Positions 1 to 62,405 of a stretch of 62,405 nt of DNA are shown here, one piece after another. Source of the DNA: Euryarchaeota archaeon UBA58 (GTDB lineage: Archaea > Thermoplasmatota > Poseidoniia > Poseidoniales > Thalassarchaeaceae); NCBI GenBank assembly GCA_002498525.1, contig DAHR01000013.1, forward strand, positions 131,809-194,213, written 5' to 3'. Each line of letters starts with the position of its first letter. The first letter of the stretch is position 1. The notes beneath the pieces are model-generated. The model saw nothing but the letters and a program-made list of their open reading frames with translations, had not been told where the DNA came from and searched no databases. The translations under genes and the position numbers were made by a program.

Positions 1-180
1 GTTTTGGCTGGAGTCCTGATGAAGGAAGCACTGATGGCTTACACATCCGGACGCTGGGATACAATGCGCCACCCGCAAGGAGAAGCTGAACACCCGACGT
101 TCCGAAACGCAGGGCCTGAAATACTTGAGGTCGTCAACCAGAAACTGGCTGACCAGACCTATGCGCACTACATTGACTGA
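1..180 (+). CDS. 3' end of an upstream ORF (last 59 codons, product unknown)
   Basis: Frame 1 is open from the window edge to TGA at 178-180 (...EILEVVNQKLADQTYAHYID*). A GGAGGA Shine-Dalgarno-like element follows, just before the next ATG. No recognisable motif. Confidence 0.3.
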   Translation, partial: VLAGVLMKEALMAYTSGRWDTMRHPQGEAEHPTFRNAGPEILEVVNQKLADQTYAHYID

Positions 181-192
181 GGAGGAAAACGC

Positions 193-990
193 ATGACAGA
201 CCTACTGAATGAAAACTTTCCATACGCCGATAACATACTCGCTGGCCGAACCGCACTGGTTTGTGGAGCATCGAAAGGAATTGGTCGGGCGAGCGCTCTG
301 ATGCTGGCTCGCGCGGGCGCTCGCGTCATCGCTTGCGCCCGATCAGCAGAAGTTCTCGATGAATTGATCGGCGAATTGCATGGCTCTGGCCATGAAGCAT
401 TAGTGCTTGATTTGGAGGATGTCGAGGCCGTTCGAGAAACTGTACTCGGCCTCGGAGTCGTCGAGATTGTCATCAATAATGCAGGCGGGCCGCCCGGAGG
501 ACCGCTGTTGGGCAATAATTTGGATGAGTTCGAAGGCCCATTTGCCCGTCACCTGCACGCTGCACACACGATTGCACAGATTCTTGCGCCTCGGATGGCA
601 ACTGTTGGATATGGTCGAATAGTCAACATCATTTCGACCTCGGTTCGCGAACCGATCGACAATATTGGCTTGTCCAATACACTGCGTGGTGCCATGGCTT
701 CGTGGTCGAAATCTCTCTCCCGCGAACTCGATCCTTGTGTGACCATCAACAATATCATGCCTGGATTCACCGATACCGACCGCCTTGGCTCTCTGGCAGG
801 CTCGATTTCTGAGCGAACCGGCAAAACTGTCGATGAAGTTCGCAAGGAATGGATGGATTCTGTGCCGATTCAGCGGCTGGTCGACCCGATGGAGACCGCG
901 GCCGCTGTCACATTCCTCTGCTTGCCGAGCTCTGGAGCCATCCGTGGGGTCAGTCTTGCCGTCGACGGTGGCAGAATGAGGTCAATCTGA
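193..990 (+). CDS. Short-chain dehydrogenase/reductase, beta-ketoacyl reductase-like subgroup
   Basis: Rossmann motif VCGASKGIGRA, then NNAGG, and a C-terminal PGFTDTDR as in FabG-like SDRs. The position where YxxxK is expected reads LSNTLRG. Confidence 0.85.
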   Translation: MTDLLNENFPYADNILAGRTALVCGASKGIGRASALMLARAGARVIACARSAEVLDELIGELHGSGHEALVLDLEDVEAVRETVLGLGVVEIVINNAGGPPGGPLLGNNLDEFEGPFARHLHAAHTIAQILAPRMATVGYGRIVNIISTSVREPIDNIGLSNTLRGAMASWSKSLSRELDPCVTINNIMPGFTDTDRLGSLAGSISERTGKTVDEVRKEWMDSVPIQRLVDPMETAAAVTFLCLPSSGAIRGVSLAVDGGRMRSI

Positions 991-2247
991 TTGGTGATGC
1001 GCTTGCGCTTCGACATCTTCTTCTCGATTTCGCAGACGCCGGACACCTCCGGTCACACTCCGTCTGAAAGTGAGATGTTCTCGAATTTCCTCGATCAGGC
1101 TGAGAAGGCTGACGAACTCGGATTCGGTGTTGGTTGGGTTGCGCAGGCACACTTGTCGACCGAGGTGCAAAAGGGCAACTCGAAGCCTGTCGTGCCGCAT
1201 TATCCGGGTGAGGTCGGGCTCTGCACCGATTTCTTCCAGGTCGCTCAGAAGATGTTCGCGCGCACGAAGAGGATGGAAGTCGGCAGCGCTGTGATGTCGA
1301 TTCTCGCTTCGGGAGGACCTATCGCTCAGGCAGAGCGAGTCGGCTCTTTCCTCGCCCTCCACGGACTCGACCAGAATGAGTCTCGAAAACTCCACATCGG
1401 CTTCTCGGCCGGTCGCTTCGAATTCATGGCCCGGCCGTACGGAATCGTCCCTCGTGACATCGTCGAAGAGGCATCATGGCCAGCGCTTCGCGGGCAGATT
1501 TTCTACGAAGCATCGGAAATCTTCCTACGACTTCTGAATGGCGAGACGATCTCGACCGAGATGATCCGCGACACCACCATGACCCGCGACCACTTCCGCT
1601 CTGAGGCGGATTGGCAAGCCGTGCAGGCAGCAGCTGTCGAGTTGCACGGCTTGGACGCGCCGCCAGAATCGATTGAAATCGCGCCGCGTTATAACTTCGA
1701 AGAAATCAAGACGATTCCACAGGAATGGCGCCGAGATCTGCTGAATTTAGTCATCGGCAGCCACGACCCGACACTGCAGATGGAGGTCAACAGATGGCGG
1801 CCGGTGCAGGTGTTCAACCTCTCAATCACCCCCCCGCACATCATCGATGCGACGCACGAACGCATGGCTGAGACCTACCACGCCGACGGTGGTGCATGGA
1901 CCCGCTCAATGATGCCACGAACGGTCATGGTCTTCGTCAACGATGAGGAAGGGCTGACTGCAGAAGAGCGCAGCGCGGCTGCAAGATCGGAAGCGAATGC
2001 CGCGCTGACAACCTACTGGAATGCATTGGAAGGAACGCTTGACCCAGCGAAGGTCGAGAAAGCAGCAGACAATGCGGTGATTGGCAATGTCGAGGAGGTG
2101 GCGGCACAGATTCGTGAGCGTTTCCACCCCGATGACCGGCTGATGTGCTGGTTCGATTTCTTCAATCACGATTCGGCGAGAGTCCAGAGAAACATGGACG
2201 CATTCATGAATTCGGTGGTTCCGCGAGTGAACGGAGGCGATGAGTGA
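991..2247 (+). CDS. Luciferase-like (LLM) flavin/F420-dependent oxidoreductase, family-level call only
   Basis: N-terminal LRFDIFFS... strand, ELGFGVGWVAQAHL segment and a size of 418 aa are typical of LLM-class proteins. It abuts the SDR stop codon (990/991). The start codon (TTG 991, GTG 994 or ATG 997) is uncertain. Confidence 0.65.
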   Translation: MVMRLRFDIFFSISQTPDTSGHTPSESEMFSNFLDQAEKADELGFGVGWVAQAHLSTEVQKGNSKPVVPHYPGEVGLCTDFFQVAQKMFARTKRMEVGSAVMSILASGGPIAQAERVGSFLALHGLDQNESRKLHIGFSAGRFEFMARPYGIVPRDIVEEASWPALRGQIFYEASEIFLRLLNGETISTEMIRDTTMTRDHFRSEADWQAVQAAAVELHGLDAPPESIEIAPRYNFEEIKTIPQEWRRDLLNLVIGSHDPTLQMEVNRWRPVQVFNLSITPPHIIDATHERMAETYHADGGAWTRSMMPRTVMVFVNDEEGLTAEERSAAARSEANAALTTYWNALEGTLDPAKVEKAADNAVIGNVEEVAAQIRERFHPDDRLMCWFDFFNHDSARVQRNMDAFMNSVVPRVNGGDE

Positions 2248-3425
2248 TGAGCGCGCGCAGGACCGAACAACCATCGAGCGTCTCGCCGGGTCGTCCAGGC
2301 TCGGCGATTTTCCCAACAAATCCACTCGGAGAGCAGCACGAAGGCATCGCCACCGGCCGCGATGTGGAATGGGAGCCACTGGTAGATTTCCGCCGAATGG
2401 ACGTCTCAGAAAATACCATCCACGGCGCCATCGCTTGGGCGCATGGCGACGAGATAATCCACTCATTCGGTGGCAATGTCCTCGTCTACGGCCGCTCGAT
2501 GATGAAGCCGCTGATGATGAAGCCTTTCACCGAGGCCCTCGATGGCGAACTCGACTGGACACAGAAAGCCATCGCCTGCTCCTCACACAACGGTGATACC
2601 GAACACGTAGCAGCCGCCCAGTCACTGCTTTCAGAATCGGAATGGGGATTGATGCAATGCCCATTGGACGTTCCATTGATCCAATTCGGCCGCCAGGTCC
2701 GACGACCTCGCAGATGGTTCCACACCTGCTCGGGAGAACACGCTGCAATCCTCAAGGCGATGCGAGTGCTGGGTATGAACCGAGCCGGCTACACCCTGCC
2801 GAGCTCGCCTTGGTTCCCGATGTACTTGGACACATTACGCGAATACATGCACAAGCCGGACTGGCAACCACTTCGCGTAGCAAAGGACGGCTGCGGCTTC
2901 CCGACCGTCTCCAACACGGTCGACGAACTCGCAGTGATGTTCGCAGGTCTCGCAACCCACCGCGACAAAGACTGGATCTGGGAAGCGATGAACCGCCACC
3001 CAGACCTGATCGGCGGATTCAATCGACTCGACTCGACCTGCCTCAAAGCAGGAGATGGAAAACTGATCGCGAAAGAAGGGGCGGATGGTCTGATGGGATT
3101 GGCCATCGATCATCCGGATTGGCCCAAGGGCCTAGGCATAGTAATCAAGATCGCACACGGCTGGAATTCTCAGGCGACATGGTACGTCGCACGCGCGGTG
3201 TTGGGCGTTTTGGGGATTCAACTTCGCAACCCTTACCCACTGCACCGACAGAAGGCGTTCATCGTTCCCGGAATCGTCCCGGAGCAATACCAGAGTGCGC
3301 TTGAAGAAGTCGTCACATGGGATGAATGGGACCCTGACCGCGACCGCTTCACCCTCGATTGGAAGAAATACACTGCGGCCTCGACGCGCCCAAATCCGTT
3401 CAGCAATGAGGGCTTGGAGGGGTGA
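2244..3425 (+). CDS. Asparaginase_II (PF06089-type) family protein
   Basis: Ordered motifs match the Rhizobium-type asparaginase II family: RSMMKP, CSSHNGDTEH, TCSGEHAA, KDGCGFPT, AKEGADG, GIVIKIAHG. The start overlaps the previous stop (GTGATGA). Confidence 0.75.
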   Translation: MMSARRTEQPSSVSPGRPGSAIFPTNPLGEQHEGIATGRDVEWEPLVDFRRMDVSENTIHGAIAWAHGDEIIHSFGGNVLVYGRSMMKPLMMKPFTEALDGELDWTQKAIACSSHNGDTEHVAAAQSLLSESEWGLMQCPLDVPLIQFGRQVRRPRRWFHTCSGEHAAILKAMRVLGMNRAGYTLPSSPWFPMYLDTLREYMHKPDWQPLRVAKDGCGFPTVSNTVDELAVMFAGLATHRDKDWIWEAMNRHPDLIGGFNRLDSTCLKAGDGKLIAKEGADGLMGLAIDHPDWPKGLGIVIKIAHGWNSQATWYVARAVLGVLGIQLRNPYPLHRQKAFIVPGIVPEQYQSALEEVVTWDEWDPDRDRFTLDWKKYTAASTRPNPFSNEGLEG

Positions 3426-3426
3426 G

Positions 3427-4932
3427 ATGGACCCCGATGAGTGCTGTGATTCTGGCTGCGTTCCTTGTGAGCGGGACCGCGATGGAGTGGCGCCGCTCGA
3501 CCTCGAGAATTACATCGGTGGGAAATTCGTTTCGCACTCGAATGATGATTGGCTGAATGTGCTTGAACCCGCGACTGGCTACCGCTTCGCGCGGGTTCCA
3601 TTGTCTGAACCGAAGGATGTCGACACTGCTGTGGCCGCTGCACGGGCGGCACAGCCGGATTGGGGGGCGCTCTCCCATGCTGAAAGGGCTGATTGGTTGG
3701 ACAGAATCGCCGATGCTCTGGAGGCGAAATACGAGGAAATAGCCACGCTTGAAAGCCAGGACACCGGCAAACCGATCTCACTCGCGCGAGAGGTTGATGC
3801 TCATCGTTCTGTGACCAACTTCCGCTTCTTCGCCGGCCTCATCCGCGAGCATGTCGAAGAACAGTTCGAGATGGCCGACGCCACCAATATCGTCATCTCG
3901 AAACCCGTCGGCGTCGCCGCTCTGATCACCCCGTGGAATCTTCCGCTCTACTTGCTGTCGTGGAAAGTCGCACCAGCAATCGGCATGGGAAATACGGTTG
4001 TCTGCAAACCCTCCGAGTTGACGCCGATGACAGCGAATCTTCTGATGGAGACCCTTCACGAAATCGGACTCCCTGCAGGTGTCGTCAACCTCGTCCACGG
4101 CAGCGGAGAGGGGGCAGGCGCACCGCTCACCTCCCACCCCGATGTCGACCTTGTCTCCTTCACCGGCGGAACTGCTACTGGAGCCAAGGTCGCTGAAGCC
4201 GCCGCGCCGCAATTCAAGAAACTCAGTCTCGAGCTCGGCGGCAAGAATGCAACCATCGTCTTCGACGATTGCGACATTGAGAAGACCGTGAATGGAGTGG
4301 CTAGGGCAGGCTTCTTGAATTCGGGACAGGTCTGCCTGTGCGGCAGCAGGATACTGATTCAAGAGACGATTTACGACGAATTCGTGGGAAAATTCGTCGA
4401 TGCTGTGAAGTCGATGAAAATCGGCGACCCGAGCGATGAGGCGACCGAACTCGGGGCGCTGATATCCGCTGAACACCTCGAAAAAGTTGAGTCGTATGTG
4501 GCATTGGCGGGCGAAGAAGGTGGTACGCTTCTGACTGGTGGAAATCCAGCCATGGCAGGGGAGTTCGAGCATGGAAACTGGCTCGCTCCGACAATTATAG
4601 CCGACCTGTCAACTGATTCACGCTGCTCGAGGGAGGAGATCTTCGGGCCTGTCGTAACCCTGCACAAATTCGAATCAGAGGATGAGGCCGTAGCGATTGC
4701 AAACGGAACTGACTACGGCTTGGCTGGAAGCGTATGGACCGGCGACCTCGCGAAGGGACAGAGGGTCGCTGAGAAAATTCACACCGGAATGGTCTGGATC
4801 AATACCTGGCTGCACCGAGATCTTCGCGTTCCGTTCGGTGGAGTGAAGAACAGCGGCGTTGGCAGAGAGGGTGGCCGCTGGAGTTTGGGATTCTTCTCAG
4901 AACCTCTCAACATCTGCCTCAAACACGACTGA
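3427..4932 (+). CDS. NAD(P)-dependent aldehyde dehydrogenase (hydroxymuconic-semialdehyde/ALDH8-like) with an N-terminal CC-x-SGC-x2-C motif
   Basis: ELGGKN, catalytic GQVCLCGSR, EEIFGPV and NFRFFAG motifs. ATG 3427 lies 1 nt after the preceding stop, so the longer 3295 start in the ORF track overlaps the upstream gene and is unlikely. Confidence 0.9.
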   Translation: MDPDECCDSGCVPCERDRDGVAPLDLENYIGGKFVSHSNDDWLNVLEPATGYRFARVPLSEPKDVDTAVAAARAAQPDWGALSHAERADWLDRIADALEAKYEEIATLESQDTGKPISLAREVDAHRSVTNFRFFAGLIREHVEEQFEMADATNIVISKPVGVAALITPWNLPLYLLSWKVAPAIGMGNTVVCKPSELTPMTANLLMETLHEIGLPAGVVNLVHGSGEGAGAPLTSHPDVDLVSFTGGTATGAKVAEAAAPQFKKLSLELGGKNATIVFDDCDIEKTVNGVARAGFLNSGQVCLCGSRILIQETIYDEFVGKFVDAVKSMKIGDPSDEATELGALISAEHLEKVESYVALAGEEGGTLLTGGNPAMAGEFEHGNWLAPTIIADLSTDSRCSREEIFGPVVTLHKFESEDEAVAIANGTDYGLAGSVWTGDLAKGQRVAEKIHTGMVWINTWLHRDLRVPFGGVKNSGVGREGGRWSLGFFSEPLNICLKHD

Positions 4933-4978
4933 TGGGTTAAGTCTGAAAGAGAGATGCGCCCGCGATGGGCGTGAGAAG

Positions 4979-5959
4979 ATGGCTTCAGTCGGCATCATCG
5001 GACTTGGCGCGTATGTGCCACCGCACGAGATGAGCAATGAGGATTGGGCCGAAATCGTCGAGACGAATGACGAGTGGATAACCACGAAGACCGGCATGAA
5101 GAAGCGACGGATCGCCGACAAGAACACGCACACTTCGGACTTGGCTGTAGAGGCTTGCAAGCGCGCGCTCGACGACGCTGGATTGGTCGCTTCGGACATC
5201 GACCTGTTGATTCTCGCTACCTCTTCTCCGGACGTCCCACTCTCCTCCACTGCAGGCATAGTTCAGCACAAGTTGGGCTGCGTTGATTGCGGCGCATTCG
5301 ACATCAATGCCGTCTGCGCCGGCTGGGTTCATGCATTGGATGTGGGTACTCGCTATGTTGGCACTCCGGGCTACGACAAAGTTCTGGTTGTCGGCTCCGA
5401 AATCTATTCACGGATTTTGAATTGGCAGGATCGTACGACTTGCGTTCTGTTCGGTGATGGCGCAGGGGCTGCTGTGTTGGGTGAAGTGCCCGAGGGCAAA
5501 GGGGTTCTCGGCACCTGGCTGATGAGTGATGGTAGCGGTGCCGATGTCATCGTGATACCTGCTGGTGGTGTTCGGACTCCGATTCCAAGCGAGGGCTTCG
5601 AGGAGGGCATGCAATACTTCCACATGGACGGACCAGCGGTCTGGGAATTCGCAATCGAAGCCTTTCCACAGGCTGTTCACGGAGCTCTTGCACGGGTCGA
5701 CAAGACCATCGAGGACGTCGATTTCGTTATTGCTCATCAGGCCAACATCAATATCATCAAGACCGGCATGGAGAAGCTCGGTCTGCCGATGTCAAAGACT
5801 TTCACAAACTTGCACAAATACGGCAACACCGCCGGTGCGAGTGTGCCGATCGCGATGCGCGAAGCGATGGATAACGGCTTGATCAAAGAGGGTGATTTAG
5901 TCGTAACCGCCGCCTTCGGTGGCGGCCTCGCTTGGGGAGCAAACGTCATCCAATTCTGA
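4979..5959 (+). CDS. 3-oxoacyl-ACP synthase III (KAS III, FabH-like)
   Basis: Catalytic triad contexts are present: NAVCAGWVHAL (Cys), AHQANINII (His), GNTAGASVP (Asn). The start is placed at MASVGIIGLGAYVP, downstream of the ALDH stop. Confidence 0.85.
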   Translation: MASVGIIGLGAYVPPHEMSNEDWAEIVETNDEWITTKTGMKKRRIADKNTHTSDLAVEACKRALDDAGLVASDIDLLILATSSPDVPLSSTAGIVQHKLGCVDCGAFDINAVCAGWVHALDVGTRYVGTPGYDKVLVVGSEIYSRILNWQDRTTCVLFGDGAGAAVLGEVPEGKGVLGTWLMSDGSGADVIVIPAGGVRTPIPSEGFEEGMQYFHMDGPAVWEFAIEAFPQAVHGALARVDKTIEDVDFVIAHQANINIIKTGMEKLGLPMSKTFTNLHKYGNTAGASVPIAMREAMDNGLIKEGDLVVTAAFGGGLAWGANVIQF

Positions 5960-6058
5960 ATGACCAACGTCACCATCCGTACAACCGTTGAGGCGTTCCG
6001 GAGCGTATATTGCAGCGTTTGTGTGGGAAGCCGTCGAGCAGACAACGGCCATGGCCGG

Positions 6059-9000
6059 TCACTGCTCGAACGGCTCCCAAGCTCCGGTTAATTCGTTGTG
6101 TCGAAGCAGGGAGCCATCGGGATTCTGCACCCAGACGTTTCCATCCGCGCCGCGCCAGACCTTCTGTCCGTGCTCGTTAATCTGAGCATCAGCCGGCGCT
6201 TCGATGAGAGGCGCTGGTGGTGGAGCGGTCTCGAGCAGAGCGCCGAGGTCGAACTCGCCCACGTCGGACTTCTCGGCCGGCTCTTCAACCGGTTCTTCGA
6301 TTGGTTCGTCGGTCTCCTCTTCCAATTCCTCTGTGACCTCAGTGTCCTCTGTGGTTTCAGATTCAGGCTCGACTTCCCCAGCATCGATCTCCTCGGTCTC
6401 CGGTTCTGGCTCAGCCTCGGCTTGTGAAGACTCCAGATCATACATCGAGGGCGCCGAATCGAATTCGTCGTCTTCCACCTCGGCCTCTTCTGGCTCGATC
6501 GCCGCCTCGATCTCCATCTCCTCAACGGAATCGAAATCGTGGTCCCGGTCGGCCAATTCGACCTCTGCGGTAGCGTCGGCGGTCACCGGAATGGAAACCC
6601 CGCCGATCTCCATCATCTCGGCATCTTCGTCCTCAGGTCCGTCGGCCCGCGCTCGACCCATCTTGATGCTGAATCCGACCATTCCAAGCACGGCCAGGGC
6701 GATGACGAGATGGAACATTGCCTGAGAATAAGTCTGGTAATATCGAATCGTCGGGAATTTGTCGCTGTTGTCGCCGACGCCGTCACCGTCCGTGTCGAGC
6801 CATTCGCTCGAGTCCTTGGGGAATGCGTCGATGCTGTCGTTGTAGCCGTCTCCATCGCCGTCTGCGATCAGTGGATTGAGTCCGAGTTTGAGTTCTTCAG
6901 CGTCTGGGATACCATCACCATCGTCGTCTGTATCCGCGTTATCTCCGATTCCATCACCGTCGGTGTCGAGCCATTCTGTTGGGTCGAGAGGGAATTCATC
7001 GTCTTCGTCGAGATAGCCGTCGTTGTCGTCGTCGTCATCCTCATCGGCATCTCGGCAACCGTCTGCGTCGTTGTCAATCGCCGGCGTGCTGGTCCAGCCC
7101 ATCACGCCGAAATCACACATATCCATGCCATCGTCGATGCCGTCCCCGTCATCGTCACGGTCGAGGAAGTCAGGTATCCTGTCGCGGTCCGTGTCGGTGT
7201 GGCAGTCGCTGAGGCTGCTCGTTCCTTCCAGCATGGTCATCTGTTCGTTGGGGCAGGGTATCGCTTCTGTCGCGCCCGTCTGCTCGATGTAATGATCGAT
7301 GGGCGCGGGAGTCTGCGAAATCGCTGCTGAAGTGTTGGTGAAGTATCCGGGGTCTGCCGCTTTGCAGGCGGTCTGTCCGCGCTCGTTCTGGTATTCTCCA
7401 GGCTCGCACGGCGTCTGTGCTGGTGCGGCTTCGGATTCGACTGAGTAACCGGGATCGGCCTCTTCGCAGGCCGTGGCTGAGACCGACTCTGTGTTCGGAT
7501 TGTAACTGCCCGGTGCGCATAGAGTCTGCACCAATGCGCCCATCGAATCGACGTAATGACCGGTGTCAGCTGTCAGGCACCAAGCCCAGCCGCTGTTAGG
7601 CTGGTAGGTTCCCAAGGCGCATTGTGTCTGCAGGCCCGAGCCCGCGTTGGCGACGTAATTTCCGGGCTGAGCCTGAATGCAATCGTTCGCCGAAGTCGAT
7701 CCCCGCGCCGGATTGAAGGTGCCGGCGAGACAGGGCTTCTGGGCCGAGGCGAAGTGGGTATCGACATAGTGTCCAGGAGCCGCTTCGAAGCACTCTGTCC
7801 CCGCTCTCGACCCTTGATAGGAGCCCATCGTGCAGCCTATCTGGCCGGTCGCGCCCTCAGCCGGGACGTGGTAACCGAAGTCGGCGTCGATGCAACTGGT
7901 GCTGGCTGGCGCCGGCTGATATGTTCCAGCGGGACACGGCGTCTGGTAGCTCGAACCAGCATCTTCGACGAAGTTTCCAGCCTCGGCGGTGACGCAGTCT
8001 GAAGGGCTGGTCGAGCCGCTGTTCGGATTGTAAGTGCCGGCGCTGCACGGCGTCTGTGCCGTCGCAGCGCCATTCTCGACATAATATCCGGGCTCAGCGA
8101 CATTGCAACTGATCTGCCCTGCAAGATCCTGCCAGTTGCCAGCCTCGCAAGGATGCTGCTGCATCGAGGCTGCCGAATTGACATAATATCCAGGTGAGGC
8201 TGAATCGCAGGTAATCTGCCCTTGATTCGCAGCATAACTGCCGAGCGCGCAGGGAGTCTGCGCGATCGAACCCGTCAGCGGAACATAATAGCCCATATCC
8301 GCAAGCATGCAATCGTCAGCATTGTCCGCCCCGGCATAGGGGTTGTACGAACCCGCAGAACAAGCGATCTGCGCCGTCGCGGCCTGAGTATCGACGTAAT
8401 TCCCGGGGTCCGCGATTAAGCAGCTGTCCGCCCCGATCGCCGGTTGATAGGTTCCCGGTTCGCATGGGAATTGCCTGTCGGAGGCGGTGGAGTTGACGTA
8501 GTAACCAGGGGAGGCTGATTCGCATTTGTCTTGGCCTGTGGCAGATTGGTATGTTCCTACTGCACACTCATACTGCTGAGTCGATGCCGTCGTGGGAACA
8601 TAATGTCCGGCGGCCGCGTTCAAGCATCCCGATTGGCCGGAATAGGGCTGGTAAGTGCCGACTGAACATGCGGTCTGGTTCGTCGAGCCGGTCGAACCGA
8701 CGTAATAGCCGGGCTGGGCATTGAGACACGAACTCTGGCCGATGTAGGGTTGGTAGGTGCCGAGTTCGCAAGCGGTCTGATTGGCTGAAGCCGGGTTCGC
8801 GACATAATATCCAGCGTTGGCCGAGAAGCAGGAAGTTTGAGCGTATGCCGGTTGATAGGATCCGGCGGAGCATTGGGCTTGGAAGGTCGCGCCGCTGACG
8901 TTGACGAAGTAGCCGGGAGCGGCTGGAGTCTGCATCGTCGCTGCAGTCGAGCCGACGTAATAGCCGATGGCCGCGACCATGCAGGTCGTGGCTCCGGTGT

Positions 9001-11224
9001 TGGGTTGATAGTAGCCGAGCGTGCAGGCGATCTGCGCGGTCGCTCCAGTGCTGTAGACGTAATATCCCGCTTGAGCTGGAATGCACGAGGCCTGGCCCGT
9101 CTGATTCTGGTAAGTTCCTATGGCGCACTCCACCTCATTGATTCTGTATTCCGCGTCGACTGCGAACGAGGTCGAACCTATTGGGTTCATCGCGCCCTCG
9201 GTCGATCGCAGGTCGATGACCAGAGTGTAATTCGCGCGTGCTGTTGAACCCGATGAATACAGTACGCGCAGGAAGTAGGTCGCTGTCGTATTGTTGGCTG
9301 CAGCCGTCGAGACCTCGTCATAACTCGTATTGCTGATGCTCGAGGTGATGATGCTGAATGAATCATTGAGCAGGTCGAGATCGAAGTCGGTGACTGATGG
9401 AGAAGTGAGGTTCGCAGTGAAGTAGGAATTCCTGTCCAGAGCGATCTCGTAGACATCGCTCGTATCGGCTGTGCCGTCAGCTGCTGCCGTGTAGTTCGCG
9501 CTCATCGCCGAGAGCGGCAGCGCTGTGCTGCTGCTGTCGCCGGCATCGCCACTGAGGCTGGTGACATAATGGCCGGCGGAAGCGGCGGTGCACGAGGTTT
9601 GACCTATACTCGCTTGGTAAGTTCCGGATGCGCATGGAGTCTGGCTGGTCGCCATGTCGGAGTCGACGGAATTCCCAGCCGATGCGTCGAGACATTCACC
9701 CTGTCCGGTGAAGGGCTGGAAAGTACCGGCGCTGCAGGCGAACTGATTGAGAGAGCCGGCGACCGCGTAATTCCCAGCATCGGCTGCGACGCAGAGCAAG
9801 CGGCCATACTGGCCGATTGGGCAATCTGTCCAACGTGCGGAATTGTCGGGATAATCATCGTCGGCGTCGACTACGCCGTCACCGTCGGAATCGCCCGTCT
9901 GATGGGTGTCGAAGATGTTGCGTGTACCGTCGCCGTCCATGTCCTGGTCGGAATAGGCGACGTGCGCACCAGCATCGAAATCCATCTCGTACGGATTCAA
10001 CTTCGGCTCGGTCGTATTGTCGAATTCGCCCGACTGCGCGCCCCAGCAGCGCAGCGAATCATCGGACAGCAGCGCACAGGTCGAATCACTGCCTGTCGTT
10101 GCTGAAAGGACGGTCAGGCCACTCGTCAGATTGACCGAGAGGGGCGAATCACCCTGACCGGGGAAGATGTTCTCGCCGCTGCAAATCGCATTGATTGTCG
10201 AGCTGCAATTCCCATCACCGAGTTGTCCATTGGTGTTGACTCCCCAGCATTGCATCGAGCCATCGCTGACCACAGCGCAGGTGTGTGAACCGATGCCATC
10301 GAGCATCGTCGCTGTGACACCAGCCCCAAGATCGACGATGTGGACATTGCCCGAGACCGCACCATTGTCGGTCGAGACGGTGTATTTGTCACCCCAGCAT
10401 CCGACCGAGCCATTGTCTAGAATCACACAGGTGCTGCGACCCGGCGTCACCACAGTGACAGCCCGCAAGCCGGTCGAATGATTGGCCACGACCGGCAGCA
10501 GAGAATCGCTCGTCGTGCCGTCGCCCAACTGACCGCGAATGTTGTAGCCCCAGCACTTGACATCACCAGCATGGGTGATCGCGCAGGTGTGGCCGGCACC
10601 GGCCGCCACAGCCACCGCATCGGTGTCCGTACCCAGATCGATTTGAACCGGTGATACCCGATTCGACGTCGAATTATCGCCGATCTGACCATGATGATTG
10701 CGACCCCAGCACCAGAGGCTGGCATCGACGAGAATCGCACAGGAATGGTCGCTGCCGGAATCTACCATCACCGGAACAATGCCGCTGAATGAGACGTAAC
10801 CAGCACTCAGCGATGTCGCGCCAATTCCGAGTTGTCCGTAATTGTTCTGACCGGAGCAATACATCGAATTATTCGACAGAATCACACACGGCTCAGAAGT
10901 CGTCACAACCGAATCATCGGTATAGACAGGACTGCCGTTGACCCACTCGACAGTGGTTCCATTGGCCAGCACCACGATTGGGCCATTCTGGCCGATGTCG
11001 AGGGCCGAATTCGAAAACACCGAGCCGGCCTCGGTTCCGCGCACATTCGGCGTAGCACCGCCGGAGTGCGTGAAAGCATCACTCGCTTCATCATCAAGCA
11101 AACCGGGCCTTTCCGCCGAACCAGCATATTCCACGGAAGAGGCGAGGAATCCAAGCATCGTCACGCCGAAGAAGAGGGCACAGATTCCAAGTGCGATGGT
11201 TGACTTGCGTTGCGCTGAGAGCAT
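6059..11224 (-). CDS. Giant (1721 aa) type-I anchored surface protein: RCC1-like repeats, ephrin-receptor-like Cys repeats, PPC-like module, TSP3-type Ca-binding repeats, TM helix, acidic tail
   Basis: N-terminal signal/anchor ALGICALFFGVTMLGFLA. RCC1 signatures include HSCAIL..LWCWGRNHHGQIGD and HTCAIT..VKCWGYNIRGQLGDGT (nt ~10010-10897). About 20 C-x2-G-[TS]-Y-Q...C...G-[YH]-Y-V units follow. DxDxDGxxDxxD repeats lie at nt ~6745-7205, the TM helix MFHLVIALAVLGMVGFSI follows, and the tail is 201 aa and rich in Glu/Asp. Confidence 0.85.
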   Translation of the reverse strand: MLSAQRKSTIALGICALFFGVTMLGFLASSVEYAGSAERPGLLDDEASDAFTHSGGATPNVRGTEAGSVFSNSALDIGQNGPIVVLANGTTVEWVNGSPVYTDDSVVTTSEPCVILSNNSMYCSGQNNYGQLGIGATSLSAGYVSFSGIVPVMVDSGSDHSCAILVDASLWCWGRNHHGQIGDNSTSNRVSPVQIDLGTDTDAVAVAAGAGHTCAITHAGDVKCWGYNIRGQLGDGTTSDSLLPVVANHSTGLRAVTVVTPGRSTCVILDNGSVGCWGDKYTVSTDNGAVSGNVHIVDLGAGVTATMLDGIGSHTCAVVSDGSMQCWGVNTNGQLGDGNCSSTINAICSGENIFPGQGDSPLSVNLTSGLTVLSATTGSDSTCALLSDDSLRCWGAQSGEFDNTTEPKLNPYEMDFDAGAHVAYSDQDMDGDGTRNIFDTHQTGDSDGDGVVDADDDYPDNSARWTDCPIGQYGRLLCVAADAGNYAVAGSLNQFACSAGTFQPFTGQGECLDASAGNSVDSDMATSQTPCASGTYQASIGQTSCTAASAGHYVTSLSGDAGDSSSTALPLSAMSANYTAAADGTADTSDVYEIALDRNSYFTANLTSPSVTDFDLDLLNDSFSIITSSISNTSYDEVSTAAANNTTATYFLRVLYSSGSTARANYTLVIDLRSTEGAMNPIGSTSFAVDAEYRINEVECAIGTYQNQTGQASCIPAQAGYYVYSTGATAQIACTLGYYQPNTGATTCMVAAIGYYVGSTAATMQTPAAPGYFVNVSGATFQAQCSAGSYQPAYAQTSCFSANAGYYVANPASANQTACELGTYQPYIGQSSCLNAQPGYYVGSTGSTNQTACSVGTYQPYSGQSGCLNAAAGHYVPTTASTQQYECAVGTYQSATGQDKCESASPGYYVNSTASDRQFPCEPGTYQPAIGADSCLIADPGNYVDTQAATAQIACSAGSYNPYAGADNADDCMLADMGYYVPLTGSIAQTPCALGSYAANQGQITCDSASPGYYVNSAASMQQHPCEAGNWQDLAGQISCNVAEPGYYVENGAATAQTPCSAGTYNPNSGSTSPSDCVTAEAGNFVEDAGSSYQTPCPAGTYQPAPASTSCIDADFGYHVPAEGATGQIGCTMGSYQGSRAGTECFEAAPGHYVDTHFASAQKPCLAGTFNPARGSTSANDCIQAQPGNYVANAGSGLQTQCALGTYQPNSGWAWCLTADTGHYVDSMGALVQTLCAPGSYNPNTESVSATACEEADPGYSVESEAAPAQTPCEPGEYQNERGQTACKAADPGYFTNTSAAISQTPAPIDHYIEQTGATEAIPCPNEQMTMLEGTSSLSDCHTDTDRDRIPDFLDRDDDGDGIDDGMDMCDFGVMGWTSTPAIDNDADGCRDADEDDDDDNDGYLDEDDEFPLDPTEWLDTDGDGIGDNADTDDDGDGIPDAEELKLGLNPLIADGDGDGYNDSIDAFPKDSSEWLDTDGDGVGDNSDKFPTIRYYQTYSQAMFHLVIALAVLGMVGFSIKMGRARADGPEDEDAEMMEIGGVSIPVTADATAEVELADRDHDFDSVEEMEIEAAIEPEEAEVEDDEFDSAPSMYDLESSQAEAEPEPETEEIDAGEVEPESETTEDTEVTEELEEETDEPIEEPVEEPAEKSDVGEFDLGALLETAPPPAPLIEAPADAQINEHGQKVWRGADGNVWVQNPDGSLLRHNELTGAWEPFEQ
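7265..9127 (-). repeat. Coding tandem array of ~29-31 aa Cys/Gly/Tyr units (ephrin-receptor-like / GCC2_GCC3-type)
   Basis: Roughly 18 consecutive units such as CSAGSYQPAYAQTSCFSANAGYYVANPASANQTA. Three more units lie upstream at nt ~9545-9817. The units are divergent at the DNA level, so this is not a CRISPR or satellite. Confidence 0.8.
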
Positions 11225-11280
11225 GGGTATTGGCGCCGTTGTGGAGATTATGACTATTCCCTATGCCTGAACGGCTTGCA

Positions 11281-13068
11281 TCATGCGTTTAGCACCTCTA
11301 GAGCCAGTCCAAAGGACTGAACGTCAGATTCGACAAAAGCTTCCTCAACACTCTCGAATGGTTTTGCTGGGTTCTTGCGCGCCGCCTTCGCTCTGGTTGA
11401 GATCAACCTCCATGCGGCCTTCGCTCCGATGCCTGGGATGGCCGCGAGTTGGGCCTGTGTGGCTGTGTTGATCGATAGGTCCGACTCGACCCCCGATATG
11501 CTGCGCATGCCGTGGCCGGTGATGATGATGTCCGAGCCGGTTTCGAGAGGGATCTGGTAGGGTACTCCTACGAGGATTGGGTAGGCTCCGATTTGGCGGC
11601 CGAAAGTGATGCCGGCTTTGCCGTGAATGGCCGGGTTTCGGTATTCCGGGTTGAGGACTTGTTCGGGTCTGCGGATGCGGTCTCCGTGGGCTTCCCACCA
11701 GACCTCGCGCAGGGTCGTTCCGAGTGGGAACATCTCGGTCAGGAGTGGGTGGTCGATCTCTTCTCTGACTTGGCGTTTGAATTCGCGGAATGTGTCTTGC
11801 GGGATGGGCTGGAATCCTTGGCCTTCGACTTGGCGGATGTTGATTCTTCGAAGCCACAGACCTTCGGCGCGCAGGCTTTGGAGGAGTTTGCGGTTGAGTT
11901 CGTAGGATTTCTCAGTCTCACCGTTGAGGCCGGCTATGAAATTGAGGCCGGGAAGGAGTTTCGGGAGGCCTCGCTCGCCTCGCTCGCGGCCGAATTCGTT
12001 GATGTGACGGATCGCTGTTCTCAGTTGCTCGGCGTCGCAGTTGAGCCAGTTCTCCTCGTGCACTGTCGGGTCTGCTGATTCGAGGCCGAAGGAAAGGACT
12101 GCTCCATCGGAGAGTGTTTCGATCATCGTGCGGGTGATCTCGGTTGCCGGTTCGAGATTCTCTGCGACTATCGAGGGATTGCCATTGTCGACATGGAGGA
12201 TTTCGAGGCGTTCGTCTTCACGCAGGCCGTGTAGGACTTTTGCTATCGGTTCGGGGTTCGGGACGGGATATTCGAGTTCCAAAACGCCCTCCGCCTTGTA
12301 GGTGTAGATGTCGGTCGCGCCGCCGATTCTGACATGCCGAACTCCCTCGTCGAGGGCGCTTGTGATCTCAGCGATGACTGCTGCTTCTTCGCGCCATATC
12401 GGTACTCCTTTCTTGGGCTCGATGCAGAACTTGCAGCCGCGCTTGAAGCGCACGCAGCCTTGGTAGAGTTCGACCTCGTAGGTGAGGGGTCCAGCTCGTC
12501 CATCTTCGGTCCGTAGATCAGGGTGTTCGGTCACACATTTTCCTTTTGCACCGGCTGCAGCCCAAGTGTTCCATTGGTCTGCAGTGCGGCGTTTATGAGC
12601 CCACTTTCCGGTGCTGAGGAAATTGTCGAAGGTCGCGTCAGTATCCTGCACGGCGCAGAACAGATTCGAGCGTAAGGGCATCCAACCATCATAGCGCCAA
12701 TGTTTGATCGCCCAGCCGCCGGCAAGGACTGGTTGTTCGCTGGGTAGAACGGCGAGGAACTCGTCGAGTTCGCGGCGTGAAATCGGAGTTCCTCGAACAT
12801 ATTTTCCAGGCACGACAGCACCAGCTAGAACCACCGCTCCATCGAGGTCAGAGAGTTCTCGCTGCAGGGCGGCTCGCTCGCCTGAATCGGCAATACGTGC
12901 TTTGTGTTCAAGCCGCCATCGATCGATGGTCATGTAGGTGTATGGAATCCCTCGCGCTTCCAACACTCCGCAGATGTAGCGGATGTGGAATCCTAGGTAA
13001 TTCGGCACGCCGAAGGCGGCCGGTTCATCCTCGTAACCATCGAGAACGAGCCAGCCTTCCATCTCCAT
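11281..13068 (-). CDS. Radical-SAM-type enzyme with an N-terminal Rossmann/B12-like domain and a C-terminal helix-hairpin-helix
   Basis: Cys cluster GCVRFKRGCKFCIEP (C-x6-C-x2-C, nt 12424-12456) lies in a TIM-barrel-sized core. The C-terminal QLAAIPGIGAKAAWRLI is a helix-hairpin-helix (HhH) motif (nt ~11401-11460). Confidence 0.7.
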   Translation of the reverse strand: MEMEGWLVLDGYEDEPAAFGVPNYLGFHIRYICGVLEARGIPYTYMTIDRWRLEHKARIADSGERAALQRELSDLDGAVVLAGAVVPGKYVRGTPISRRELDEFLAVLPSEQPVLAGGWAIKHWRYDGWMPLRSNLFCAVQDTDATFDNFLSTGKWAHKRRTADQWNTWAAAGAKGKCVTEHPDLRTEDGRAGPLTYEVELYQGCVRFKRGCKFCIEPKKGVPIWREEAAVIAEITSALDEGVRHVRIGGATDIYTYKAEGVLELEYPVPNPEPIAKVLHGLREDERLEILHVDNGNPSIVAENLEPATEITRTMIETLSDGAVLSFGLESADPTVHEENWLNCDAEQLRTAIRHINEFGRERGERGLPKLLPGLNFIAGLNGETEKSYELNRKLLQSLRAEGLWLRRINIRQVEGQGFQPIPQDTFREFKRQVREEIDHPLLTEMFPLGTTLREVWWEAHGDRIRRPEQVLNPEYRNPAIHGKAGITFGRQIGAYPILVGVPYQIPLETGSDIIITGHGMRSISGVESDLSINTATQAQLAAIPGIGAKAAWRLISTRAKAARKNPAKPFESVEEAFVESDVQSFGLALEVLNA

Positions 13069-13132
13069 CCCCCCATACGCGGGCGCGAGCGCCCTCCTTC
13101 ACGACTTCGCTCACGAATTTGTGAGAATTCGC

Positions 13133-14473
13133 TCAGTTCCGACGGCGTCGGCCACCATCGCGACCACCGCGTCCGCCGTGACGATTGCCACCGCGATTGC
13201 CACCACGACCACCACCGCGGCTACCGCCACGTGAATCGTTGGACTCCTGAACGCTGAGTTTGCGACCGTTGACATCGGTGCCGTTGAGTTCCTTGAGTGC
13301 CGCCTCGCCTGCCTTCCGGCTAGCGAATTTGATGAAAGCGAAGCCGCGCGACTTTCCGGTCTCACGGTCGGTGGCGATGCTGACTTCCTTCAATTCACCA
13401 TGAGCGGCGAACAACTCTCGCAGCTCATCTTCTGAGGTTTCGTAGGATAGACTCGCAACGAAGAGTTTGATCCCCATGGTTTCACCAGCCTCGGCTCGAG
13501 CCTTTTTGAGAATCTCTCGCTCGGCAGCAAGCTCCTCACGGCTCGCTTTTCCGTCCTTGACCTTGTTCATGCAGTCTCGGCAGCGGATTGGTTTTCCGGG
13601 TGTCGGCTCGAATGGGACGGTCGTGTCGATTAGGCACAAAGTACACTTGCAAGCGTGTGAAACTCGTGGTTTTCGGTCACCGCCGCGTCCACCGCCGCCG
13701 CCGCGTCCCCCGCCGGTGATTGCTGCACGCATCTTGGCCGCGGCAGCTGGAATATCGTGTGCCATGCCGCGGCGATGGTCGGCCACTGGGGACAGATATG
13801 GTCTGGCTCCCTCGTGGCCGAGTCCCGACTCAGCAGCTGCTGACCAACGCTCGCCGGTCCGATTCAGGCTCTGGACATCCCCACCGAGGGTGTGTCCGTG
13901 ACCGAAGCCATTGGAGAGAACGCGGTAGCCGATGTAGTCGCAGCGAGGGCATTTGACGTTGAAATCGGGTTTTGCCGACGAGGTCTCGAGGTCGACTCCG
14001 CAGGCAGGGCAGATGGCTGACAATACGCCGAGTTCGGGCGCCTCGCGCGTGGTCGCCTTGATGTTCGGCTCGACTTGGGTGATGCGGGCTCTGATGATGT
14101 CGCGCGTGCGCATCGCATCGCCAGGTGAAGGGAGGAATCTGTCGACGATTTGAGTCACGAATAAGTCTGCGAAGAGGTTCAGTGCTGGCAGGTCTCGATG
14201 GCCGCCATCCTTCTCGATGTGAAGCAAACGGACCATCGCAACTTTCGGCATCAATTTTGTGACTTCTGCGATTACGTCATCACCGACCATTGGTAGATTC
14301 GTCTCAACTTGAGTGGTCTCGATGGAGATTGTTCCGCTCGAATCGACGACGGTGCCAGAGACTGTTGCGACGACGCCGGTGCCGGTCTCGTGAACGCCGG
14401 TTCCAAGGCTCGCACCCTCAGGGATTGAGATGGAGTTTCCAGGTGTGACAAAGTCACCAGCAGCAGCACTCAT
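13133..14473 (-). CDS. csl4: Exosome cap subunit Csl4 fused to a CxxC...CxxC zinc knuckle, an RRM domain and an RGG tail
   Basis: Residues 1-190 are Csl4-like: GDFVTPGN N-domain, S1-like core, and PELGVLSAICPACG...VKCPRCDY zinc ribbon. Then come a GGRGGGGGRGG linker, CKCTLC..VPFEPTPGKPIRCRDC, and an RRM with RNP2 LFVASL and RNP1 RGFAFIKF. The C-terminus is SRGGSRGGGRGGNRGGNRHGGRGGRDGGRRRR. Start placed at ATG 14473 (MSAAAGDF). Confidence 0.8.
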   Translation of the reverse strand: MSAAAGDFVTPGNSISIPEGASLGTGVHETGTGVVATVSGTVVDSSGTISIETTQVETNLPMVGDDVIAEVTKLMPKVAMVRLLHIEKDGGHRDLPALNLFADLFVTQIVDRFLPSPGDAMRTRDIIRARITQVEPNIKATTREAPELGVLSAICPACGVDLETSSAKPDFNVKCPRCDYIGYRVLSNGFGHGHTLGGDVQSLNRTGERWSAAAESGLGHEGARPYLSPVADHRRGMAHDIPAAAAKMRAAITGGGRGGGGGRGGDRKPRVSHACKCTLCLIDTTVPFEPTPGKPIRCRDCMNKVKDGKASREELAAEREILKKARAEAGETMGIKLFVASLSYETSEDELRELFAAHGELKEVSIATDRETGKSRGFAFIKFASRKAGEAALKELNGTDVNGRKLSVQESNDSRGGSRGGGRGGNRGGNRHGGRGGRDGGRRRRN

Positions 14474-14569
14474 CGAGCCGCCGACCGGACAACCCCCTAT
14501 GAACGCGACGGCCGTGCGTAGCACGGTCTTGGGCTAGAGTACACAGCGGGCTTGGCAAGAAGTTGCAGT

Positions 14570-15187
14570 TCACTCAGCAGGAGGTGTGAGTCGCCAGAAT
14601 GCGACTCGGGTTCGGCCTTGGCGGCGCGAATGATGAGCATAGGCGGCTGGCAGGGCGAAATCCGCTTCCCAATATCTTTCAACGGCCCAGCCCGATTCTT
14701 CGAAAAATGACTGGATATGAGTCGCAGCGGCGCTGTGCATCAAGTGGCATATCGCACCACTGCGAAGCATCGCCTCGAGAAATGGCCGATCAGCTCTGGC
14801 GCTTTGTGCGCCCCAAGGTGGGTTAGAAATCACAAGGCTTGCACCCGCCACATCGAGGTTCTCATCGACGCTACGACACATCACCTCAACCACTTCGCCC
14901 ACGTCAACTTGCTCGACCGCCTCGAAGGCAGCAGCGCAAGCAGCCTCATCACATTCGATCAGCACTACCGAAGTTGCACCTAGCAGCGCGGCGCCGATTC
15001 CCAGAACTCCATTGCCTGCGCCGAGGTCGGCGACCACTGAATCAGAATCGAGGTCGCCAAAAGCGGCGATCTGTCCCAACCAAGCAGCAGCCATATCGCC
15101 GCTAGTCACATATTGTTCCAACTCGACAATCCCGCACGGATGCTCAGGAAGCGAGGAGAGAGTCATCGCGAGTCTGCGTTGGCGCAC
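14570..15187 (-). CDS. METTL5/COG2263-like SAM-dependent N6-adenine (rRNA) methyltransferase
   Basis: SAM motif VADLGAGNGVLGIG and catalytic SNPPWG. The C-terminal pattern ADRPFLEAML...HLMHS...DFALPAAYAHHSRR resembles the METTL5 family. Confidence 0.75.
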   Translation of the reverse strand: MRQRRLAMTLSSLPEHPCGIVELEQYVTSGDMAAAWLGQIAAFGDLDSDSVVADLGAGNGVLGIGAALLGATSVVLIECDEAACAAAFEAVEQVDVGEVVEVMCRSVDENLDVAGASLVISNPPWGAQSARADRPFLEAMLRSGAICHLMHSAAATHIQSFFEESGWAVERYWEADFALPAAYAHHSRRQGRTRVAFWRLTPPAE

Positions 15188-15360
15188 ATCCCCGCTATGC
15201 GGTCGCGCTATTGGGTTGCTGCCCAGAATTCGAATGACGATTGCGCTTTTCCAGCAAAGAATCAGTCAACAACACCCAGAAACGGCTGGTTCCGAACCGA
15301 TCCGAGCCGCACATCATCGGCTGAGAGTTCAAGAACCCTCGATGTCCACTCAGTTTCACG

Positions 15361-16650
15361 ATGCAGTACGAAATCGTATACTTGATCGTAGGAATTCTCG
15401 CGGGGGCGGCCATCGGCTGGCTCTACGCGAAGCAGAAGACAGATGCCGCCTTGAGTGAGGCGAAGACAGCAATGACGCGCGCACAAGCAACAGCCGAAGC
15501 ACTCGCTGAGGCGCGCGAGGGCGAGGAATCGATGATCCGCGAAATGCGCGAGAGCGAGCAGAAGCGAGTCAACGAATTGCTGAAGGAAGAAATGAAGAAT
15601 ATTGCAACACAAGTCGGCGAGCGGAACACCGCCGAATTTCTCAAGCTCGCCGACCAGAGATTCGCAGTGGGTCAGAAAGAAGCTGAGAAGAGCCTCGAAA
15701 CTCGCAAACTCGAGGTCGAGGCTCTCATCACACCTCTACGCGATGAGATGGTGAAGATGTCAACTGCCAACCAAGCGATGGAGAAGGATCGCGAAGGTGC
15801 TTACCAAGCCATCAAGCGTCAACTGAAGGATCTGGGCGACCAAACCGAGAACCTCGGTGTGAGAACCACCGCTCTCTCGACAGCCCTCACCACCTCTGGT
15901 CAGGCTCGTGGTAATTGGGGCGAGGTGAAACTCCGCCGCCTCTTCGAGATGGCTGGGATGTCCGAACATGTCGACTTCTTTGAACAAGAAACAATCGAAG
16001 GCGGCGGTCGACCGGATTACATCATCCGCATGCCGCAGCAAGGTGTGATTCCAATCGATTCCAAAGCCTCAGGAGCGTCCTTCCTCAAGGCCGTCGAACT
16101 CGATGCTGGAGAAAAGCAAGACGCCCTTCTCGCCGAGCACGCAGTAGCTGTGAAACAACGAATCAAGGAGTTGAGTTCAAAGAGTTACCAAGAGGATATC
16201 GAGGGTGATTTTGACCATGTCGTGATGTTCATTCCGAGCGAAGCCATGGCAGCAGCAGCCTTCAGTATCGACCCAGATTTGATGGATTATGCGATGACGA
16301 AATTCGTTCTCATTGCCACTCCCGTGACGATGCTCGGCTTACTGCGAACTATCGCCCTCTACTGGCAACAACATGCATTGGCAGAGGGTGCGAGTGAGAT
16401 TTACGAAGTCTCCCGGGAGATGTACAAGCGAGTCAATACGCTCATCGAACACCTCTTGAAAGTCGGTGGGCACCTCGATAAGGCTGGCAAGTCCTACAAT
16501 GACGCCATGCGCTCGTACGAGAGCCGAGTTCTACCCCAAGGACGTCGTCTCGACGATCTGCAAGTCTCCGACACTCTGGCGAGTGCACTGCCAGAGCCAA
16601 AAGAGATTGAAGCCTTTCCAAACAAGACTTCCACAGATGGGGAGGAATGA
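15361..16650 (+). CDS. rmuC: RmuC-family DNA recombination/nuclease protein
   Basis: N-terminal TM helix, a long coiled coil, then the RmuC core ARGNWGEVKLRRLFE...RPDYIIRMP...IPIDSK. Confidence 0.85.
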   Translation: MQYEIVYLIVGILAGAAIGWLYAKQKTDAALSEAKTAMTRAQATAEALAEAREGEESMIREMRESEQKRVNELLKEEMKNIATQVGERNTAEFLKLADQRFAVGQKEAEKSLETRKLEVEALITPLRDEMVKMSTANQAMEKDREGAYQAIKRQLKDLGDQTENLGVRTTALSTALTTSGQARGNWGEVKLRRLFEMAGMSEHVDFFEQETIEGGGRPDYIIRMPQQGVIPIDSKASGASFLKAVELDAGEKQDALLAEHAVAVKQRIKELSSKSYQEDIEGDFDHVVMFIPSEAMAAAAFSIDPDLMDYAMTKFVLIATPVTMLGLLRTIALYWQQHALAEGASEIYEVSREMYKRVNTLIEHLLKVGGHLDKAGKSYNDAMRSYESRVLPQGRRLDDLQVSDTLASALPEPKEIEAFPNKTSTDGEE

Positions 16651-16676
16651 AAGGTCTCGCGTAGCGTCGACATCCC

Positions 16677-19388
16677 ATGATGGACTCCAACAACGGCCCA
16701 GCCAGAGCATCGATTCTCATCTTGACGATGCTCTTGACCAGTCTCCTGCTGGCCCTGACCCCGAGTGCCGCCGCTGAAGCGGAAACACGTTCCTCCCACA
16801 CCTATGTCGAACAGTTCGGACCGAGTTTCGACAAGGTGATCATCGCTACTACCGAAGACGATCTGAGTACCCCTCGCGACCTCGCCTTCCACCCCAATTC
16901 AGCTCGACCGAATGAACTCTGGATCGCCAATCGCGCCACCGACAGCATCACCATCGTTCACAACACCGGTTTGGAGGATCAATACTCTGAGAACCGACAA
17001 GACAGTTATGCGAATCACTTCATGGAGGAGATCAGCGCTTTCGCCTTCGGGCAATATGATTCCGAATTCGATTACATATTCGCCTCGGCCCAAGAATCGC
17101 GCAATACGTACAACGGACAGCAATCCCCGAACGATTTCATGGGCCCCGCTCTCTGGCCCTCCTCACTCGACCACTTCGCCGAGGAACATCAGTCGGACAG
17201 CAGGTTGGGCAGTCATCTCGACATGCTGCATGAAAGCCCTCAAGGAATGGGTATCGCCCACGACTCGGGCAATGCCTACTGGTACAACGACGGTCACTAT
17301 GGGGAATTGGTGTATTATGACTTCAGCTCAGACCACGACACCGGTGGCGACGACCACGATGACGGCATCGTTAGGCGTTACAGCGAGATCACTCCGACCC
17401 GCAGGGTGGGCGTCCCCGGCCACATGATACTCGACAAGTCGAACGGCATCCTCTACATCGCCGACACCGGTGCTGGCAGAGTTCTCTGGGTCAATACCGA
17501 CGACACCAGCACGACGACGACGAACATCATGGGTTCCAGCACGCAGAAGGACTCCTCACTGGCGGAGTATAGCGAAATCACCAATGTCGAATGGGGCGTT
17601 CTCGCTTCCGGACTCGACGACCCATCGGGAATCGCATTGCAAGGTGACAAGCTCTTCGTCTCGCTCAATGGCAATGGCAAAATCAAGGCTTATGGCCTCG
17701 CTGGCAACGGCAAAAGTGCAACCCACCTGCAGACCATCGACACCAATGCTAACTCGATCATGGGCCTAGAAGTAGGGCCGAACGACAAGCTCTACTATGT
17801 CAGTTCGTCAAACAATCGAGTCATCAGAATCGACCCACATCCGGACGCTGACCTCGATTGGATTCGTGACAGCCTGGACGATTGCGACCAGACCTACGGC
17901 ACGAGTACGGAGGACCGAGTGGGGTGTCCAGACCAGGACGGCGACGGTTGGTCCGACGATGGCGATGACTTCTATGCTGACAATACTCAATGGAGCGACA
18001 CTGATTCCGACGGTTACGGCGACAATCCCACGCCCGCGACCACTCCTGACGATTGCCTGTTGACTTGGGGTAACTCGACCATCGACAGGCTCGGTTGTGT
18101 TGACAGGGACGGTGATGGCTGGTCTGATGCCAACGACGAATATCCGAACAACAAGCTGTTGTGGTCAGATGATGACGGGGATGGTTATGCAGACCAATCA
18201 GGGACAAGCATCTCCGACGACTGCCCTGAAGTCTACGGATTCTCGAGTGCAGATCGACTCGGTTGCATCGATACAGACGGTGACGGCTGGTCGGATGCTG
18301 GCGATGATTATCCAGCCGAGTCGACTCAATGGCGCGATACCGATGGTGACGGGTACGGCGACAATGTTGAGGGTAAGGATGGTGATCTCTGTTCGTCGGA
18401 TGAAGGCTACTCTACAATCGATCGCATCGGCTGTCCCGATGCTGACGAAGATGGTTATTCCAATCCCGATGATAGCTGGACAGCCGCGGACGGGGCCGAC
18501 GCATTCCCGATAGATGACACTCAATGGCTCGACTCGGATAGCGACGGCTACGGAGACAATCCCGCGCCTGCGCAACAGGCTGATGACTGCCCCGAGACTT
18601 ACGGCACGAGCATACAGGATCGGCTCGGTTGCCCTGATCTGGATGGCGATGGCTGGTCTGATGAGGGTGATGCCTTCGATATGGATGCGAGCCAGTGGCT
18701 CGATAGTGACGGCGATGGTTACGGTGACAATCCAGCGCCGGCGAATGCGCCCGATGCCTGCCCCGATGACTGGGGTGATTCGACCCTCGACCGATTGGGC
18801 TGTCCAGACAGCGATGGTGACGGCTGGGCCGACCTTGGTGATGCGTTTTCGGATAATGTACGACTTTGGTCTGACTCTGACGGCGATGGATATGCCGACC
18901 AACAGGGAACCAATCTCTCGGATGATTGCCCCGAAGAGACCGGTTCATCGAGCGAGGATCGACTCGGCTGCGTCGATGCCGATGGCGATGGTTGGTCCGA
19001 TGCCGGCGATTCTTATCCCGCAGATGCGTCGCGCCATGTCAAGAGCCTGCTACCGATGATCATGCTGATTCTCGTGGTTCTCGTCGGTGGAACCGCAACG
19101 GGGGTAATTCTGCGCCGACGCGGGAAGGAGGGGCCGATTCCGCACCTCACAGCGCCTGAAATGACTCCGCCACCTGTTCTTGCTCCAGCCGATCCGCCTG
19201 GACTCCCCCCTGAACCACCGGGGCTAGACCCTGAGCCGCCAGTCCCTGAGCCTGAAGCCGAAGAGGTTGGACCACCAATCCCCAAGGAAGGAATTCCAGA
19301 GGGTTGGACCTTGGAGCAATGGAATTACTATGGTCAGGAATGGCTCGATTCCGAAGGTGAAGGAGTCGAAGACGAAGAGGAGAGGTGA
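16677..19388 (+). CDS. Type-I anchored surface protein: NHL-like beta-propeller plus ~7 Cys/Asp-rich Ca-binding modules, TM helix, Pro-rich tail
   Basis: Signal peptide ILILTMLLTSLLLALTPSAAAEA. Propeller-like blades (LYIADTGAGRVLWV, LYYVSSSNNRVIRID). Repeated DDCPxxxGxSxxDRLGCxDxDGDGWSDxGD...QWxDxDGDGYGDN modules. TM helix LLPMIMLILVVLVGGTATGVIL. Confidence 0.85.
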   Translation: MMDSNNGPARASILILTMLLTSLLLALTPSAAAEAETRSSHTYVEQFGPSFDKVIIATTEDDLSTPRDLAFHPNSARPNELWIANRATDSITIVHNTGLEDQYSENRQDSYANHFMEEISAFAFGQYDSEFDYIFASAQESRNTYNGQQSPNDFMGPALWPSSLDHFAEEHQSDSRLGSHLDMLHESPQGMGIAHDSGNAYWYNDGHYGELVYYDFSSDHDTGGDDHDDGIVRRYSEITPTRRVGVPGHMILDKSNGILYIADTGAGRVLWVNTDDTSTTTTNIMGSSTQKDSSLAEYSEITNVEWGVLASGLDDPSGIALQGDKLFVSLNGNGKIKAYGLAGNGKSATHLQTIDTNANSIMGLEVGPNDKLYYVSSSNNRVIRIDPHPDADLDWIRDSLDDCDQTYGTSTEDRVGCPDQDGDGWSDDGDDFYADNTQWSDTDSDGYGDNPTPATTPDDCLLTWGNSTIDRLGCVDRDGDGWSDANDEYPNNKLLWSDDDGDGYADQSGTSISDDCPEVYGFSSADRLGCIDTDGDGWSDAGDDYPAESTQWRDTDGDGYGDNVEGKDGDLCSSDEGYSTIDRIGCPDADEDGYSNPDDSWTAADGADAFPIDDTQWLDSDSDGYGDNPAPAQQADDCPETYGTSIQDRLGCPDLDGDGWSDEGDAFDMDASQWLDSDGDGYGDNPAPANAPDACPDDWGDSTLDRLGCPDSDGDGWADLGDAFSDNVRLWSDSDGDGYADQQGTNLSDDCPEETGSSSEDRLGCVDADGDGWSDAGDSYPADASRHVKSLLPMIMLILVVLVGGTATGVILRRRGKEGPIPHLTAPEMTPPPVLAPADPPGLPPEPPGLDPEPPVPEPEAEEVGPPIPKEGIPEGWTLEQWNYYGQEWLDSEGEGVEDEEER
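17868..19030 (+). repeat. Coding tandem repeat, about 6.5 units of ~56 aa (~168 nt)
   Basis: Units begin DDCDQTYGTSTEDRVGC, DDCLLTWGNSTIDRLGC, DDCPEVYGFSSADRLGC, DLCSSDEGYSTIDRIGC, DDCPETYGTSIQDRLGC, DACPDDWGDSTLDRLGC and DDCPEETGSSSEDRLGC. Confidence 0.85.
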
Positions 19389-19413
19389 TGTTCTCGGCCT
19401 GCCTCGGCAGCCC

Positions 19414-19995
19414 ATGATTGACTGGGGCTCCTACGATTTCCATCCAGTCGTCCATCTTCCTGATGAATATGAAGTCAGGGACTTCACAACTGGGGACTAT
19501 TCACCCTCGAAGTCAGAGTACGATATTGGGCGATACGATGAACTACGCCCCGGAATGTATGCGACAGAACTCTTCGCAGGCGCTCGCTTCCTGCACGTTG
19601 GCATCGATATCGGAGCGCCTGTCGGAACACCTTGCATGGCATTTGCGAACGGCGAAATCTCTCATTTCGGTTACAATCCAGCAGACGGCGATTACGGCAA
19701 CGTCGTCATCACCAAGCATAGACTCGATAGCGCGACTATCTGGGCGCTCTACGGTCACCTCGACGCGGCCTCGATAATCGGTAAATCGGTCGGCCAATTA
19801 GTCACCGCAGGAGAGGTGATCTGCCACATGGGTCCGCGTGAAGAAAACGGCGGTTGGGATCCTCACCTGCACTTCCAACTCTCTTACACCGAGCCAGAGA
19901 CCCACGACCTCCCCGGAGTGGTTGACCCCAAGGACCGCGAAGATGCCTTGGCGAAATATCCGGATCCGAGGCTTGTACTCGGGCCGATTTACTGA
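19414..19995 (+). CDS. M23-family (LytM/lysostaphin-like) metallopeptidase domain protein
   Basis: HxxxD motif in FLHVGIDIGAPVGTP and HxH motif in DPHLHFQLS. ATG 19414 is the first start after the upstream stop. No N-terminal hydrophobic signal is visible. Confidence 0.8.
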   Translation: MIDWGSYDFHPVVHLPDEYEVRDFTTGDYSPSKSEYDIGRYDELRPGMYATELFAGARFLHVGIDIGAPVGTPCMAFANGEISHFGYNPADGDYGNVVITKHRLDSATIWALYGHLDAASIIGKSVGQLVTAGEVICHMGPREENGGWDPHLHFQLSYTEPETHDLPGVVDPKDREDALAKYPDPRLVLGPIY

Positions 19996-21029
19996 ATCGA
20001 AGCGAGATGGGCTTTGAGGCCGTCGATCGAGGCCATCGCGGAGGGGTCAATACCCTGAATCAAGGCCAAGGCGATGCTGATCCAATCGGTCAGATGGGCA
20101 GCGTAGAGAAGGCTCTCCAACAGGCTCTGACCCTCGCAATCGAGAACCCAGGAAGCGTCGCAATCAATATTCTCCATCATCCAATCCATGCGGGCGCGCA
20201 GGCGTGGATTTACCGCACTCGAAGTCATGTAGAGCAGGGCTTGTGAGCCAGAGTCGGCTGCCCATGCGACGATTTCGTTATGATTCATCTCGGGCAGGTC
20301 GACCGGCCGAGCGAATCGGTCGGCATTTTCGTTCAATTGGTTCGCGAAGCGACGAGCCGCGCAGCCGAGCAGGGTCGGCGCGACGATGCCAATCTCACAT
20401 CCAATCATGCCTTGAGCCATGGCAGCCACGCGACCATCACCACCAACGATATCGGCGGACTGCGAGGCGGCACGAAGCCGCCCGAGCATTCCCGACAATT
20501 CATCATCACTCGGCTTCGGAAGAATCCCGAGCGCGAAGCAAACGGCTAGTTGAGTGCCAAGTAAATGTCCGAATGCAGAACGCGGCATCTGACCGGCGGG
20601 AACCGATAAACAGAGTGACTCCTCGCTCTCAGCAAGGAGATCTTCAAGCGCACCGCCAGAGCAGATGCCGACAACGGTTCCACCGTCTTCGAGAACCGCA
20701 CGAACCCCATCCAGAGTCTCCTCGGTGTCGCCCGAGTAGGAGGTTGCGATGACCAGCCAATCCGGCCCCCACCACGAGGGCAGACCGTAGTCACGCCAGA
20801 CCACGAATGGCAAGCCACCAGCATGGTCGGCCAGAGCCGAGAGGAACATCCCACCGGCGCCCGAACCACCCATCCCAAGGCAGAGGACTCCACTCCAATC
20901 GGTATCTGCTTCGACCTCGATTTTAGTCGCCAATGCAGCCTCGAGGTCGTCGACGAAACGACGTGTGAATCCGGCCATGTCGCCAGCGTCGTGAGCAGCT
21001 AGAAGTGCCTCGAAATCCCGCTCGCCCAT
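19989..21029 (-). CDS. Bifunctional phosphoglucose/phosphomannose isomerase (SIS domains)
   Basis: LGMGGSGAGG, SYSGDTEETL and EMNHNEIV motifs. ATG 21029 is preceded by GGAGG and lies 2 nt after the upstream gene's TGA. Confidence 0.8.
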   Translation of the reverse strand: MGERDFEALLAAHDAGDMAGFTRRFVDDLEAALATKIEVEADTDWSGVLCLGMGGSGAGGMFLSALADHAGGLPFVVWRDYGLPSWWGPDWLVIATSYSGDTEETLDGVRAVLEDGGTVVGICSGGALEDLLAESEESLCLSVPAGQMPRSAFGHLLGTQLAVCFALGILPKPSDDELSGMLGRLRAASQSADIVGGDGRVAAMAQGMIGCEIGIVAPTLLGCAARRFANQLNENADRFARPVDLPEMNHNEIVAWAADSGSQALLYMTSSAVNPRLRARMDWMMENIDCDASWVLDCEGQSLLESLLYAAHLTDWISIALALIQGIDPSAMASIDGLKAHLASIQ

Positions 21030-21031
21030 GC

Positions 21032-22084
21032 TCAGTCCTCCGCTACGTGTCCTGGCAACGCCATCCACGAGTCGTCTATGAATCCGATGCGCAGACTCGC
21101 ACCGGAGCCCTCATCATCATAGGGCAGTGCGACGGTCACCACGCGGTAATCGACGGGGTCCATGACCTCAGCCCCTGAAGAGTCGCGATTGAGAATATCA
21201 ACGACTTTCTGGTCATCCAAACGACACACAACGCTAGCCTTCTCCATATCGCGCCAACTGACTCCAGTACGCTGATTATGTTCGAGTCGGCTCAGTGTTG
21301 GACCATCCTTCTGCCAAGCGGAGACAAGCCAATTCTGTCGCTTAAGTCGAACCACATCTCCAAGGGCGTAAGCCGGTTTCCGGTAACTGAGAGTGAGGCG
21401 TGTGACCTCCATCCCATCCCGCATCCCGACGAGTGTTGCCGATTCCTTGATGGTGCCCCCGAAACGCTTGACGAGGCGTCGCGCCCAGGTTTTTGTGAGT
21501 GATTTCGAGCCGAGCTGGAGATCCCATCCTCCAGTAACGGGCCCTTCCTTGGTGATGAAGAACATCGGGTCTGATTCGGCTTCGTCGAGGAGCTCATCGA
21601 GGGTACCTCTGAGTGATTTGAGTTCCTCGTCTGATAGGCGGCGACCAGCGCTTCTGAGTTGCATCGTCGCCTCGAAATAAGCGCCTGCTCTTCGAGTGCA
21701 GGCAGGGCAGACGGCATTGCTCGTCTGAATCAGGACGTCGTGCTCGTCTGCGAAATCGTAGCCCTCGAGTTGGCCCTCGACGGTTACGTGCAGACGGGCT
21801 GTTCGCTCGTCGATCGGCTGGTAGGCTACATCGACGGCTACTTCGGTTGCCCCGCTCACCACATCGAGATTCTCGCGCAATCGATGTTCGCCGAGATCGG
21901 CGTCGTCGATGTTGACCCAGCGTTTCTCGACCTCGTGCTTCGAACACTTGGCACAGCGCTCCTGTTGAATCCTGTCAGGGACTTTCGAAAATGTGGTTCT
22001 GACGCGCAGGCAAGCCTCGCACAGACGCTTGCTGGTCAGAGGTGGTTGCGCGCCGCAAGCAACACAGAATGCTCCGCTGTCCAT
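21032..22084 (-). CDS. NMD3-family protein (archaeal homologue of the 60S export adaptor)
   Basis: N-terminal double zinc-ribbon pattern CVACG...CEAC...CAKC and a further CPAC. Length and layout are typical of archaeal NMD3. Confidence 0.8.
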   Translation of the reverse strand: MDSGAFCVACGAQPPLTSKRLCEACLRVRTTFSKVPDRIQQERCAKCSKHEVEKRWVNIDDADLGEHRLRENLDVVSGATEVAVDVAYQPIDERTARLHVTVEGQLEGYDFADEHDVLIQTSNAVCPACTRRAGAYFEATMQLRSAGRRLSDEELKSLRGTLDELLDEAESDPMFFITKEGPVTGGWDLQLGSKSLTKTWARRLVKRFGGTIKESATLVGMRDGMEVTRLTLSYRKPAYALGDVVRLKRQNWLVSAWQKDGPTLSRLEHNQRTGVSWRDMEKASVVCRLDDQKVVDILNRDSSGAEVMDPVDYRVVTVALPYDDEGSGASLRIGFIDDSWMALPGHVAED

Positions 22085-22205
22085 CGCGCTCCCCCTGCCT
22101 CCGGCAGAAGTGCGTCGTTTGAATGGTTCCCGCGTCGGTCGGGGGTGGATTCTTGCCCTCTGAGGTGAGAAAATCCACCCGATTCAGAGGCAGATGAGTC
22201 AGCAA

Positions 22206-22352
22206 TCATTCCTCATCTGATTGATCCGAATCGGCTAGCGAAGCCAGATCCGCGCGCAGATTCGCGATATCACCGAGCAGAGTCCTGCTGTGATAGCCGA
22301 GCAATCCCAGCATTATCAAATAGGCCAGATAGGCCGAGTAGATACCACTCAA
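22206..22352 (-). CDS. Small single-TM protein, CcmD-like by position (48 codons, below the ORF-track cutoff)
   Basis: My own translation gives (L/M)SGIYSAYLAYLIMLGLLGYHSRTLLGDIANLRADLASLADSDQSDEE*. The TTG start overlaps the ccmC stop (cTTGAg). It has one hydrophobic helix and an acidic tail. The call rests on context only. Confidence 0.35.
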   Translation of the reverse strand: MSGIYSAYLAYLIMLGLLGYHSRTLLGDIANLRADLASLADSDQSDEE

Positions 22353-23098
22353 GAGCCCACCTCCGAATCGAGCTCGACAGGAGCTGCTACAGAATTCTCA
22401 TCGAGGCCTCGCTTGACTCCAACCAACTCAGCAGCCAAGCGATAGCGCAGGTTAGAGAGGCGAACCAGACCTGCGAATACAACACACATCGAGAGGAATC
22501 CAAAGAGCAGAATCATCTTGATCTCTGGGTCTAATCCAGAGTCCTCAGAATCGATGATTAGGACCCCGGGATGCCGCTCCTGATACCAAGTAGTAGCCAG
22601 AGCGGTGATTGGAACCAGCGCGAACCCGAACAGCCCGACGGCCGACAGAGTGTCGCGAGTCTCCTGACTGTCGGCTTGTGACCGGCGAGAGAGGACGAGG
22701 AAGAGAGCGACCGCGGTGAGCAGGGCGAAGGTGTTGAGGCGAAGGTCTCCCCAATCCCACGGCGTCCCCCATTCCGCCGAACCCCAGATCGGCCCCGATG
22801 TGATGACCCCAAGGCCGAAAACCAAACCGAGATCAGACCCGGTCTGGAACCAGATCCAACCGTTTTCGTCGCGCTTCGCATACCACTTCACTGCCCCGAT
22901 GAAGAGCAGAGTGAAGGCCAGAAACGACGACCAGGCGAATGGCACATGGAGGAAGAGAATCCGATACGCCTCGGGCGACTCCCACGACTCTGCGCTGACT
23001 GAAGGTGCGTAGAAAAGGCCGAGCAGTGCTGTGATTGACACGCTTGCGAGGCCGATTGCGAGGAGGTTGAAGCCGGCCTCTTGGCGGGTTGACATCAC
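22349..23098 (-). CDS. ccmC: Heme exporter protein CcmC
   Basis: Trp-rich WWD motif WGTPWDWGDLRLNT, multiple TM helices and conserved His contexts. Confidence 0.85.
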   Translation of the reverse strand: MMSTRQEAGFNLLAIGLASVSITALLGLFYAPSVSAESWESPEAYRILFLHVPFAWSSFLAFTLLFIGAVKWYAKRDENGWIWFQTGSDLGLVFGLGVITSGPIWGSAEWGTPWDWGDLRLNTFALLTAVALFLVLSRRSQADSQETRDTLSAVGLFGFALVPITALATTWYQERHPGVLIIDSEDSGLDPEIKMILLFGFLSMCVVFAGLVRLSNLRYRLAAELVGVKRGLDENSVAAPVELDSEVGS

Positions 23099-23184
23099 CG
23101 AGTCGTCGGGCGGCGCGGTGATGAATCCACCTGATGAAAAATCAGAATGAAACGCGCGTGAGAACGAAATACGTCAAGCCTGAA

Positions 23185-24597
23185 TCAGTCTTCGGGAATG
23201 ATCACTGCGACCGCCCAGATCAGGGCCGCCGAGCCGGTAGCGATGAGCACATCGAGAATCGGCTCGCCCATCGCCAATTCAAAACTCATTCCCGTATCCA
23301 TCAGCGTCGTCAAGGCGCTGGTCAATTCAAGGAAGGGCCAAACCAGGACGAGGAGCAGGAGCGAGCCGGCCGCCGCGCTGGCTCGGCGCAGGTCGGCGAC
23401 CATCAGGTGCAGGGCGGCGGCCGCACAACTGATGTCGATCATCGCCAGAGGTGGAAGCCACAGCCAACGCAGAACCTCATCGTAGACTGCCGAATCGATA
23501 TCACCCGCAAGGACGTACCACGCGAGGTAGGTCAGAGGTATCGGCAGGATGAATGAGGCTCCCATGATTGAGAATGTGGCGCGCGACCACGGACCGATCA
23601 TCGCGCGCCACCAGTCGCCAGAGCGCTCTTCCGCGAGTCGCTTGATGAGCGCAGGCGCTACCACCGCTGCGATGAAGGCAGGGGCGAGAACCAGAGCGGC
23701 GAGGAGGTCATGATTCTCGGCAGTCCGGGGAATGTCAGTGGCCATCGTATAGGTCAGCAGCAAGGCGACCAGGGCAGGCGTTCCGCGGGTAATCGTATCG
23801 AGAGGGTTGCGCTTCTCGATCCTCCACGCCCAAGAGACGAATTCGGAGAAGGCTGAGGCTTCCTGAGCCGCGCTCGGCTCGACCATTTCCACCGCGTCGC
23901 CAAGAGCCTCGCCCGGCTCCGACGTCAACCGACCATTACCAGAGACAGTGATGATGCGGTCAGCTGCGCTGGTCAGTTCTGGGTCATGAGTTGCGATGAC
24001 TATTCCATGTCCGCGAGCCGTCAAAGCGCGCAGCCAACCGATGAGCAAGCGCCGTGAAGCCTCGTCGAGCCCTTCCGAGGGCTCGTCCAACAAGCAGATC
24101 GTGGGTTCTAGGGATAATGCCGCTGGCGCGAGTCCACAAAGCACCGCGAGCCTGCGGCGAAGACCATCGGACAATTGTGATACCGACTCACCGGCTCGAT
24201 GACTCATGCCCCAATCGGTCAGCATCGAAGCGAGCGCATCGGCCGCATCGTCTCGGCCAGCCAAGCGAATGGCGTGGCCGAGGTGTTCTGCAACAGTCTC
24301 CTCACCACAGACAGCGTCGCTCTGCAGGGTCAGACCGATGCCCGCGACACTGCCACGCTCACCCTCCGAATCGCGCACGACCGTCGAATAGGTGGAGAGG
24401 CTCAAACGGACCGAGCCCGCTGCCAGGGAATGCAGGCCGGCGAGGGATTCGAGAAGAGTGGTTTTACCGGAGCCATTGGGTCCGACGAGCGCCACCACTT
24501 CGCCCTCCCTGAGTGCGAAGTCGGCACCGCGCAGCACCTCTCGTGCGCCACGATTGACGACTAGTCCTTCGCCCGTGATGAGAATCCGTCCGCCCAC
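23185..24597 (-). CDS. Fused ABC ATPase + six-helix permease (CcmA-CcmB-like heme exporter)
   Basis: Walker A GPNGSGKTT, ABC signature LSDGLRRR, Walker B CLLDEPSEGLD, then a hydrophobic half of ~220 aa. GTG 24597 is the probable start, because the Arg-rich N-terminal extension in the track looks non-coding. Confidence 0.75.
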   Translation of the reverse strand: MGGRILITGEGLVVNRGAREVLRGADFALREGEVVALVGPNGSGKTTLLESLAGLHSLAAGSVRLSLSTYSTVVRDSEGERGSVAGIGLTLQSDAVCGEETVAEHLGHAIRLAGRDDAADALASMLTDWGMSHRAGESVSQLSDGLRRRLAVLCGLAPAALSLEPTICLLDEPSEGLDEASRRLLIGWLRALTARGHGIVIATHDPELTSAADRIITVSGNGRLTSEPGEALGDAVEMVEPSAAQEASAFSEFVSWAWRIEKRNPLDTITRGTPALVALLLTYTMATDIPRTAENHDLLAALVLAPAFIAAVVAPALIKRLAEERSGDWWRAMIGPWSRATFSIMGASFILPIPLTYLAWYVLAGDIDSAVYDEVLRWLWLPPLAMIDISCAAAALHLMVADLRRASAAAGSLLLLVLVWPFLELTSALTTLMDTGMSFELAMGEPILDVLIATGSAALIWAVAVIIPED

Positions 24598-24683
24598 GCA
24601 GTCTCCACCGACGGCGTGCGTTTGAGTGGTTCCATCGAAGCCCCTATGCCATCGAGCGCGTCGTCGAAGCCCGAGGAAGCAGA

Positions 24684-25721
24684 ATGACTGGGGCGGATTA
24701 CGAAATCCTCTGGTCCGACTTGACGACCGGCGACTACCTCGCAATCGCCCTCTTTCTGGTAATCGCCACAGCCCCCTATGTCGTTGCTGTGAAACAACAG
24801 ACCAGTCTCGCGCTCGCCACCGTTCTCTCGCTGCTGCTGGTCACCTTCTACCAAATGCTCCTCGAACAGGGCTTGTTCGACTTCAAACCGCAATTCTTCC
24901 TCAGTCTGATTCCTGCTCTTGCCAGCGAACCGACTCAGGCTCACAGATTCATCACCGCCGCCTGGCTTCACTCCGGTTGGATCCATGTCCTCGGCAACAT
25001 CATCGTCATCGCCCTTGCCGGCGTCCCGCTGGAGCAGAGGATGGGACCCCGCAGATGGATGGCGATCTACATCATCGGTCTGCTCGGCGGCAACATCGCC
25101 TGGACCCTCGTCCACCCCGATTCAACAACTCCGGCACTCGGTGCATCGGGTGCTGCATTCGGCATACTGGGAGCCTATATGGCCTGTTGGCCGGAGGACC
25201 GGATCGAGTTCCCGATGCTCTTCTTCATCCGTCCTTGGCCGGTCTGGATGATCGCTGCCTTCCGGCTTGGTCTAGAGGTCTACAACATGTACCAGATCGA
25301 AATCAGAACTGGCTCCTCAAACGTCGCTCACATGGCTCACCTCGGCGGCTTCATGCTGGCTTGGGCGCTGGCCCGCACCATCGCCAGAGGTGCTCCTTCA
25401 CCACTCGATGATTCATCGGATATCTCAATCGCCGGCTCGTCGGCCTCGAAGGCCGTGCGAGCCGCTGCGATAGCGAGGATGGGCAGCCTCGAATCTGACC
25501 CTTGGTCCGAGGCTGGAAAAACGCTGGAGGGAGAGTCTGCCCGCATCATGCGAAGACTGCGAGAAGAGGGGGATGAACTCGAGACGCGTAGGGCCTGGTT
25601 GGAGGAGTTGGCCGAGCAGGTGGTCTGTCCGGTTTGCGAGGGCGAGGTTCTGACCAAGTTGCAGGGAGAGAACTGCACGCTGCGATGTGTGATTTCAAGC
25701 AAACACATCCGCTGGCCATGA
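24684..25721 (+). CDS. Rhomboid-family intramembrane serine protease with a C-terminal zinc-ribbon-like tail
   Basis: HSGWIHVLGNI (the position of the rhomboid HxxxN motif, here HVLGN), catalytic GASGAAFG, and AHLGG (catalytic His). The tail reads CPVCEGEV...CTLRC. Confidence 0.85.
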   Translation: MTGADYEILWSDLTTGDYLAIALFLVIATAPYVVAVKQQTSLALATVLSLLLVTFYQMLLEQGLFDFKPQFFLSLIPALASEPTQAHRFITAAWLHSGWIHVLGNIIVIALAGVPLEQRMGPRRWMAIYIIGLLGGNIAWTLVHPDSTTPALGASGAAFGILGAYMACWPEDRIEFPMLFFIRPWPVWMIAAFRLGLEVYNMYQIEIRTGSSNVAHMAHLGGFMLAWALARTIARGAPSPLDDSSDISIAGSSASKAVRAAAIARMGSLESDPWSEAGKTLEGESARIMRRLREEGDELETRRAWLEELAEQVVCPVCEGEVLTKLQGENCTLRCVISSKHIRWP

Positions 25722-25853
25722 GTTTTCGCAGCGATTTCATCCATTGATGGTAAGTCAACGGAGCGCCGCCTGTGGTCTCGATGACGACACTGAGCCGGCT
25801 CCTCGACGGGTTCGGCTTATACCCCGACCGAGTCAGGCTCTGCTTGCAGAGCC

Positions 25854-28800
25854 ATGCGTGAAAGTCGACTCACCCTCACTCCGATGCTGCTGGCAGCGAT
25901 GCTACTGCTGCTCGATTTCAGCATTGCAGCATCGGCACTTCCAAGTGTAGGAAACGACGATTCCTATGGAATCGATGAGGTCGAACCGGCTTCAATCGAG
26001 CGCGATCCGGCTTGGCCGGAGGCGCTCGTCTGCGGCCAGTCTGAGTGTGATTCGATCGACCGTTCGGTCCGCTTTCCACCCTTCGATGCGAGTTGGCCGG
26101 TCGAAGATGCGGCGTGGTGGTTCACCTATTGGTACGACCTCGATTTCAACGGCATGGATGACCGCTTGCAGCGAATCATATCTGGAGATTACGAATCTCC
26201 TTCACCAACTTCGATTATCGGACCGGATGGTCGCGATACGGTTGCCATCGTCGTCGATTATGCATGGCATCCGGGCCCAACTGACAGGGCTGACCTACGA
26301 GCCACCCTCGAAGCCCACGGCTGGGAAGCGAGAGGCTCGTGGTTCTGGCAGGCCGACATCCTCGACAGCATCTTCATTGACCACGTCCCTGTAAGTTCCC
26401 TGATCGATATCTGGCGGACCGATGGAGTCGTTCTGCTCGAGCAGCAGAACGTCATCGTGCCATTGCTCGACAGCGCCCCGCGCGGCTCGAAGGTTCGCGA
26501 TTCCGAGGTTTACGACGAGACCATGCGAGACTTCGGCTACGACGGCTCGGGCATAGTCATCGCCATCCTCGACACCGGCGTAGACAACGAACACTTCTCG
26601 CTCGACGACTTCTCGGACGACAATAACGACAATGAGAACGACCCCGATGACCTTTCCGACCCCAAATGGATCGCCGGCTGTGACGCCACCTCTCTGAACC
26701 AGAATGACTGCAATAACGCCGGTGACCACGATCCAGACGATGGTGACGGCCACGGCACTCACGTCGCTGGAATCGCCTTGGGCACCGGCGGTTCTCGGCG
26801 CGTCAACCAAGGTTACGCGCCGGGAGCATATCTCGTCGATGTCAAGGTCATGACCGACGCTGGCGGCACCAACTCAGCAGCAACGGTCAAGGGCATCAAC
26901 TGGGTCGCCGCCAATGTCGACACCGATTGGGGCAACAACGATTCCAGCATTGGCATCCAAGTCATGTCGATGTCCTTCGGCAGCGCCTCAGACCCGCAAG
27001 GCAACGATCCTGGCGACAACGGCAGCGGCGCTGACGCCCGCGCCGTCAACCAAGCCGCAGAAGCAGGTGTGGTCCCAGTAGCGGCGATTGGCAACGACGG
27101 GCGCCGCAGAATCACTTCCGTCGGCGCGGCCGACGCCTCGATCACCGTCGGCGCGATTGACGACAAGGACACGATAGGTCGTGGCGACGACGCGATCGCA
27201 TCCTATTCCAATTCAGGACCGCGTGAGGACGATGGGGACGACGACGATCAAGACGAGCTCAAACCCGACGTCGTCTCACCGGGCAGCGACATCATGTCGG
27301 CCAGACACGCTGCCTCAACCAGCCCAATTCCCGGCACCCCCAAACCCCTCGCAAAGGACGGCTACCTCGAGATGAGCGGCACCAGCATGGCTTGTCCAGC
27401 GGTAGCCGGATTCGTCGCAGTGATTCTACAGATCAGCGAGGAAGAAGGCTTGGACCTCGACCCTCAGGAAGTCAAGGACCTGCTGCGCGAGAACTCGGAT
27501 TCGAGGGGCGAAGCCTCTGAACCTGACGCATCAGACACCTGGAACGAACAGTACGGCTTCGGAATAATCGATGGCAATCTCATACTCTCAGCGATGCTCG
27601 GCAACGGCGGAGGCAATGGAGGCAACGGAACCGAACCACCACCACCCGGTGAGGGCGAATGGCTGGTCATCGAGCGACCGATCGAAGACTCTTGGCTAGT
27701 CGAGGGCGAGACCTATTCGGTGCGAGGTCACATCGACGAGGATGCAGAGACCAACGGCAGCGTCGAGGAGGTTCAGGTGAAGATAACCTACACTCACAAA
27801 CCCGAGGACTCACCGACTCGGGAAGTCATTCTCGTCAATTGGCACAAAGCCCAAGGAACGGCCAATTGGTCGACGGATTTCTCGATTCCGGAATTCCGTG
27901 AGGATGATATCAACGCGCTCGAGATCAAAGTCTTCGTACAAGCCCGCAACGAGTACGATCAGTGGAGCGAGACTCAGCGTCAGGACCACGAACTCGGCGT
28001 CGTCGAAGTGACCCTCGAGAGTCCGAGTGGTCAATCTTCGGTTGCTGGGAATGTTCGCTTCGAAGGGCAGTATGAGACTGTGAATGGCGGCACTCTGCAG
28101 TCGCGCGTCGGCAAGGATGACTGGATGGATGAGGTCACCTACGCGGGCTCGGGCGGGAGCACTGGTTCGTTCAATTTCAATTGGGATTCCACCGAGCATC
28201 CAGATGGTTCACATCGGCTTTCGATCCGGCTGACGAGCGGAGGAGGGATTCGATCTGAGGAGATTCGTATCACCGTTGAAGTCGACAATTATCCTCCCGC
28301 CCCCGACCTCATGTTCAGGAGCGGTCTGACGGTCTCTGAGTGGGGAATTCCGCTGGCTGATACCTTCGTCAATTCCTTCGTCGATGTCAGCGCGGAGATT
28401 CGCAACGACGGCGATATGGCGGCGAGCAACGTCGTCGTCTATCTGCTGGAAGAGGGCAGTCGAAAATACGAATTGACGATTCCTTCGATCAATACTGGCG
28501 ACATCATCGAGGTCGTCCTTTACTGGAATCCGAGCGATGTCGGCACCCGTACACTGACCATCGCACTCGATCCGGGTGATTCGATCGCGGAGATCGATGA
28601 GACGAATAACGACGCCAGCCTTGATTTCCTCGTCGTCCAACGACCGGTTGGCGTCGACCTCTCATTCAGTCCGGGCGCCATCAGGACACTGCCGGCTGTG
28701 CCTCGTCCGGGAGAGCAGTTCCAGATCAGCGCGAGGGTCGACAACCTCGGCTCGACAGCCGCCGAGAACGTCGAAGCCTCTCTGCTTCTGAAGACCGATA

Positions 28801-30677
28801 GAGGCTGGGAGTTGACACTCTCGACCAGCATCCCACTCATCGCGGGCGCAGGAAGTCAGATCGTCAACTTCGCCCAGGTCGCAGATGCGGCTGGACCCTT
28901 CGAATTCAGAATCACACTTGCTGGATCCACACTCTCAGACATCGACTGGAGCAATAATCAGGTCGAGTGGACCGCTCTGGTCGACAAGACCACGATCGCC
29001 GGTGGCAGGATAACGAATTTCCAATCCGGCGAGATTCCAGTTGAGATCATCGAGCTCGAGGGCGAGGGTATCGTCGTCACCTCGAGAGACGGAGGATTGG
29101 CCCTTTACAGGCTCAATTCCGACCGCGGCATGACCCCCTGCACCAATTTACTGGAAGTGACGTGGTCGGGTGATTTCGCTTCTGCCAGCACCGATGACGG
29201 AATCGCCCACATCATCTGGACGCGAAGATACCTCGACACGAACGGATATCTGCAGCAGACGGTCTCCTACTCGACCATCGACTCAGCCTGTCAGATGACG
29301 CCGATTCAGGATCTGATGGAGCCGATTCTGCTCTCCGACGGAAAATACTGGGGCATCGACCTCGATTTGAAAGGCTCAGACATCCTCATCTCAGGATATC
29401 ACAGGGATTTGCTGACCGGCGGCACCTATCAGGACCTGACGAGCATCTTCACACTGCAGGCCGACGCCCCGACTTCTTCGAATGACTGGTCATTCACTCC
29501 CAACGTCGTTGCCGACATCGACGTCATCGCCGGACAGACCGATGATGTGCAGATCGAGTTCGGCGACGAGGATGGCCACATCCTCTACCAATCATTTAGG
29601 AACGACACAACGGGTATCGAGAGACTAGGTCTGTGGTATGCGCATGGGGAGTTGGGCAGGTCGTCCTGGTCGTACAAGAAGGCGGTCGGTGACGAGGCTT
29701 CGCTGGCGCAGATGAAGGTCCACACGATTGAGAATGAGGATCGCTTGATCGTCGTTTGGCGCGAGGGCTCAGGACAAGACACCGAACTCGTGGCGATGAT
29801 CGCTGATGACACATTCGAGGCGATTGAAAATCTCTCAATGAGACTCTCAGCACCCGGTTTCAGCAGGTTGGTCTTCCTCGAGACGAGCCGAGGCGTGCAG
29901 GTGATGCACGATATGGTAGGGCCGACAGGACCACAGATCCAGTACGGGATGATCAACGCGGAGTCGGGCTGGATCGCGATCTCGGATCGAATCGCCGATG
30001 GCTGGTTGCATTCCGTCGATCGCGCTCCATCTGGCGATGAAGCGGTGATGATCCACACATCGAGTCAAGGCTGGGTGATTCGCGCGATGATAGATGACAG
30101 CATATCGAGTCGCGATGATATCGATATCCTCGAGCAATTGAGGTACAGCCTAGGGCTCGATGAGAACAGTTTCAACATCCTCCTCGGAGGTGTTGCAATC
30201 GCCGTGCTGCTCCTCTGCACAATCGTTCTGGGAGTGCTTTCGGGGCGAGCCATCCGCTGGATGGGAGGGGGGAGGAGAGTGCGCGCTGAAGGCACTCTGT
30301 TACTGGAGGAGGATGTTGTAGAAGTCATCGATGATGACGACATTCCAGTCACCGCTGTCGACACCTCTTCGATCGTCGAATTGGTCGAAACTGGACCTGA
30401 AAGCGACGCCGGTGGGCAACGGCGACAGCGCCGCGAGAGGCGAGCGGCAGTGGCTGATGCAACCGAGATCGGAACGTTGCCGTCGATGCCACAATCACCC
30501 GAATCAGCAGCTGTGCCTGCAGAATTGCCCCCTCTCGATGAAGGTATGCCAATGCCGCCGGGAATGCCGATGCTCAACCGACCGGTGATGTGCCCTGAGT
30601 GTTCGAGCAGATTCGAAGTCGCGGCAGACTTGACGATGACTCGCTGTCCAATCTGTGCTCTGCGCATCGATTTCTGA
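25854..30677 (+). CDS. Giant (1607 aa) S8 subtilisin-like serine protease, type-I anchored, with CARDB-like modules and a cytoplasmic zinc ribbon
   Basis: Signal peptide. Catalytic contexts AILDTGVD (Asp), HGTHVAG (His) and SGTSMACP (Ser) lie within nt ~26526-27593. CARDB-like segments are present (NDGDMAASNVVVYL, VDNLGSTAAENVEASL). TM helix ILLGGVAIAVLLLCTIVLGVL. The tail ends CPECSSRFEV...CPICALRIDF. Confidence 0.9.
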   Translation: MRESRLTLTPMLLAAMLLLLDFSIAASALPSVGNDDSYGIDEVEPASIERDPAWPEALVCGQSECDSIDRSVRFPPFDASWPVEDAAWWFTYWYDLDFNGMDDRLQRIISGDYESPSPTSIIGPDGRDTVAIVVDYAWHPGPTDRADLRATLEAHGWEARGSWFWQADILDSIFIDHVPVSSLIDIWRTDGVVLLEQQNVIVPLLDSAPRGSKVRDSEVYDETMRDFGYDGSGIVIAILDTGVDNEHFSLDDFSDDNNDNENDPDDLSDPKWIAGCDATSLNQNDCNNAGDHDPDDGDGHGTHVAGIALGTGGSRRVNQGYAPGAYLVDVKVMTDAGGTNSAATVKGINWVAANVDTDWGNNDSSIGIQVMSMSFGSASDPQGNDPGDNGSGADARAVNQAAEAGVVPVAAIGNDGRRRITSVGAADASITVGAIDDKDTIGRGDDAIASYSNSGPREDDGDDDDQDELKPDVVSPGSDIMSARHAASTSPIPGTPKPLAKDGYLEMSGTSMACPAVAGFVAVILQISEEEGLDLDPQEVKDLLRENSDSRGEASEPDASDTWNEQYGFGIIDGNLILSAMLGNGGGNGGNGTEPPPPGEGEWLVIERPIEDSWLVEGETYSVRGHIDEDAETNGSVEEVQVKITYTHKPEDSPTREVILVNWHKAQGTANWSTDFSIPEFREDDINALEIKVFVQARNEYDQWSETQRQDHELGVVEVTLESPSGQSSVAGNVRFEGQYETVNGGTLQSRVGKDDWMDEVTYAGSGGSTGSFNFNWDSTEHPDGSHRLSIRLTSGGGIRSEEIRITVEVDNYPPAPDLMFRSGLTVSEWGIPLADTFVNSFVDVSAEIRNDGDMAASNVVVYLLEEGSRKYELTIPSINTGDIIEVVLYWNPSDVGTRTLTIALDPGDSIAEIDETNNDASLDFLVVQRPVGVDLSFSPGAIRTLPAVPRPGEQFQISARVDNLGSTAAENVEASLLLKTDRGWELTLSTSIPLIAGAGSQIVNFAQVADAAGPFEFRITLAGSTLSDIDWSNNQVEWTALVDKTTIAGGRITNFQSGEIPVEIIELEGEGIVVTSRDGGLALYRLNSDRGMTPCTNLLEVTWSGDFASASTDDGIAHIIWTRRYLDTNGYLQQTVSYSTIDSACQMTPIQDLMEPILLSDGKYWGIDLDLKGSDILISGYHRDLLTGGTYQDLTSIFTLQADAPTSSNDWSFTPNVVADIDVIAGQTDDVQIEFGDEDGHILYQSFRNDTTGIERLGLWYAHGELGRSSWSYKKAVGDEASLAQMKVHTIENEDRLIVVWREGSGQDTELVAMIADDTFEAIENLSMRLSAPGFSRLVFLETSRGVQVMHDMVGPTGPQIQYGMINAESGWIAISDRIADGWLHSVDRAPSGDEAVMIHTSSQGWVIRAMIDDSISSRDDIDILEQLRYSLGLDENSFNILLGGVAIAVLLLCTIVLGVLSGRAIRWMGGGRRVRAEGTLLLEEDVVEVIDDDDIPVTAVDTSSIVELVETGPESDAGGQRRQRRERRAAVADATEIGTLPSMPQSPESAAVPAELPPLDEGMPMPPGMPMLNRPVMCPECSSRFEVAADLTMTRCPICALRIDF

Positions 30678-30687
30678 GGTGATTGAC

Positions 30688-31341
30688 GTGCTTCGCGTCA
30701 GAGTCGCATCCGCTTCTGAAAGGCGACTCGCCTGGCTTGTGGAACGCTTCGAAGTCGTCGAAGACGTCGATATTTTCGCCACTCCGCTGCTCTTCGATGA
30801 ACCGGTCGTGAAGGTCGGGATTCCTGTTTGTCAACAGACCACCGACACCTGTCTGGCGAAGGCTGAGGCGGCGGCGAGTGAGGTTGCCATGGCTCGATCG
30901 ATCGGCTCGGAGCTACCCGATCTGATTCTCGTCGCCGATACAATCGTCGAGGATCCTGACGACCCGAATGTGCCATTGGGCAAGCCCGAAGATGCTGCCC
31001 AAGCGACGACGATGCTGCTCCGACTGTCTGGAACTCGCCACCGAGTCTGGTCCGCCAGCGCCATTTTGCAGCCGCCCGGCCGAGACGGTGAACACAGATT
31101 GCACGGTGGTTGGACTGCGAATCTTTGGACTGAATCCGCAGTCGTCGAATTCGACGAACTGAGCCAGGACCGCCTCGTCGAACTCGTCAGCAGCGGCTCT
31201 TGGCAAGGCAAGGCAGGAGCTTACGATCTGGCAGGTGCTGCCGCTGCTGATGCGAAATTGATCGAGGGCGAGGAGGTGACCGTCCTCGGTCTCGCCCCTT
31301 CAGCTGTGACTGCATTGTACAATGCAATCACTTCACCCTGA
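30688..31341 (+). CDS. Maf-like nucleoside-triphosphate pyrophosphatase
   Basis: VASASERRLAWL, VADTIV...LGKPED, SGTRHRVWS and GKAGAYDL match the Maf pattern. GTG 30688 is preceded by GAGGTGA. Confidence 0.75.
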   Translation: MLRVRVASASERRLAWLVERFEVVEDVDIFATPLLFDEPVVKVGIPVCQQTTDTCLAKAEAAASEVAMARSIGSELPDLILVADTIVEDPDDPNVPLGKPEDAAQATTMLLRLSGTRHRVWSASAILQPPGRDGEHRLHGGWTANLWTESAVVEFDELSQDRLVELVSSGSWQGKAGAYDLAGAAAADAKLIEGEEVTVLGLAPSAVTALYNAITSP

Positions 31342-31366
31342 TGTGAGGCGTCTGCGGACAGAGACC

Positions 31367-31834
31367 TCATTGTGAGCGCTGAGCCCACCAATCGGGGTCC
31401 GATTCGGCCTTCTCGACCAAATCTCGCAGTGCCGCTAAGGTCGTCTCGTGCAGATGATGCTCGATGCCCTCGGTGTCGGTATGAGCAGTCTCCTCATCGA
31501 CACCGAGAACCTGCAGGAAACGAACGATCAATCCATGCCTCTCGCGCAAGCCAACAGCAGCCTTGCGCCCAGCTTCAGTCAGCTGCGCACCACGATATCG
31601 TTCGTACTCGACCAGACCATCCTCAGCCATCCGTTTGAGCATCTTGGTCACCGTCGGGCGAGCAACCGAGAGATGCTCGGCGATGCGCGCCGATTTCGCC
31701 CGCCCCTCGACCAACTCCAATTCATGCAGGACCTCGAGGTAATCCTCGACTCGAACGCTGTGTCGAGCAGAGCGGCGCTGACCATCCGCGAGGTGAGCGG
31801 AACGAAGCGCATCGAGTCGGTTCGCATCAGTCAT
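31367..31834 (-). CDS. DtxR/MntR-family metal-dependent transcriptional repressor
   Basis: Winged-helix region SARIAEHLSVARPTVTKMLKRMAEDGLV, then the metal-site region AHTDTEGIEHHLHE. ATG 31834 lies 2 nt after the upstream gene's stop. Confidence 0.85.
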   Translation of the reverse strand: MTDANRLDALRSAHLADGQRRSARHSVRVEDYLEVLHELELVEGRAKSARIAEHLSVARPTVTKMLKRMAEDGLVEYERYRGAQLTEAGRKAAVGLRERHGLIVRFLQVLGVDEETAHTDTEGIEHHLHETTLAALRDLVEKAESDPDWWAQRSQ

Positions 31835-31836
31835 CT

Positions 31837-32316
31837 TCACACCTCGACGAAAGTTACTCCGCCATGCTTCAGAACGAATTCGCGCTGCAACTCGTCGAAC
31901 CACTGCAACATCGCCGCAGCAAAGCGAACAGTGACCACTTCCTCATCCATCAGAAGGTCATCTTGGATGCCCCTCAGAGTACCCGGAGCAGCCCCGCAGG
32001 AAACACAGGCACCATCGAGATCTATGACCAGCGAGAGAGCCTCTGCACCGGAGTGCATCCTCTTGACATCGCAAGCAGCTATGAGAAGCCCTCCACCATG
32101 CCCATCGAGAGCCGCTCGGACCGGTCCGAGTCGCGCCATCAGAGCGGGCACCAGATCGGGGTCATCGGAGCTGACCAACGATAACAGGGAGAGTCCCCTC
32201 AGCCGAGCCAACTCATCCGGATCGTGAGCCTCCGTGATGCGCTTCTGAGCCTCCTTCTCGATTAGCGCCTCAACCTGCAGACGATAGGCCTCGGCGAGAT
32301 CGTCCACATCCGACAT
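31837..32316 (-). CDS. NifU/Nfu C-terminal-domain-like Fe-S assembly protein
   Basis: VRAALDGHGGGL...LDGACVSCGAAPGTLRGIQDDL matches the Nfu CxxC scaffold domain. Confidence 0.7.
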   Translation of the reverse strand: MSDVDDLAEAYRLQVEALIEKEAQKRITEAHDPDELARLRGLSLLSLVSSDDPDLVPALMARLGPVRAALDGHGGGLLIAACDVKRMHSGAEALSLVIDLDGACVSCGAAPGTLRGIQDDLLMDEEVVTVRFAAAMLQWFDELQREFVLKHGGVTFVEV

Positions 32317-32440
32317 GGTGAGCCGGTGTGGTCACCCCTACTTCTGATTCACCATCGAAAAAAACGCAGAATCGACGGACCGTCTATGACGGTTGCATTG
32401 AAAAGGGGCAAAGCATCGGGAAAGGTTGAGGGAGCCCTAA

Positions 32441-33238
32441 ATGTCAGTTGACCCACCCGTTCTTGAGATTCGTGACCTTCATGCTGGAATCGATGATACG
32501 CCGATTCTGAATGGCATCGATCTGAAGATAGAATCGGGAGAGATTCATGCGTTAATGGGCCGAAACGGCAGCGGAAAGACGACTGCTGCGAACATCATCA
32601 TGGGCCATCCGGAATTCGAGGTCTCGCAAGGCAGCGTCGAACTCAACGGCAAGGATATCCTGGAGATGAAACCGTGGGAGAGGGCTCGAGCCGGTGTCTT
32701 CCTCTCCTTCCAATATCCACAAGCCGTCCCGGGTTTACAGGTCGGTAACTTCCTCCGCAAGTCAGTCGCAGCGATCAATGGCGAAGATGCTGCGAAGGGT
32801 CCCGAGTTCCGCCGTACTCTGAAGAGTGCGATGGCGGAACTCGACATGCCGCGCTCCTTCCTCGGCCGCTACGTCAACGATGGCTTCAGCGGCGGCGAGA
32901 AGAAGCGCTTCGAGATCCTACAATTGATGCTGATCAAGCCGAAGCTGGCGATTCTCGACGAGACCGATTCGGGCTTGGACATCGATGGTATCAAGACCGT
33001 CGCGAAGGGCATCAACTCAGCGGTTCGCGGCAGCGATTCCGCGGCTCTCATCATCACTCATTATTCGAGAATCCTCGAACATGTCAAGCCCGACAGGGTA
33101 CATGTCCTAATCAAGGGCAGAATCGTCAAAAGCGGTGGCCCTGAACTCGCCCTCGAACTCGAGGAGCGCGGTTATGACTGGCTCATCCCTAGCGGCGAAG
33201 ACTCCGAGTCCGAGACGGTCGCGGCGACGAAAGATTAA
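32441..33238 (+). CDS. sufC: Fe-S cluster assembly ATPase SufC
   Basis: GRNGSGKTT, FSGGEKKR and ILDETDSGLDID motifs, with typical SufC N- and C-termini. GAGGGAG precedes the ATG. Confidence 0.95.
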   Translation: MSVDPPVLEIRDLHAGIDDTPILNGIDLKIESGEIHALMGRNGSGKTTAANIIMGHPEFEVSQGSVELNGKDILEMKPWERARAGVFLSFQYPQAVPGLQVGNFLRKSVAAINGEDAAKGPEFRRTLKSAMAELDMPRSFLGRYVNDGFSGGEKKRFEILQLMLIKPKLAILDETDSGLDIDGIKTVAKGINSAVRGSDSAALIITHYSRILEHVKPDRVHVLIKGRIVKSGGPELALELEERGYDWLIPSGEDSESETVAATKD

Positions 33239-33274
33239 GGTCAGATGAGAATTGGAAATAAACGAGGCGAGTGA

Positions 33275-34711
33275 ATGACGGAACAAGAAGCAAGCACGAT
33301 GATGACGCCCGAAGAAGTGAGCACGGTGGTCGGCGATTACAAGGCCGGCTGGCACGATCCTGAGAATTCGACCATCCGTTTCGACAATGGTCTGTCAGAG
33401 CAAGTCGTGCGCGACATCTCGGCGCTCAAGGACGAGCCTGAGTGGATGACTGAGTTCCGTGTCAAGGCCTATCGGCACTACGAGAAGCGACCGATGCCGA
33501 CATGGGGCAACATGTCCTTGCTCGAGCAGATTGATTTCGACAACATCTGCTACTTCCTGCGCTCCGGCGAAGGCACGGAGACGAATTGGGATGACGTTCC
33601 CGAGGACATCCGCAACACCTTCCAGAAGCTGGGCATTCCCGAGGCCGAGCAGAAGTGGCTCTCCGGCGTCACGGCCCAATACGAGTCCGAGGCCGTCTAT
33701 CATTCGATTCGCGAAGACCTCGTGAAGCAGGGAGTAATCTTCCTCGACATGGACAGTGGTCTTCGCGAATATCCTGAGCTTGTCAAGAAATGGTTCTGTT
33801 CGGTCATACCATATTCCGACAACAAGTTCAGCGCCCTCAACACCGCAGTCTGGTCCGGCGGCTCTTTCATCTACGTCCCGAAAGGCGTTCACGTCGAGAT
33901 GCCGGTACAGGCGTATTTCCGCATCAATGCAAAGAACATGGGGCAGTTCGAGCGCACTCTGATCATCGCCGACGAAGGCAGCAGCATCCACTACGTCGAA
34001 GGCTGCACAGCCCCGACCTACTCGAGCGATTCGCTGCATTCCGCCGTCGTCGAACTCATCGCCCTGCCCGGCGCCTACATCCGCTACAGCACCGTGCAGA
34101 ACTGGAGCGCGAACGTCTACAACCTCGTCACCAAGCGCGGCATCGCCCACGAGAACGCGACCATCGAATGGGTCGATGGCAACTTAGGTTCCAAGCTCAC
34201 GATGAAGTATCCATCAGTGATCCTCAAGGGCGAAGGAGCCCACGCAGAAGTCATCTCCGTGGCCTACTCCGGCAAAGGTCAACACCAGGACACCGGAGCC
34301 AAGATCCATCATCTGGCGAGCAACACGACGAGCAAGATCCTCTCGAAATCCATCAGCAAGGATGGCGGACGCGGCTCGTATCGCGGACTCGTCACGGTCT
34401 CGGCGAAAGCCGAGAATTGCAAAGTCAACGTCGTCTGTGACGCGCTCATCCTCGACGAGGAATCGCGCTCCGACACCTATCCGACGATGGAGGTGGCGAA
34501 TTCGACGGCACGCTGTGAGCACGAGGCCAGTGTTTCGAAGGTGAGTGACGAGCAGTTGTTCTATCTGATGAGCAGAGGGCACGCGGAGAACGAAGCGCTG
34601 GCGATGATCGTCAACGGCTTCTTCGAGCCTTTCACGCGCGAACTTCCGATGGAATACGCTGTCGAATTGAACCATCTGATGGCACTCGAGATGGAAGGCA
34701 GCATCGGCTGA
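33275..34711 (+). CDS. sufB: Fe-S cluster assembly scaffold SufB
   Basis: Conserved SufB blocks include [14 protein letters not shown] and [10 protein letters not shown], plus the C-terminal FYLMSRG..EA motif. Confidence 0.95.
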
Positions 34712-34759
34712 TTCTGTTCGAACCACAGAGGTCGCAGAGAACACGGGAGAAGGGTGTGA

Positions 34760-35866
34760 ATGGACGCTGCGAGTCAATATCTATCGCTGGATGAACCACA
34801 TCGGGCGAATCACCTGTGGCGCTACTCTCCGTGGCGCAAGGTGCATCCGACCGGCAAGGTTGGCGAGATTCCGACGAGTCTGGCCTCACCGACGCTGACG
34901 CTGACTTCGCTTAGTGGCGGAGTCGTTCTGGCTGGTATCTCGCTCGAGAAGTCAAGCGGCGCTAACCAAGTGCTTCACCATGCCGACGCGGTGACTGAGT
35001 CCTTCCTCAAAGCGATCACCACGGATTCTGCTTTCACTCTGCGAGTCGAGAACAATTTCATCCCCAGCGAGCCGATATTCCTCGACATCGACACAGGCGA
35101 TTCGCCCTGCGCAGTCCATCTGACATTGGATGTCGGACGGCATTGCGAATTCGAACTCATCACACAGATTGACGGCGCTGCGCCATGGACGGGATTACTG
35201 CGCAGCGGTCGCATCGGTGAGGGCACTATCCTCAACGATGTCGTCATAGGCCACACCGATGCGGGTACCTTTCTGCGCGTCGATAACATCTCCATCGGCC
35301 GCGACGCGCAGGTCAAGACCGGCACGGTCAGTTCAGGCAGCGAGCGAACCAAGGCCGACCTGCGCTACAGAATGGGCGAGATTGGTGGCCATCTCAGAGT
35401 CCTCGGCTCGATCCTCGCGTCTGATAAGATGCACCTCGATCACCACGTCGAGATCCATCACGACGCACCCGAGACCTTCAGCCGCCTCGAATGGCATTCC
35501 GCCTGCGGCGGCAAGAGTCGCACCGTCGGAACCGGCATGCTGCGAATCGTCGACGGCGCTCACGGCGCAGATGCGTCTCAACTATTCCAGAATCTCCTGC
35601 TCTCGAAGGGTGCCAAGGCTGACAGTATTCCTGAACTCGAGGTCAGCGAGCACAATGTCGTCGGTTGCGGTCACGGGACCGCCAGCGGACCTGTCGACGA
35701 GGACCAGATGTTCTACCTCGAATCGCGCGGCTTCGACACCGACCAAGCCCGCGACACACTGGTCGCGGCTTTCCTCAATTCAACCCTCATCGCCATGGGC
35801 AGTGAGACGATGCACGAATGGCTGACCAACCATCTGCAAGAAGAGCTCGCTGACCTCAGTTCCTGA
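34760..35866 (+). CDS. sufD: Fe-S cluster assembly protein SufD
   Basis: Position after sufB and beta-helix-type repeats. The C-terminal QMFYLESRGFD..AR..LV motif is shared with the SufB/D family. Confidence 0.85.
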   Translation: MDAASQYLSLDEPHRANHLWRYSPWRKVHPTGKVGEIPTSLASPTLTLTSLSGGVVLAGISLEKSSGANQVLHHADAVTESFLKAITTDSAFTLRVENNFIPSEPIFLDIDTGDSPCAVHLTLDVGRHCEFELITQIDGAAPWTGLLRSGRIGEGTILNDVVIGHTDAGTFLRVDNISIGRDAQVKTGTVSSGSERTKADLRYRMGEIGGHLRVLGSILASDKMHLDHHVEIHHDAPETFSRLEWHSACGGKSRTVGTGMLRIVDGAHGADASQLFQNLLLSKGAKADSIPELEVSEHNVVGCGHGTASGPVDEDQMFYLESRGFDTDQARDTLVAAFLNSTLIAMGSETMHEWLTNHLQEELADLSS

Positions 35867-35902
35867 GCAATTCATTTGAACCGTGAGCGGCTGAATCGGG
35901 CC

Positions 35903-36043
35903 GTGGACCACGACCATTGCGCTGCAATCGACTGCGAATGCGGCTACATCGGCGCATCGATTCCGATGCGCCAACACATGGAGTGTCCGCGCTGCCACCG
36001 TGTCGTCGAAGCCTGCTGCGAAGGCGTGCCTGACTATTCCTGA
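35903..36043 (+). CDS. Possible small Cys-rich (zinc-ribbon-like) ORF, 46 codons
   Basis: My own translation gives VDHDHCAAIDCECGYIGASIPMRQHMECPRCHRVVEACCEGVPDYS*. It has 7 Cys including CPRC. An alternative TTG start lies at 35876. It is below the ORF-track cutoff and has no clear Shine-Dalgarno element. Confidence 0.25.
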   Translation: MDHDHCAAIDCECGYIGASIPMRQHMECPRCHRVVEACCEGVPDYS

Positions 36044-36049
36044 GCGCAC

Positions 36050-36820
36050 TCAGCCAGAGCGGTCGCGATAACTCGAGAGCAGAACGGTCAGGAACAAGCC
36101 GGCAGCGATGCCGAAAGCCGTGCCTTGGTCAGCCAGAGTCGAGCCGGCCAGATCACGGAAAGTCAGCGCCATGACTCCGGTCATCGGCACGACGAAGACG
36201 ACGAAGCGGCCCAATCGCCGCTTCGCACTAGGAGCGACACCCATCGGTCGAAGTGTAATCGAACCAGCCTTCTCCAAGACCTGCCAATCGACCGCTTCCG
36301 CCCCGATTCGCAGCCGCTGCAAGACAGCGGGGCGAATACCTGGGTCGGCCGATTTATCGTGGATAATCTCCCCTCGGCCGGTCACCAATCGCACCCGTTT
36401 GAGTTCATCCCGGTGCGCCAGCAACAACTCGGTAGCGCCGGCTGCCTGAGCAGCATCCAAGCCATGCATATCGAAAGTCAGAACTCCACGCTCACGCCGA
36501 ACCCTCTCCTCAACCACCCAAGCCCCATCAGTCTCATCTTCGAGGTGAGTCAGAACAGCCCTGAGATCATCGACTTCAGCCGCCCTTTCAGCATCGCGAG
36601 TCTCGACCTTCTCTGTGTGATTCCGCACCCGCGCGAGCGCGAACATCAACACCACAGCGCCGCTCGCGCCGCCGATTATCAGGCCGGTTTGAAGGGCATT
36701 CCCAATCTCGTCAACTTCAGTTCCGAGTGCGAAGAACGCCATCATCGACGACATCACGGTGACCATCACGCCGATGACGAGTGAAATCGCCAACGCGTCT
36801 CGTACTCCGACCTCAACCAC
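36050..36820 (-). CDS. Membrane protein with a central Smr (small MutS-related) domain
   Basis: Two N-terminal and two C-terminal hydrophobic helices flank LTFDMHGLDAAQA...RVRLVTGRGEIIH...IRPAVLQRL (Smr pattern DLHG...TGxG). GTG start. Confidence 0.7.
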   Translation of the reverse strand: MVEVGVRDALAISLVIGVMVTVMSSMMAFFALGTEVDEIGNALQTGLIIGGASGAVVLMFALARVRNHTEKVETRDAERAAEVDDLRAVLTHLEDETDGAWVVEERVRRERGVLTFDMHGLDAAQAAGATELLLAHRDELKRVRLVTGRGEIIHDKSADPGIRPAVLQRLRIGAEAVDWQVLEKAGSITLRPMGVAPSAKRRLGRFVVFVVPMTGVMALTFRDLAGSTLADQGTAFGIAAGLFLTVLLSSYRDRSG

Positions 36821-36837
36821 GAGACGCGGGTACCTTG

Positions 36838-37680
36838 ATGACGATAGAACCCACCGACCGAGATGTGAGCAGGCTCAACGAAGTTTCTGACCGCGACGTA
36901 CGCCTACAGGACGAAGGTAAGGAAGCGACCACTCTTCGCAACGGCCGGCCCGACCGCATCCGTGAATCAAAGGTCGGCCGAAACCTCGCAGCAATCGCAG
37001 GAGTCTACCTGATCCTCGTCTTCCTAGTCCCACTCGCACTGCCCGAGAACACGATACCAGATTTGTCCGGACGAGCCAATCGGTTCGATTACGCAACCGA
37101 TGACGGGTGGGCTTCGTGGGGCAACGGCGACAATGGCGAGGGGAGCGCTGTAGGGCATAACCAACCTGAGAATGGCGGCACATTCGCCTGGACTGACCTC
37201 AATCCTGTGGCTGCACTAGTCTACGCCATCGGTGACCTCAATTGCCATCAGAAATTCGAGCGTTCTTGGGAAATCAACGGCAACCAACTGGCTGTCTGCA
37301 CGCGCGACATCGGGATTCTTCTGGGTTTTGTCGGAGCCTGTCTGCTATGGTCGCGCAAGGGCTTGAATCGATGGACTGTGAGAGATTCTTTCCTCTCGAT
37401 CTTCACTGACGAAAGCGTCGAGAGATTCTACTTCAACGACACCCGAATGAGGCTCATGCTCGTCCTTCTCGCCGTCGGATTGGGCCCAATGGCAGTTGAC
37501 GGATTCACTCAGCTGCTGACCGATTATGAGTCGACGAACCTTCTGCGGATCCTCACGGGAGCCCCAGCCGGGTTCGTCGGAGGCTGGTTCTTCTCAGCGA
37601 CCTTCTCGGCTCGGCCGAATCAGTTCGATGACGCCGAGTCTGTGAAGTTGCCAGCCGATGCGAAATTACGCATCGTCTGA
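36838..37680 (+). CDS. DUF2085-family membrane protein
   Basis: GDLNCHQKFERSW...AVCTRDIGILLGF matches the DUF2085 CHQ..RS...CaRc.G signature, with multiple TM helices. ATG 36838 was chosen to avoid overlap with the divergent gene. Confidence 0.7.
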   Translation: MTIEPTDRDVSRLNEVSDRDVRLQDEGKEATTLRNGRPDRIRESKVGRNLAAIAGVYLILVFLVPLALPENTIPDLSGRANRFDYATDDGWASWGNGDNGEGSAVGHNQPENGGTFAWTDLNPVAALVYAIGDLNCHQKFERSWEINGNQLAVCTRDIGILLGFVGACLLWSRKGLNRWTVRDSFLSIFTDESVERFYFNDTRMRLMLVLLAVGLGPMAVDGFTQLLTDYESTNLLRILTGAPAGFVGGWFFSATFSARPNQFDDAESVKLPADAKLRIV

Positions 37681-37720
37681 CCAAAATCAGATTACTTTCT
37701 GCAGGGCTTGACCAGGAAGA

Positions 37721-39061
37721 TCACTGGCCCTGCCACCAAGCGACGAGACCGCTGGCGCCGGCCGGTGCTGCTGCGTCGGCTTTGCCATTTCCGAGGATCG
37801 CCAGCCGCTCGATGGTGTCGCGTACGGCTCGCGGCTGCTGGCCCGAGCGAACGATCTGCCCCATGGCGAAGCGAAGGTGAGTGTCGGGATTTCTTGAAAT
37901 CCACCTGGCTAGGGCTTTGCGCAGCGGCCAGATGACCAGAGCCATCATGCCGAAGGCCTGCATCTCGTCCTTGAGTTGGTTGCGCGAGGCATCGCGACCG
38001 AGCAGCGACTTGTGTTGATGGACCCACTTCGAGCGGTCAGCGAGGAATCTCAGCACCTTGTGAGAATGACTGTCCGAGACCGCTCGCACAGGTCCTTGTG
38101 CTGCCCGCAATTCGTTGACATCAGCCGAGGGCAGCACTGAGAGAGTACCACATATCGAGGACATCGAATGCGCCAGCACCGATTTCGGAACATCGACGCG
38201 CTCGTCTTCAGGAACCGCAGCGATAGCCTCAGAATGAGCCTTCTGAGCGGCCCTCAGAACCCGCCAAGGTGCCTCTCCGCCGAGCCAATCTCCGCGCGCT
38301 CGGGCCGGATCGACCCCCAAGTCATCGAGTGTCGTCTGCCCCTTCGTCGACTTGATCAGCCGGCGCAGCATGAAGCGTTCAACCGACTCGGTCTCGACAT
38401 TCAGTGGAGCCACCCTCGAGTGGATGAACTTGCGAATGTGCAGCGTCAATTTCCGCCGAAACTCACGCTCGGTCGCCTCATTCGAGACAGGACCGATGAT
38501 GGCCCCCATATCGAATGGAATCGGCATCTCGATCTCACCCGAAAGGAGCGCAGCATAACCCGCCCGAATCGCCTTCTGCAACTCGGTCGTCTCGAAATAT
38601 TCAGCTTTGTCAGACATCATCCGCAGCGTTCCAGAGCGAATCCGATTGATCGCCACCTCGGGGTCGCAATCAACCCAGATGCAAAGGTCGGGAACCAGCG
38701 CAGCAGAATTCAGATGAGCGACCCTGTCAACACCCAATTCGCCGACAATCCCCTGATAGACAAGAGATGAGTGGACATTCCTCTCACTGACGACAATCCG
38801 TCCTTCCTCCAATCGAGGAAGTATCCAACCGTGAGAATGGTCGACTCGGTCAGCGGCGAACAAGCCGGCCTCCGACTCAGGAGTGTGCGTCTGTCGCCTG
38901 ACCGAATCGATAGCGAGCCGCCCCAGCGGATGGTCCCGCCGCGGCTCGCCCGTAACCTCTACCGAGGTGAAGCAGAACTCACGTTCCAGCACTTCGGCAA
39001 CGACCTTTGTGGCCAGCCCTTTTCCCGAGCCATCCCCGCCTTCGATTGTGATCAGATACAC
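37721..39061 (-). CDS. tmk: Thymidylate kinase fused to a ~240-aa C-terminal region of unknown function
   Basis: P-loop ITIEGGDGSGKG, LFAADRVDH and VVSERNVHSSLVYQG in the first ~205 aa. The remaining ~240 aa show no motif I recognise. GTG start is preceded by GAGGTG. Confidence 0.8.
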   Translation of the reverse strand: MYLITIEGGDGSGKGLATKVVAEVLEREFCFTSVEVTGEPRRDHPLGRLAIDSVRRQTHTPESEAGLFAADRVDHSHGWILPRLEEGRIVVSERNVHSSLVYQGIVGELGVDRVAHLNSAALVPDLCIWVDCDPEVAINRIRSGTLRMMSDKAEYFETTELQKAIRAGYAALLSGEIEMPIPFDMGAIIGPVSNEATEREFRRKLTLHIRKFIHSRVAPLNVETESVERFMLRRLIKSTKGQTTLDDLGVDPARARGDWLGGEAPWRVLRAAQKAHSEAIAAVPEDERVDVPKSVLAHSMSSICGTLSVLPSADVNELRAAQGPVRAVSDSHSHKVLRFLADRSKWVHQHKSLLGRDASRNQLKDEMQAFGMMALVIWPLRKALARWISRNPDTHLRFAMGQIVRSGQQPRAVRDTIERLAILGNGKADAAAPAGASGLVAWWQGQ

Positions 39062-39070
39062 GCTTACACC

Positions 39071-39811
39071 TCAAGCGTCCTCGACGAATCCGAACTGCCC
39101 ACGAGAGAGATAGGCAAGACCCATCCCCATCAGAATCAGCAGCGGGCCGATGAACATCAGACCCTGACTCCAGAGCCCCAGATATGCGAGGAGTTGTGTA
39201 CGGAAGTGACTCGTTCCATTGTATGCTTCAACGCCTCCGATTATCCCTGCCAAGCCCGCGAGGAGAATCAGCACACCGATGACGGTGGTGATGAAAACCG
39301 ATTCACGCAGATGACTCTCGCCACGCATGTCCTGCTCGTGCACCCCCTCGCCCGCGGTCAATGTCACCGTGATCTGGGCATGGTCCCCGGGGATGAGCCA
39401 GATTCGTTCTGTGAAGTTGTTGGGGTGGTCGACGACGATGAGCGATGATTGCCGAGGCACGTTGTCGAGCGCAAATCGGCCGCCTGAATCGGTTGTTGTT
39501 CGGCCGATTTCGAGTTCTTCCTCGTCGTACAGGACGACTGTAACTCCTTCGACTGCTTCGCCGCCGGTGGTCTCGTCGACGAGGGCTGAATAAACAGCTC
39601 CGTGGATGTCGGCCAAGCCTCCAGATTCGTCCAATTGGCCGGACAGTACTTCGCCTACATCGGCTGTGATATGTAGGCTTCCGGTGACCACTCCGAGGAT
39701 GCTGCCGAGGATGATGAGGATGGCTCCTGCGACGCGCGTTGCGGGGTCGACTGAGAGGTCGTCGAGCCACCATTCGAAGCGGCTGCGGCGTGATTCGTCA
39801 TCTTCAGACAT
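39071..39811 (-). CDS. Multi-pass membrane protein with a CarboxypepD_reg-like beta-sandwich
   Basis: One N-terminal TM helix, then GVTVVLYDEEELEIGRTTTDSGGRFALDNVP, then three C-terminal TM helices. ATG 39811 is preceded by AGGTGA, and the upstream gene's TAG is 12 nt away. Confidence 0.6.
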   Translation of the reverse strand: MSEDDESRRSRFEWWLDDLSVDPATRVAGAILIILGSILGVVTGSLHITADVGEVLSGQLDESGGLADIHGAVYSALVDETTGGEAVEGVTVVLYDEEELEIGRTTTDSGGRFALDNVPRQSSLIVVDHPNNFTERIWLIPGDHAQITVTLTAGEGVHEQDMRGESHLRESVFITTVIGVLILLAGLAGIIGGVEAYNGTSHFRTQLLAYLGLWSQGLMFIGPLLILMGMGLAYLSRGQFGFVEDA

Positions 39812-39823
39812 GCTACTCACCTT

Positions 39824-40876
39824 CTACTCCTCCTCGCTGCCTAGTCGAGGCGGCTTCTCAGTTTGCCGCTTCGAGACTATCGAATAATACGCGACTGCTG
39901 TCGACAAGACAATGATGAGAATTGATGACGCTGATAGAGTAGAATAGAAATCCGCGTATGGAGAATTAACCGCCTGAGACGGTTCGAATCGCTCACAATT
40001 CTCATCCAACATCTCGAACTCTATTCGTATACCGTAGTAGTTCGACCAATTCTTACCGGTTACCCACAAAGTGTCCGAAGGGTAATCATCACGAGCGATT
40101 CCATTGAGGACTCCTGATTCCTCAGTTTCGTATTGTTCTCTAAGAAAACTGAGATCGGCCATTTGGCAGACTCTGCCGGTTGAGGAGATGCTGTAAATCG
40201 AATCATCATACCATCGATTTGCAATCAAGTGCGAACCACACTCCAGTTCGTTCCAATTGTCGAGAACCTGTCCATTCATTCTGATTTCGACCTCTTCCTC
40301 GACCGTTGAGAGGTCATCTGAGAGTCTGTACAATTCGCTTGAACCATCTGAGATCCAAAGACCTTCAAAGGGGGACTCACAAATGCCCCAGCCCTCACCG
40401 TCGTAGCTGAAATTCCCGATGGGTTCGAGGGTGTCGATATCGTAGATGAAACCGATTTCTTCGCGCCAAGTCAGTTGAATCACCGAGTCGTTCCAGATCG
40501 TAAGACCCTCACCGAAAAACTGGTCTGGAAGGTCTCGCTGTAGCTCGACTTCGCCGGTAGTCATGTTGACTATTCGAACACTGGATTCACCGTACAAACC
40601 TGTGCTTTCGTAGAACTTGCCGTCGTGGATTTCCAAACCTTGCGTGAAGGCGGTCGGGTCGTGCGGAACGATGCTCACAACCACCGGTTCGATCACTTTC
40701 ACTTCCCAAGCACTTTCACTTTCCTGCGCGGCACCCTCTCCCCCTGCATAGCTTAAGAGGGGTGAAACCGAACTCAAGAGGATGGTCGCAATCAGCAATG
40801 GCAGAATCCTCGATTGGGAATTCGAAGCGCTGGGAATGCGGCCCTTTGGGCCGGGGGCGTCCGAACGATGCTCCAT
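39824..40876 (-). CDS. Glutaminyl-peptide cyclotransferase (bacterial/plant beta-propeller type), with N- and C-terminal hydrophobic anchors
   Basis: HDPTAFTQGLEIHDGKFYESTGLYGESSVR...FGEGLTIWND..IQLTWRE..GFIYD...GEGWGI matches the PF05096-type glutamine cyclotransferase pattern. C-terminal TM helix ILIIVLSTAVAYYSIV. Confidence 0.8.
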   Translation of the reverse strand: MEHRSDAPGPKGRIPSASNSQSRILPLLIATILLSSVSPLLSYAGGEGAAQESESAWEVKVIEPVVVSIVPHDPTAFTQGLEIHDGKFYESTGLYGESSVRIVNMTTGEVELQRDLPDQFFGEGLTIWNDSVIQLTWREEIGFIYDIDTLEPIGNFSYDGEGWGICESPFEGLWISDGSSELYRLSDDLSTVEEEVEIRMNGQVLDNWNELECGSHLIANRWYDDSIYSISSTGRVCQMADLSFLREQYETEESGVLNGIARDDYPSDTLWVTGKNWSNYYGIRIEFEMLDENCERFEPSQAVNSPYADFYSTLSASSILIIVLSTAVAYYSIVSKRQTEKPPRLGSEEE

Positions 40877-40920
40877 CGATGTTATAGCGGCTTGGAGTGG
40901 GGCTTGAACCTGTCTTCTTC

Positions 40921-43900
40921 ATGGAGTGTCTCAGCATGGCGTCACACATGAAATCAAATCGACCAACAACTACGTTGTTGTTGGTATGGCTGATGTTCGG
41001 TGCTACTTTGGTGCCGATGGTCAGCGTCGCTGCCGATTCTGCGTCTGCGACAGAACTCATCGTCAGCGGCGATTTGAGTGGTTTCGACCCCGAGACAGAG
41101 GGTCATGAGTACCTCTTTGGTGCCGAAGATGAGCCGGTTTTCTCTGCCTTCGGATACCTCAAGATGCAGTGGATCGATAACGGCTATCCGAATCTCGTGC
41201 TGCCGTTCTCGCAATCATTTCTCAATTCGCGCAGCTCTGTGAAGACCTGTGAAAGTGAATGGTCGGTCGACGATACCGATACCTTTGCGACTTCCAGCGG
41301 AATCGTCTCGGCGACCGTCGAGAAGATATCGTCCAACTCTGCCATCTTCGTCGAGGATGGCGTCGTCATCCCATCGACGACACTGAACGATCTCACATCG
41401 ACGTGGGAGTCGACGATCTACCCTACTGACACCTCCTATTTCGGCGATCCGCCCGATATCGACAACAACTGCCAGATCGAGATTCTGATTTTCGACATCG
41501 ACCTCGGTGGCGGCATCGGCGGCTACTTCGACCCCAATGTCGCCAGCAGCCGAGAGATTCTCTTCATCGACTCGGCTGACCTCACTTGGCGGAACACCAT
41601 TCTTTCCCACGAATTCGAGCACCTGCTCCACAACGCCCGCGACCCATACGAGTATCTCTGGATCGACGAGGGGGCTGCAGACATGGCCGCCTACCTGTGC
41701 TTCGGCGTCACCGACACACTATCGCAACACGCCAACGAATGGTCGCAGAACGCCAACATGAGTGTGCGCTGGTGGAATCAGCGCCTCGCCGACTACGGTG
41801 CCGGCTTCATGTTCCTGATGTATCTGGCCGACAAACTCGGTGGCGGCGCTGCAATCAGCGATCTGGTCTCCGACACCGCGACTGGTGGAGTCGCGGTCGA
41901 GAATCTGGCTCGCAACCCTCAGCCTGGCTCGACAGCCATCGGCACAACGATGACCGATATTTTCGCCAATTTCTCAGCCGCGGTGGCTCTCGACAGCGCT
42001 CAAGGGGCATTTGGATTCAGCAACATAGCCATGACTGCAGGTTGCGTCACCGGCTTCATCTGCAAGGTTCAGATGAGTGGTTACAAGGATGAATGGCAGA
42101 ACGACTGGTCTTCACCGGCTCAGCAACTTGAGGGCTGGGGAATGCGGGCTTACAAGTTCGCTGGCGGTACCGGCGCTCCTCTCAATCTGATGGTTCAACC
42201 GACCCAGTTCGGAGTCGCTGGGGTAGTCATGGCGAAGGATGCTGCGACCAGTACATGGTCGATGTCGCGCCTTCGCATCGACACAGGGACCGGCGCTGGC
42301 ACCGGCTTGGTGCACGGCTTCGGCAACGAGACCAACGAGGTCTGGCTGATTGCATGGTACGAATCTCAAGTCAACGATTGCGACTATAATTTCGCCAGCT
42401 GCGGCATCACGACCGGCTCTTACCCGACGACCTCGATAACCGTCCAAGCGGGAATCATCACCGACCCAGCCGATATAGAAATCATGTCGATCACCTCATT
42501 CGATCGCGATGCTGACAATCTCGATGACAGCATCGAAATCGACTTGGAAGTGACCTCAAATGCCTTCTTCGAAATCATTGAGGTTACCCTTGAAGCATTC
42601 GTCAACAACACGCTGCGCGACTCGATTACCTTCGATGTCCCCGCTGGCAACAGCATTCCAAGGGAGGACTCGGTCTGGTTCACACCGCCTGAGACTGGTG
42701 ACTGGACCTTCGGCGTGCGCATCCGTGACGTCACCGGAGCGGTCATCGACACCGCCTTCACCCTGCCGATCGAGTTGGGCAACATGGAACCGGTCGCATC
42801 AGGCTCGACCTCGACGGCAATAACCCAGACTTGGCTTCCAGTGAGCCTTTTCGGTGCGGGCTACGATGTCTGGGGCTTCGGCCTATCGAATAATTCGTAC
42901 TTCCATAATGACACTCCAATCGCATACATCTGGGATCTGGGCGACAATACCACTTCCGGCCTCAAGAATCCAGTTCACACCTATGACGAGGCCGGAGAAT
43001 ACACCATCACCCTGACGGTTCAGGATCAGGGCGGTTACTACTCTGAATCACAGTCTTGGATAGTAACTGTGGCCGATACGACCGAGCCGATCGTCGAGAT
43101 TCGTGTCGATGGCGTGACGATAACCGATGAGATTGTCCTGTTGACGAATCAACGCGTTCTGTTCTCCGCCCGCAGCACGGTCGACAACGTCCCGCATGAG
43201 CAACTCGATTTCACTTGGAATTGGGGTGACGGTGGTGACGAAGGTGGCATCGGATTGGTTGAGGCGAGCCATTCCTATGTCGATGGCAGTGCTGACGGCA
43301 TCGTCTACACACTCACGCTGACGGTCAATGACGGCACACATGTGGTCGAGCATCAGGTCTACGTCCGCATCCTCAACAGAGTTCCTCGCCAGCTCTTCGA
43401 TGAGGAGTTGCAGACCTTCACACTGACCCCTCTCGCCATGCCGGATATCTTCACCGACGACGATGGAATCATCGTCGAATACCGCTGGACTTTCGACGGC
43501 GGAGTGAATCTCTCTGGTCGCGGATTGACCCTCACTTCAGACTTCTCCGCGACCTCCTCTGTCGACCAAAATCCAATGGTTGGATGGAGAACTCCTGGCC
43601 TCAAGAACGTCACAATCGAAGCCACCGATGACGACGGGAATATGTCCAGCGTCACCCTGATTGTACGAGTCCTCAACCAGAGACCTGTCGCCGTCTTCGC
43701 GCGTCCTGCAGACGGCACGGTCGAGTCGGATTACATCTTCGAGAGCCTTTCCTTCGACCCCGACGGCGACACCTCTCTTCTCCAAACCATCTGGGACATC
43801 ACCGGCGTCGACGAACCGATCGAGAACGTCTCCAGCGTTCACCACACCTTCGCCGAGCCGGGCTTGTACACGGTCTCACTGACTGTCATCGACGAGAGAG

Positions 43901-45042
43901 GAGCCGAATCAGCCACCAAATCTTTCCAGATTCGTATTGCCAATCCACTTCCCGTACCAATGATAGAGTTCCGCCAACCGAGCGAGAACGGTACCGTCCT
44001 GGCCGATATTCCAGCCGACGATGCCAGCGTCATCTGGTGGGTTCCATTCGCTGCTGACGGGGGAGCCTTCATCGCTCCAGACCACTCGATATTACTCGAC
44101 GGCTCAGCGAGTTACGATGGCGACCCGCAATTCGTCGGCCGCACCTCGCCAGACCAGCAAGACGCTGACTGGAACGGAATAACACGCTGGATCTGGGACT
44201 TCGGCGACGCCACCCCTCAGGAGGAAGGGGCAATCGTCTGGCACTCGTGGGAGCGCCCGGGAACCTACGAGGTGACCTTGACCGTGGTAGATGGTTTCGA
44301 GGGCGGTGACACGAACACGACGACCATCCTCGTACACATCTCAAGAGCACCAGAGATTCTCACGAAAGACCCTATCGATTCTGATTATGTCACGCAGGGC
44401 GATCTCGTCCTGCTGAACCACAGCGCCACCGACATCGACCTCGAAGAGGGGCTGGAAGCTTGGCTCGACCTCGACGCATTCGACGACAGCGATGGCGATG
44501 GCGATCCGATGAACGACCGAGACAGAAGCCTGACTGGTGAGTTGAAGGTCGACTGGGACCTCAATGCTCTCATCGATTCGGATCAAGACGGCGATTATCG
44601 CAATGATTTCATCTGGGGCAACATGACTTGGTATCAGATCGGCGAGATACGCGTCGTCCTGCAGGTCTGCGACGGTGTCGGCGTCTGCACAACTGAGGAT
44701 TATGTCATCACCGTCCTTTCGGTCGAAGACAGCAAACCTCCTCTCGATTGGGCGGATCTTACCTGGCGCGACCTTGTTCCGAACAAGAGCAGCGCCGGAT
44801 TGTTGGCACTTGTCGGCCTCGTCCTTTTCCTCGGTTGGCTCGTCATGCGCCAGAAGGACGAGGAGGAACTCGACGCCGAAGACATGCTCGAGACCTACGA
44901 TGTTCAGGAAGTGGAGGTCGAGGGAGGCCTACCCGGAATGGACCAGCACACACCTCCACCACAACCGAAGTATCTGACAGTGGGCGAGCGAAGGAACAAG
45001 GAGTCAGGATACGTACGACCTATCAGGACTCGGAGGCGCTGA
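40921..45042 (+). CDS. Giant type-I anchored gluzincin-like metalloprotease with five PKD-like domains
   Basis: Signal peptide LLLVWLMFGATLVPMVSVAADSA. HEFEHLLH plus a downstream WIDEGAAD. PKD-like signatures include WDLGDNTTS..HTYDEAGEYTITLTVQD and WDFGDATP...GTYEVTLTVVDG. TM helix AGLLALVGLVLFLGWLVM. Candidate starts are ATG 40921, 40936 and 40948. Confidence 0.85.
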   Translation: MECLSMASHMKSNRPTTTLLLVWLMFGATLVPMVSVAADSASATELIVSGDLSGFDPETEGHEYLFGAEDEPVFSAFGYLKMQWIDNGYPNLVLPFSQSFLNSRSSVKTCESEWSVDDTDTFATSSGIVSATVEKISSNSAIFVEDGVVIPSTTLNDLTSTWESTIYPTDTSYFGDPPDIDNNCQIEILIFDIDLGGGIGGYFDPNVASSREILFIDSADLTWRNTILSHEFEHLLHNARDPYEYLWIDEGAADMAAYLCFGVTDTLSQHANEWSQNANMSVRWWNQRLADYGAGFMFLMYLADKLGGGAAISDLVSDTATGGVAVENLARNPQPGSTAIGTTMTDIFANFSAAVALDSAQGAFGFSNIAMTAGCVTGFICKVQMSGYKDEWQNDWSSPAQQLEGWGMRAYKFAGGTGAPLNLMVQPTQFGVAGVVMAKDAATSTWSMSRLRIDTGTGAGTGLVHGFGNETNEVWLIAWYESQVNDCDYNFASCGITTGSYPTTSITVQAGIITDPADIEIMSITSFDRDADNLDDSIEIDLEVTSNAFFEIIEVTLEAFVNNTLRDSITFDVPAGNSIPREDSVWFTPPETGDWTFGVRIRDVTGAVIDTAFTLPIELGNMEPVASGSTSTAITQTWLPVSLFGAGYDVWGFGLSNNSYFHNDTPIAYIWDLGDNTTSGLKNPVHTYDEAGEYTITLTVQDQGGYYSESQSWIVTVADTTEPIVEIRVDGVTITDEIVLLTNQRVLFSARSTVDNVPHEQLDFTWNWGDGGDEGGIGLVEASHSYVDGSADGIVYTLTLTVNDGTHVVEHQVYVRILNRVPRQLFDEELQTFTLTPLAMPDIFTDDDGIIVEYRWTFDGGVNLSGRGLTLTSDFSATSSVDQNPMVGWRTPGLKNVTIEATDDDGNMSSVTLIVRVLNQRPVAVFARPADGTVESDYIFESLSFDPDGDTSLLQTIWDITGVDEPIENVSSVHHTFAEPGLYTVSLTVIDERGAESATKSFQIRIANPLPVPMIEFRQPSENGTVLADIPADDASVIWWVPFAADGGAFIAPDHSILLDGSASYDGDPQFVGRTSPDQQDADWNGITRWIWDFGDATPQEEGAIVWHSWERPGTYEVTLTVVDGFEGGDTNTTTILVHISRAPEILTKDPIDSDYVTQGDLVLLNHSATDIDLEEGLEAWLDLDAFDDSDGDGDPMNDRDRSLTGELKVDWDLNALIDSDQDGDYRNDFIWGNMTWYQIGEIRVVLQVCDGVGVCTTEDYVITVLSVEDSKPPLDWADLTWRDLVPNKSSAGLLALVGLVLFLGWLVMRQKDEEELDAEDMLETYDVQEVEVEGGLPGMDQHTPPPQPKYLTVGERRNKESGYVRPIRTRRR

Positions 45043-45044
45043 GG

Positions 45045-45965
45045 TTGAGATTAGCTGGACGCAGGCTCGCAGCAACCGGTTTCAGCGTCGGATTACTAGC
45101 TCCTCTCGTCGCCATTCTCTTCGTCGCTGCCACACCTGCGATCGCCGCTTCGAGTGACTGCAACATCGCTCCCGATGTTGGAATCGAATGGGGCTCTCAG
45201 GCGGAACTAAGAAATCTCGATGACGGTAATGTGGTGGAATGGTTACTGCCGGGCGATCCGAATGTCGATCTGGCTCCGCTGGTCAGTGATTTCTACGCCG
45301 AAGTGACGATTGATCCGATCGATGGAGCAGCCCTTCGGATGGAATTAGTTCCGGGATATTCGTACACCTTCTGCACTGAATTCCATGAGGATCCCCAAGA
45401 CCCGCCGAATGTCGCCCCGATTGGCGATGTCTACCTCCTCTCCGAGACCAATTGGGGATATTACACCAACGAATACATCCAACACAAGAACGGCTGGGGA
45501 GATGTTGAAGAGGCTCTGAAATGGGTTCCAGTCGAATGGCGAGACATGATTGTCTTCCTGCCATTCAGGGATGTCCATGCCTACGAGAAGGTGCAGTCAA
45601 ACTCATTCTCGACAGCTCTGGACTCGGATAGCAAAGGCTGGATCTCATGGTTCGGAGAAGCGCAGGACCCGAGTTATTACCTCGTTCTCGACAATTGGAA
45701 CAACAGCAGACCCAGTGATGCGAATTCCGTAGACGGAGGAATGATCGTGCAAGTCTGGGTCGAGGTCGAAGAGAGGTTGACACTACCGAAATTCACCGCT
45801 TACCTGATTGTCGGAATTCTGCCGATCTCCTGCATCGTCGTTCCTCTCATTCTTCACTCCAGATACCACGCTGCGGGGAAGGGCAGTGCCGATGATAAGA
45901 CGCAACTGGTACCACTGTTAGAATCCGAGCCGGGTTACGATTCCCGTGATGAATTGGATGACTGA
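45045..45965 (+). CDS. Hypothetical secreted protein with a C-terminal TM anchor
   Basis: TTG 45045 lies 8 nt after GGAGG and 2 nt after the upstream stop. Signal-like RRLAATGFSVGLLAPLVAILFVAATPAIAAS and C-terminal helix AYLIVGILPISCIVVPLIL. No family recognised. Confidence 0.55.
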   Translation: MRLAGRRLAATGFSVGLLAPLVAILFVAATPAIAASSDCNIAPDVGIEWGSQAELRNLDDGNVVEWLLPGDPNVDLAPLVSDFYAEVTIDPIDGAALRMELVPGYSYTFCTEFHEDPQDPPNVAPIGDVYLLSETNWGYYTNEYIQHKNGWGDVEEALKWVPVEWRDMIVFLPFRDVHAYEKVQSNSFSTALDSDSKGWISWFGEAQDPSYYLVLDNWNNSRPSDANSVDGGMIVQVWVEVEERLTLPKFTAYLIVGILPISCIVVPLILHSRYHAAGKGSADDKTQLVPLLESEPGYDSRDELDD

Positions 45966-45974
45966 TGCGGCGGA

Positions 45975-46784
45975 TCACTCGTATTGCAGCATATCCCAAG
46001 CGATGAGCAGGTCTGAGGCGTTGATTTGACCTTGACCTGCGAGATGTGCACCGGTTTCCATCGTCGAATAGACGAGGTGCTGGCCGAGGAGAGGGGCGTG
46101 GATCCTAGTCCAGTCACCCCCAATCCCGAGGCCCATGATTGCTGTTTTCAGGCCTGAATCCTTCATATTCCATGCAGCCTCAAAAAGCTTCAATCCTGAG
46201 TTTCGTCCCGATGTGTTGTAACAGATCTTGATGATATCACCCCGACCCTCGAGTTCCTCGATGTCCTCGACGACCTCCACAGCGCTCGCCGGTTCGGAGT
46301 CGGTGTGAAGGGAAGCGATGACCTTGGTCTTACCTTGAGCGATAGTGAGAAGTTCATCTCGCGTCTGCTTGTCGATGTCCGTCTCCAGATCGACCCAACT
46401 GACTCCCGTCTTGATTGCGGTTCGAAGGACATCGATTCTCTCTTCTTCAGTCCCCGGGAAGTATCCACCTTGACGAATTGGTCGACAGGTAATCACCACA
46501 GGTAGGTCGATGCCACCTTGCAGCGCCGCCAGAGTCTCCTTCAAATCGACAGAATCCATCGCCTGCGGAATGTAATCAGGCGGGATGTAGACCGGCCTTC
46601 TTCGACGTCGGTCGGCTTTCGGTTCCTCTCTCTCGACGGGAGCTGGCAACTCTTCGATGACCCAGAGTTTGTCGAGGCGAATCTCACAGATATCCGCACC
46701 GACCGCAGTCGCTCGAGCAGCATCGCTGAGCATCTCGTCGACCGAGCATCCTCTCAGCGTGACGCAGATGGTCGGTCGAGACAT
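45975..46784 (-). CDS. aroD: 3-dehydroquinate dehydratase, type I
   Basis: MSRPTICVTLRG...ADICEIRLD start and a TIM-barrel-like layout typical of AroD. ATG 46784 is preferred over the longer 46868 start. Confidence 0.8.
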   Translation of the reverse strand: MSRPTICVTLRGCSVDEMLSDAARATAVGADICEIRLDKLWVIEELPAPVEREEPKADRRRRRPVYIPPDYIPQAMDSVDLKETLAALQGGIDLPVVITCRPIRQGGYFPGTEEERIDVLRTAIKTGVSWVDLETDIDKQTRDELLTIAQGKTKVIASLHTDSEPASAVEVVEDIEELEGRGDIIKICYNTSGRNSGLKLFEAAWNMKDSGLKTAIMGLGIGGDWTRIHAPLLGQHLVYSTMETGAHLAGQGQINASDLLIAWDMLQYE

Positions 46785-46943
46785 TCGATCGCGGCACCGA
46801 CGGATTCTGTTTAACCGTGTCGTGCTGCCCAACCCCTCCTTTGGAGGGGTGATAACGTACCGATTCAATCACTTTCAGCCCATCTCAAAGCCCCCTTCAG
46901 GAGGATTGATTAACCCCCACAGGCTACAATATACGTGGACAGC

Positions 46944-48942
<1,999 letters not shown>

Positions 48943-48953
48943 GGTGATTGAGA

Positions 48954-51647
48954 ATGGCAGAGGAATTACTTCGCAGAGACATCTCTGAAGAGATGAAAGA
49001 GAGTTACATCAACTATGCGATGAGCGTCATAATCGGTCGGGCTCTACCCGACGTTCGAGACGGCTTGAAGCCGGTTCACCGCCGAATCCTCTGGGGCATG
49101 CACCAAGCTGGCTACACACACGAGAAGGGTTACAGCAAGTCCGCGAGGTCGGTGGGAGAGGTGATGGGAAAGTACCATCCTCACGGCGATCAGGCTCTCT
49201 ATGACACGATGGTGAGGATGGCTCAGGACTTCTCACTGCGCTATCCCCTCATCGATGGGCAGGGCAACTTCGGCTCCATCGATGGCGATCCGCCGGCGGC
49301 GATGCGCTACACCGAGAGTCGCCTCGATCGCATGGCCAAGCACATGCTCGACGACATCAACAAGAACACCATAGACATGGTCGCCAACTTCGACGACAGC
49401 GAGAAGGAGCCAACAGTTCTGCCCTCGCGCCTGCCGAATCTGCTGCTCAACGGCAGTGATGGAATCGCCGTCGGCATGGCGACCAAGATTCCGCCGCACA
49501 ACCTCAACGAGGTCGCGGCGGCGATCACATTCCACACCGAGATGGTCATCAAGAAAAATCCGAAAAGGTCGCTCGACAAGCCACCGAAGATCGATGTTCT
49601 GGAATATATGGAATACCTCAAAGGACCCGATTTCCCGACGGGAGCGATGATCTACGGAATCGACGGAATCGTCGACATGTACCGAACCGGCCAAGGTCGA
49701 TTCCACATCCGCTCCGAGGCCGAGGTCAGAGACGACTCGAACGGCAAGCGCATCATCATCACATCGATTCCGTATCAAGTCCGGAAATCAGGTATGCTGC
49801 AAGGCATCGCGGAACTGGTGACGAAGGAGGTCGTGAAGGGAATCAGGGACATCCGCGATGAATCGAGCAAGGAAGGAATCCGCGTCGTCATCGAGGTCAA
49901 GAACAACGCCGACCCGCACGCGATTCTCAATCAACTGTACAAATCGAGTCGGCTGCAGGAGTCGTATTCGGCGAACATGATGGGCATCCTCAACGGAAAA
50001 CCGGTGCAACTCGATCTCGGCACCATCATCCACACCTACATGCGCCACCGCGAATCAGTCATCGAACGTCGCACCCAATTCGAACTCGACAAGGCCGAGG
50101 CTCGCGCGCACATCCTCGAAGGCTTGATGCGCGCGCAGAAGCGAATGGCGGAGATCATCGAAGTCGGCCGCAATTCGGAATCCAGAGACCAGTTCGAAGC
50201 ATACCTCCGAGGTGAAGAGATGTATCTGAAGATCAAGCGCTTCGACTTCTCCGTAAAGCAGGCGAAGGCAATCGCTGAGCGCCGCCTCTACCAGCTGACC
50301 AGACTCAACGTAAAGGAGGTCGCGGACGAACTGAAGAAACTCGAATCCGCGATAAAGGAATACAATTCGATTCTCGCCAGCCGCATTCGCAGACTGCAGA
50401 TCCTACTCGACGAACTCCACGAGGTCGTCGAGAAGCACGGCGACGAGCGCCGCAGCCACATCGATCCCTCACCACTCTCGATGGACCGAGAAGACCTCGT
50501 CGCCGAACGTGCATTGGTCATCTCGCTGACTCAAGACAATTACATCCGCCACCTGCCGGTAGAGGCCTTCCGCCTGCAGAACAGAGGTGGAAAGGGGCTC
50601 AAGGGCGTGTCGACCAAAGACGAGGATGCACCGGCAGCAATCGTCACCTGCTTCTCCAAGGACCGCTTGCTGATCTTCACCGACAAGGGCCGTGTCTACG
50701 GTTTGAGAGCATGGGAAACACCCCTGGCGAGCAGGTATGGGAGAGGCACCCACATCCGCAATCTGCTGACTAAAATACGCGACGATGAAGCGGTGATCTC
50801 AATTCTGCCGATGGCCCGCGAATTGATCGAGAAACCTGAGGGGAATTATCTCATCTTCGCCACCAAGAATGGGCGAATCAAGCGTAGCCGCCTCTCGGAA
50901 TATGTCAAAATCAACCGCAACGGCAAATTCGCACTCAGATTCGCGACCGAGGACGACACCCTCGTCCAAGTCAGGCCGGCCACGGACGCAGACCACGTCG
51001 TCCTCGTCTCGGCCGGAGGATTTGCTTGCAGATTCCTCCCCTCCCATGTCAAAACGCGGACCCACCCTGAGACTGGCGAGGTCCAGACCACCCACACAGT
51101 GCGCGTGCAAGGCAGGGTCAGCCAAGGTGTCAGAGGCATGAAATTACAGAAGGATGACAGTGTCATCGGCATGATTGTCACCGATGATTTCGACACCAGC
51201 GTTCTGACCATCTCGCGCTATGGAATGGCGAAGCGCAGTCGACTCGGCTCTGGAGAAATGATTCCGCAACTCGACGAGGATGGCGCAGCAATCCTCGACG
51301 ATGAGGGTGAAGCGTTGATGCAGCGCGATGGATATCGCAAGACTAACCGCGGAACCAAGGGTATCCGAACGATGTCCCTCAGGGATAAGGATCAGATTGT
51401 CGGCGTCCGACAGATACCTGACCTCGACGACCAACTCTTCATGCTGACGGCCAGTGGGATGATGATCAGAATGCCCGCCACCCAGACCAAGGAAACCCTC
51501 GGAAAAGTCACAAAAGGCACTCGAATAATGGAGTTGCGCGACTCGGCGAAGAAATCACATGTGGACGAGATAATATTCGTCGCACGGCTTCCAGCAGGCC
51601 TCATCGTGAGCGACGACGACATCGATGTCGCAAGCGAAGAAGAGTGA
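48954..51647 (+). CDS. gyrA: DNA gyrase subunit A
   Basis: [27 protein letters not shown], the HPHGD motif ([14 protein letters not shown]), the active-site Tyr context AAMRYTE, and C-terminal beta-pinwheel repeats. ATG 48954 is preceded by GAGGTGAT. Confidence 0.97.
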
Positions 51648-51693
51648 TTCGAACCGCTCGCCTTAAGCCGAAAACTCGGGTCGCCGGAACACT

Positions 51694-51780
51694 GCGGCAG
51701 TCGCATAGCCTGGCCATTGCGCTGGATTGCTAATCCAGTGGTGTTTCACCTCGGGAGTTCAAATCTCCCCTGTCGCGCCA
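51694..51780 (+). tRNA. tRNA-Ser (anticodon GCU), class II with a long variable arm and encoded CCA
   Basis: Folded by hand. Acceptor GCGGCAG/CTGTCGC has 7 bp including one G-U pair. Anticodon arm is CTGGA-TTGCTAA-TCCAG. Variable arm is GGTG-TTT-CACC. T arm is GGGAG-TTCAAAT-CTCCC. The discriminator G is followed by CCA and then a T4 tract. Confidence 0.9.
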
Positions 51781-51929
51781 CTATTTTCACCGCAATTTGA
51801 CCACCATATTCAGCACTACCCAACCGACAGAATCGCCTCGGTTTCACGAGTGCCCGAGCGACAGAATCGCCTTGATTCAGCAACCCCGTCCGGAGCAGAC
51901 TTGATGCTGGACGCTGCCTCTCAAGCAAC

Positions 51930-52778
51930 ATGGAGGCTATGGAAGGACTGACCATGCTGGCGACAGCAGTGGCAGCCATCGGTCTGATTCTGAGCATTCT
52001 GATATGGCGAAGAATCAGACACCTCAACCCATCGAATGACCGCTCGTGGGTCAACGATAACGCGCGAACCTCATACTCTGAAATCAATGGAGACGAGGTG
52101 ATCCTCTACAATGTCAGAGACTTCCGCTGGCGGACCACGAGAGATTATGATGAACGGTGGACTGAGCGCAGGTTTCGCATATCGGACTGTACGAAGATAT
52201 GGTTCGTCCTCGAGTATTTCTATCCGGCGCAGAAGCCGATTGCACACACCATCTTCAGCTTCGAGTTCGCCGACGGCACGAGGCTGGCGTGTTCAATCGA
52301 AGTCAGGCGCGAGAAAGGCGAAAAATTCTCACCGATCAGGGGCCTGATGAGAGAATTCGAAATCATGTATGTGTGGGCGACAGAGAGCGATGTGGTCGGG
52401 GTCAGGAGTCGCTGTCGGGATTCGGAGACGCATCTCTTCGAAGGTGTGATTCTGGGCGAGGGAAATCAATGTCGGATTCTGGAATCCTATCTTCGGCGCA
52501 GCAACAAACTGCACGACGAGCCGGAATGGTACAACAGCATCCTCAACAACTGCACAACGAACATCGTGCGCCACGTCAACGAAGTCTACCCGGGCCGCGT
52601 CCCTCGTGCTCTCGCCGTGATACTCCCTGGGTTGAGTCCGAAGCTTCTCAGACGCAACAATCTGGTGCGCCTGCGGGGATCTCTGGAGGATGAAATGAAG
52701 TTGAATCAGATTGAACCGCGGGCGCGGGCGTGGGATGGAGAATGCGATTTCGGGGATTGGATTCGGGCTGAAATCTGA
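51930..52778 (+). CDS. DUF4105 (Lnb N-terminal domain)-like membrane-anchored protein
   Basis: N-terminal TM helix LTMLATAVAAIGLILSILIW. IEVRREKGEKFSPIRG...FEIMYVWATE and WYNSILNNCTTNIV resemble the DUF4105 family. Family-level call from memory. Confidence 0.55.
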   Translation: MEAMEGLTMLATAVAAIGLILSILIWRRIRHLNPSNDRSWVNDNARTSYSEINGDEVILYNVRDFRWRTTRDYDERWTERRFRISDCTKIWFVLEYFYPAQKPIAHTIFSFEFADGTRLACSIEVRREKGEKFSPIRGLMREFEIMYVWATESDVVGVRSRCRDSETHLFEGVILGEGNQCRILESYLRRSNKLHDEPEWYNSILNNCTTNIVRHVNEVYPGRVPRALAVILPGLSPKLLRRNNLVRLRGSLEDEMKLNQIEPRARAWDGECDFGDWIRAEI

Positions 52779-54015
52779 GCGTGCGAGCATTCAATTCAGC
52801 GGGCGCTTTGTCGGCGACGTGCTGAACGTCGAGGCGTTGTCGCCGAGCGGCGAATTCGAGTGGAGATTGCCGCCATCGAAGAGCCACACGATTCGTTTTC
52901 TGGCTCTCGCCGCTCAAGGTGAAAGTGAATGTCGGTTGCGTTTCGAGGGATTTCTAGGTGCTGATGTCGAGTCAATGGCTCGCTGTCTGGAGGCAATGGG
53001 AGTCGAGATCGAGCGTGAGGCTGGGTCTTGGCTGGTGAGACCGCCAGAAAAGGGCTTGCGAGCTCCTGAAGGGGTTCTGGATTGTGGGAATTCGGGGGCC
53101 GCTGCAAGGATATTGACGGTGATGGCTGCTAATCTTGAGGTCTCAGTCACCATCGATGGGGACGAGTCGCTGCGCCGACGGAGCAGCCCCGGGCTGGCTG
53201 AGGTGCTTCGCGAACTCGGTTGTCAGGTGTCTTCTGACGGCTTGCCTTGCGAGGTCTGTGGACCTGTTTCAGGTGGCTCTGCTGTGCTGGATGTCAGTGC
53301 TTCGAGCCAGCCTTTGACGGCGCTTGTTCTGGCTTCGCCCGGCTTTGCTGGGGCGGTCGAACTGGTCTTGGAAGGTCAGGCTGTGAGCCGCGGATATGGT
53401 GCGATGAGCTTCGATATCGCGGCTCGATGCGGCTCACCTAATCGCATTGCTGAGCCGCTGTCGCTCGTTCCTTGGCGGGTCGAAGTACCAGAAGTTGTGG
53501 ACATCCCGCCAGAGTTGAGTCTGTTTCCGCTGGCGATTCTTCTCGAAATCATTCACGATGATTTACGTCTCAACACAACGCTACCAACTTATGATCCGCT
53601 GATGTTGATTGCAATCGATGCCATTGACCGCGCCGATGGGGGAGAAGTCGACCTGAGCGATGCCAGCGATCTGGTCACTCCAGCCGCCGCGTGGTTGGCC
53701 TTGACGAGCGGTGGCACTCTGACTGGAATCGGCCATGCACGCGGAAAGGAAAGCGATCGAATCGCGGGCACCATCGAGATGCTCGCTACCTTCGGATTGG
53801 AGGCGCAGGAGAGTGCAGACGGAATGGTCATCGAGGGTGGACAGTCCTTGCACAGGCCCATCGAGCCGATCGAGACGCACATGGATCACCGGCTCGCAAT
53901 GACAGCGATGGTACTCGCCTCGAAGGTCGGTGGAGTGATTGTCGGCGCTGAGATATCGGAAGTGACCCACCCGGGTTTCGTCAAGCAATTACTCGCTTTG
54001 GGCACAAACCAGTGA
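52735..54015 (+). CDS. aroA: 3-phosphoshikimate 1-carboxyvinyltransferase (EPSP synthase)
   Basis: PPSKSHTIRFLALAA, DCGNSGAAARIL, RRRSSPGL, KESDRI and DHRLAM motifs. The start is uncertain: ATG 52735 overlaps the upstream gene by 44 nt, and GTG 52819 is the alternative. Confidence 0.85.
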   Translation: MENAISGIGFGLKSERASIQFSGRFVGDVLNVEALSPSGEFEWRLPPSKSHTIRFLALAAQGESECRLRFEGFLGADVESMARCLEAMGVEIEREAGSWLVRPPEKGLRAPEGVLDCGNSGAAARILTVMAANLEVSVTIDGDESLRRRSSPGLAEVLRELGCQVSSDGLPCEVCGPVSGGSAVLDVSASSQPLTALVLASPGFAGAVELVLEGQAVSRGYGAMSFDIAARCGSPNRIAEPLSLVPWRVEVPEVVDIPPELSLFPLAILLEIIHDDLRLNTTLPTYDPLMLIAIDAIDRADGGEVDLSDASDLVTPAAAWLALTSGGTLTGIGHARGKESDRIAGTIEMLATFGLEAQESADGMVIEGGQSLHRPIEPIETHMDHRLAMTAMVLASKVGGVIVGAEISEVTHPGFVKQLLALGTNQ

Positions 54016-54066
54016 AGAAACTCAACTGCTAAGAGGGCACCGCCACAGCCTTTGACGAGGGGAGTC

Positions 54067-54837
54067 ATGAAACTACGTCTGCATCAATTCCTTTCGAAGA
54101 CGGGGGTCTTCTCCTCAAAGGCTGAAACAAAGCAAGCCATTTGGGACGGTGAGATCACCGTCAATGGAACGGTGGTCAAGAACATGACCTTCCAATTCAA
54201 CGTCAAAACCAAGGAGGTCACCTACCGAGGCAAGGTGCTTGAACTCCATGACGAAGAAGTCCACTTCCTCCTCCACAAGCCGCTTGGCTGCATCTGCTCT
54301 CGACTTAATTCGCATGAATCTGCGCTTGGTAAAGCCTCGGCGTATGAGGTGTTTCGCGAGCATATGGGACCAACCACCTATGAACGCCTGATCACCGTTG
54401 GCCGTTTGGATGAAAACACCACTGGATTTCTCTTGGTGACCACTGACGGAAAAATAGTTCACAGAATCACATCACCAGATCACACGGTCAGGAAGACCTA
54501 CCGGGTCCACACAACAACACCAATTTCTGAAGATCATATGGACGCCATCCGAACGGGTGTGCGCATCGTCGTCGAAGACGGTGAAGCCAGCGATGTGTAT
54601 TGGACAAAGCCTGCAGTGATCGAGCAAGAGTCACCTGGCGTGGTTCTGTTGACCATCGGTGAGGGAAAGAAGCGACAAATACGCCGGATGTTCGGAGCCT
54701 TAGGAAACCCGGTCACTCAACTCCACCGAACGTCAACCGAAGAAATGCAATTGGATGCTTATGATCTCAAACCTGGGGAATTCGCTCCAATCGAACGAAA
54801 GGAAATCGAGCGATTGATCATTCAACCGAGCATCTGA
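54067..54837 (+). CDS. RsuA/RluB-family pseudouridine synthase (S4 domain + catalytic domain)
   Basis: S4-like N-terminus LHQFLSKTG, catalytic GRLDENTTGFLLVTTDG, and EGKKRQIRRMF. ATG 54067 is preceded by GGGGAG. Confidence 0.85.
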   Translation: MKLRLHQFLSKTGVFSSKAETKQAIWDGEITVNGTVVKNMTFQFNVKTKEVTYRGKVLELHDEEVHFLLHKPLGCICSRLNSHESALGKASAYEVFREHMGPTTYERLITVGRLDENTTGFLLVTTDGKIVHRITSPDHTVRKTYRVHTTTPISEDHMDAIRTGVRIVVEDGEASDVYWTKPAVIEQESPGVVLLTIGEGKKRQIRRMFGALGNPVTQLHRTSTEEMQLDAYDLKPGEFAPIERKEIERLIIQPSI

Positions 54838-54870
54838 TCAGCGTCGTCGTTCTGTTGGCTCTTTCCAGCC

Positions 54871-54875
54871 TTTTT
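54871..54875 (+). terminator. Oligo-T tract between convergent rsuA-like and mutL genes
   Basis: TTTTT lies 34 nt after the stop at 54837. Archaeal termination commonly uses T tracts. The assignment is weak. Confidence 0.3.
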
Positions 54876-54899
54876 GAGGAAATTCAACCGTTAGGTGAC

Positions 54900-56873
54900 T
54901 CAACCGTGCCGACCGAAGTGTCGGTCGAGATGGTCCATTGTCAACCGTAGCACCGTCGGGCGCCCATGCACGCAAGCCCAAGGGTTCGCAATCGTTCGCA
55001 TGTCCTCGAGCAGTCGCCGCATCTCGGCGAGGCTCAATCTCTCGTTGGCTTTGACCGAGCCTCGACACGAACGCATGAAGGCGACGTGGTCGCGCAACTC
55101 AATGACAGCGTCGATTTCCTCAGCACCGTCAGGCGCAGAAGCAAGTTCGATCAACAGGTCATGGAGAAAATCCTCCAGCCCATCGCTTCCAACCAGAACT
55201 TCGGGTATCGAGGTTATTGCGATGCCCCCTTCTGTAACCGCAAATGAAATCCCTAACTCGGCAAGCCGAGACTCTCCCGATATCGCCGACGCCTTCTCGC
55301 GAGCTCCGAGAGAAATCACAATCGGAGCCATCAGTTCCTGACCATCCCAACTGATCATCTGCTCGCGCAACCGCTCGTAGCGAATGCGCTCGTGAAGCGC
55401 GTGTTGATCGACGATGAACAACTCGTCACCGCCCTGTGCGAGAATGTAAGAATCGGCCAATTGCGCCAATGCGACCATCTCTGGAAGGTTGGGGATTACA
55501 GCTGCATCAGGCCGTGGCTCGTCAAGGGGTGAGACCGATTTCCCACAGGCGTGGCGGTGTAGTTGCCGCTCTTCTGATGAGAGTGATTGTGTGATCGGAT
55601 TTTGGTCGAGGCCGGGTAGGATCTGCTGATCTATCTCAGAACTTGAGACCGGCCTCGGCTCTACCTTCTGCTGAGAAATTGAAGCGCTTCGAAGACTGCT
55701 GAAATGTGTTTGGACGGTTGCGTCGTCTGTCACTGCACTTGCCCATTCTGGCATTATTTGGGGCGGGATTTGTTGGCTTGCATGACCCTCATCTGCGCGT
55801 TCTGCTATGCCTTTCAAAACGGTTCCCTCCCTCGCCTCGGGCCGTGTCGCAACCATCGAAAGTGTGTGTTTTATCGTGCGCTCCAGCCGCTCGAGAACCC
55901 TCCATGAATGCCTCAATCTAACCTCTCTTTTCGTCGGATGAACGTTGACATCGACCTCGTTGGTCGGCAGCGTCAGCGAGATGACTCCAATTGGATGTCG
56001 ACCGACCATCAAGCGGCTGTGAAATCCTCTGCGAACCGCTTGCAGAAACGGCCCTGCTGAGACGGGGCGTCCATTGACCAGAATGTGAATGTCGTCGGCT
56101 CGGCTTCGCGTCAGGCCAGGCGGTGAGATCCAACCGCTCCAGCGCTCGCCGCCCGGCGCATCTTCGTCGGCTTCTGGCGATTTGAGTTCGAAAAGTTCGC
56201 TCGAAGTCGCCCCGAAGAGATCGTACAATCGGTCCTCGGTTTCGTTGGCTGGAGGACATTCGAGGACGGTTCGGCCATCGACCTCGATGTGGATTCCAAT
56301 CGTCGGCTCACACAGAGCCAATTGTACTCCAACATCGACGATTGCAGCGGTTTCGGTCGAGGGCCGGCGCTGGAATGATAGACGGGCTGGAACCTTAGCG
56401 AAGAGGTTCAGTACATCGATTCTGGTGCCCGGAGCGAGACCGGATGGCTCGACTTCGCCGACCGATCCATTGTCGACTCTGAGCTCAGCGCCTTCTGCGC
56501 CCTCGGGCTTGCTGGCGACGGACAATTCGCTTACTGCACCGATCGATGCGAGAGCCTCACCGCGGAATCCCTTGGTCTCGATTCGCGACAGATCATCAGG
56601 TCCACTGAGTTTGTTGGTCGCGTGGCGAGTGACCGCCAGAAGCAATTCCTCAGCAGGTATTCCGCTGCCGTCATCGATGACGGTGATTCGCTCGAATCCA
56701 CCTTTTTCAATTTCGATTCGAACGTGCTTCGCGCCGGCATCGAATGAGTTTTCGACCAATTCCTTGACCACTTGGGCTGGCCTCTCAACCACCTCACCGG
56801 CAGCGATTTTACCGATCGTCAGATCATCGAGTTGGATGATTGGGCTGCGCCCTGATTGCTCCAACTCGGCCAT
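54900..56873 (-). CDS. mutL: DNA mismatch repair protein MutL
   Basis: GHKL ATPase motifs IAAGEVVERPAQVVKELVENSFDAG, DDGSGI and GFRGEAL, plus C-terminal dimerisation/endonuclease-region blocks (DQHALHERIRYE, ACVHGRPT). Confidence 0.95.
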   Translation of the reverse strand: MAELEQSGRSPIIQLDDLTIGKIAAGEVVERPAQVVKELVENSFDAGAKHVRIEIEKGGFERITVIDDGSGIPAEELLLAVTRHATNKLSGPDDLSRIETKGFRGEALASIGAVSELSVASKPEGAEGAELRVDNGSVGEVEPSGLAPGTRIDVLNLFAKVPARLSFQRRPSTETAAIVDVGVQLALCEPTIGIHIEVDGRTVLECPPANETEDRLYDLFGATSSELFELKSPEADEDAPGGERWSGWISPPGLTRSRADDIHILVNGRPVSAGPFLQAVRRGFHSRLMVGRHPIGVISLTLPTNEVDVNVHPTKREVRLRHSWRVLERLERTIKHTLSMVATRPEAREGTVLKGIAERADEGHASQQIPPQIMPEWASAVTDDATVQTHFSSLRSASISQQKVEPRPVSSSEIDQQILPGLDQNPITQSLSSEERQLHRHACGKSVSPLDEPRPDAAVIPNLPEMVALAQLADSYILAQGGDELFIVDQHALHERIRYERLREQMISWDGQELMAPIVISLGAREKASAISGESRLAELGISFAVTEGGIAITSIPEVLVGSDGLEDFLHDLLIELASAPDGAEEIDAVIELRDHVAFMRSCRGSVKANERLSLAEMRRLLEDMRTIANPWACVHGRPTVLRLTMDHLDRHFGRHG

Positions 56874-56875
56874 TC

Positions 56876-59620
56876 TCAGTCCTCCACGGTTTTCGATTCA
56901 CCCGTTTTCGCCAGCGCAGACTGCATCGCGTAGAGTGCCTCCAGCGCCTCGCGTGGAGTCAGTGAATCCGGGTCGAGAGCCTCTAGCCGCTCGGCGATTT
57001 CACGCAGCGCAGGATTCTCCTGCACTATGACTTCGGTCGGCGGAGCACTGGATTCCACATCCCAAGGAAGTGACTCAGCAGTAGAGGCTGAACTCGCAGC
57101 ACCCGTAGTTGGCACCTCCGGAGAGCGCAGCATCCAGCCGTAGAGGCTGGATTGTCCCACAGCCCGCAAATCGGGCGTGCCATCACTGCCTGCACGCGCG
57201 CCCTGAGCTTGATTCTCAAGGAATAAAAGAAGGTCGCGCGCCCGCTCGACAACACCAACTGGCAGACCCGCCAAAGCAGCAACTTGGACACCGTAGGAGT
57301 CGTCACACGGCCCATCTGCAACGGTGTGGAGGAAGCGTATCTCGCCGTTGACATCGGCGACTTGGACGTGGATGTTGACCAAACCGTTCACCTCATCGGC
57401 AAGGCCGGTCAACTGGTGGTAATGTGTCGCGAACAAAGTCCTCGCACCGACCCTCTTGGCGATGTCTTCGGTAACCGACCAAGCAATCGCCAAGCCATCG
57501 AAAGTCGAGGTGCCGCGCCCCACTTCATCGAGCAGAACGAGACTACGAGGTGTCGCTCTGCGCAGAATATGCGCGACTTCGATCATTTCCATCATGAAAG
57601 TCGAGCGACCGCGCCGCAGGTCATCGTGAGCGCCGACACGAGTGAAGACGCGGTCGACGATGCCGATCCTCGCCTTCTCAGCAGGAACGAAGGAACCGGC
57701 CTGCGCGAGAATCGTCAGCAAGGCAGTCTGGCGCAGATAAGTCGATTTCCCGCCCATGTTCGGGCCGGTCAACAACAGGAATCTGCGTTTGTTGTCAAAG
57801 CGAATCCCATTCGGCACGAAACGCCCATCGGCCTCCAGCACTGGATGCCGTCCGCCGATGATTTCCATCGATGAATCCATCCGCAGATCCGGCCTGTTCC
57901 ACGAGCGCTGCCGAGCGTGATGAGCAAAGCTCGCAAGCACGTCCGCGCTCGCCACTTTTCGCCCGATCTGGCTCAGAGTGTTCGAATGTGAAGCGACCTC
58001 GCTACGTAACTCACGGAAGAGTTCTGCCTCGAGCGCTTTAGCTCGATCATCAGCTGTCAGAATGACCTCCTGCCATACCTTCAACTCGTCCGTAGTGTAA
58101 CGTTCTGCATTGGTCAGAGTCTGTCGTCTGCGGTATTCCTCAGGGACTTTATCGAGGTGCAAAGTGGTGATTTGAATGAAGAATCCGAACTGTCGATTCT
58201 GCTTCACTTTCAGGCTCGGAATGTCCAGCCTCTCCCTCTCCCTCGCCTCGAATCCACGCAACCAATCCGTCCCTTCCGCCGCCTTCTGCCGCAGGTCATC
58301 CAACTGCTCGTTGACACCTGTCTGGAAGAGACCGCCGTCGCGAATCGTCGCCGGCGGTTCTGCGACGAGCCGCGTTGCGATATGATGCATCAGCGGTTCG
58401 AGTTCCCCTAATCCTTCAGCGCATTCATGCAGTAATTCGGCCGAGCCTTCTGAGAGCATCGCCTGCAGTCTCGGCATGCGCTCGAGGCAGTCTGCAACCG
58501 CTACGAGGTCGCGCGCATTGGCTCGGCCGTAAGCGAGTCGCGTCGCCAGACGCTCGAGGTCGCGCATCGATTTCAGCGACTCGCGAATCGACTCCAGACG
58601 CCGCGGCGCCTTGACCAAGGCGCCGACAGCCGCCTGCCGGGCCGCGATTTTCTCAGGATTCGTCAAGGGCCGCAGAATCCATTCCCTCAACTGCCTGCGG
58701 CCCATCCAAGTCCGCGTGCAATCGATCGCCTGAACCAACGAACCCTCCTTCTCGCCGGCCAGAGTGTGAGTCAATTCGAGATTGCGTAGCGTTGTCTGGT
58801 CGAGCACTAAATGTCCATCATCAGCATCGAAGAGCACCTCTCGAAGAGGCACGATATCGACGAGGTGCAACTTCGCCAAGTAACCTGCAGTAAGTCCGCA
58901 GGCTTCCATCGCTAGCGGTCGCCGATCCAGGTCGACAGAACCGAGATCGGCCAAAGCAAGATGGTCACGAACAGATTGCAGATGCTGCTCTTTTGTGCCA
59001 TCATGAACACTCAGAGTCACCCTGTCGAGAGCAGCCATAACCGAGCGCAATTCCTCGCTCTCAGCGTCGCGCCGAGAGAGCACCAGCTCGCTCGGCGCCC
59101 AACGCTGCAACTCATCGCAAACACGCTCGATGCGACCCGGGCCGGAATGCTCCTGCAACCAGGCCCGTCCAGTCGAAGAATCGAGGATGGCGACACCGAT
59201 CCCATCGCCACGCGAAACCAGCCCAGCGAGCAGGCTTGAGCCATCCTCGCCAATCAGCCCTTCTTCGTACAATGAGCCCGGAGTGTAAACCCGCGTAACG
59301 ACCCGCTCGAGAATCTTCGCGCCTGGCCTCAAATCCTCTTCCTGCTCACATAAAGTGACCTTGTGCCCCGCCCGAAGCATGCCTTGGAGATAGGCCTCAA
59401 CGGAGTGCCAAGGAACGCCGGCCATCGGTACCGGATTGTCAGACTTCTTGTCCCGACTGGTCAATGTGATACCAAGGACTTCCGACGCCAGAACCGCATC
59501 CTCATGGAACATTTCGTAAAAATCACCCATCCTGAAGAACAGCACCGTATCAGGGTGCTGCGCCTTGATCTCAGCGTATTGATCGAGCATTCCTCGCTTT
59601 GACATGCCATATCCCTCCAA
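56876..59620 (-). CDS. mutS: DNA mismatch repair protein MutS (bacterial MutS1 type)
   Basis: Mismatch-binding N-terminus FFRMGDFYEMF, Walker A GPNMGGKST, the STFMxE motif (RSTFMMEM) and DEVGRGTSTFDG. Its stop lies 2 nt before the mutL start. Confidence 0.95.
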   Translation of the reverse strand: MEGYGMSKRGMLDQYAEIKAQHPDTVLFFRMGDFYEMFHEDAVLASEVLGITLTSRDKKSDNPVPMAGVPWHSVEAYLQGMLRAGHKVTLCEQEEDLRPGAKILERVVTRVYTPGSLYEEGLIGEDGSSLLAGLVSRGDGIGVAILDSSTGRAWLQEHSGPGRIERVCDELQRWAPSELVLSRRDAESEELRSVMAALDRVTLSVHDGTKEQHLQSVRDHLALADLGSVDLDRRPLAMEACGLTAGYLAKLHLVDIVPLREVLFDADDGHLVLDQTTLRNLELTHTLAGEKEGSLVQAIDCTRTWMGRRQLREWILRPLTNPEKIAARQAAVGALVKAPRRLESIRESLKSMRDLERLATRLAYGRANARDLVAVADCLERMPRLQAMLSEGSAELLHECAEGLGELEPLMHHIATRLVAEPPATIRDGGLFQTGVNEQLDDLRQKAAEGTDWLRGFEARERERLDIPSLKVKQNRQFGFFIQITTLHLDKVPEEYRRRQTLTNAERYTTDELKVWQEVILTADDRAKALEAELFRELRSEVASHSNTLSQIGRKVASADVLASFAHHARQRSWNRPDLRMDSSMEIIGGRHPVLEADGRFVPNGIRFDNKRRFLLLTGPNMGGKSTYLRQTALLTILAQAGSFVPAEKARIGIVDRVFTRVGAHDDLRRGRSTFMMEMIEVAHILRRATPRSLVLLDEVGRGTSTFDGLAIAWSVTEDIAKRVGARTLFATHYHQLTGLADEVNGLVNIHVQVADVNGEIRFLHTVADGPCDDSYGVQVAALAGLPVGVVERARDLLLFLENQAQGARAGSDGTPDLRAVGQSSLYGWMLRSPEVPTTGAASSASTAESLPWDVESSAPPTEVIVQENPALREIAERLEALDPDSLTPREALEALYAMQSALAKTGESKTVED

Positions 59621-59744
59621 CGCTAACGCTGCGCGTGGGCCTCGGCTGCGAGCCGAGGGTGCATAAGCAATCCTGCTGCCGCCCCAAAGGGGCGGGAGTT
59701 AGAACGGCAACGGCGAGATTATCTCCGGCAGCCGCTGCCATTGG

Positions 59745-60701
59745 TTGGAGTCGACCAGCATGGGGGAGAATCGCCAACTCGGAATGCATGGTCGGATGCT
59801 GCTGGTCGCACTCATCTGGGGATTGTCTTGGGCCATCGGTCGAATGCTCGCCCTCGGCCTGCCGCCGATGACTGGAGCATGGTTGCGCTACGCCGTCACC
59901 ATGCTCATCTTCTACGCCTGGTTCGCCGCGCGCGCCGCACGCGGACAACATGTCCGCTGGTTGCCCTCAAGGCGCCAATCCTGGAAGACTCTCGCAATCA
60001 TCGGCGTGACCGGCGTCCTAGGCTACCAGATCTTCTTCATGCACGGGATGAAACTCACGGCCGCCGGCGACGCATCATTGATCATCACGTTCAACCCGAT
60101 TTTCACAGTTCTGCTCGCAGCGCCACTCCTCGGCCAAGCCATCTCGCGCAAGATGTTCGCAGGCCTTTTCTGCGCCTTCATCGGAGTGTTGATCGTGACG
60201 GGCTGGAGCCCGAACACCGACCTGCCATTCGAGGAGAGACTGCTCGGTGACGTACTGATTCTTGCTGCCGCCCTCTGTTGGGCGACGACGACGAACATGA
60301 CGCGGAGAATGATGGAGCGAAGGGGTGGTGAGGAGGAAGCGACGACGCTTGAAATCGTGGTTTGGTATTCGCTGATTGGGACGCTGATGCTGACTCCATT
60401 CGCAGCTTGGGAAGCCTACCAACTCGGCCTTCCACAACCCACGACAGGGGATTGGTACGCCATTCTCTACCTCGGCGCGCTCTCTACCGTCCTCGCCTAC
60501 TATTGGTTCGCGATGGGCATCGAGAGGCTTGGTGCGACCGCCGCCGCTTCCTATGTTTTCATCGTCCCGTTCTTCGGTGTTCTAGGCGGCGTTCTTCTGC
60601 TCGACGAGAAGGTCGGTTGGAGCCTTCTCGTAGGCTTCTGTTTGATAGTCGCCGGAGTTCGCTTAGTGCAGGCCGAGAGTGAGAGACTCCGGACCGGTTG
60701 A
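59745..60701 (+). CDS. EamA/DMT-superfamily transporter
   Basis: Ten predicted hydrophobic helices in two EamA-like halves (LVALIWGLSWAIG..., ILYLGALSTVLAYYWF). The start could be an internal Met. Confidence 0.8.
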   Translation: MESTSMGENRQLGMHGRMLLVALIWGLSWAIGRMLALGLPPMTGAWLRYAVTMLIFYAWFAARAARGQHVRWLPSRRQSWKTLAIIGVTGVLGYQIFFMHGMKLTAAGDASLIITFNPIFTVLLAAPLLGQAISRKMFAGLFCAFIGVLIVTGWSPNTDLPFEERLLGDVLILAAALCWATTTNMTRRMMERRGGEEEATTLEIVVWYSLIGTLMLTPFAAWEAYQLGLPQPTTGDWYAILYLGALSTVLAYYWFAMGIERLGATAAASYVFIVPFFGVLGGVLLLDEKVGWSLLVGFCLIVAGVRLVQAESERLRTG

Positions 60702-60774
60702 AGGTGTTATTGCGGACTGAATGAAGCGGTGACTGCAAACGAGATGGGGTAGCCCCTACGGGGCTTCACTCAGC

Positions 60775-60783
60775 ATTATATAC
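60775..60783 (+). promoter_or_regulatory. TATA-like box (ATTATATAC) upstream of the uL16/L10e gene
   Basis: It is centred ~39 nt upstream of ATG 60818, which fits an archaeal TATA at about -26 and a short leader containing GAGGGA. Confidence 0.45.
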
Positions 60784-60817
60784 GGCTGGCAGGTCGGCCG
60801 AGCCCGAGGGAATCGAG

Positions 60818-61363
60818 ATGGCACGCAAACCAGCCAAGATGTATCGCTCGGTCAAGGGCCAGGCCTACACCCGCCGAGAGTACACCGGCGGTGTCCCGAA
60901 CAACAGGATCCTGCGCTTCCACATGGGCAACCGCAAGGCAGCTGAGGCGGGTGAATTCGATGTCGTGGTTCAACTGACTGTCAACAATGCTGTGCAGATC
61001 CGTCACACCGCTCTCGAAGCGGCTCGACAAGTCTCCAACTCCACCATCCGAAACGCTGCTGGAGAGGAGGGCTATGCTCTTCGTATCCACAAGTATCCTC
61101 ACATCATTCTACGCGAGAACAAGCAGGCGACCGGTGCCGGCGCCGACCGTGTCTCGCAAGGAATGCGACTGGCATTCGGCAAGAATGTCGGGACAGCAGC
61201 GCGTGTTCGAAAGAATGACGTCATCGTCTCGATCCACACTTCGGCGGAGTTCTACCTCGACGCGCGCAATGCTCTTCGTAAAGCTGGAATGAAGTTCCCA
61301 AGCTCGGTCACCATCAGCGTCTCCCGAGGTGCTGAGCACCTGCGGGTCAAGGGTCTCATCTGA
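60818..61363 (+). CDS. rpl10e: 50S ribosomal protein L10e (uL16)
   Basis: MARKPAKMYR...YTRREYTGGVPNNRI..FHMGN is the canonical archaeal/eukaryal L10e N-terminus. Length 181 aa. Confidence 0.95.
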   Translation: MARKPAKMYRSVKGQAYTRREYTGGVPNNRILRFHMGNRKAAEAGEFDVVVQLTVNNAVQIRHTALEAARQVSNSTIRNAAGEEGYALRIHKYPHIILRENKQATGAGADRVSQGMRLAFGKNVGTAARVRKNDVIVSIHTSAEFYLDARNALRKAGMKFPSSVTISVSRGAEHLRVKGLI

Positions 61364-61375
61364 GCGTGGTCGGGC

Positions 61376-61954
61376 ATGGTTCCCGGCGACCCACTGACGA
61401 TTCTGCAAGACTCTCTCCGAGGGGCACCGATAATCTGGAAGGGTGATTACCCTTACTTCATCCACCCGATCTCCGACGGCATCCCGCGCATGGATGCGGA
61501 AGTGCTTCGTGCGACTCGTGACCTGATCGTCTCCAGCATTGACTGGTCAGAGGTCGACCTGATCGTCACTGTCGAGGCGATGGGATTGCCTCTGCTCGCT
61601 GCGGTCGGGGATGCTACGGGAAAGCCGACCGTCGTGATCCGCAAGCGCTCGTACGGAATGGAAGGTGAAGTCAGGGTAGATGTCGCTACCGGTTACTCGC
61701 AGTCCATCGTTTACATCAATGACATCAAGCCAGGGGAGAGGGTCGTCATCGTCGATGATGTGATCTCCACCGGCGGCACTCTGGAGCCTCTGCTCGAACG
61801 ACTCGAGAGCATGGGTGTCATCCTGCACGATGTCGTCGTCGCCATTGAGAAGGGGGAGGGACGCGAGCGCTTGAATCGCGAGCGACCAGACTGGCCGCTT
61901 CGATCCTTGGTACGAATCGACATCATCGACGGCAAGGTCGAAATCATCGACTGA
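61376..61954 (+). CDS. hpt: Archaeal-type hypoxanthine/guanine phosphoribosyltransferase (Hpt)
   Basis: LQDSLRGAPIIWKGDYPYFIHPISDGIP N-terminus as in archaeal Hpt, and PRPP loop VVIVDDVISTGGT. Confidence 0.8.
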   Translation: MVPGDPLTILQDSLRGAPIIWKGDYPYFIHPISDGIPRMDAEVLRATRDLIVSSIDWSEVDLIVTVEAMGLPLLAAVGDATGKPTVVIRKRSYGMEGEVRVDVATGYSQSIVYINDIKPGERVVIVDDVISTGGTLEPLLERLESMGVILHDVVVAIEKGEGRERLNRERPDWPLRSLVRIDIIDGKVEIID

Positions 61955-61958
61955 TCGT

Positions 61959-62405
61959 TCACTCGCCGAGTTGCTCTGAGCGGTCGCGGGCGGCGAGGAT
62001 CGCATCGATGACGAGACGGACGTAATCATTGTCACCGAGGTGCGAGATCGCTGCCTCGGTGGTCCCGCCCTTGGAAGTCACTCCTTCGCGCAGGGCGGTG
62101 GTGTCGAGGGGTGATTCGATGGCGAGGCGAGCAGCGCCGAGGACAGTCTGCAGGACGAGGCGCTCTGCCATTTCAGGCGACATTCCCATCTCTACACCAC
62201 TCTCGATCATCGCTTCCATGGTGTGGAAGATGTAAGCTGGGCCGGTACCACTCAAAGCGGTCACCGGATCCATCAATTCCTCTGGGGCTTCGAGCGAGTC
62301 GCCGACCGCGCGAAGCACATAATCGACTCGCTCTACATCGATATCACCTACATTGGCTCCGCGTGAAAACACACTGATCCCTTCACCGACCATCGCAGGC
62401 AGGTT
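61959..62405 (-). CDS. proC: Pyrroline-5-carboxylate reductase, C-terminal part (gene continues beyond the window)
   Basis: NLPAMVGEG, LSGTGPAYIF and VTSKGGTTEAA motifs. The frame stays open to the window edge upstream of the annotated Met. Confidence 0.85.
   Translation of the reverse strand, partial: NLPAMVGEGISVFSRGANVGDIDVERVDYVLRAVGDSLEAPEELMDPVTALSGTGPAYIFHTMEAMIESGVEMGMSPEMAERLVLQTVLGAARLAIESPLDTTALREGVTSKGGTTEAAISHLGDNDYVRLVIDAILAARDRSEQLGE

What the first reader, a model, noticed from the sequence alone, without database searches (positions are those of the whole stretch)
13133..14473. Exosome cap protein Csl4 fused in one ORF to a second zinc knuckle, a canonical RRM and an RGG tail
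One uninterrupted 446-codon frame joins four modules.
- Residues 1-190 form a complete Csl4: GDFVTPGN N-domain, S1-like core, and CPACG...CPRCDY zinc ribbon.
- A GGRGGGGGRGG linker is followed by CKCTLC-x17-...IRCRDC, with a VPFEPTPGKP core like the CxxC-x17-CxxC modules seen on some RNA-binding proteins.
- An RRM has a textbook RNP2 (LFVASL) and RNP1 (RGFAFIKF).
- The tail is a 35-aa RGG/RG-rich segment.
To my knowledge RRM domains and RGG boxes are common in eukaryotes and some bacteria but rare in Archaea. I know of no described Csl4 that carries them. If real, this exosome cap would have an extra single-stranded-RNA-binding arm of eukaryote-like design.
Basis: partly seen in the sequence, partly recalled or inferred. 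Interest (0 to 1): 0.75.

Follow-up and report, generated by a model that had tools for sequence, protein, structure and literature searches.

The report
Exosome cap protein with built-in RNA-binding arm
In Marine Group II archaea, among the most abundant archaea of the surface ocean, the Csl4 cap subunit of the RNA-degrading exosome is permanently fused to a zinc finger, an RRM domain and an arginine-glycine tail, so these cells appear to have built into the exosome the kind of RNA-recruiting arm that eukaryotes supply as separate cofactors.

Summary
The gene lies on the minus strand (13133-14473, 446 codons).

**Domains, all passing curated thresholds:**
- a complete Csl4 (residues 1-190)
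- a CxxC-x17-CxxC treble-clef zinc finger (270-305)
- a canonical RRM (334-412)
- a tri-RGG tail (413-446)

residues 183-240 are a fifth, strongly conserved module with no known relatives.

**The fusion is not an artefact.** All 80 related loci that were kept (150 encode a relative) carry the same uninterrupted ORF. All that are named to lineage are Marine Group II/Poseidoniales, and they include single-cell and long-read assemblies. Synteny is conserved: METTL5-type methyltransferase, then Csl4 fusion, then radical-SAM protein.

**Variants.** At the same locus the MGIIa type carries Csl4 + mid-module + 2×RRM. A third variant carries 2× zinc finger + RGG and no RRM. The scaffold is therefore fixed and the RNA-binding tail is swapped between lineages.

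**Context.** Published MGII pangenome tables list Rrp4, Rrp41, Rrp42 and DnaG as core genes but no "Csl4". The two forms probably appear there mislabelled as "CIRBP" and "PABPC".

**Most likely function:** the sole Csl4 cap subunit of the MGII exosome, with a flexible in-cis RNA-recruiting arm. I rate it a new variant of a known kind. I found no description in the searchable literature, and there is no biochemical test.

The parts
13133..14473 (-). Whole CDS: Csl4-fusion protein, 446 aa plus stop
   Evidence: ORF list and translation. Full-length homologues at 57-98% identity in more than 120 clusters.
14309..14473 (-). Csl4 N-terminal domain (residues ~1-55; GDFVTPG motif)
   Evidence: NF034126 covers residues 7-190. 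ECR1_N hits in orthologues. AF2 pLDDT 86-91. Boundary approximate.
14039..14308 (-). Csl4 S1 domain (residues ~56-145)
   Evidence: NF034126. Alignment to 2ba1_A. Foldseek hits to archaeal, yeast and human Csl4. Boundary approximate.
13928..14038 (-). Csl4 C-terminal zinc ribbon (residues ~146-182; C155-x2-C158 ... C175-x2-C178)
   Evidence: All four Cys are invariant in A1. The segment lies within the NF034126 and 2ba1_A alignments.
13754..13927 (-). Conserved mid-module (residues 183-240; LSNGFGHGH..LNRxGxRW..AE..LGHEGARPYLSPVADHRRG). No known family.
   Evidence: More than 25 invariant positions in A1. Shared by all tail variants. No Pfam hit and no significant PDB relative. AF2: residues 181-220 have pLDDT 70-92, residues 221-240 are below 50.
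13667..13753 (-). Helix followed by a Gly/Arg-rich flexible linker (residues 241-269; GGGRGGGGGRGG)
   Evidence: Length varies among homologues. pI 12. pLDDT mostly below 50 (block means 41-50; 251-267 below 50).
13559..13666 (-). CxxC-x17-CxxC treble-clef zinc finger (residues 270-305; C277, C280, C298, C301)
   Evidence: PF23477 33.4 bits against 27. TIGR04272 35.3 bits against 36. Regex hit at 13571-13645. Family members bind Zn in M. mazei (PMC12704099).
13475..13558 (-). Conserved helix following the finger (residues 306-333; KASREELAAEREILKKARAEAGE)
   Evidence: AF2 helix 312-332, pLDDT 74-87. Conserved in A1. The same finger + helix unit is duplicated in P0129.
13238..13474 (-). RRM domain (residues 334-412; RNP2 LFVASL, RNP1 RGFAFIKF)
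   Evidence: PF00076 73.2 bits. RNP1 G377, F378 and F380 invariant. AF2 pLDDT 92-95. Foldseek TM ~0.9 to RBM39, ELAVL1 and hnRNP A18 RRMs.
13136..13237 (-). RGG/RG tail (residues 413-446; 5 RGG, pI 12)
   Evidence: Composition and tri-RGG regex. Present with variable length in all MGIIb homologues. pLDDT below 40.
14474..14511 (-). Conserved 38-nt non-coding element directly upstream of the ATG (CCGnnnCGTT[C/G]ATAGGGGGT..CCGGTCG..). Probably a promoter for a leaderless mRNA.
   Evidence: Alignment of 21 MGIIb loci shows contiguous invariant bases and no codon periodicity. No RNA structure: alifold -0.2 kcal/mol. Absent upstream of the MGIIa genes. The function is an inference.
14570..15187 (-). 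Upstream neighbour on the same strand: METTL5/PH1948-type small methyltransferase. Conserved partner in synteny.
   Evidence: Pfam MTS. PDB 1wy7 PH1948 E=2e-22, human METTL5 E=3e-15, Ta1320. Found directly upstream in every locus that holds the sequence.
11281..13068 (-). Downstream neighbour on the same strand: 595-aa radical-SAM protein with a C-terminal HhH motif. Conserved in synteny in most MGII loci.
   Evidence: Pfam. tblastn across loci. Gene tables of MGIIa loci.

Best explanation
**What it is.** The gene encodes the Csl4 cap subunit of the Marine Group II (here the MGIIb/Thalassarchaeaceae type) RNA exosome, carrying a lineage-specific C-terminal RNA-recruiting arm.

**Shown:**
- The N-terminal 190 residues are a complete Csl4 by sequence and by predicted fold.
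- The arm contains a bona fide RRM with intact RNP1/RNP2 aromatic residues, a four-Cys treble-clef finger and a tri-RGG tail.
- The whole arrangement is under purifying selection across the order.
- It occupies the same locus in every lineage examined.

**Inferred:**
1. The Csl4 part docks on the Rrp41-Rrp42 ring, with its S1 domain at the pore, as in solved archaeal and eukaryotic exosomes.
2. The arm leaves from the peripheral zinc-ribbon domain.
3. The first half of the conserved mid-module (183-220) packs onto the Csl4 body.
4. The second half (221-240) is a conserved but disordered motif that docks a partner. Candidates are the ring, DnaG or aRNase J, since the last two are known to bind the Csl4 C-terminal domain in other archaea.
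5. Two flexible Gly/Arg linkers let the finger-helix-RRM-RGG unit capture single-stranded or structured RNA. This raises the local RNA concentration at the S1 pore and so biases which RNAs are degraded or A-tailed.

Functionally this is an in-cis counterpart of trans-acting cap accessories: archaeal DnaG, and the eukaryotic RRM/zinc-knuckle adaptors.
For: **Module identity.** Csl4 equivalog score above cutoff. Match to A. fulgidus Csl4, PDB 2ba1. Best Foldseek hits are archaeal, human and yeast Csl4. RRM_1 and PF23477 score above their cutoffs.

**Conservation.** RNP1 residues and both Cys pairs are invariant or nearly so in 30 homologues at 58-99% identity.

**Not an artefact.** 150 loci in the species-representative genome collection encode a relative. 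All 80 loci examined have one continuous ORF; these include single-cell genomes and long-read contigs up to 1.6 Mb.

**Orthology.** The synteny METTL5-like methyltransferase, Csl4 fusion, radical-SAM protein is the same in MGIIb and MGIIa. Both other tail variants also pass the Csl4 equivalog cutoff.

**Exosome context.** Rrp4, Rrp41, Rrp42 and DnaG are listed as core genes of MGII. No entry labelled Csl4 exists in that table. It does hold an MGIIb-only 'CIRBP' cluster (143 genomes) and an MGIIa-only 'PABPC' cluster (77 genomes) (Tully 2019, PMC6336850, Supplementary Data 10).

**Arm geometry.** AF2 with 63 sequences gives confident Csl4, finger, helix and RRM. Low confidence falls exactly in the G/R linker, the tail and residues 221-240.

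**Docking precedent.** DnaG and aRNase J dock on the Csl4 C-terminal domain in other archaea (PMC3672285; PMC7144898).
Against: - There is no biochemical or expression evidence. Association with Rrp41/Rrp42 and RNA binding by the arm are inferred from homology only.
- The exosome core genes are not in this 62-kb window. Their presence rests on a published table for the clade, not on this genome.
- I could not search a whole MGII genome for a second, canonical Csl4.
- Equating the 'CIRBP' and 'PABPC' clusters with the fusion is my inference. It is supported only by JGI giving the same name to two fusion clusters.
- The packing of residues 183-220 on Csl4 is read from pLDDT alone. I could not inspect model coordinates.
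Confidence: 0.7

Rival explanations
1. The protein acts mainly outside the exosome, as a free multi-domain RNA-binding protein or RNA chaperone. It would resemble bacterial and plant glycine-rich RRM proteins or CIRBP, with the Csl4 S1 and zinc-ribbon domains serving merely as two more RNA-binding modules.
For: The RRM + RGG combination is the architecture of glycine-rich or cold-inducible RNA-binding proteins, and both KEGG and JGI pipelines label it that way. The RRM scores 81.9 bits on the bacterial Rbp model NF058537. S1 domains bind RNA on their own.
Against: The N-terminal part is a full three-domain Csl4, including the N-terminal domain that in canonical Csl4 is thought to contact the ring rather than RNA (recalled, not tested here), and it scores above the equivalog cutoff. 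No other Csl4 is listed for the clade, although Rrp4/41/42 and DnaG are core genes. The locus is orthologous across families even though the tails differ. That points to selection on the Csl4 scaffold.
Confidence: 0.15
2. The arm is mainly a protein-interaction, localisation or regulatory device rather than a substrate-recruiting one. Possibilities: tethering the exosome to ribosomes or to DnaG/aRNase J; autoinhibiting the pore; or driving RNA-dependent condensates through the RGG segments.
For: The most conserved part of the extension is the non-RBD mid-module. Its second half is predicted to be disordered, as short linear interaction motifs are. The Csl4 C-terminal domain is a known protein-docking site. 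RGG regions commonly mediate self-association (general knowledge). The non-MGIIb variants end in a conserved acidic motif, RE..A..EEG.
Against: The RNP1/RNP2 aromatic residues and the finger cysteines are invariant, as expected for nucleic-acid or zinc binding. Every variant keeps at least one recognised RNA-binding module type. This rival is also compatible with the main explanation rather than exclusive of it.
Confidence: 0.12
3. The fusion is an assembly, binning or indel artefact that joins a Csl4 gene to a neighbouring RRM gene.
For: The window is a single contig of unknown origin, and no reads were available.
Against: The same continuous ORF occurs in 80 of 80 loci examined. These come from many independent assemblies, including single-cell amplified genomes and long-read contigs. 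Indels among homologues are in-frame and confined to the G/R linker and tail. Sequence conservation runs straight through the junctions.
Confidence: 0.01

Closest known systems
Canonical archaeal Csl4 (e.g. A. fulgidus AF0206, PDB 2BA1/3M7N; S. solfataricus and P. abyssi Csl4)
   Same: Same three-domain body: N-terminal domain, S1 and a four-Cys zinc ribbon. It aligns end to end with the 179-aa A. fulgidus protein (residues 8-194) and is the best structural match. It passes the NCBIfam equivalog cutoff.
   Different: Canonical Csl4 ends just after the zinc ribbon at about 180-190 aa. This protein continues for 255 more residues: a conserved mid-module, a G/R linker, a second zinc finger, a helix, an RRM and an RGG tail.
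MGIIa (Poseidoniaceae-type) Csl4-2×RRM proteins (e.g. P0384, 'Csl4 [Candidatus Poseidonia sp.]')
   Same: Positional orthologues: the same methyltransferase, Csl4, radical-SAM synteny. Same Csl4 body and mid-module.
   Different: Their tail is two RRMs plus a conserved acidic C-terminal motif (RE..A..EEG), with no zinc finger and little RGG. Overall identity is only 30-40%. The window's RRM is equidistant from their RRM1 and RRM2.
Archaeal DnaG as exosome cap accessory
   Same: It adds RNA-binding capacity (a poly(A) preference) to the Csl4 face of the cap, and it attaches through the Csl4 C-terminal domain (PMC3672285, PMC4227792). That is where the MGII arm begins.
   Different: DnaG is a separate polypeptide with unrelated domains (Toprim and its own N-terminal domain). 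MGII also keeps dnaG as a core gene, so the arm adds to DnaG rather than replacing it.
Eukaryotic exosome adaptors that combine an RRM and a zinc knuckle (NEXT: RBM7-ZCCHC8-MTR4; TRAMP: Air1/2-Trf4/5-Mtr4)
   Same: Same design logic: an RRM and/or a small zinc module captures RNA and hands it to the exosome cap (general knowledge; reviews PMC5322736 and PMC5769741 were listed but not read).
   Different: Those are trans-acting multi-protein complexes built around the MTR4 helicase, and their fingers are CCHC knuckles. Here the modules are fused in cis to Csl4, the finger is a CxxC-x17-CxxC treble clef, and no helicase is involved. This is an analogy, not homology.
Glycine-rich single-RRM proteins (cyanobacterial Rbp, plant GRP, vertebrate CIRBP/hnRNP A18)
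   Same: One RRM followed by an RGG/Gly-rich tail. hnRNP A18 (5tbx) superposes on the RRM with TM 0.89. The bacterial Rbp model scores 81.9 bits. KEGG and JGI pipelines give the fusion this name.
   Different: Those proteins are 90-170 aa and stand alone. Here the RRM-RGG unit is the last fifth of a 446-aa Csl4 protein. The Rbp equivalog cutoff of 100 bits is not reached.
CxxC-x17-CxxC (TIGR04272/PF23477) small proteins of Methanosarcina
   Same: Same four-Cys spacing and the VPF.P...P core. Family members were shown to bind zinc (PMC12704099).
   Different: Those are free small proteins of unknown function. Here the module is embedded between Csl4 and an RRM and is followed by a conserved helix.

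Membership tests
Csl4 (exosome cap subunit; NCBIfam NF034126) | Curated equivalog HMM score at or above the cutoff over the full model | tested here: met
   95.8 bits against a cutoff of 90; residues 7-190 match model positions 1-178 of 180. Orthologues P0384 and P0129 score 98.9 and 96.7 bits.
Csl4 (exosome cap subunit; NCBIfam NF034126) | Three-domain fold: N-terminal domain + S1 + C-terminal zinc ribbon | tested here: met
   End-to-end alignment with A. fulgidus Csl4 2ba1_A. The AF2 model is confident over residues 1-180. Foldseek top hits are 2ba1_A (E=1e-14), human EXOSC1 6d6q_I (TM 0.74) and yeast Csl4.
Csl4 (exosome cap subunit; NCBIfam NF034126) | Four zinc-ribbon cysteines (archaeal type) | tested here: met
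   C155, C158, C175 and C178 are invariant in A1 and at least 90% conserved in A3.
Csl4 (exosome cap subunit; NCBIfam NF034126) | Genome also encodes the Rrp41-Rrp42 ring and Rrp4 | tested here: inconclusive
   These genes are not in the 62-kb window. At clade level, RRP4, RRP41 and RRP42 occur in 137-138 of 158 and 85-86 of 92 MGII genomes (PMC6336850, Supplementary Data 10).
Csl4 (exosome cap subunit; NCBIfam NF034126) | Physical assembly on the ring as the cap | not testable with these tools
   Requires reconstitution, co-purification or a multimer structure prediction.
RRM (Pfam PF00076) | HMM score above the gathering threshold; RNP2 and RNP1 motifs with aromatic residues | tested here: met
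   73.2 bits against 20.7. RNP2 is LFVASL and RNP1 is RGFAFIKF. G377, F378 and F380 are invariant.
RRM (Pfam PF00076) | Beta-alpha-beta-beta-alpha-beta fold | tested here: met
   AF2 elements E336-340, H348-356, E361-368, E375-383, H386-396 and E407-410, with pLDDT 92-95. TM 0.88-0.94 to RBM39, ELAVL1 and hnRNP A18 RRMs.
RRM (Pfam PF00076) | Binds single-stranded RNA | not testable with these tools
   Needs EMSA, RBNS or CLIP.
CxxC-x17-CxxC treble-clef finger (PF23477 / TIGR04272) | Two CxxC pairs exactly 17 residues apart; HMM score above cutoff | tested here: met
   C277-x2-C280-x17-C298-x2-C301. PF23477 scores 33.4 bits against 27. TIGR04272 scores 35.3 bits against 36, which is 0.7 bits short. 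The orthologue P0121 scores 46.9 bits.
CxxC-x17-CxxC treble-clef finger (PF23477 / TIGR04272) | Zinc binding | not testable with these tools
   Shown only for M. mazei family members (PMC12704099).
RGG/RG-motif proteins | Tri-RGG: three or more RGG separated by 0-4 residues | tested here: met
   RGGSRGGGRGGNRGG at 13187-13231. The tail has 5 RGG (the protein has 7 in all) and pI 12.
Eukaryotic NEXT/TRAMP-type exosome adaptor | Separate complex built on the MTR4 helicase, with a CCHC zinc knuckle | tested here: not met
   The finger is a CxxC-x17-CxxC treble clef, not CCHC. The modules are fused to Csl4. No helicase domain is present in the protein. This is a functional analogy only.
CIRBP / glycine-rich RRM protein (the KEGG/JGI label) | Small stand-alone protein consisting of one RRM plus a Gly/Arg tail | tested here: not met
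   The RRM + RGG unit occupies only residues 334-446 of a 446-aa Csl4 protein. The bacterial Rbp equivalog NF058537 scores 81.9 bits, below its cutoff of 100.

The most novel reading that the evidence does not exclude
Poseidoniales evolved a modular, 'plug-in' exosome cap.

- **Fixed part:** a Csl4 + mid-module scaffold.
- **Exchangeable part:** cassettes of RNA-binding domains swapped between families. The three seen here are zinc finger + RRM + RGG in MGIIb, 2×RRM + an acidic motif in MGIIa, and 2× zinc finger + RGG in a third lineage.

On this reading, exosome substrate choice in these archaea is hard-wired in cis and differs between ecotypes. It would be an independent archaeal invention of the RRM/zinc-module exosome-targeting principle that eukaryotes realise with NEXT/TRAMP-type cofactors.

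The conserved, family-less mid-module would be a new docking domain that links the arm to the ring or to DnaG/aRNase J.
Probability: 0.4. Interest if true: 0.75.

Novelty: new variant of a known kind. Interest (0 to 1): 0.6.

Why it matters
How archaeal exosomes choose their substrates is poorly understood. The known determinants are the Rrp4/Csl4 mix in the cap and the accessory protein DnaG.

Here one of the most abundant archaeal groups of the surface ocean has, across the whole order, welded RNA-binding domains onto Csl4. RRM domains are, to my knowledge, rare in Archaea (I could not verify this from the literature held). The RGG tail and the extra zinc finger are otherwise known to me from eukaryotic and bacterial RNA-binding proteins and from small archaeal proteins. 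The attached domains differ between the two ecologically distinct families, MGIIa and MGIIb.

This matters in three ways:
1. It gives a natural experiment on cap-mediated substrate selection. The arm can be deleted, swapped or mutated in a reconstituted complex.
2. It defines a new conserved Csl4 extension (residues 183-240) that may mark a partner-docking site.
3. It corrects an annotation problem. The orthologue of a core exosome subunit is labelled 'CxxC-x17-CxxC domain-containing protein', 'cold-inducible RNA-binding protein', 'nucleolin' or 'hypothetical' in databases. It probably also appears as 'CIRBP' and 'PABPC' family-specific core genes in a published MGII pangenome.

Tried and rejected
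1. **Plus-strand reading.** The stated coordinates give only stop-ridden sequence on the plus strand. The gene is on the minus strand.
2. **Longer ORF from GTG 14524 (463 aa).** Rejected. The extra 'FIGGCPVGG' stretch reflects a conserved non-coding DNA element without codon periodicity.
3. **RNA-structure reading of that upstream element.** Rejected. RNAalifold gives -0.2 kcal/mol and essentially no covariation.
4. **Profile search with the 55-aa mid-module alone (A4) against the 5.8-billion protein set.** Uninformative. It collected 116 candidates and returned 3 short fragments, missing even the known family. I therefore cannot say whether the module occurs outside this architecture.
5. **Genome scan with the mixed alignment A2.** Failed because no stretch was conserved enough.
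6. **Genome scan with P0129.** Found nothing in the species-representative genomes. The protein was later traced to a 3-Mb metagenomic contig.
7. **PDB sequence searches for the mid-module and for the finger + helix unit.** No significant hits.
8. **Exosome core genes in the window.** None found among about 50 ORFs scanned.
9. **Literature on Csl4 + RRM in archaea, or Poseidoniales + RRM.** Nothing relevant. I also could not retrieve a citable statement on the rarity of RRMs in Archaea, so that point rests on my own background knowledge.
10. **Origin of the RRM.** The best outside hits are large multi-RRM proteins of unknown origin and generic eukaryotic RRMs. No donor lineage can be named.
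11. **First structure prediction with 30 close sequences.** Poor (pLDDT 60). Only the 63-sequence alignment spanning both tail types gave a usable model.
Full report
**1. The observation**

The coordinates hold one uninterrupted ORF, but on the minus strand. On the plus strand the interval is full of stops. On the minus strand an ORF runs 14524..13133, which is 463 codons from a GTG and 446 codons from the ATG at 14473.

The 51 nt between the GTG and the ATG belong to a non-coding element. It is conserved base for base, without third-position wobble, in 21 related loci. I therefore take ATG 14473 as the start. Gene callers that used upstream starts produced a spurious 'PFIGGCPVGG' N-terminus in some database entries.

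**2. The modules**

- **Csl4.** The NCBIfam equivalog for Csl4 (NF034126) matches residues 7-190 over model positions 1-178 of 180, at 95.8 bits against a cutoff of 90. The 179-aa A. fulgidus Csl4 of the solved exosome (2ba1_A) aligns to residues 8-194. So the first ~190 residues are a complete, normal-sized Csl4.
- **Zinc finger.** Pfam places a PF23477 treble-clef finger at residues 270-305 (33.4 bits against 27). The finger has the exact C-x2-C-x17-C-x2-C spacing.
- **RRM.** Pfam places RRM_1 at residues 337-406 (73.2 bits, E=1.6e-20). RNP2 is LFVASL and RNP1 is RGFAFIKF.
- **Tail.** The last 34 residues have 5 RGG, 9 RG/GR and pI 12, and contain a tri-RGG run.
- **Uniqueness in the window.** No other ORF in the window has any of these signatures. 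The gene's G+C content (59.4%) matches the window's (57.4%).

**3.

I aligned 30 full-length homologues at 58-99% identity. The stretch between the Csl4 zinc ribbon and the Gly/Arg linker is residues 183-240:

YRVLSNGFGHGHTLGGDVQSLNRTGERWSAAAESGLGHEGARPYLSPVADHRRGMAHD

It carries more than 25 invariant positions, more densely than most of the protein. It has no Pfam or NCBIfam hit and no PDB relative by sequence.

A first AF2 run on 30 close sequences was poor (pLDDT 60). A second run on a 63-sequence alignment spanning both tail types gave mean pLDDT 78:

| Region | Residues | pLDDT |
|---|---|---|
| Csl4 body | 1-180 | mostly 83-93 (10-residue block means 70-93) |
| Mid-module, first half | 181-220 | 92 / 88 / 82 / 70 (by 10-residue blocks) |
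| Mid-module, second half, and G/R linker | 221-270 | 40-50 (block means) |
| Finger | 271-300 | 79-85 |
| Helix | 312-332 | 74-87 (block means) |
| RRM | 334-412 | 92-95 |
| Tail | 414-446 | below 40 |

Foldseek against the PDB returns A. fulgidus Csl4 first (E=1e-14). Human and yeast Csl4/EXOSC1 follow, then RRMs at TM about 0.9.

My reading is that the first half of the mid-module is an ordered extension of the Csl4 body. The second half is conserved but unstructured, and so looks like a docking motif. This is an inference from confidence values, because I could not inspect coordinates.

**4. It is real, and it is a clade-wide feature**

- A word-indexed search found 729 relatives. The best 120 clusters are all full-length (about 420-440 aa; 57-98% identity) with the same Pfam pair. 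They sit on contigs up to 664 kb. Sources name them variously 'CxxC-x17-CxxC domain-containing protein', 'Csl4', 'cold-inducible RNA-binding protein' or 'hypothetical', from Poseidoniales, Poseidoniia or Thalassarchaeum MAGs.
- In the collection of one genome per species, 150 loci encode a relative. The best 80 are Marine Group II wherever the record title is specific. They include single-cell amplified genomes and long-read contigs of 0.7 and 1.6 Mb.
- I scripted a check of these loci. All 80 have one continuous ORF with exactly one finger and one RNP1; those complete within their contig are 417-456 aa.
- Indels among homologues are in-frame and confined to the G/R linker and the tail.

The artefact hypothesis is therefore excluded without needing reads.

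**5. Orthology and tail swapping**

An exhaustive phmmer search of 1.8 billion representatives revealed a second tier of full-length relatives at 35-46% identity. They share the Csl4 body and the mid-module motif (LS[DN]G[FY]GxG...LNxxGKRW...AE...AR...ADxRxDGR) but carry different tails:

- Most have two RRMs.
- One (P0151) has a single RRM.
- One (P0129) has two CxxC-x17-CxxC fingers plus a long RGG tract and no RRM.

All of these end in a conserved acidic motif, S-R-E-x2-A-x2-E-E-G, which the window protein lacks.

The 2×RRM form is very abundant: more than 1,300 proteins at E below 1e-20. One cluster is named Csl4 of Candidatus Poseidonia, which is MGIIa. Both other forms pass the Csl4 equivalog cutoff, at 98.9 and 96.7 bits.

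Gene order is the same everywhere:

- **The window:** METTL5/PH1948-type methyltransferase, Csl4 fusion, ~595-aa radical-SAM protein.
- **MGIIb loci:** the same order.
- **MGIIa loci:** the same order.
- **The 3-Mb contig carrying P0129:** the same upstream neighbours.

These are positional orthologues with exchanged C-terminal cassettes. The window's RRM is 37-45% identical to both RRM1 and RRM2 of the MGIIa forms, so no one-to-one domain orthology can be assigned. Every variant that could be traced and whose record title names a lineage maps to Poseidoniales; other titles say only 'Methanobacteriota' or 'Euryarchaeota archaeon', and the P0129 contig is untyped. I could not determine whether sister lineages have the extension.

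**6. Exosome context**

The window itself holds no Rrp4, Rrp41, Rrp42 or DnaG gene. For the clade, Supplementary Data 10 of Tully 2019 (PMC6336850) gives the following:

| Sheet | Label | Counts |
|---|---|---|
| MGII Core | RRP4, RRP41, RRP42 | 137-138 of 158 and 85-86 of 92 genomes |
| MGII Core | dnaG | 132 and 84 genomes |
| (any sheet) | Csl4 | not listed at all |
| MGIIa-unique core | 'PABPC; polyadenylate-binding protein' | 77 genomes, 0 outside |

JGI gives the 'cold-inducible' name to two of the fusion clusters. These two entries are therefore very probably the two Csl4 forms, mislabelled after their RRM ends. This is an inference; I could not link cluster ids to sequences. The paper's main text mentions none of this.

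Together these data suggest that the fusion is the only Csl4 of these organisms and that it works alongside a normal ring, Rrp4 and DnaG.

**7. Mechanism**

In solved archaeal and eukaryotic exosomes, Csl4 sits on the RNase-PH ring with its S1 domain at the entry pore. Its C-terminal domain is at the periphery. That domain is where DnaG (PMC3672285) and aRNase J (PMC7144898) attach in other archaea. The MGII arm starts exactly there.

I propose the following, all inferred:

1. The ordered part of the mid-module braces the zinc ribbon.
2. The disordered conserved motif at residues 221-240 contacts a partner.
3. The finger-helix-RRM-RGG unit, on Gly/Arg tethers, captures RNA and feeds 3' ends to the pore. 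This would tune substrate choice for degradation or tailing.

Supporting details:
- Invariance of the RNP1 aromatic residues and the finger cysteines argues that nucleic-acid and zinc binding are under selection.
- CxxC-x17-CxxC proteins of M. mazei do bind zinc (PMC12704099).

The design parallels DnaG (in trans) and the eukaryotic NEXT/TRAMP adaptors, which combine an RRM or a zinc knuckle. It is not homologous to them: the finger type differs, there is no helicase, and the modules are fused in cis.

**8. Rivals**

- **Exosome-independent RNA-chaperone role.** Not excluded (about 0.15). It is disfavoured by the intact ring-binding Csl4 body, the orthologous locus and the absence of any other listed Csl4.
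- **Mainly protein-docking, localisation or condensate role for the arm.** Possible and partly compatible with the main explanation (about 0.12).
- **Assembly artefact.** Effectively refuted.

**9. Novelty and verdict**

The sequences are public but inconsistently named. I found no paper that describes a Csl4 carrying an RRM, an extra finger or an RGG tail, or any RRM discussion for Poseidoniales.

That RRMs are rare in Archaea is my background knowledge; I could not retrieve a citable statement.

I class this as a new variant of a known kind: a Csl4 exosome cap subunit with a lineage-specific, modular RNA-binding arm and an uncharacterised conserved extension.

Interest is 0.6. It should be notable to archaeal RNA biologists and is directly testable by reconstitution. 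It remains an elaboration of a known machine in uncultured organisms, with no functional data yet.

Noticed in passing
window 14474-14511 (minus strand): A 38-nt element directly upstream of the Csl4 ATG (CCGnnnCGTT[C/G]ATAGGGGGT..CCGGTCG..) is conserved almost base for base across 21 MGIIb loci, more strongly than the coding wobble positions. It shows no RNA structure. The TATA-like TTCATAGG at -30 suggests a promoter for a leaderless mRNA. It is absent upstream of the MGIIa orthologues.
   Followed up: partly
window 13754-13927 (minus strand; residues 183-240): A strongly conserved Csl4 C-terminal extension with no Pfam, NCBIfam or PDB relative. Its first half folds confidently in AF2. Its second half (LGHEGARPYLSPVADHRRG) is conserved but predicted to be disordered.
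   Followed up: partly
P0124, P0126, P0127, P0129, P0130, P0135, P0137, P0138, P0151; loci L081-L092: All non-MGIIb Csl4 variants end in a conserved acidic C-terminal motif (S-R-E-x2-A-x2-E-E-G) that the window protein lacks. It may be a short linear interaction motif.
   Followed up: no
L094 5055-5889: On the 3-Mb contig carrying the 2×finger/RGG Csl4 variant, a 118-bp × 7.1 tandem repeat (98% matches) fills the gap between the methyltransferase and the Csl4 gene. It has no Rfam match.
   Followed up: partly
PMC6336850 Supplementary Data 10 (literature, not the window): The MGII pangenome table has no Csl4 entry. It lists 'CIRBP' as an MGIIb-unique core gene and 'PABPC' as an MGIIa-unique core gene, probably the two Csl4 fusion forms mislabelled. 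The table also lists 'HNRNPL' (MGIIb-unique) and 'RBM17' (MGII core), which hints at further RRM-type proteins in MGII.
   Followed up: partly
window 14570-15187 (minus strand): The METTL5/PH1948/Ta1320-type small methyltransferase (the human homologue is an rRNA m6A methyltransferase) sits directly upstream of Csl4 in every MGII locus examined. I recall, but did not verify, that a predicted RNA methylase is linked to Csl4 in other archaea (Koonin et al. 2001).
   Followed up: partly
window 11281-13068 (minus strand): A 595-aa radical-SAM protein with a C-terminal helix-hairpin-helix motif and no NCBIfam match. It lies downstream of Csl4 in most MGII loci but is absent from that position in some sub-clades (L058, L062-L066, L071-L075).
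   Followed up: no
window 6059-11224 (-), 25854-30677 (+), 40897-45042 (+): Three very large ORFs, probably secreted or surface proteins: 1721 aa with RCC1 repeats and ephrin-receptor-like repeats; 1607 aa with a subtilase and CARDB; 1381 aa with PKD domains.
   Followed up: no
window 46978-51647 (+), 54900-59620 (-), 15361-16650 (+): Bacterial-type DNA gyrase B/A, MutL/MutS and RmuC genes lie in this archaeal window, along with an NMD3 homologue at 21032-22084 (-).
   Followed up: no
P0043, P0051; L021 and L054: Two database homologues show short, locally scrambled stretches consistent with frameshift errors in single contigs. One MAG (SRP167671_co2_219) carries two partial copies on different contigs, probably from strain mixing in the bin.
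   Followed up: no
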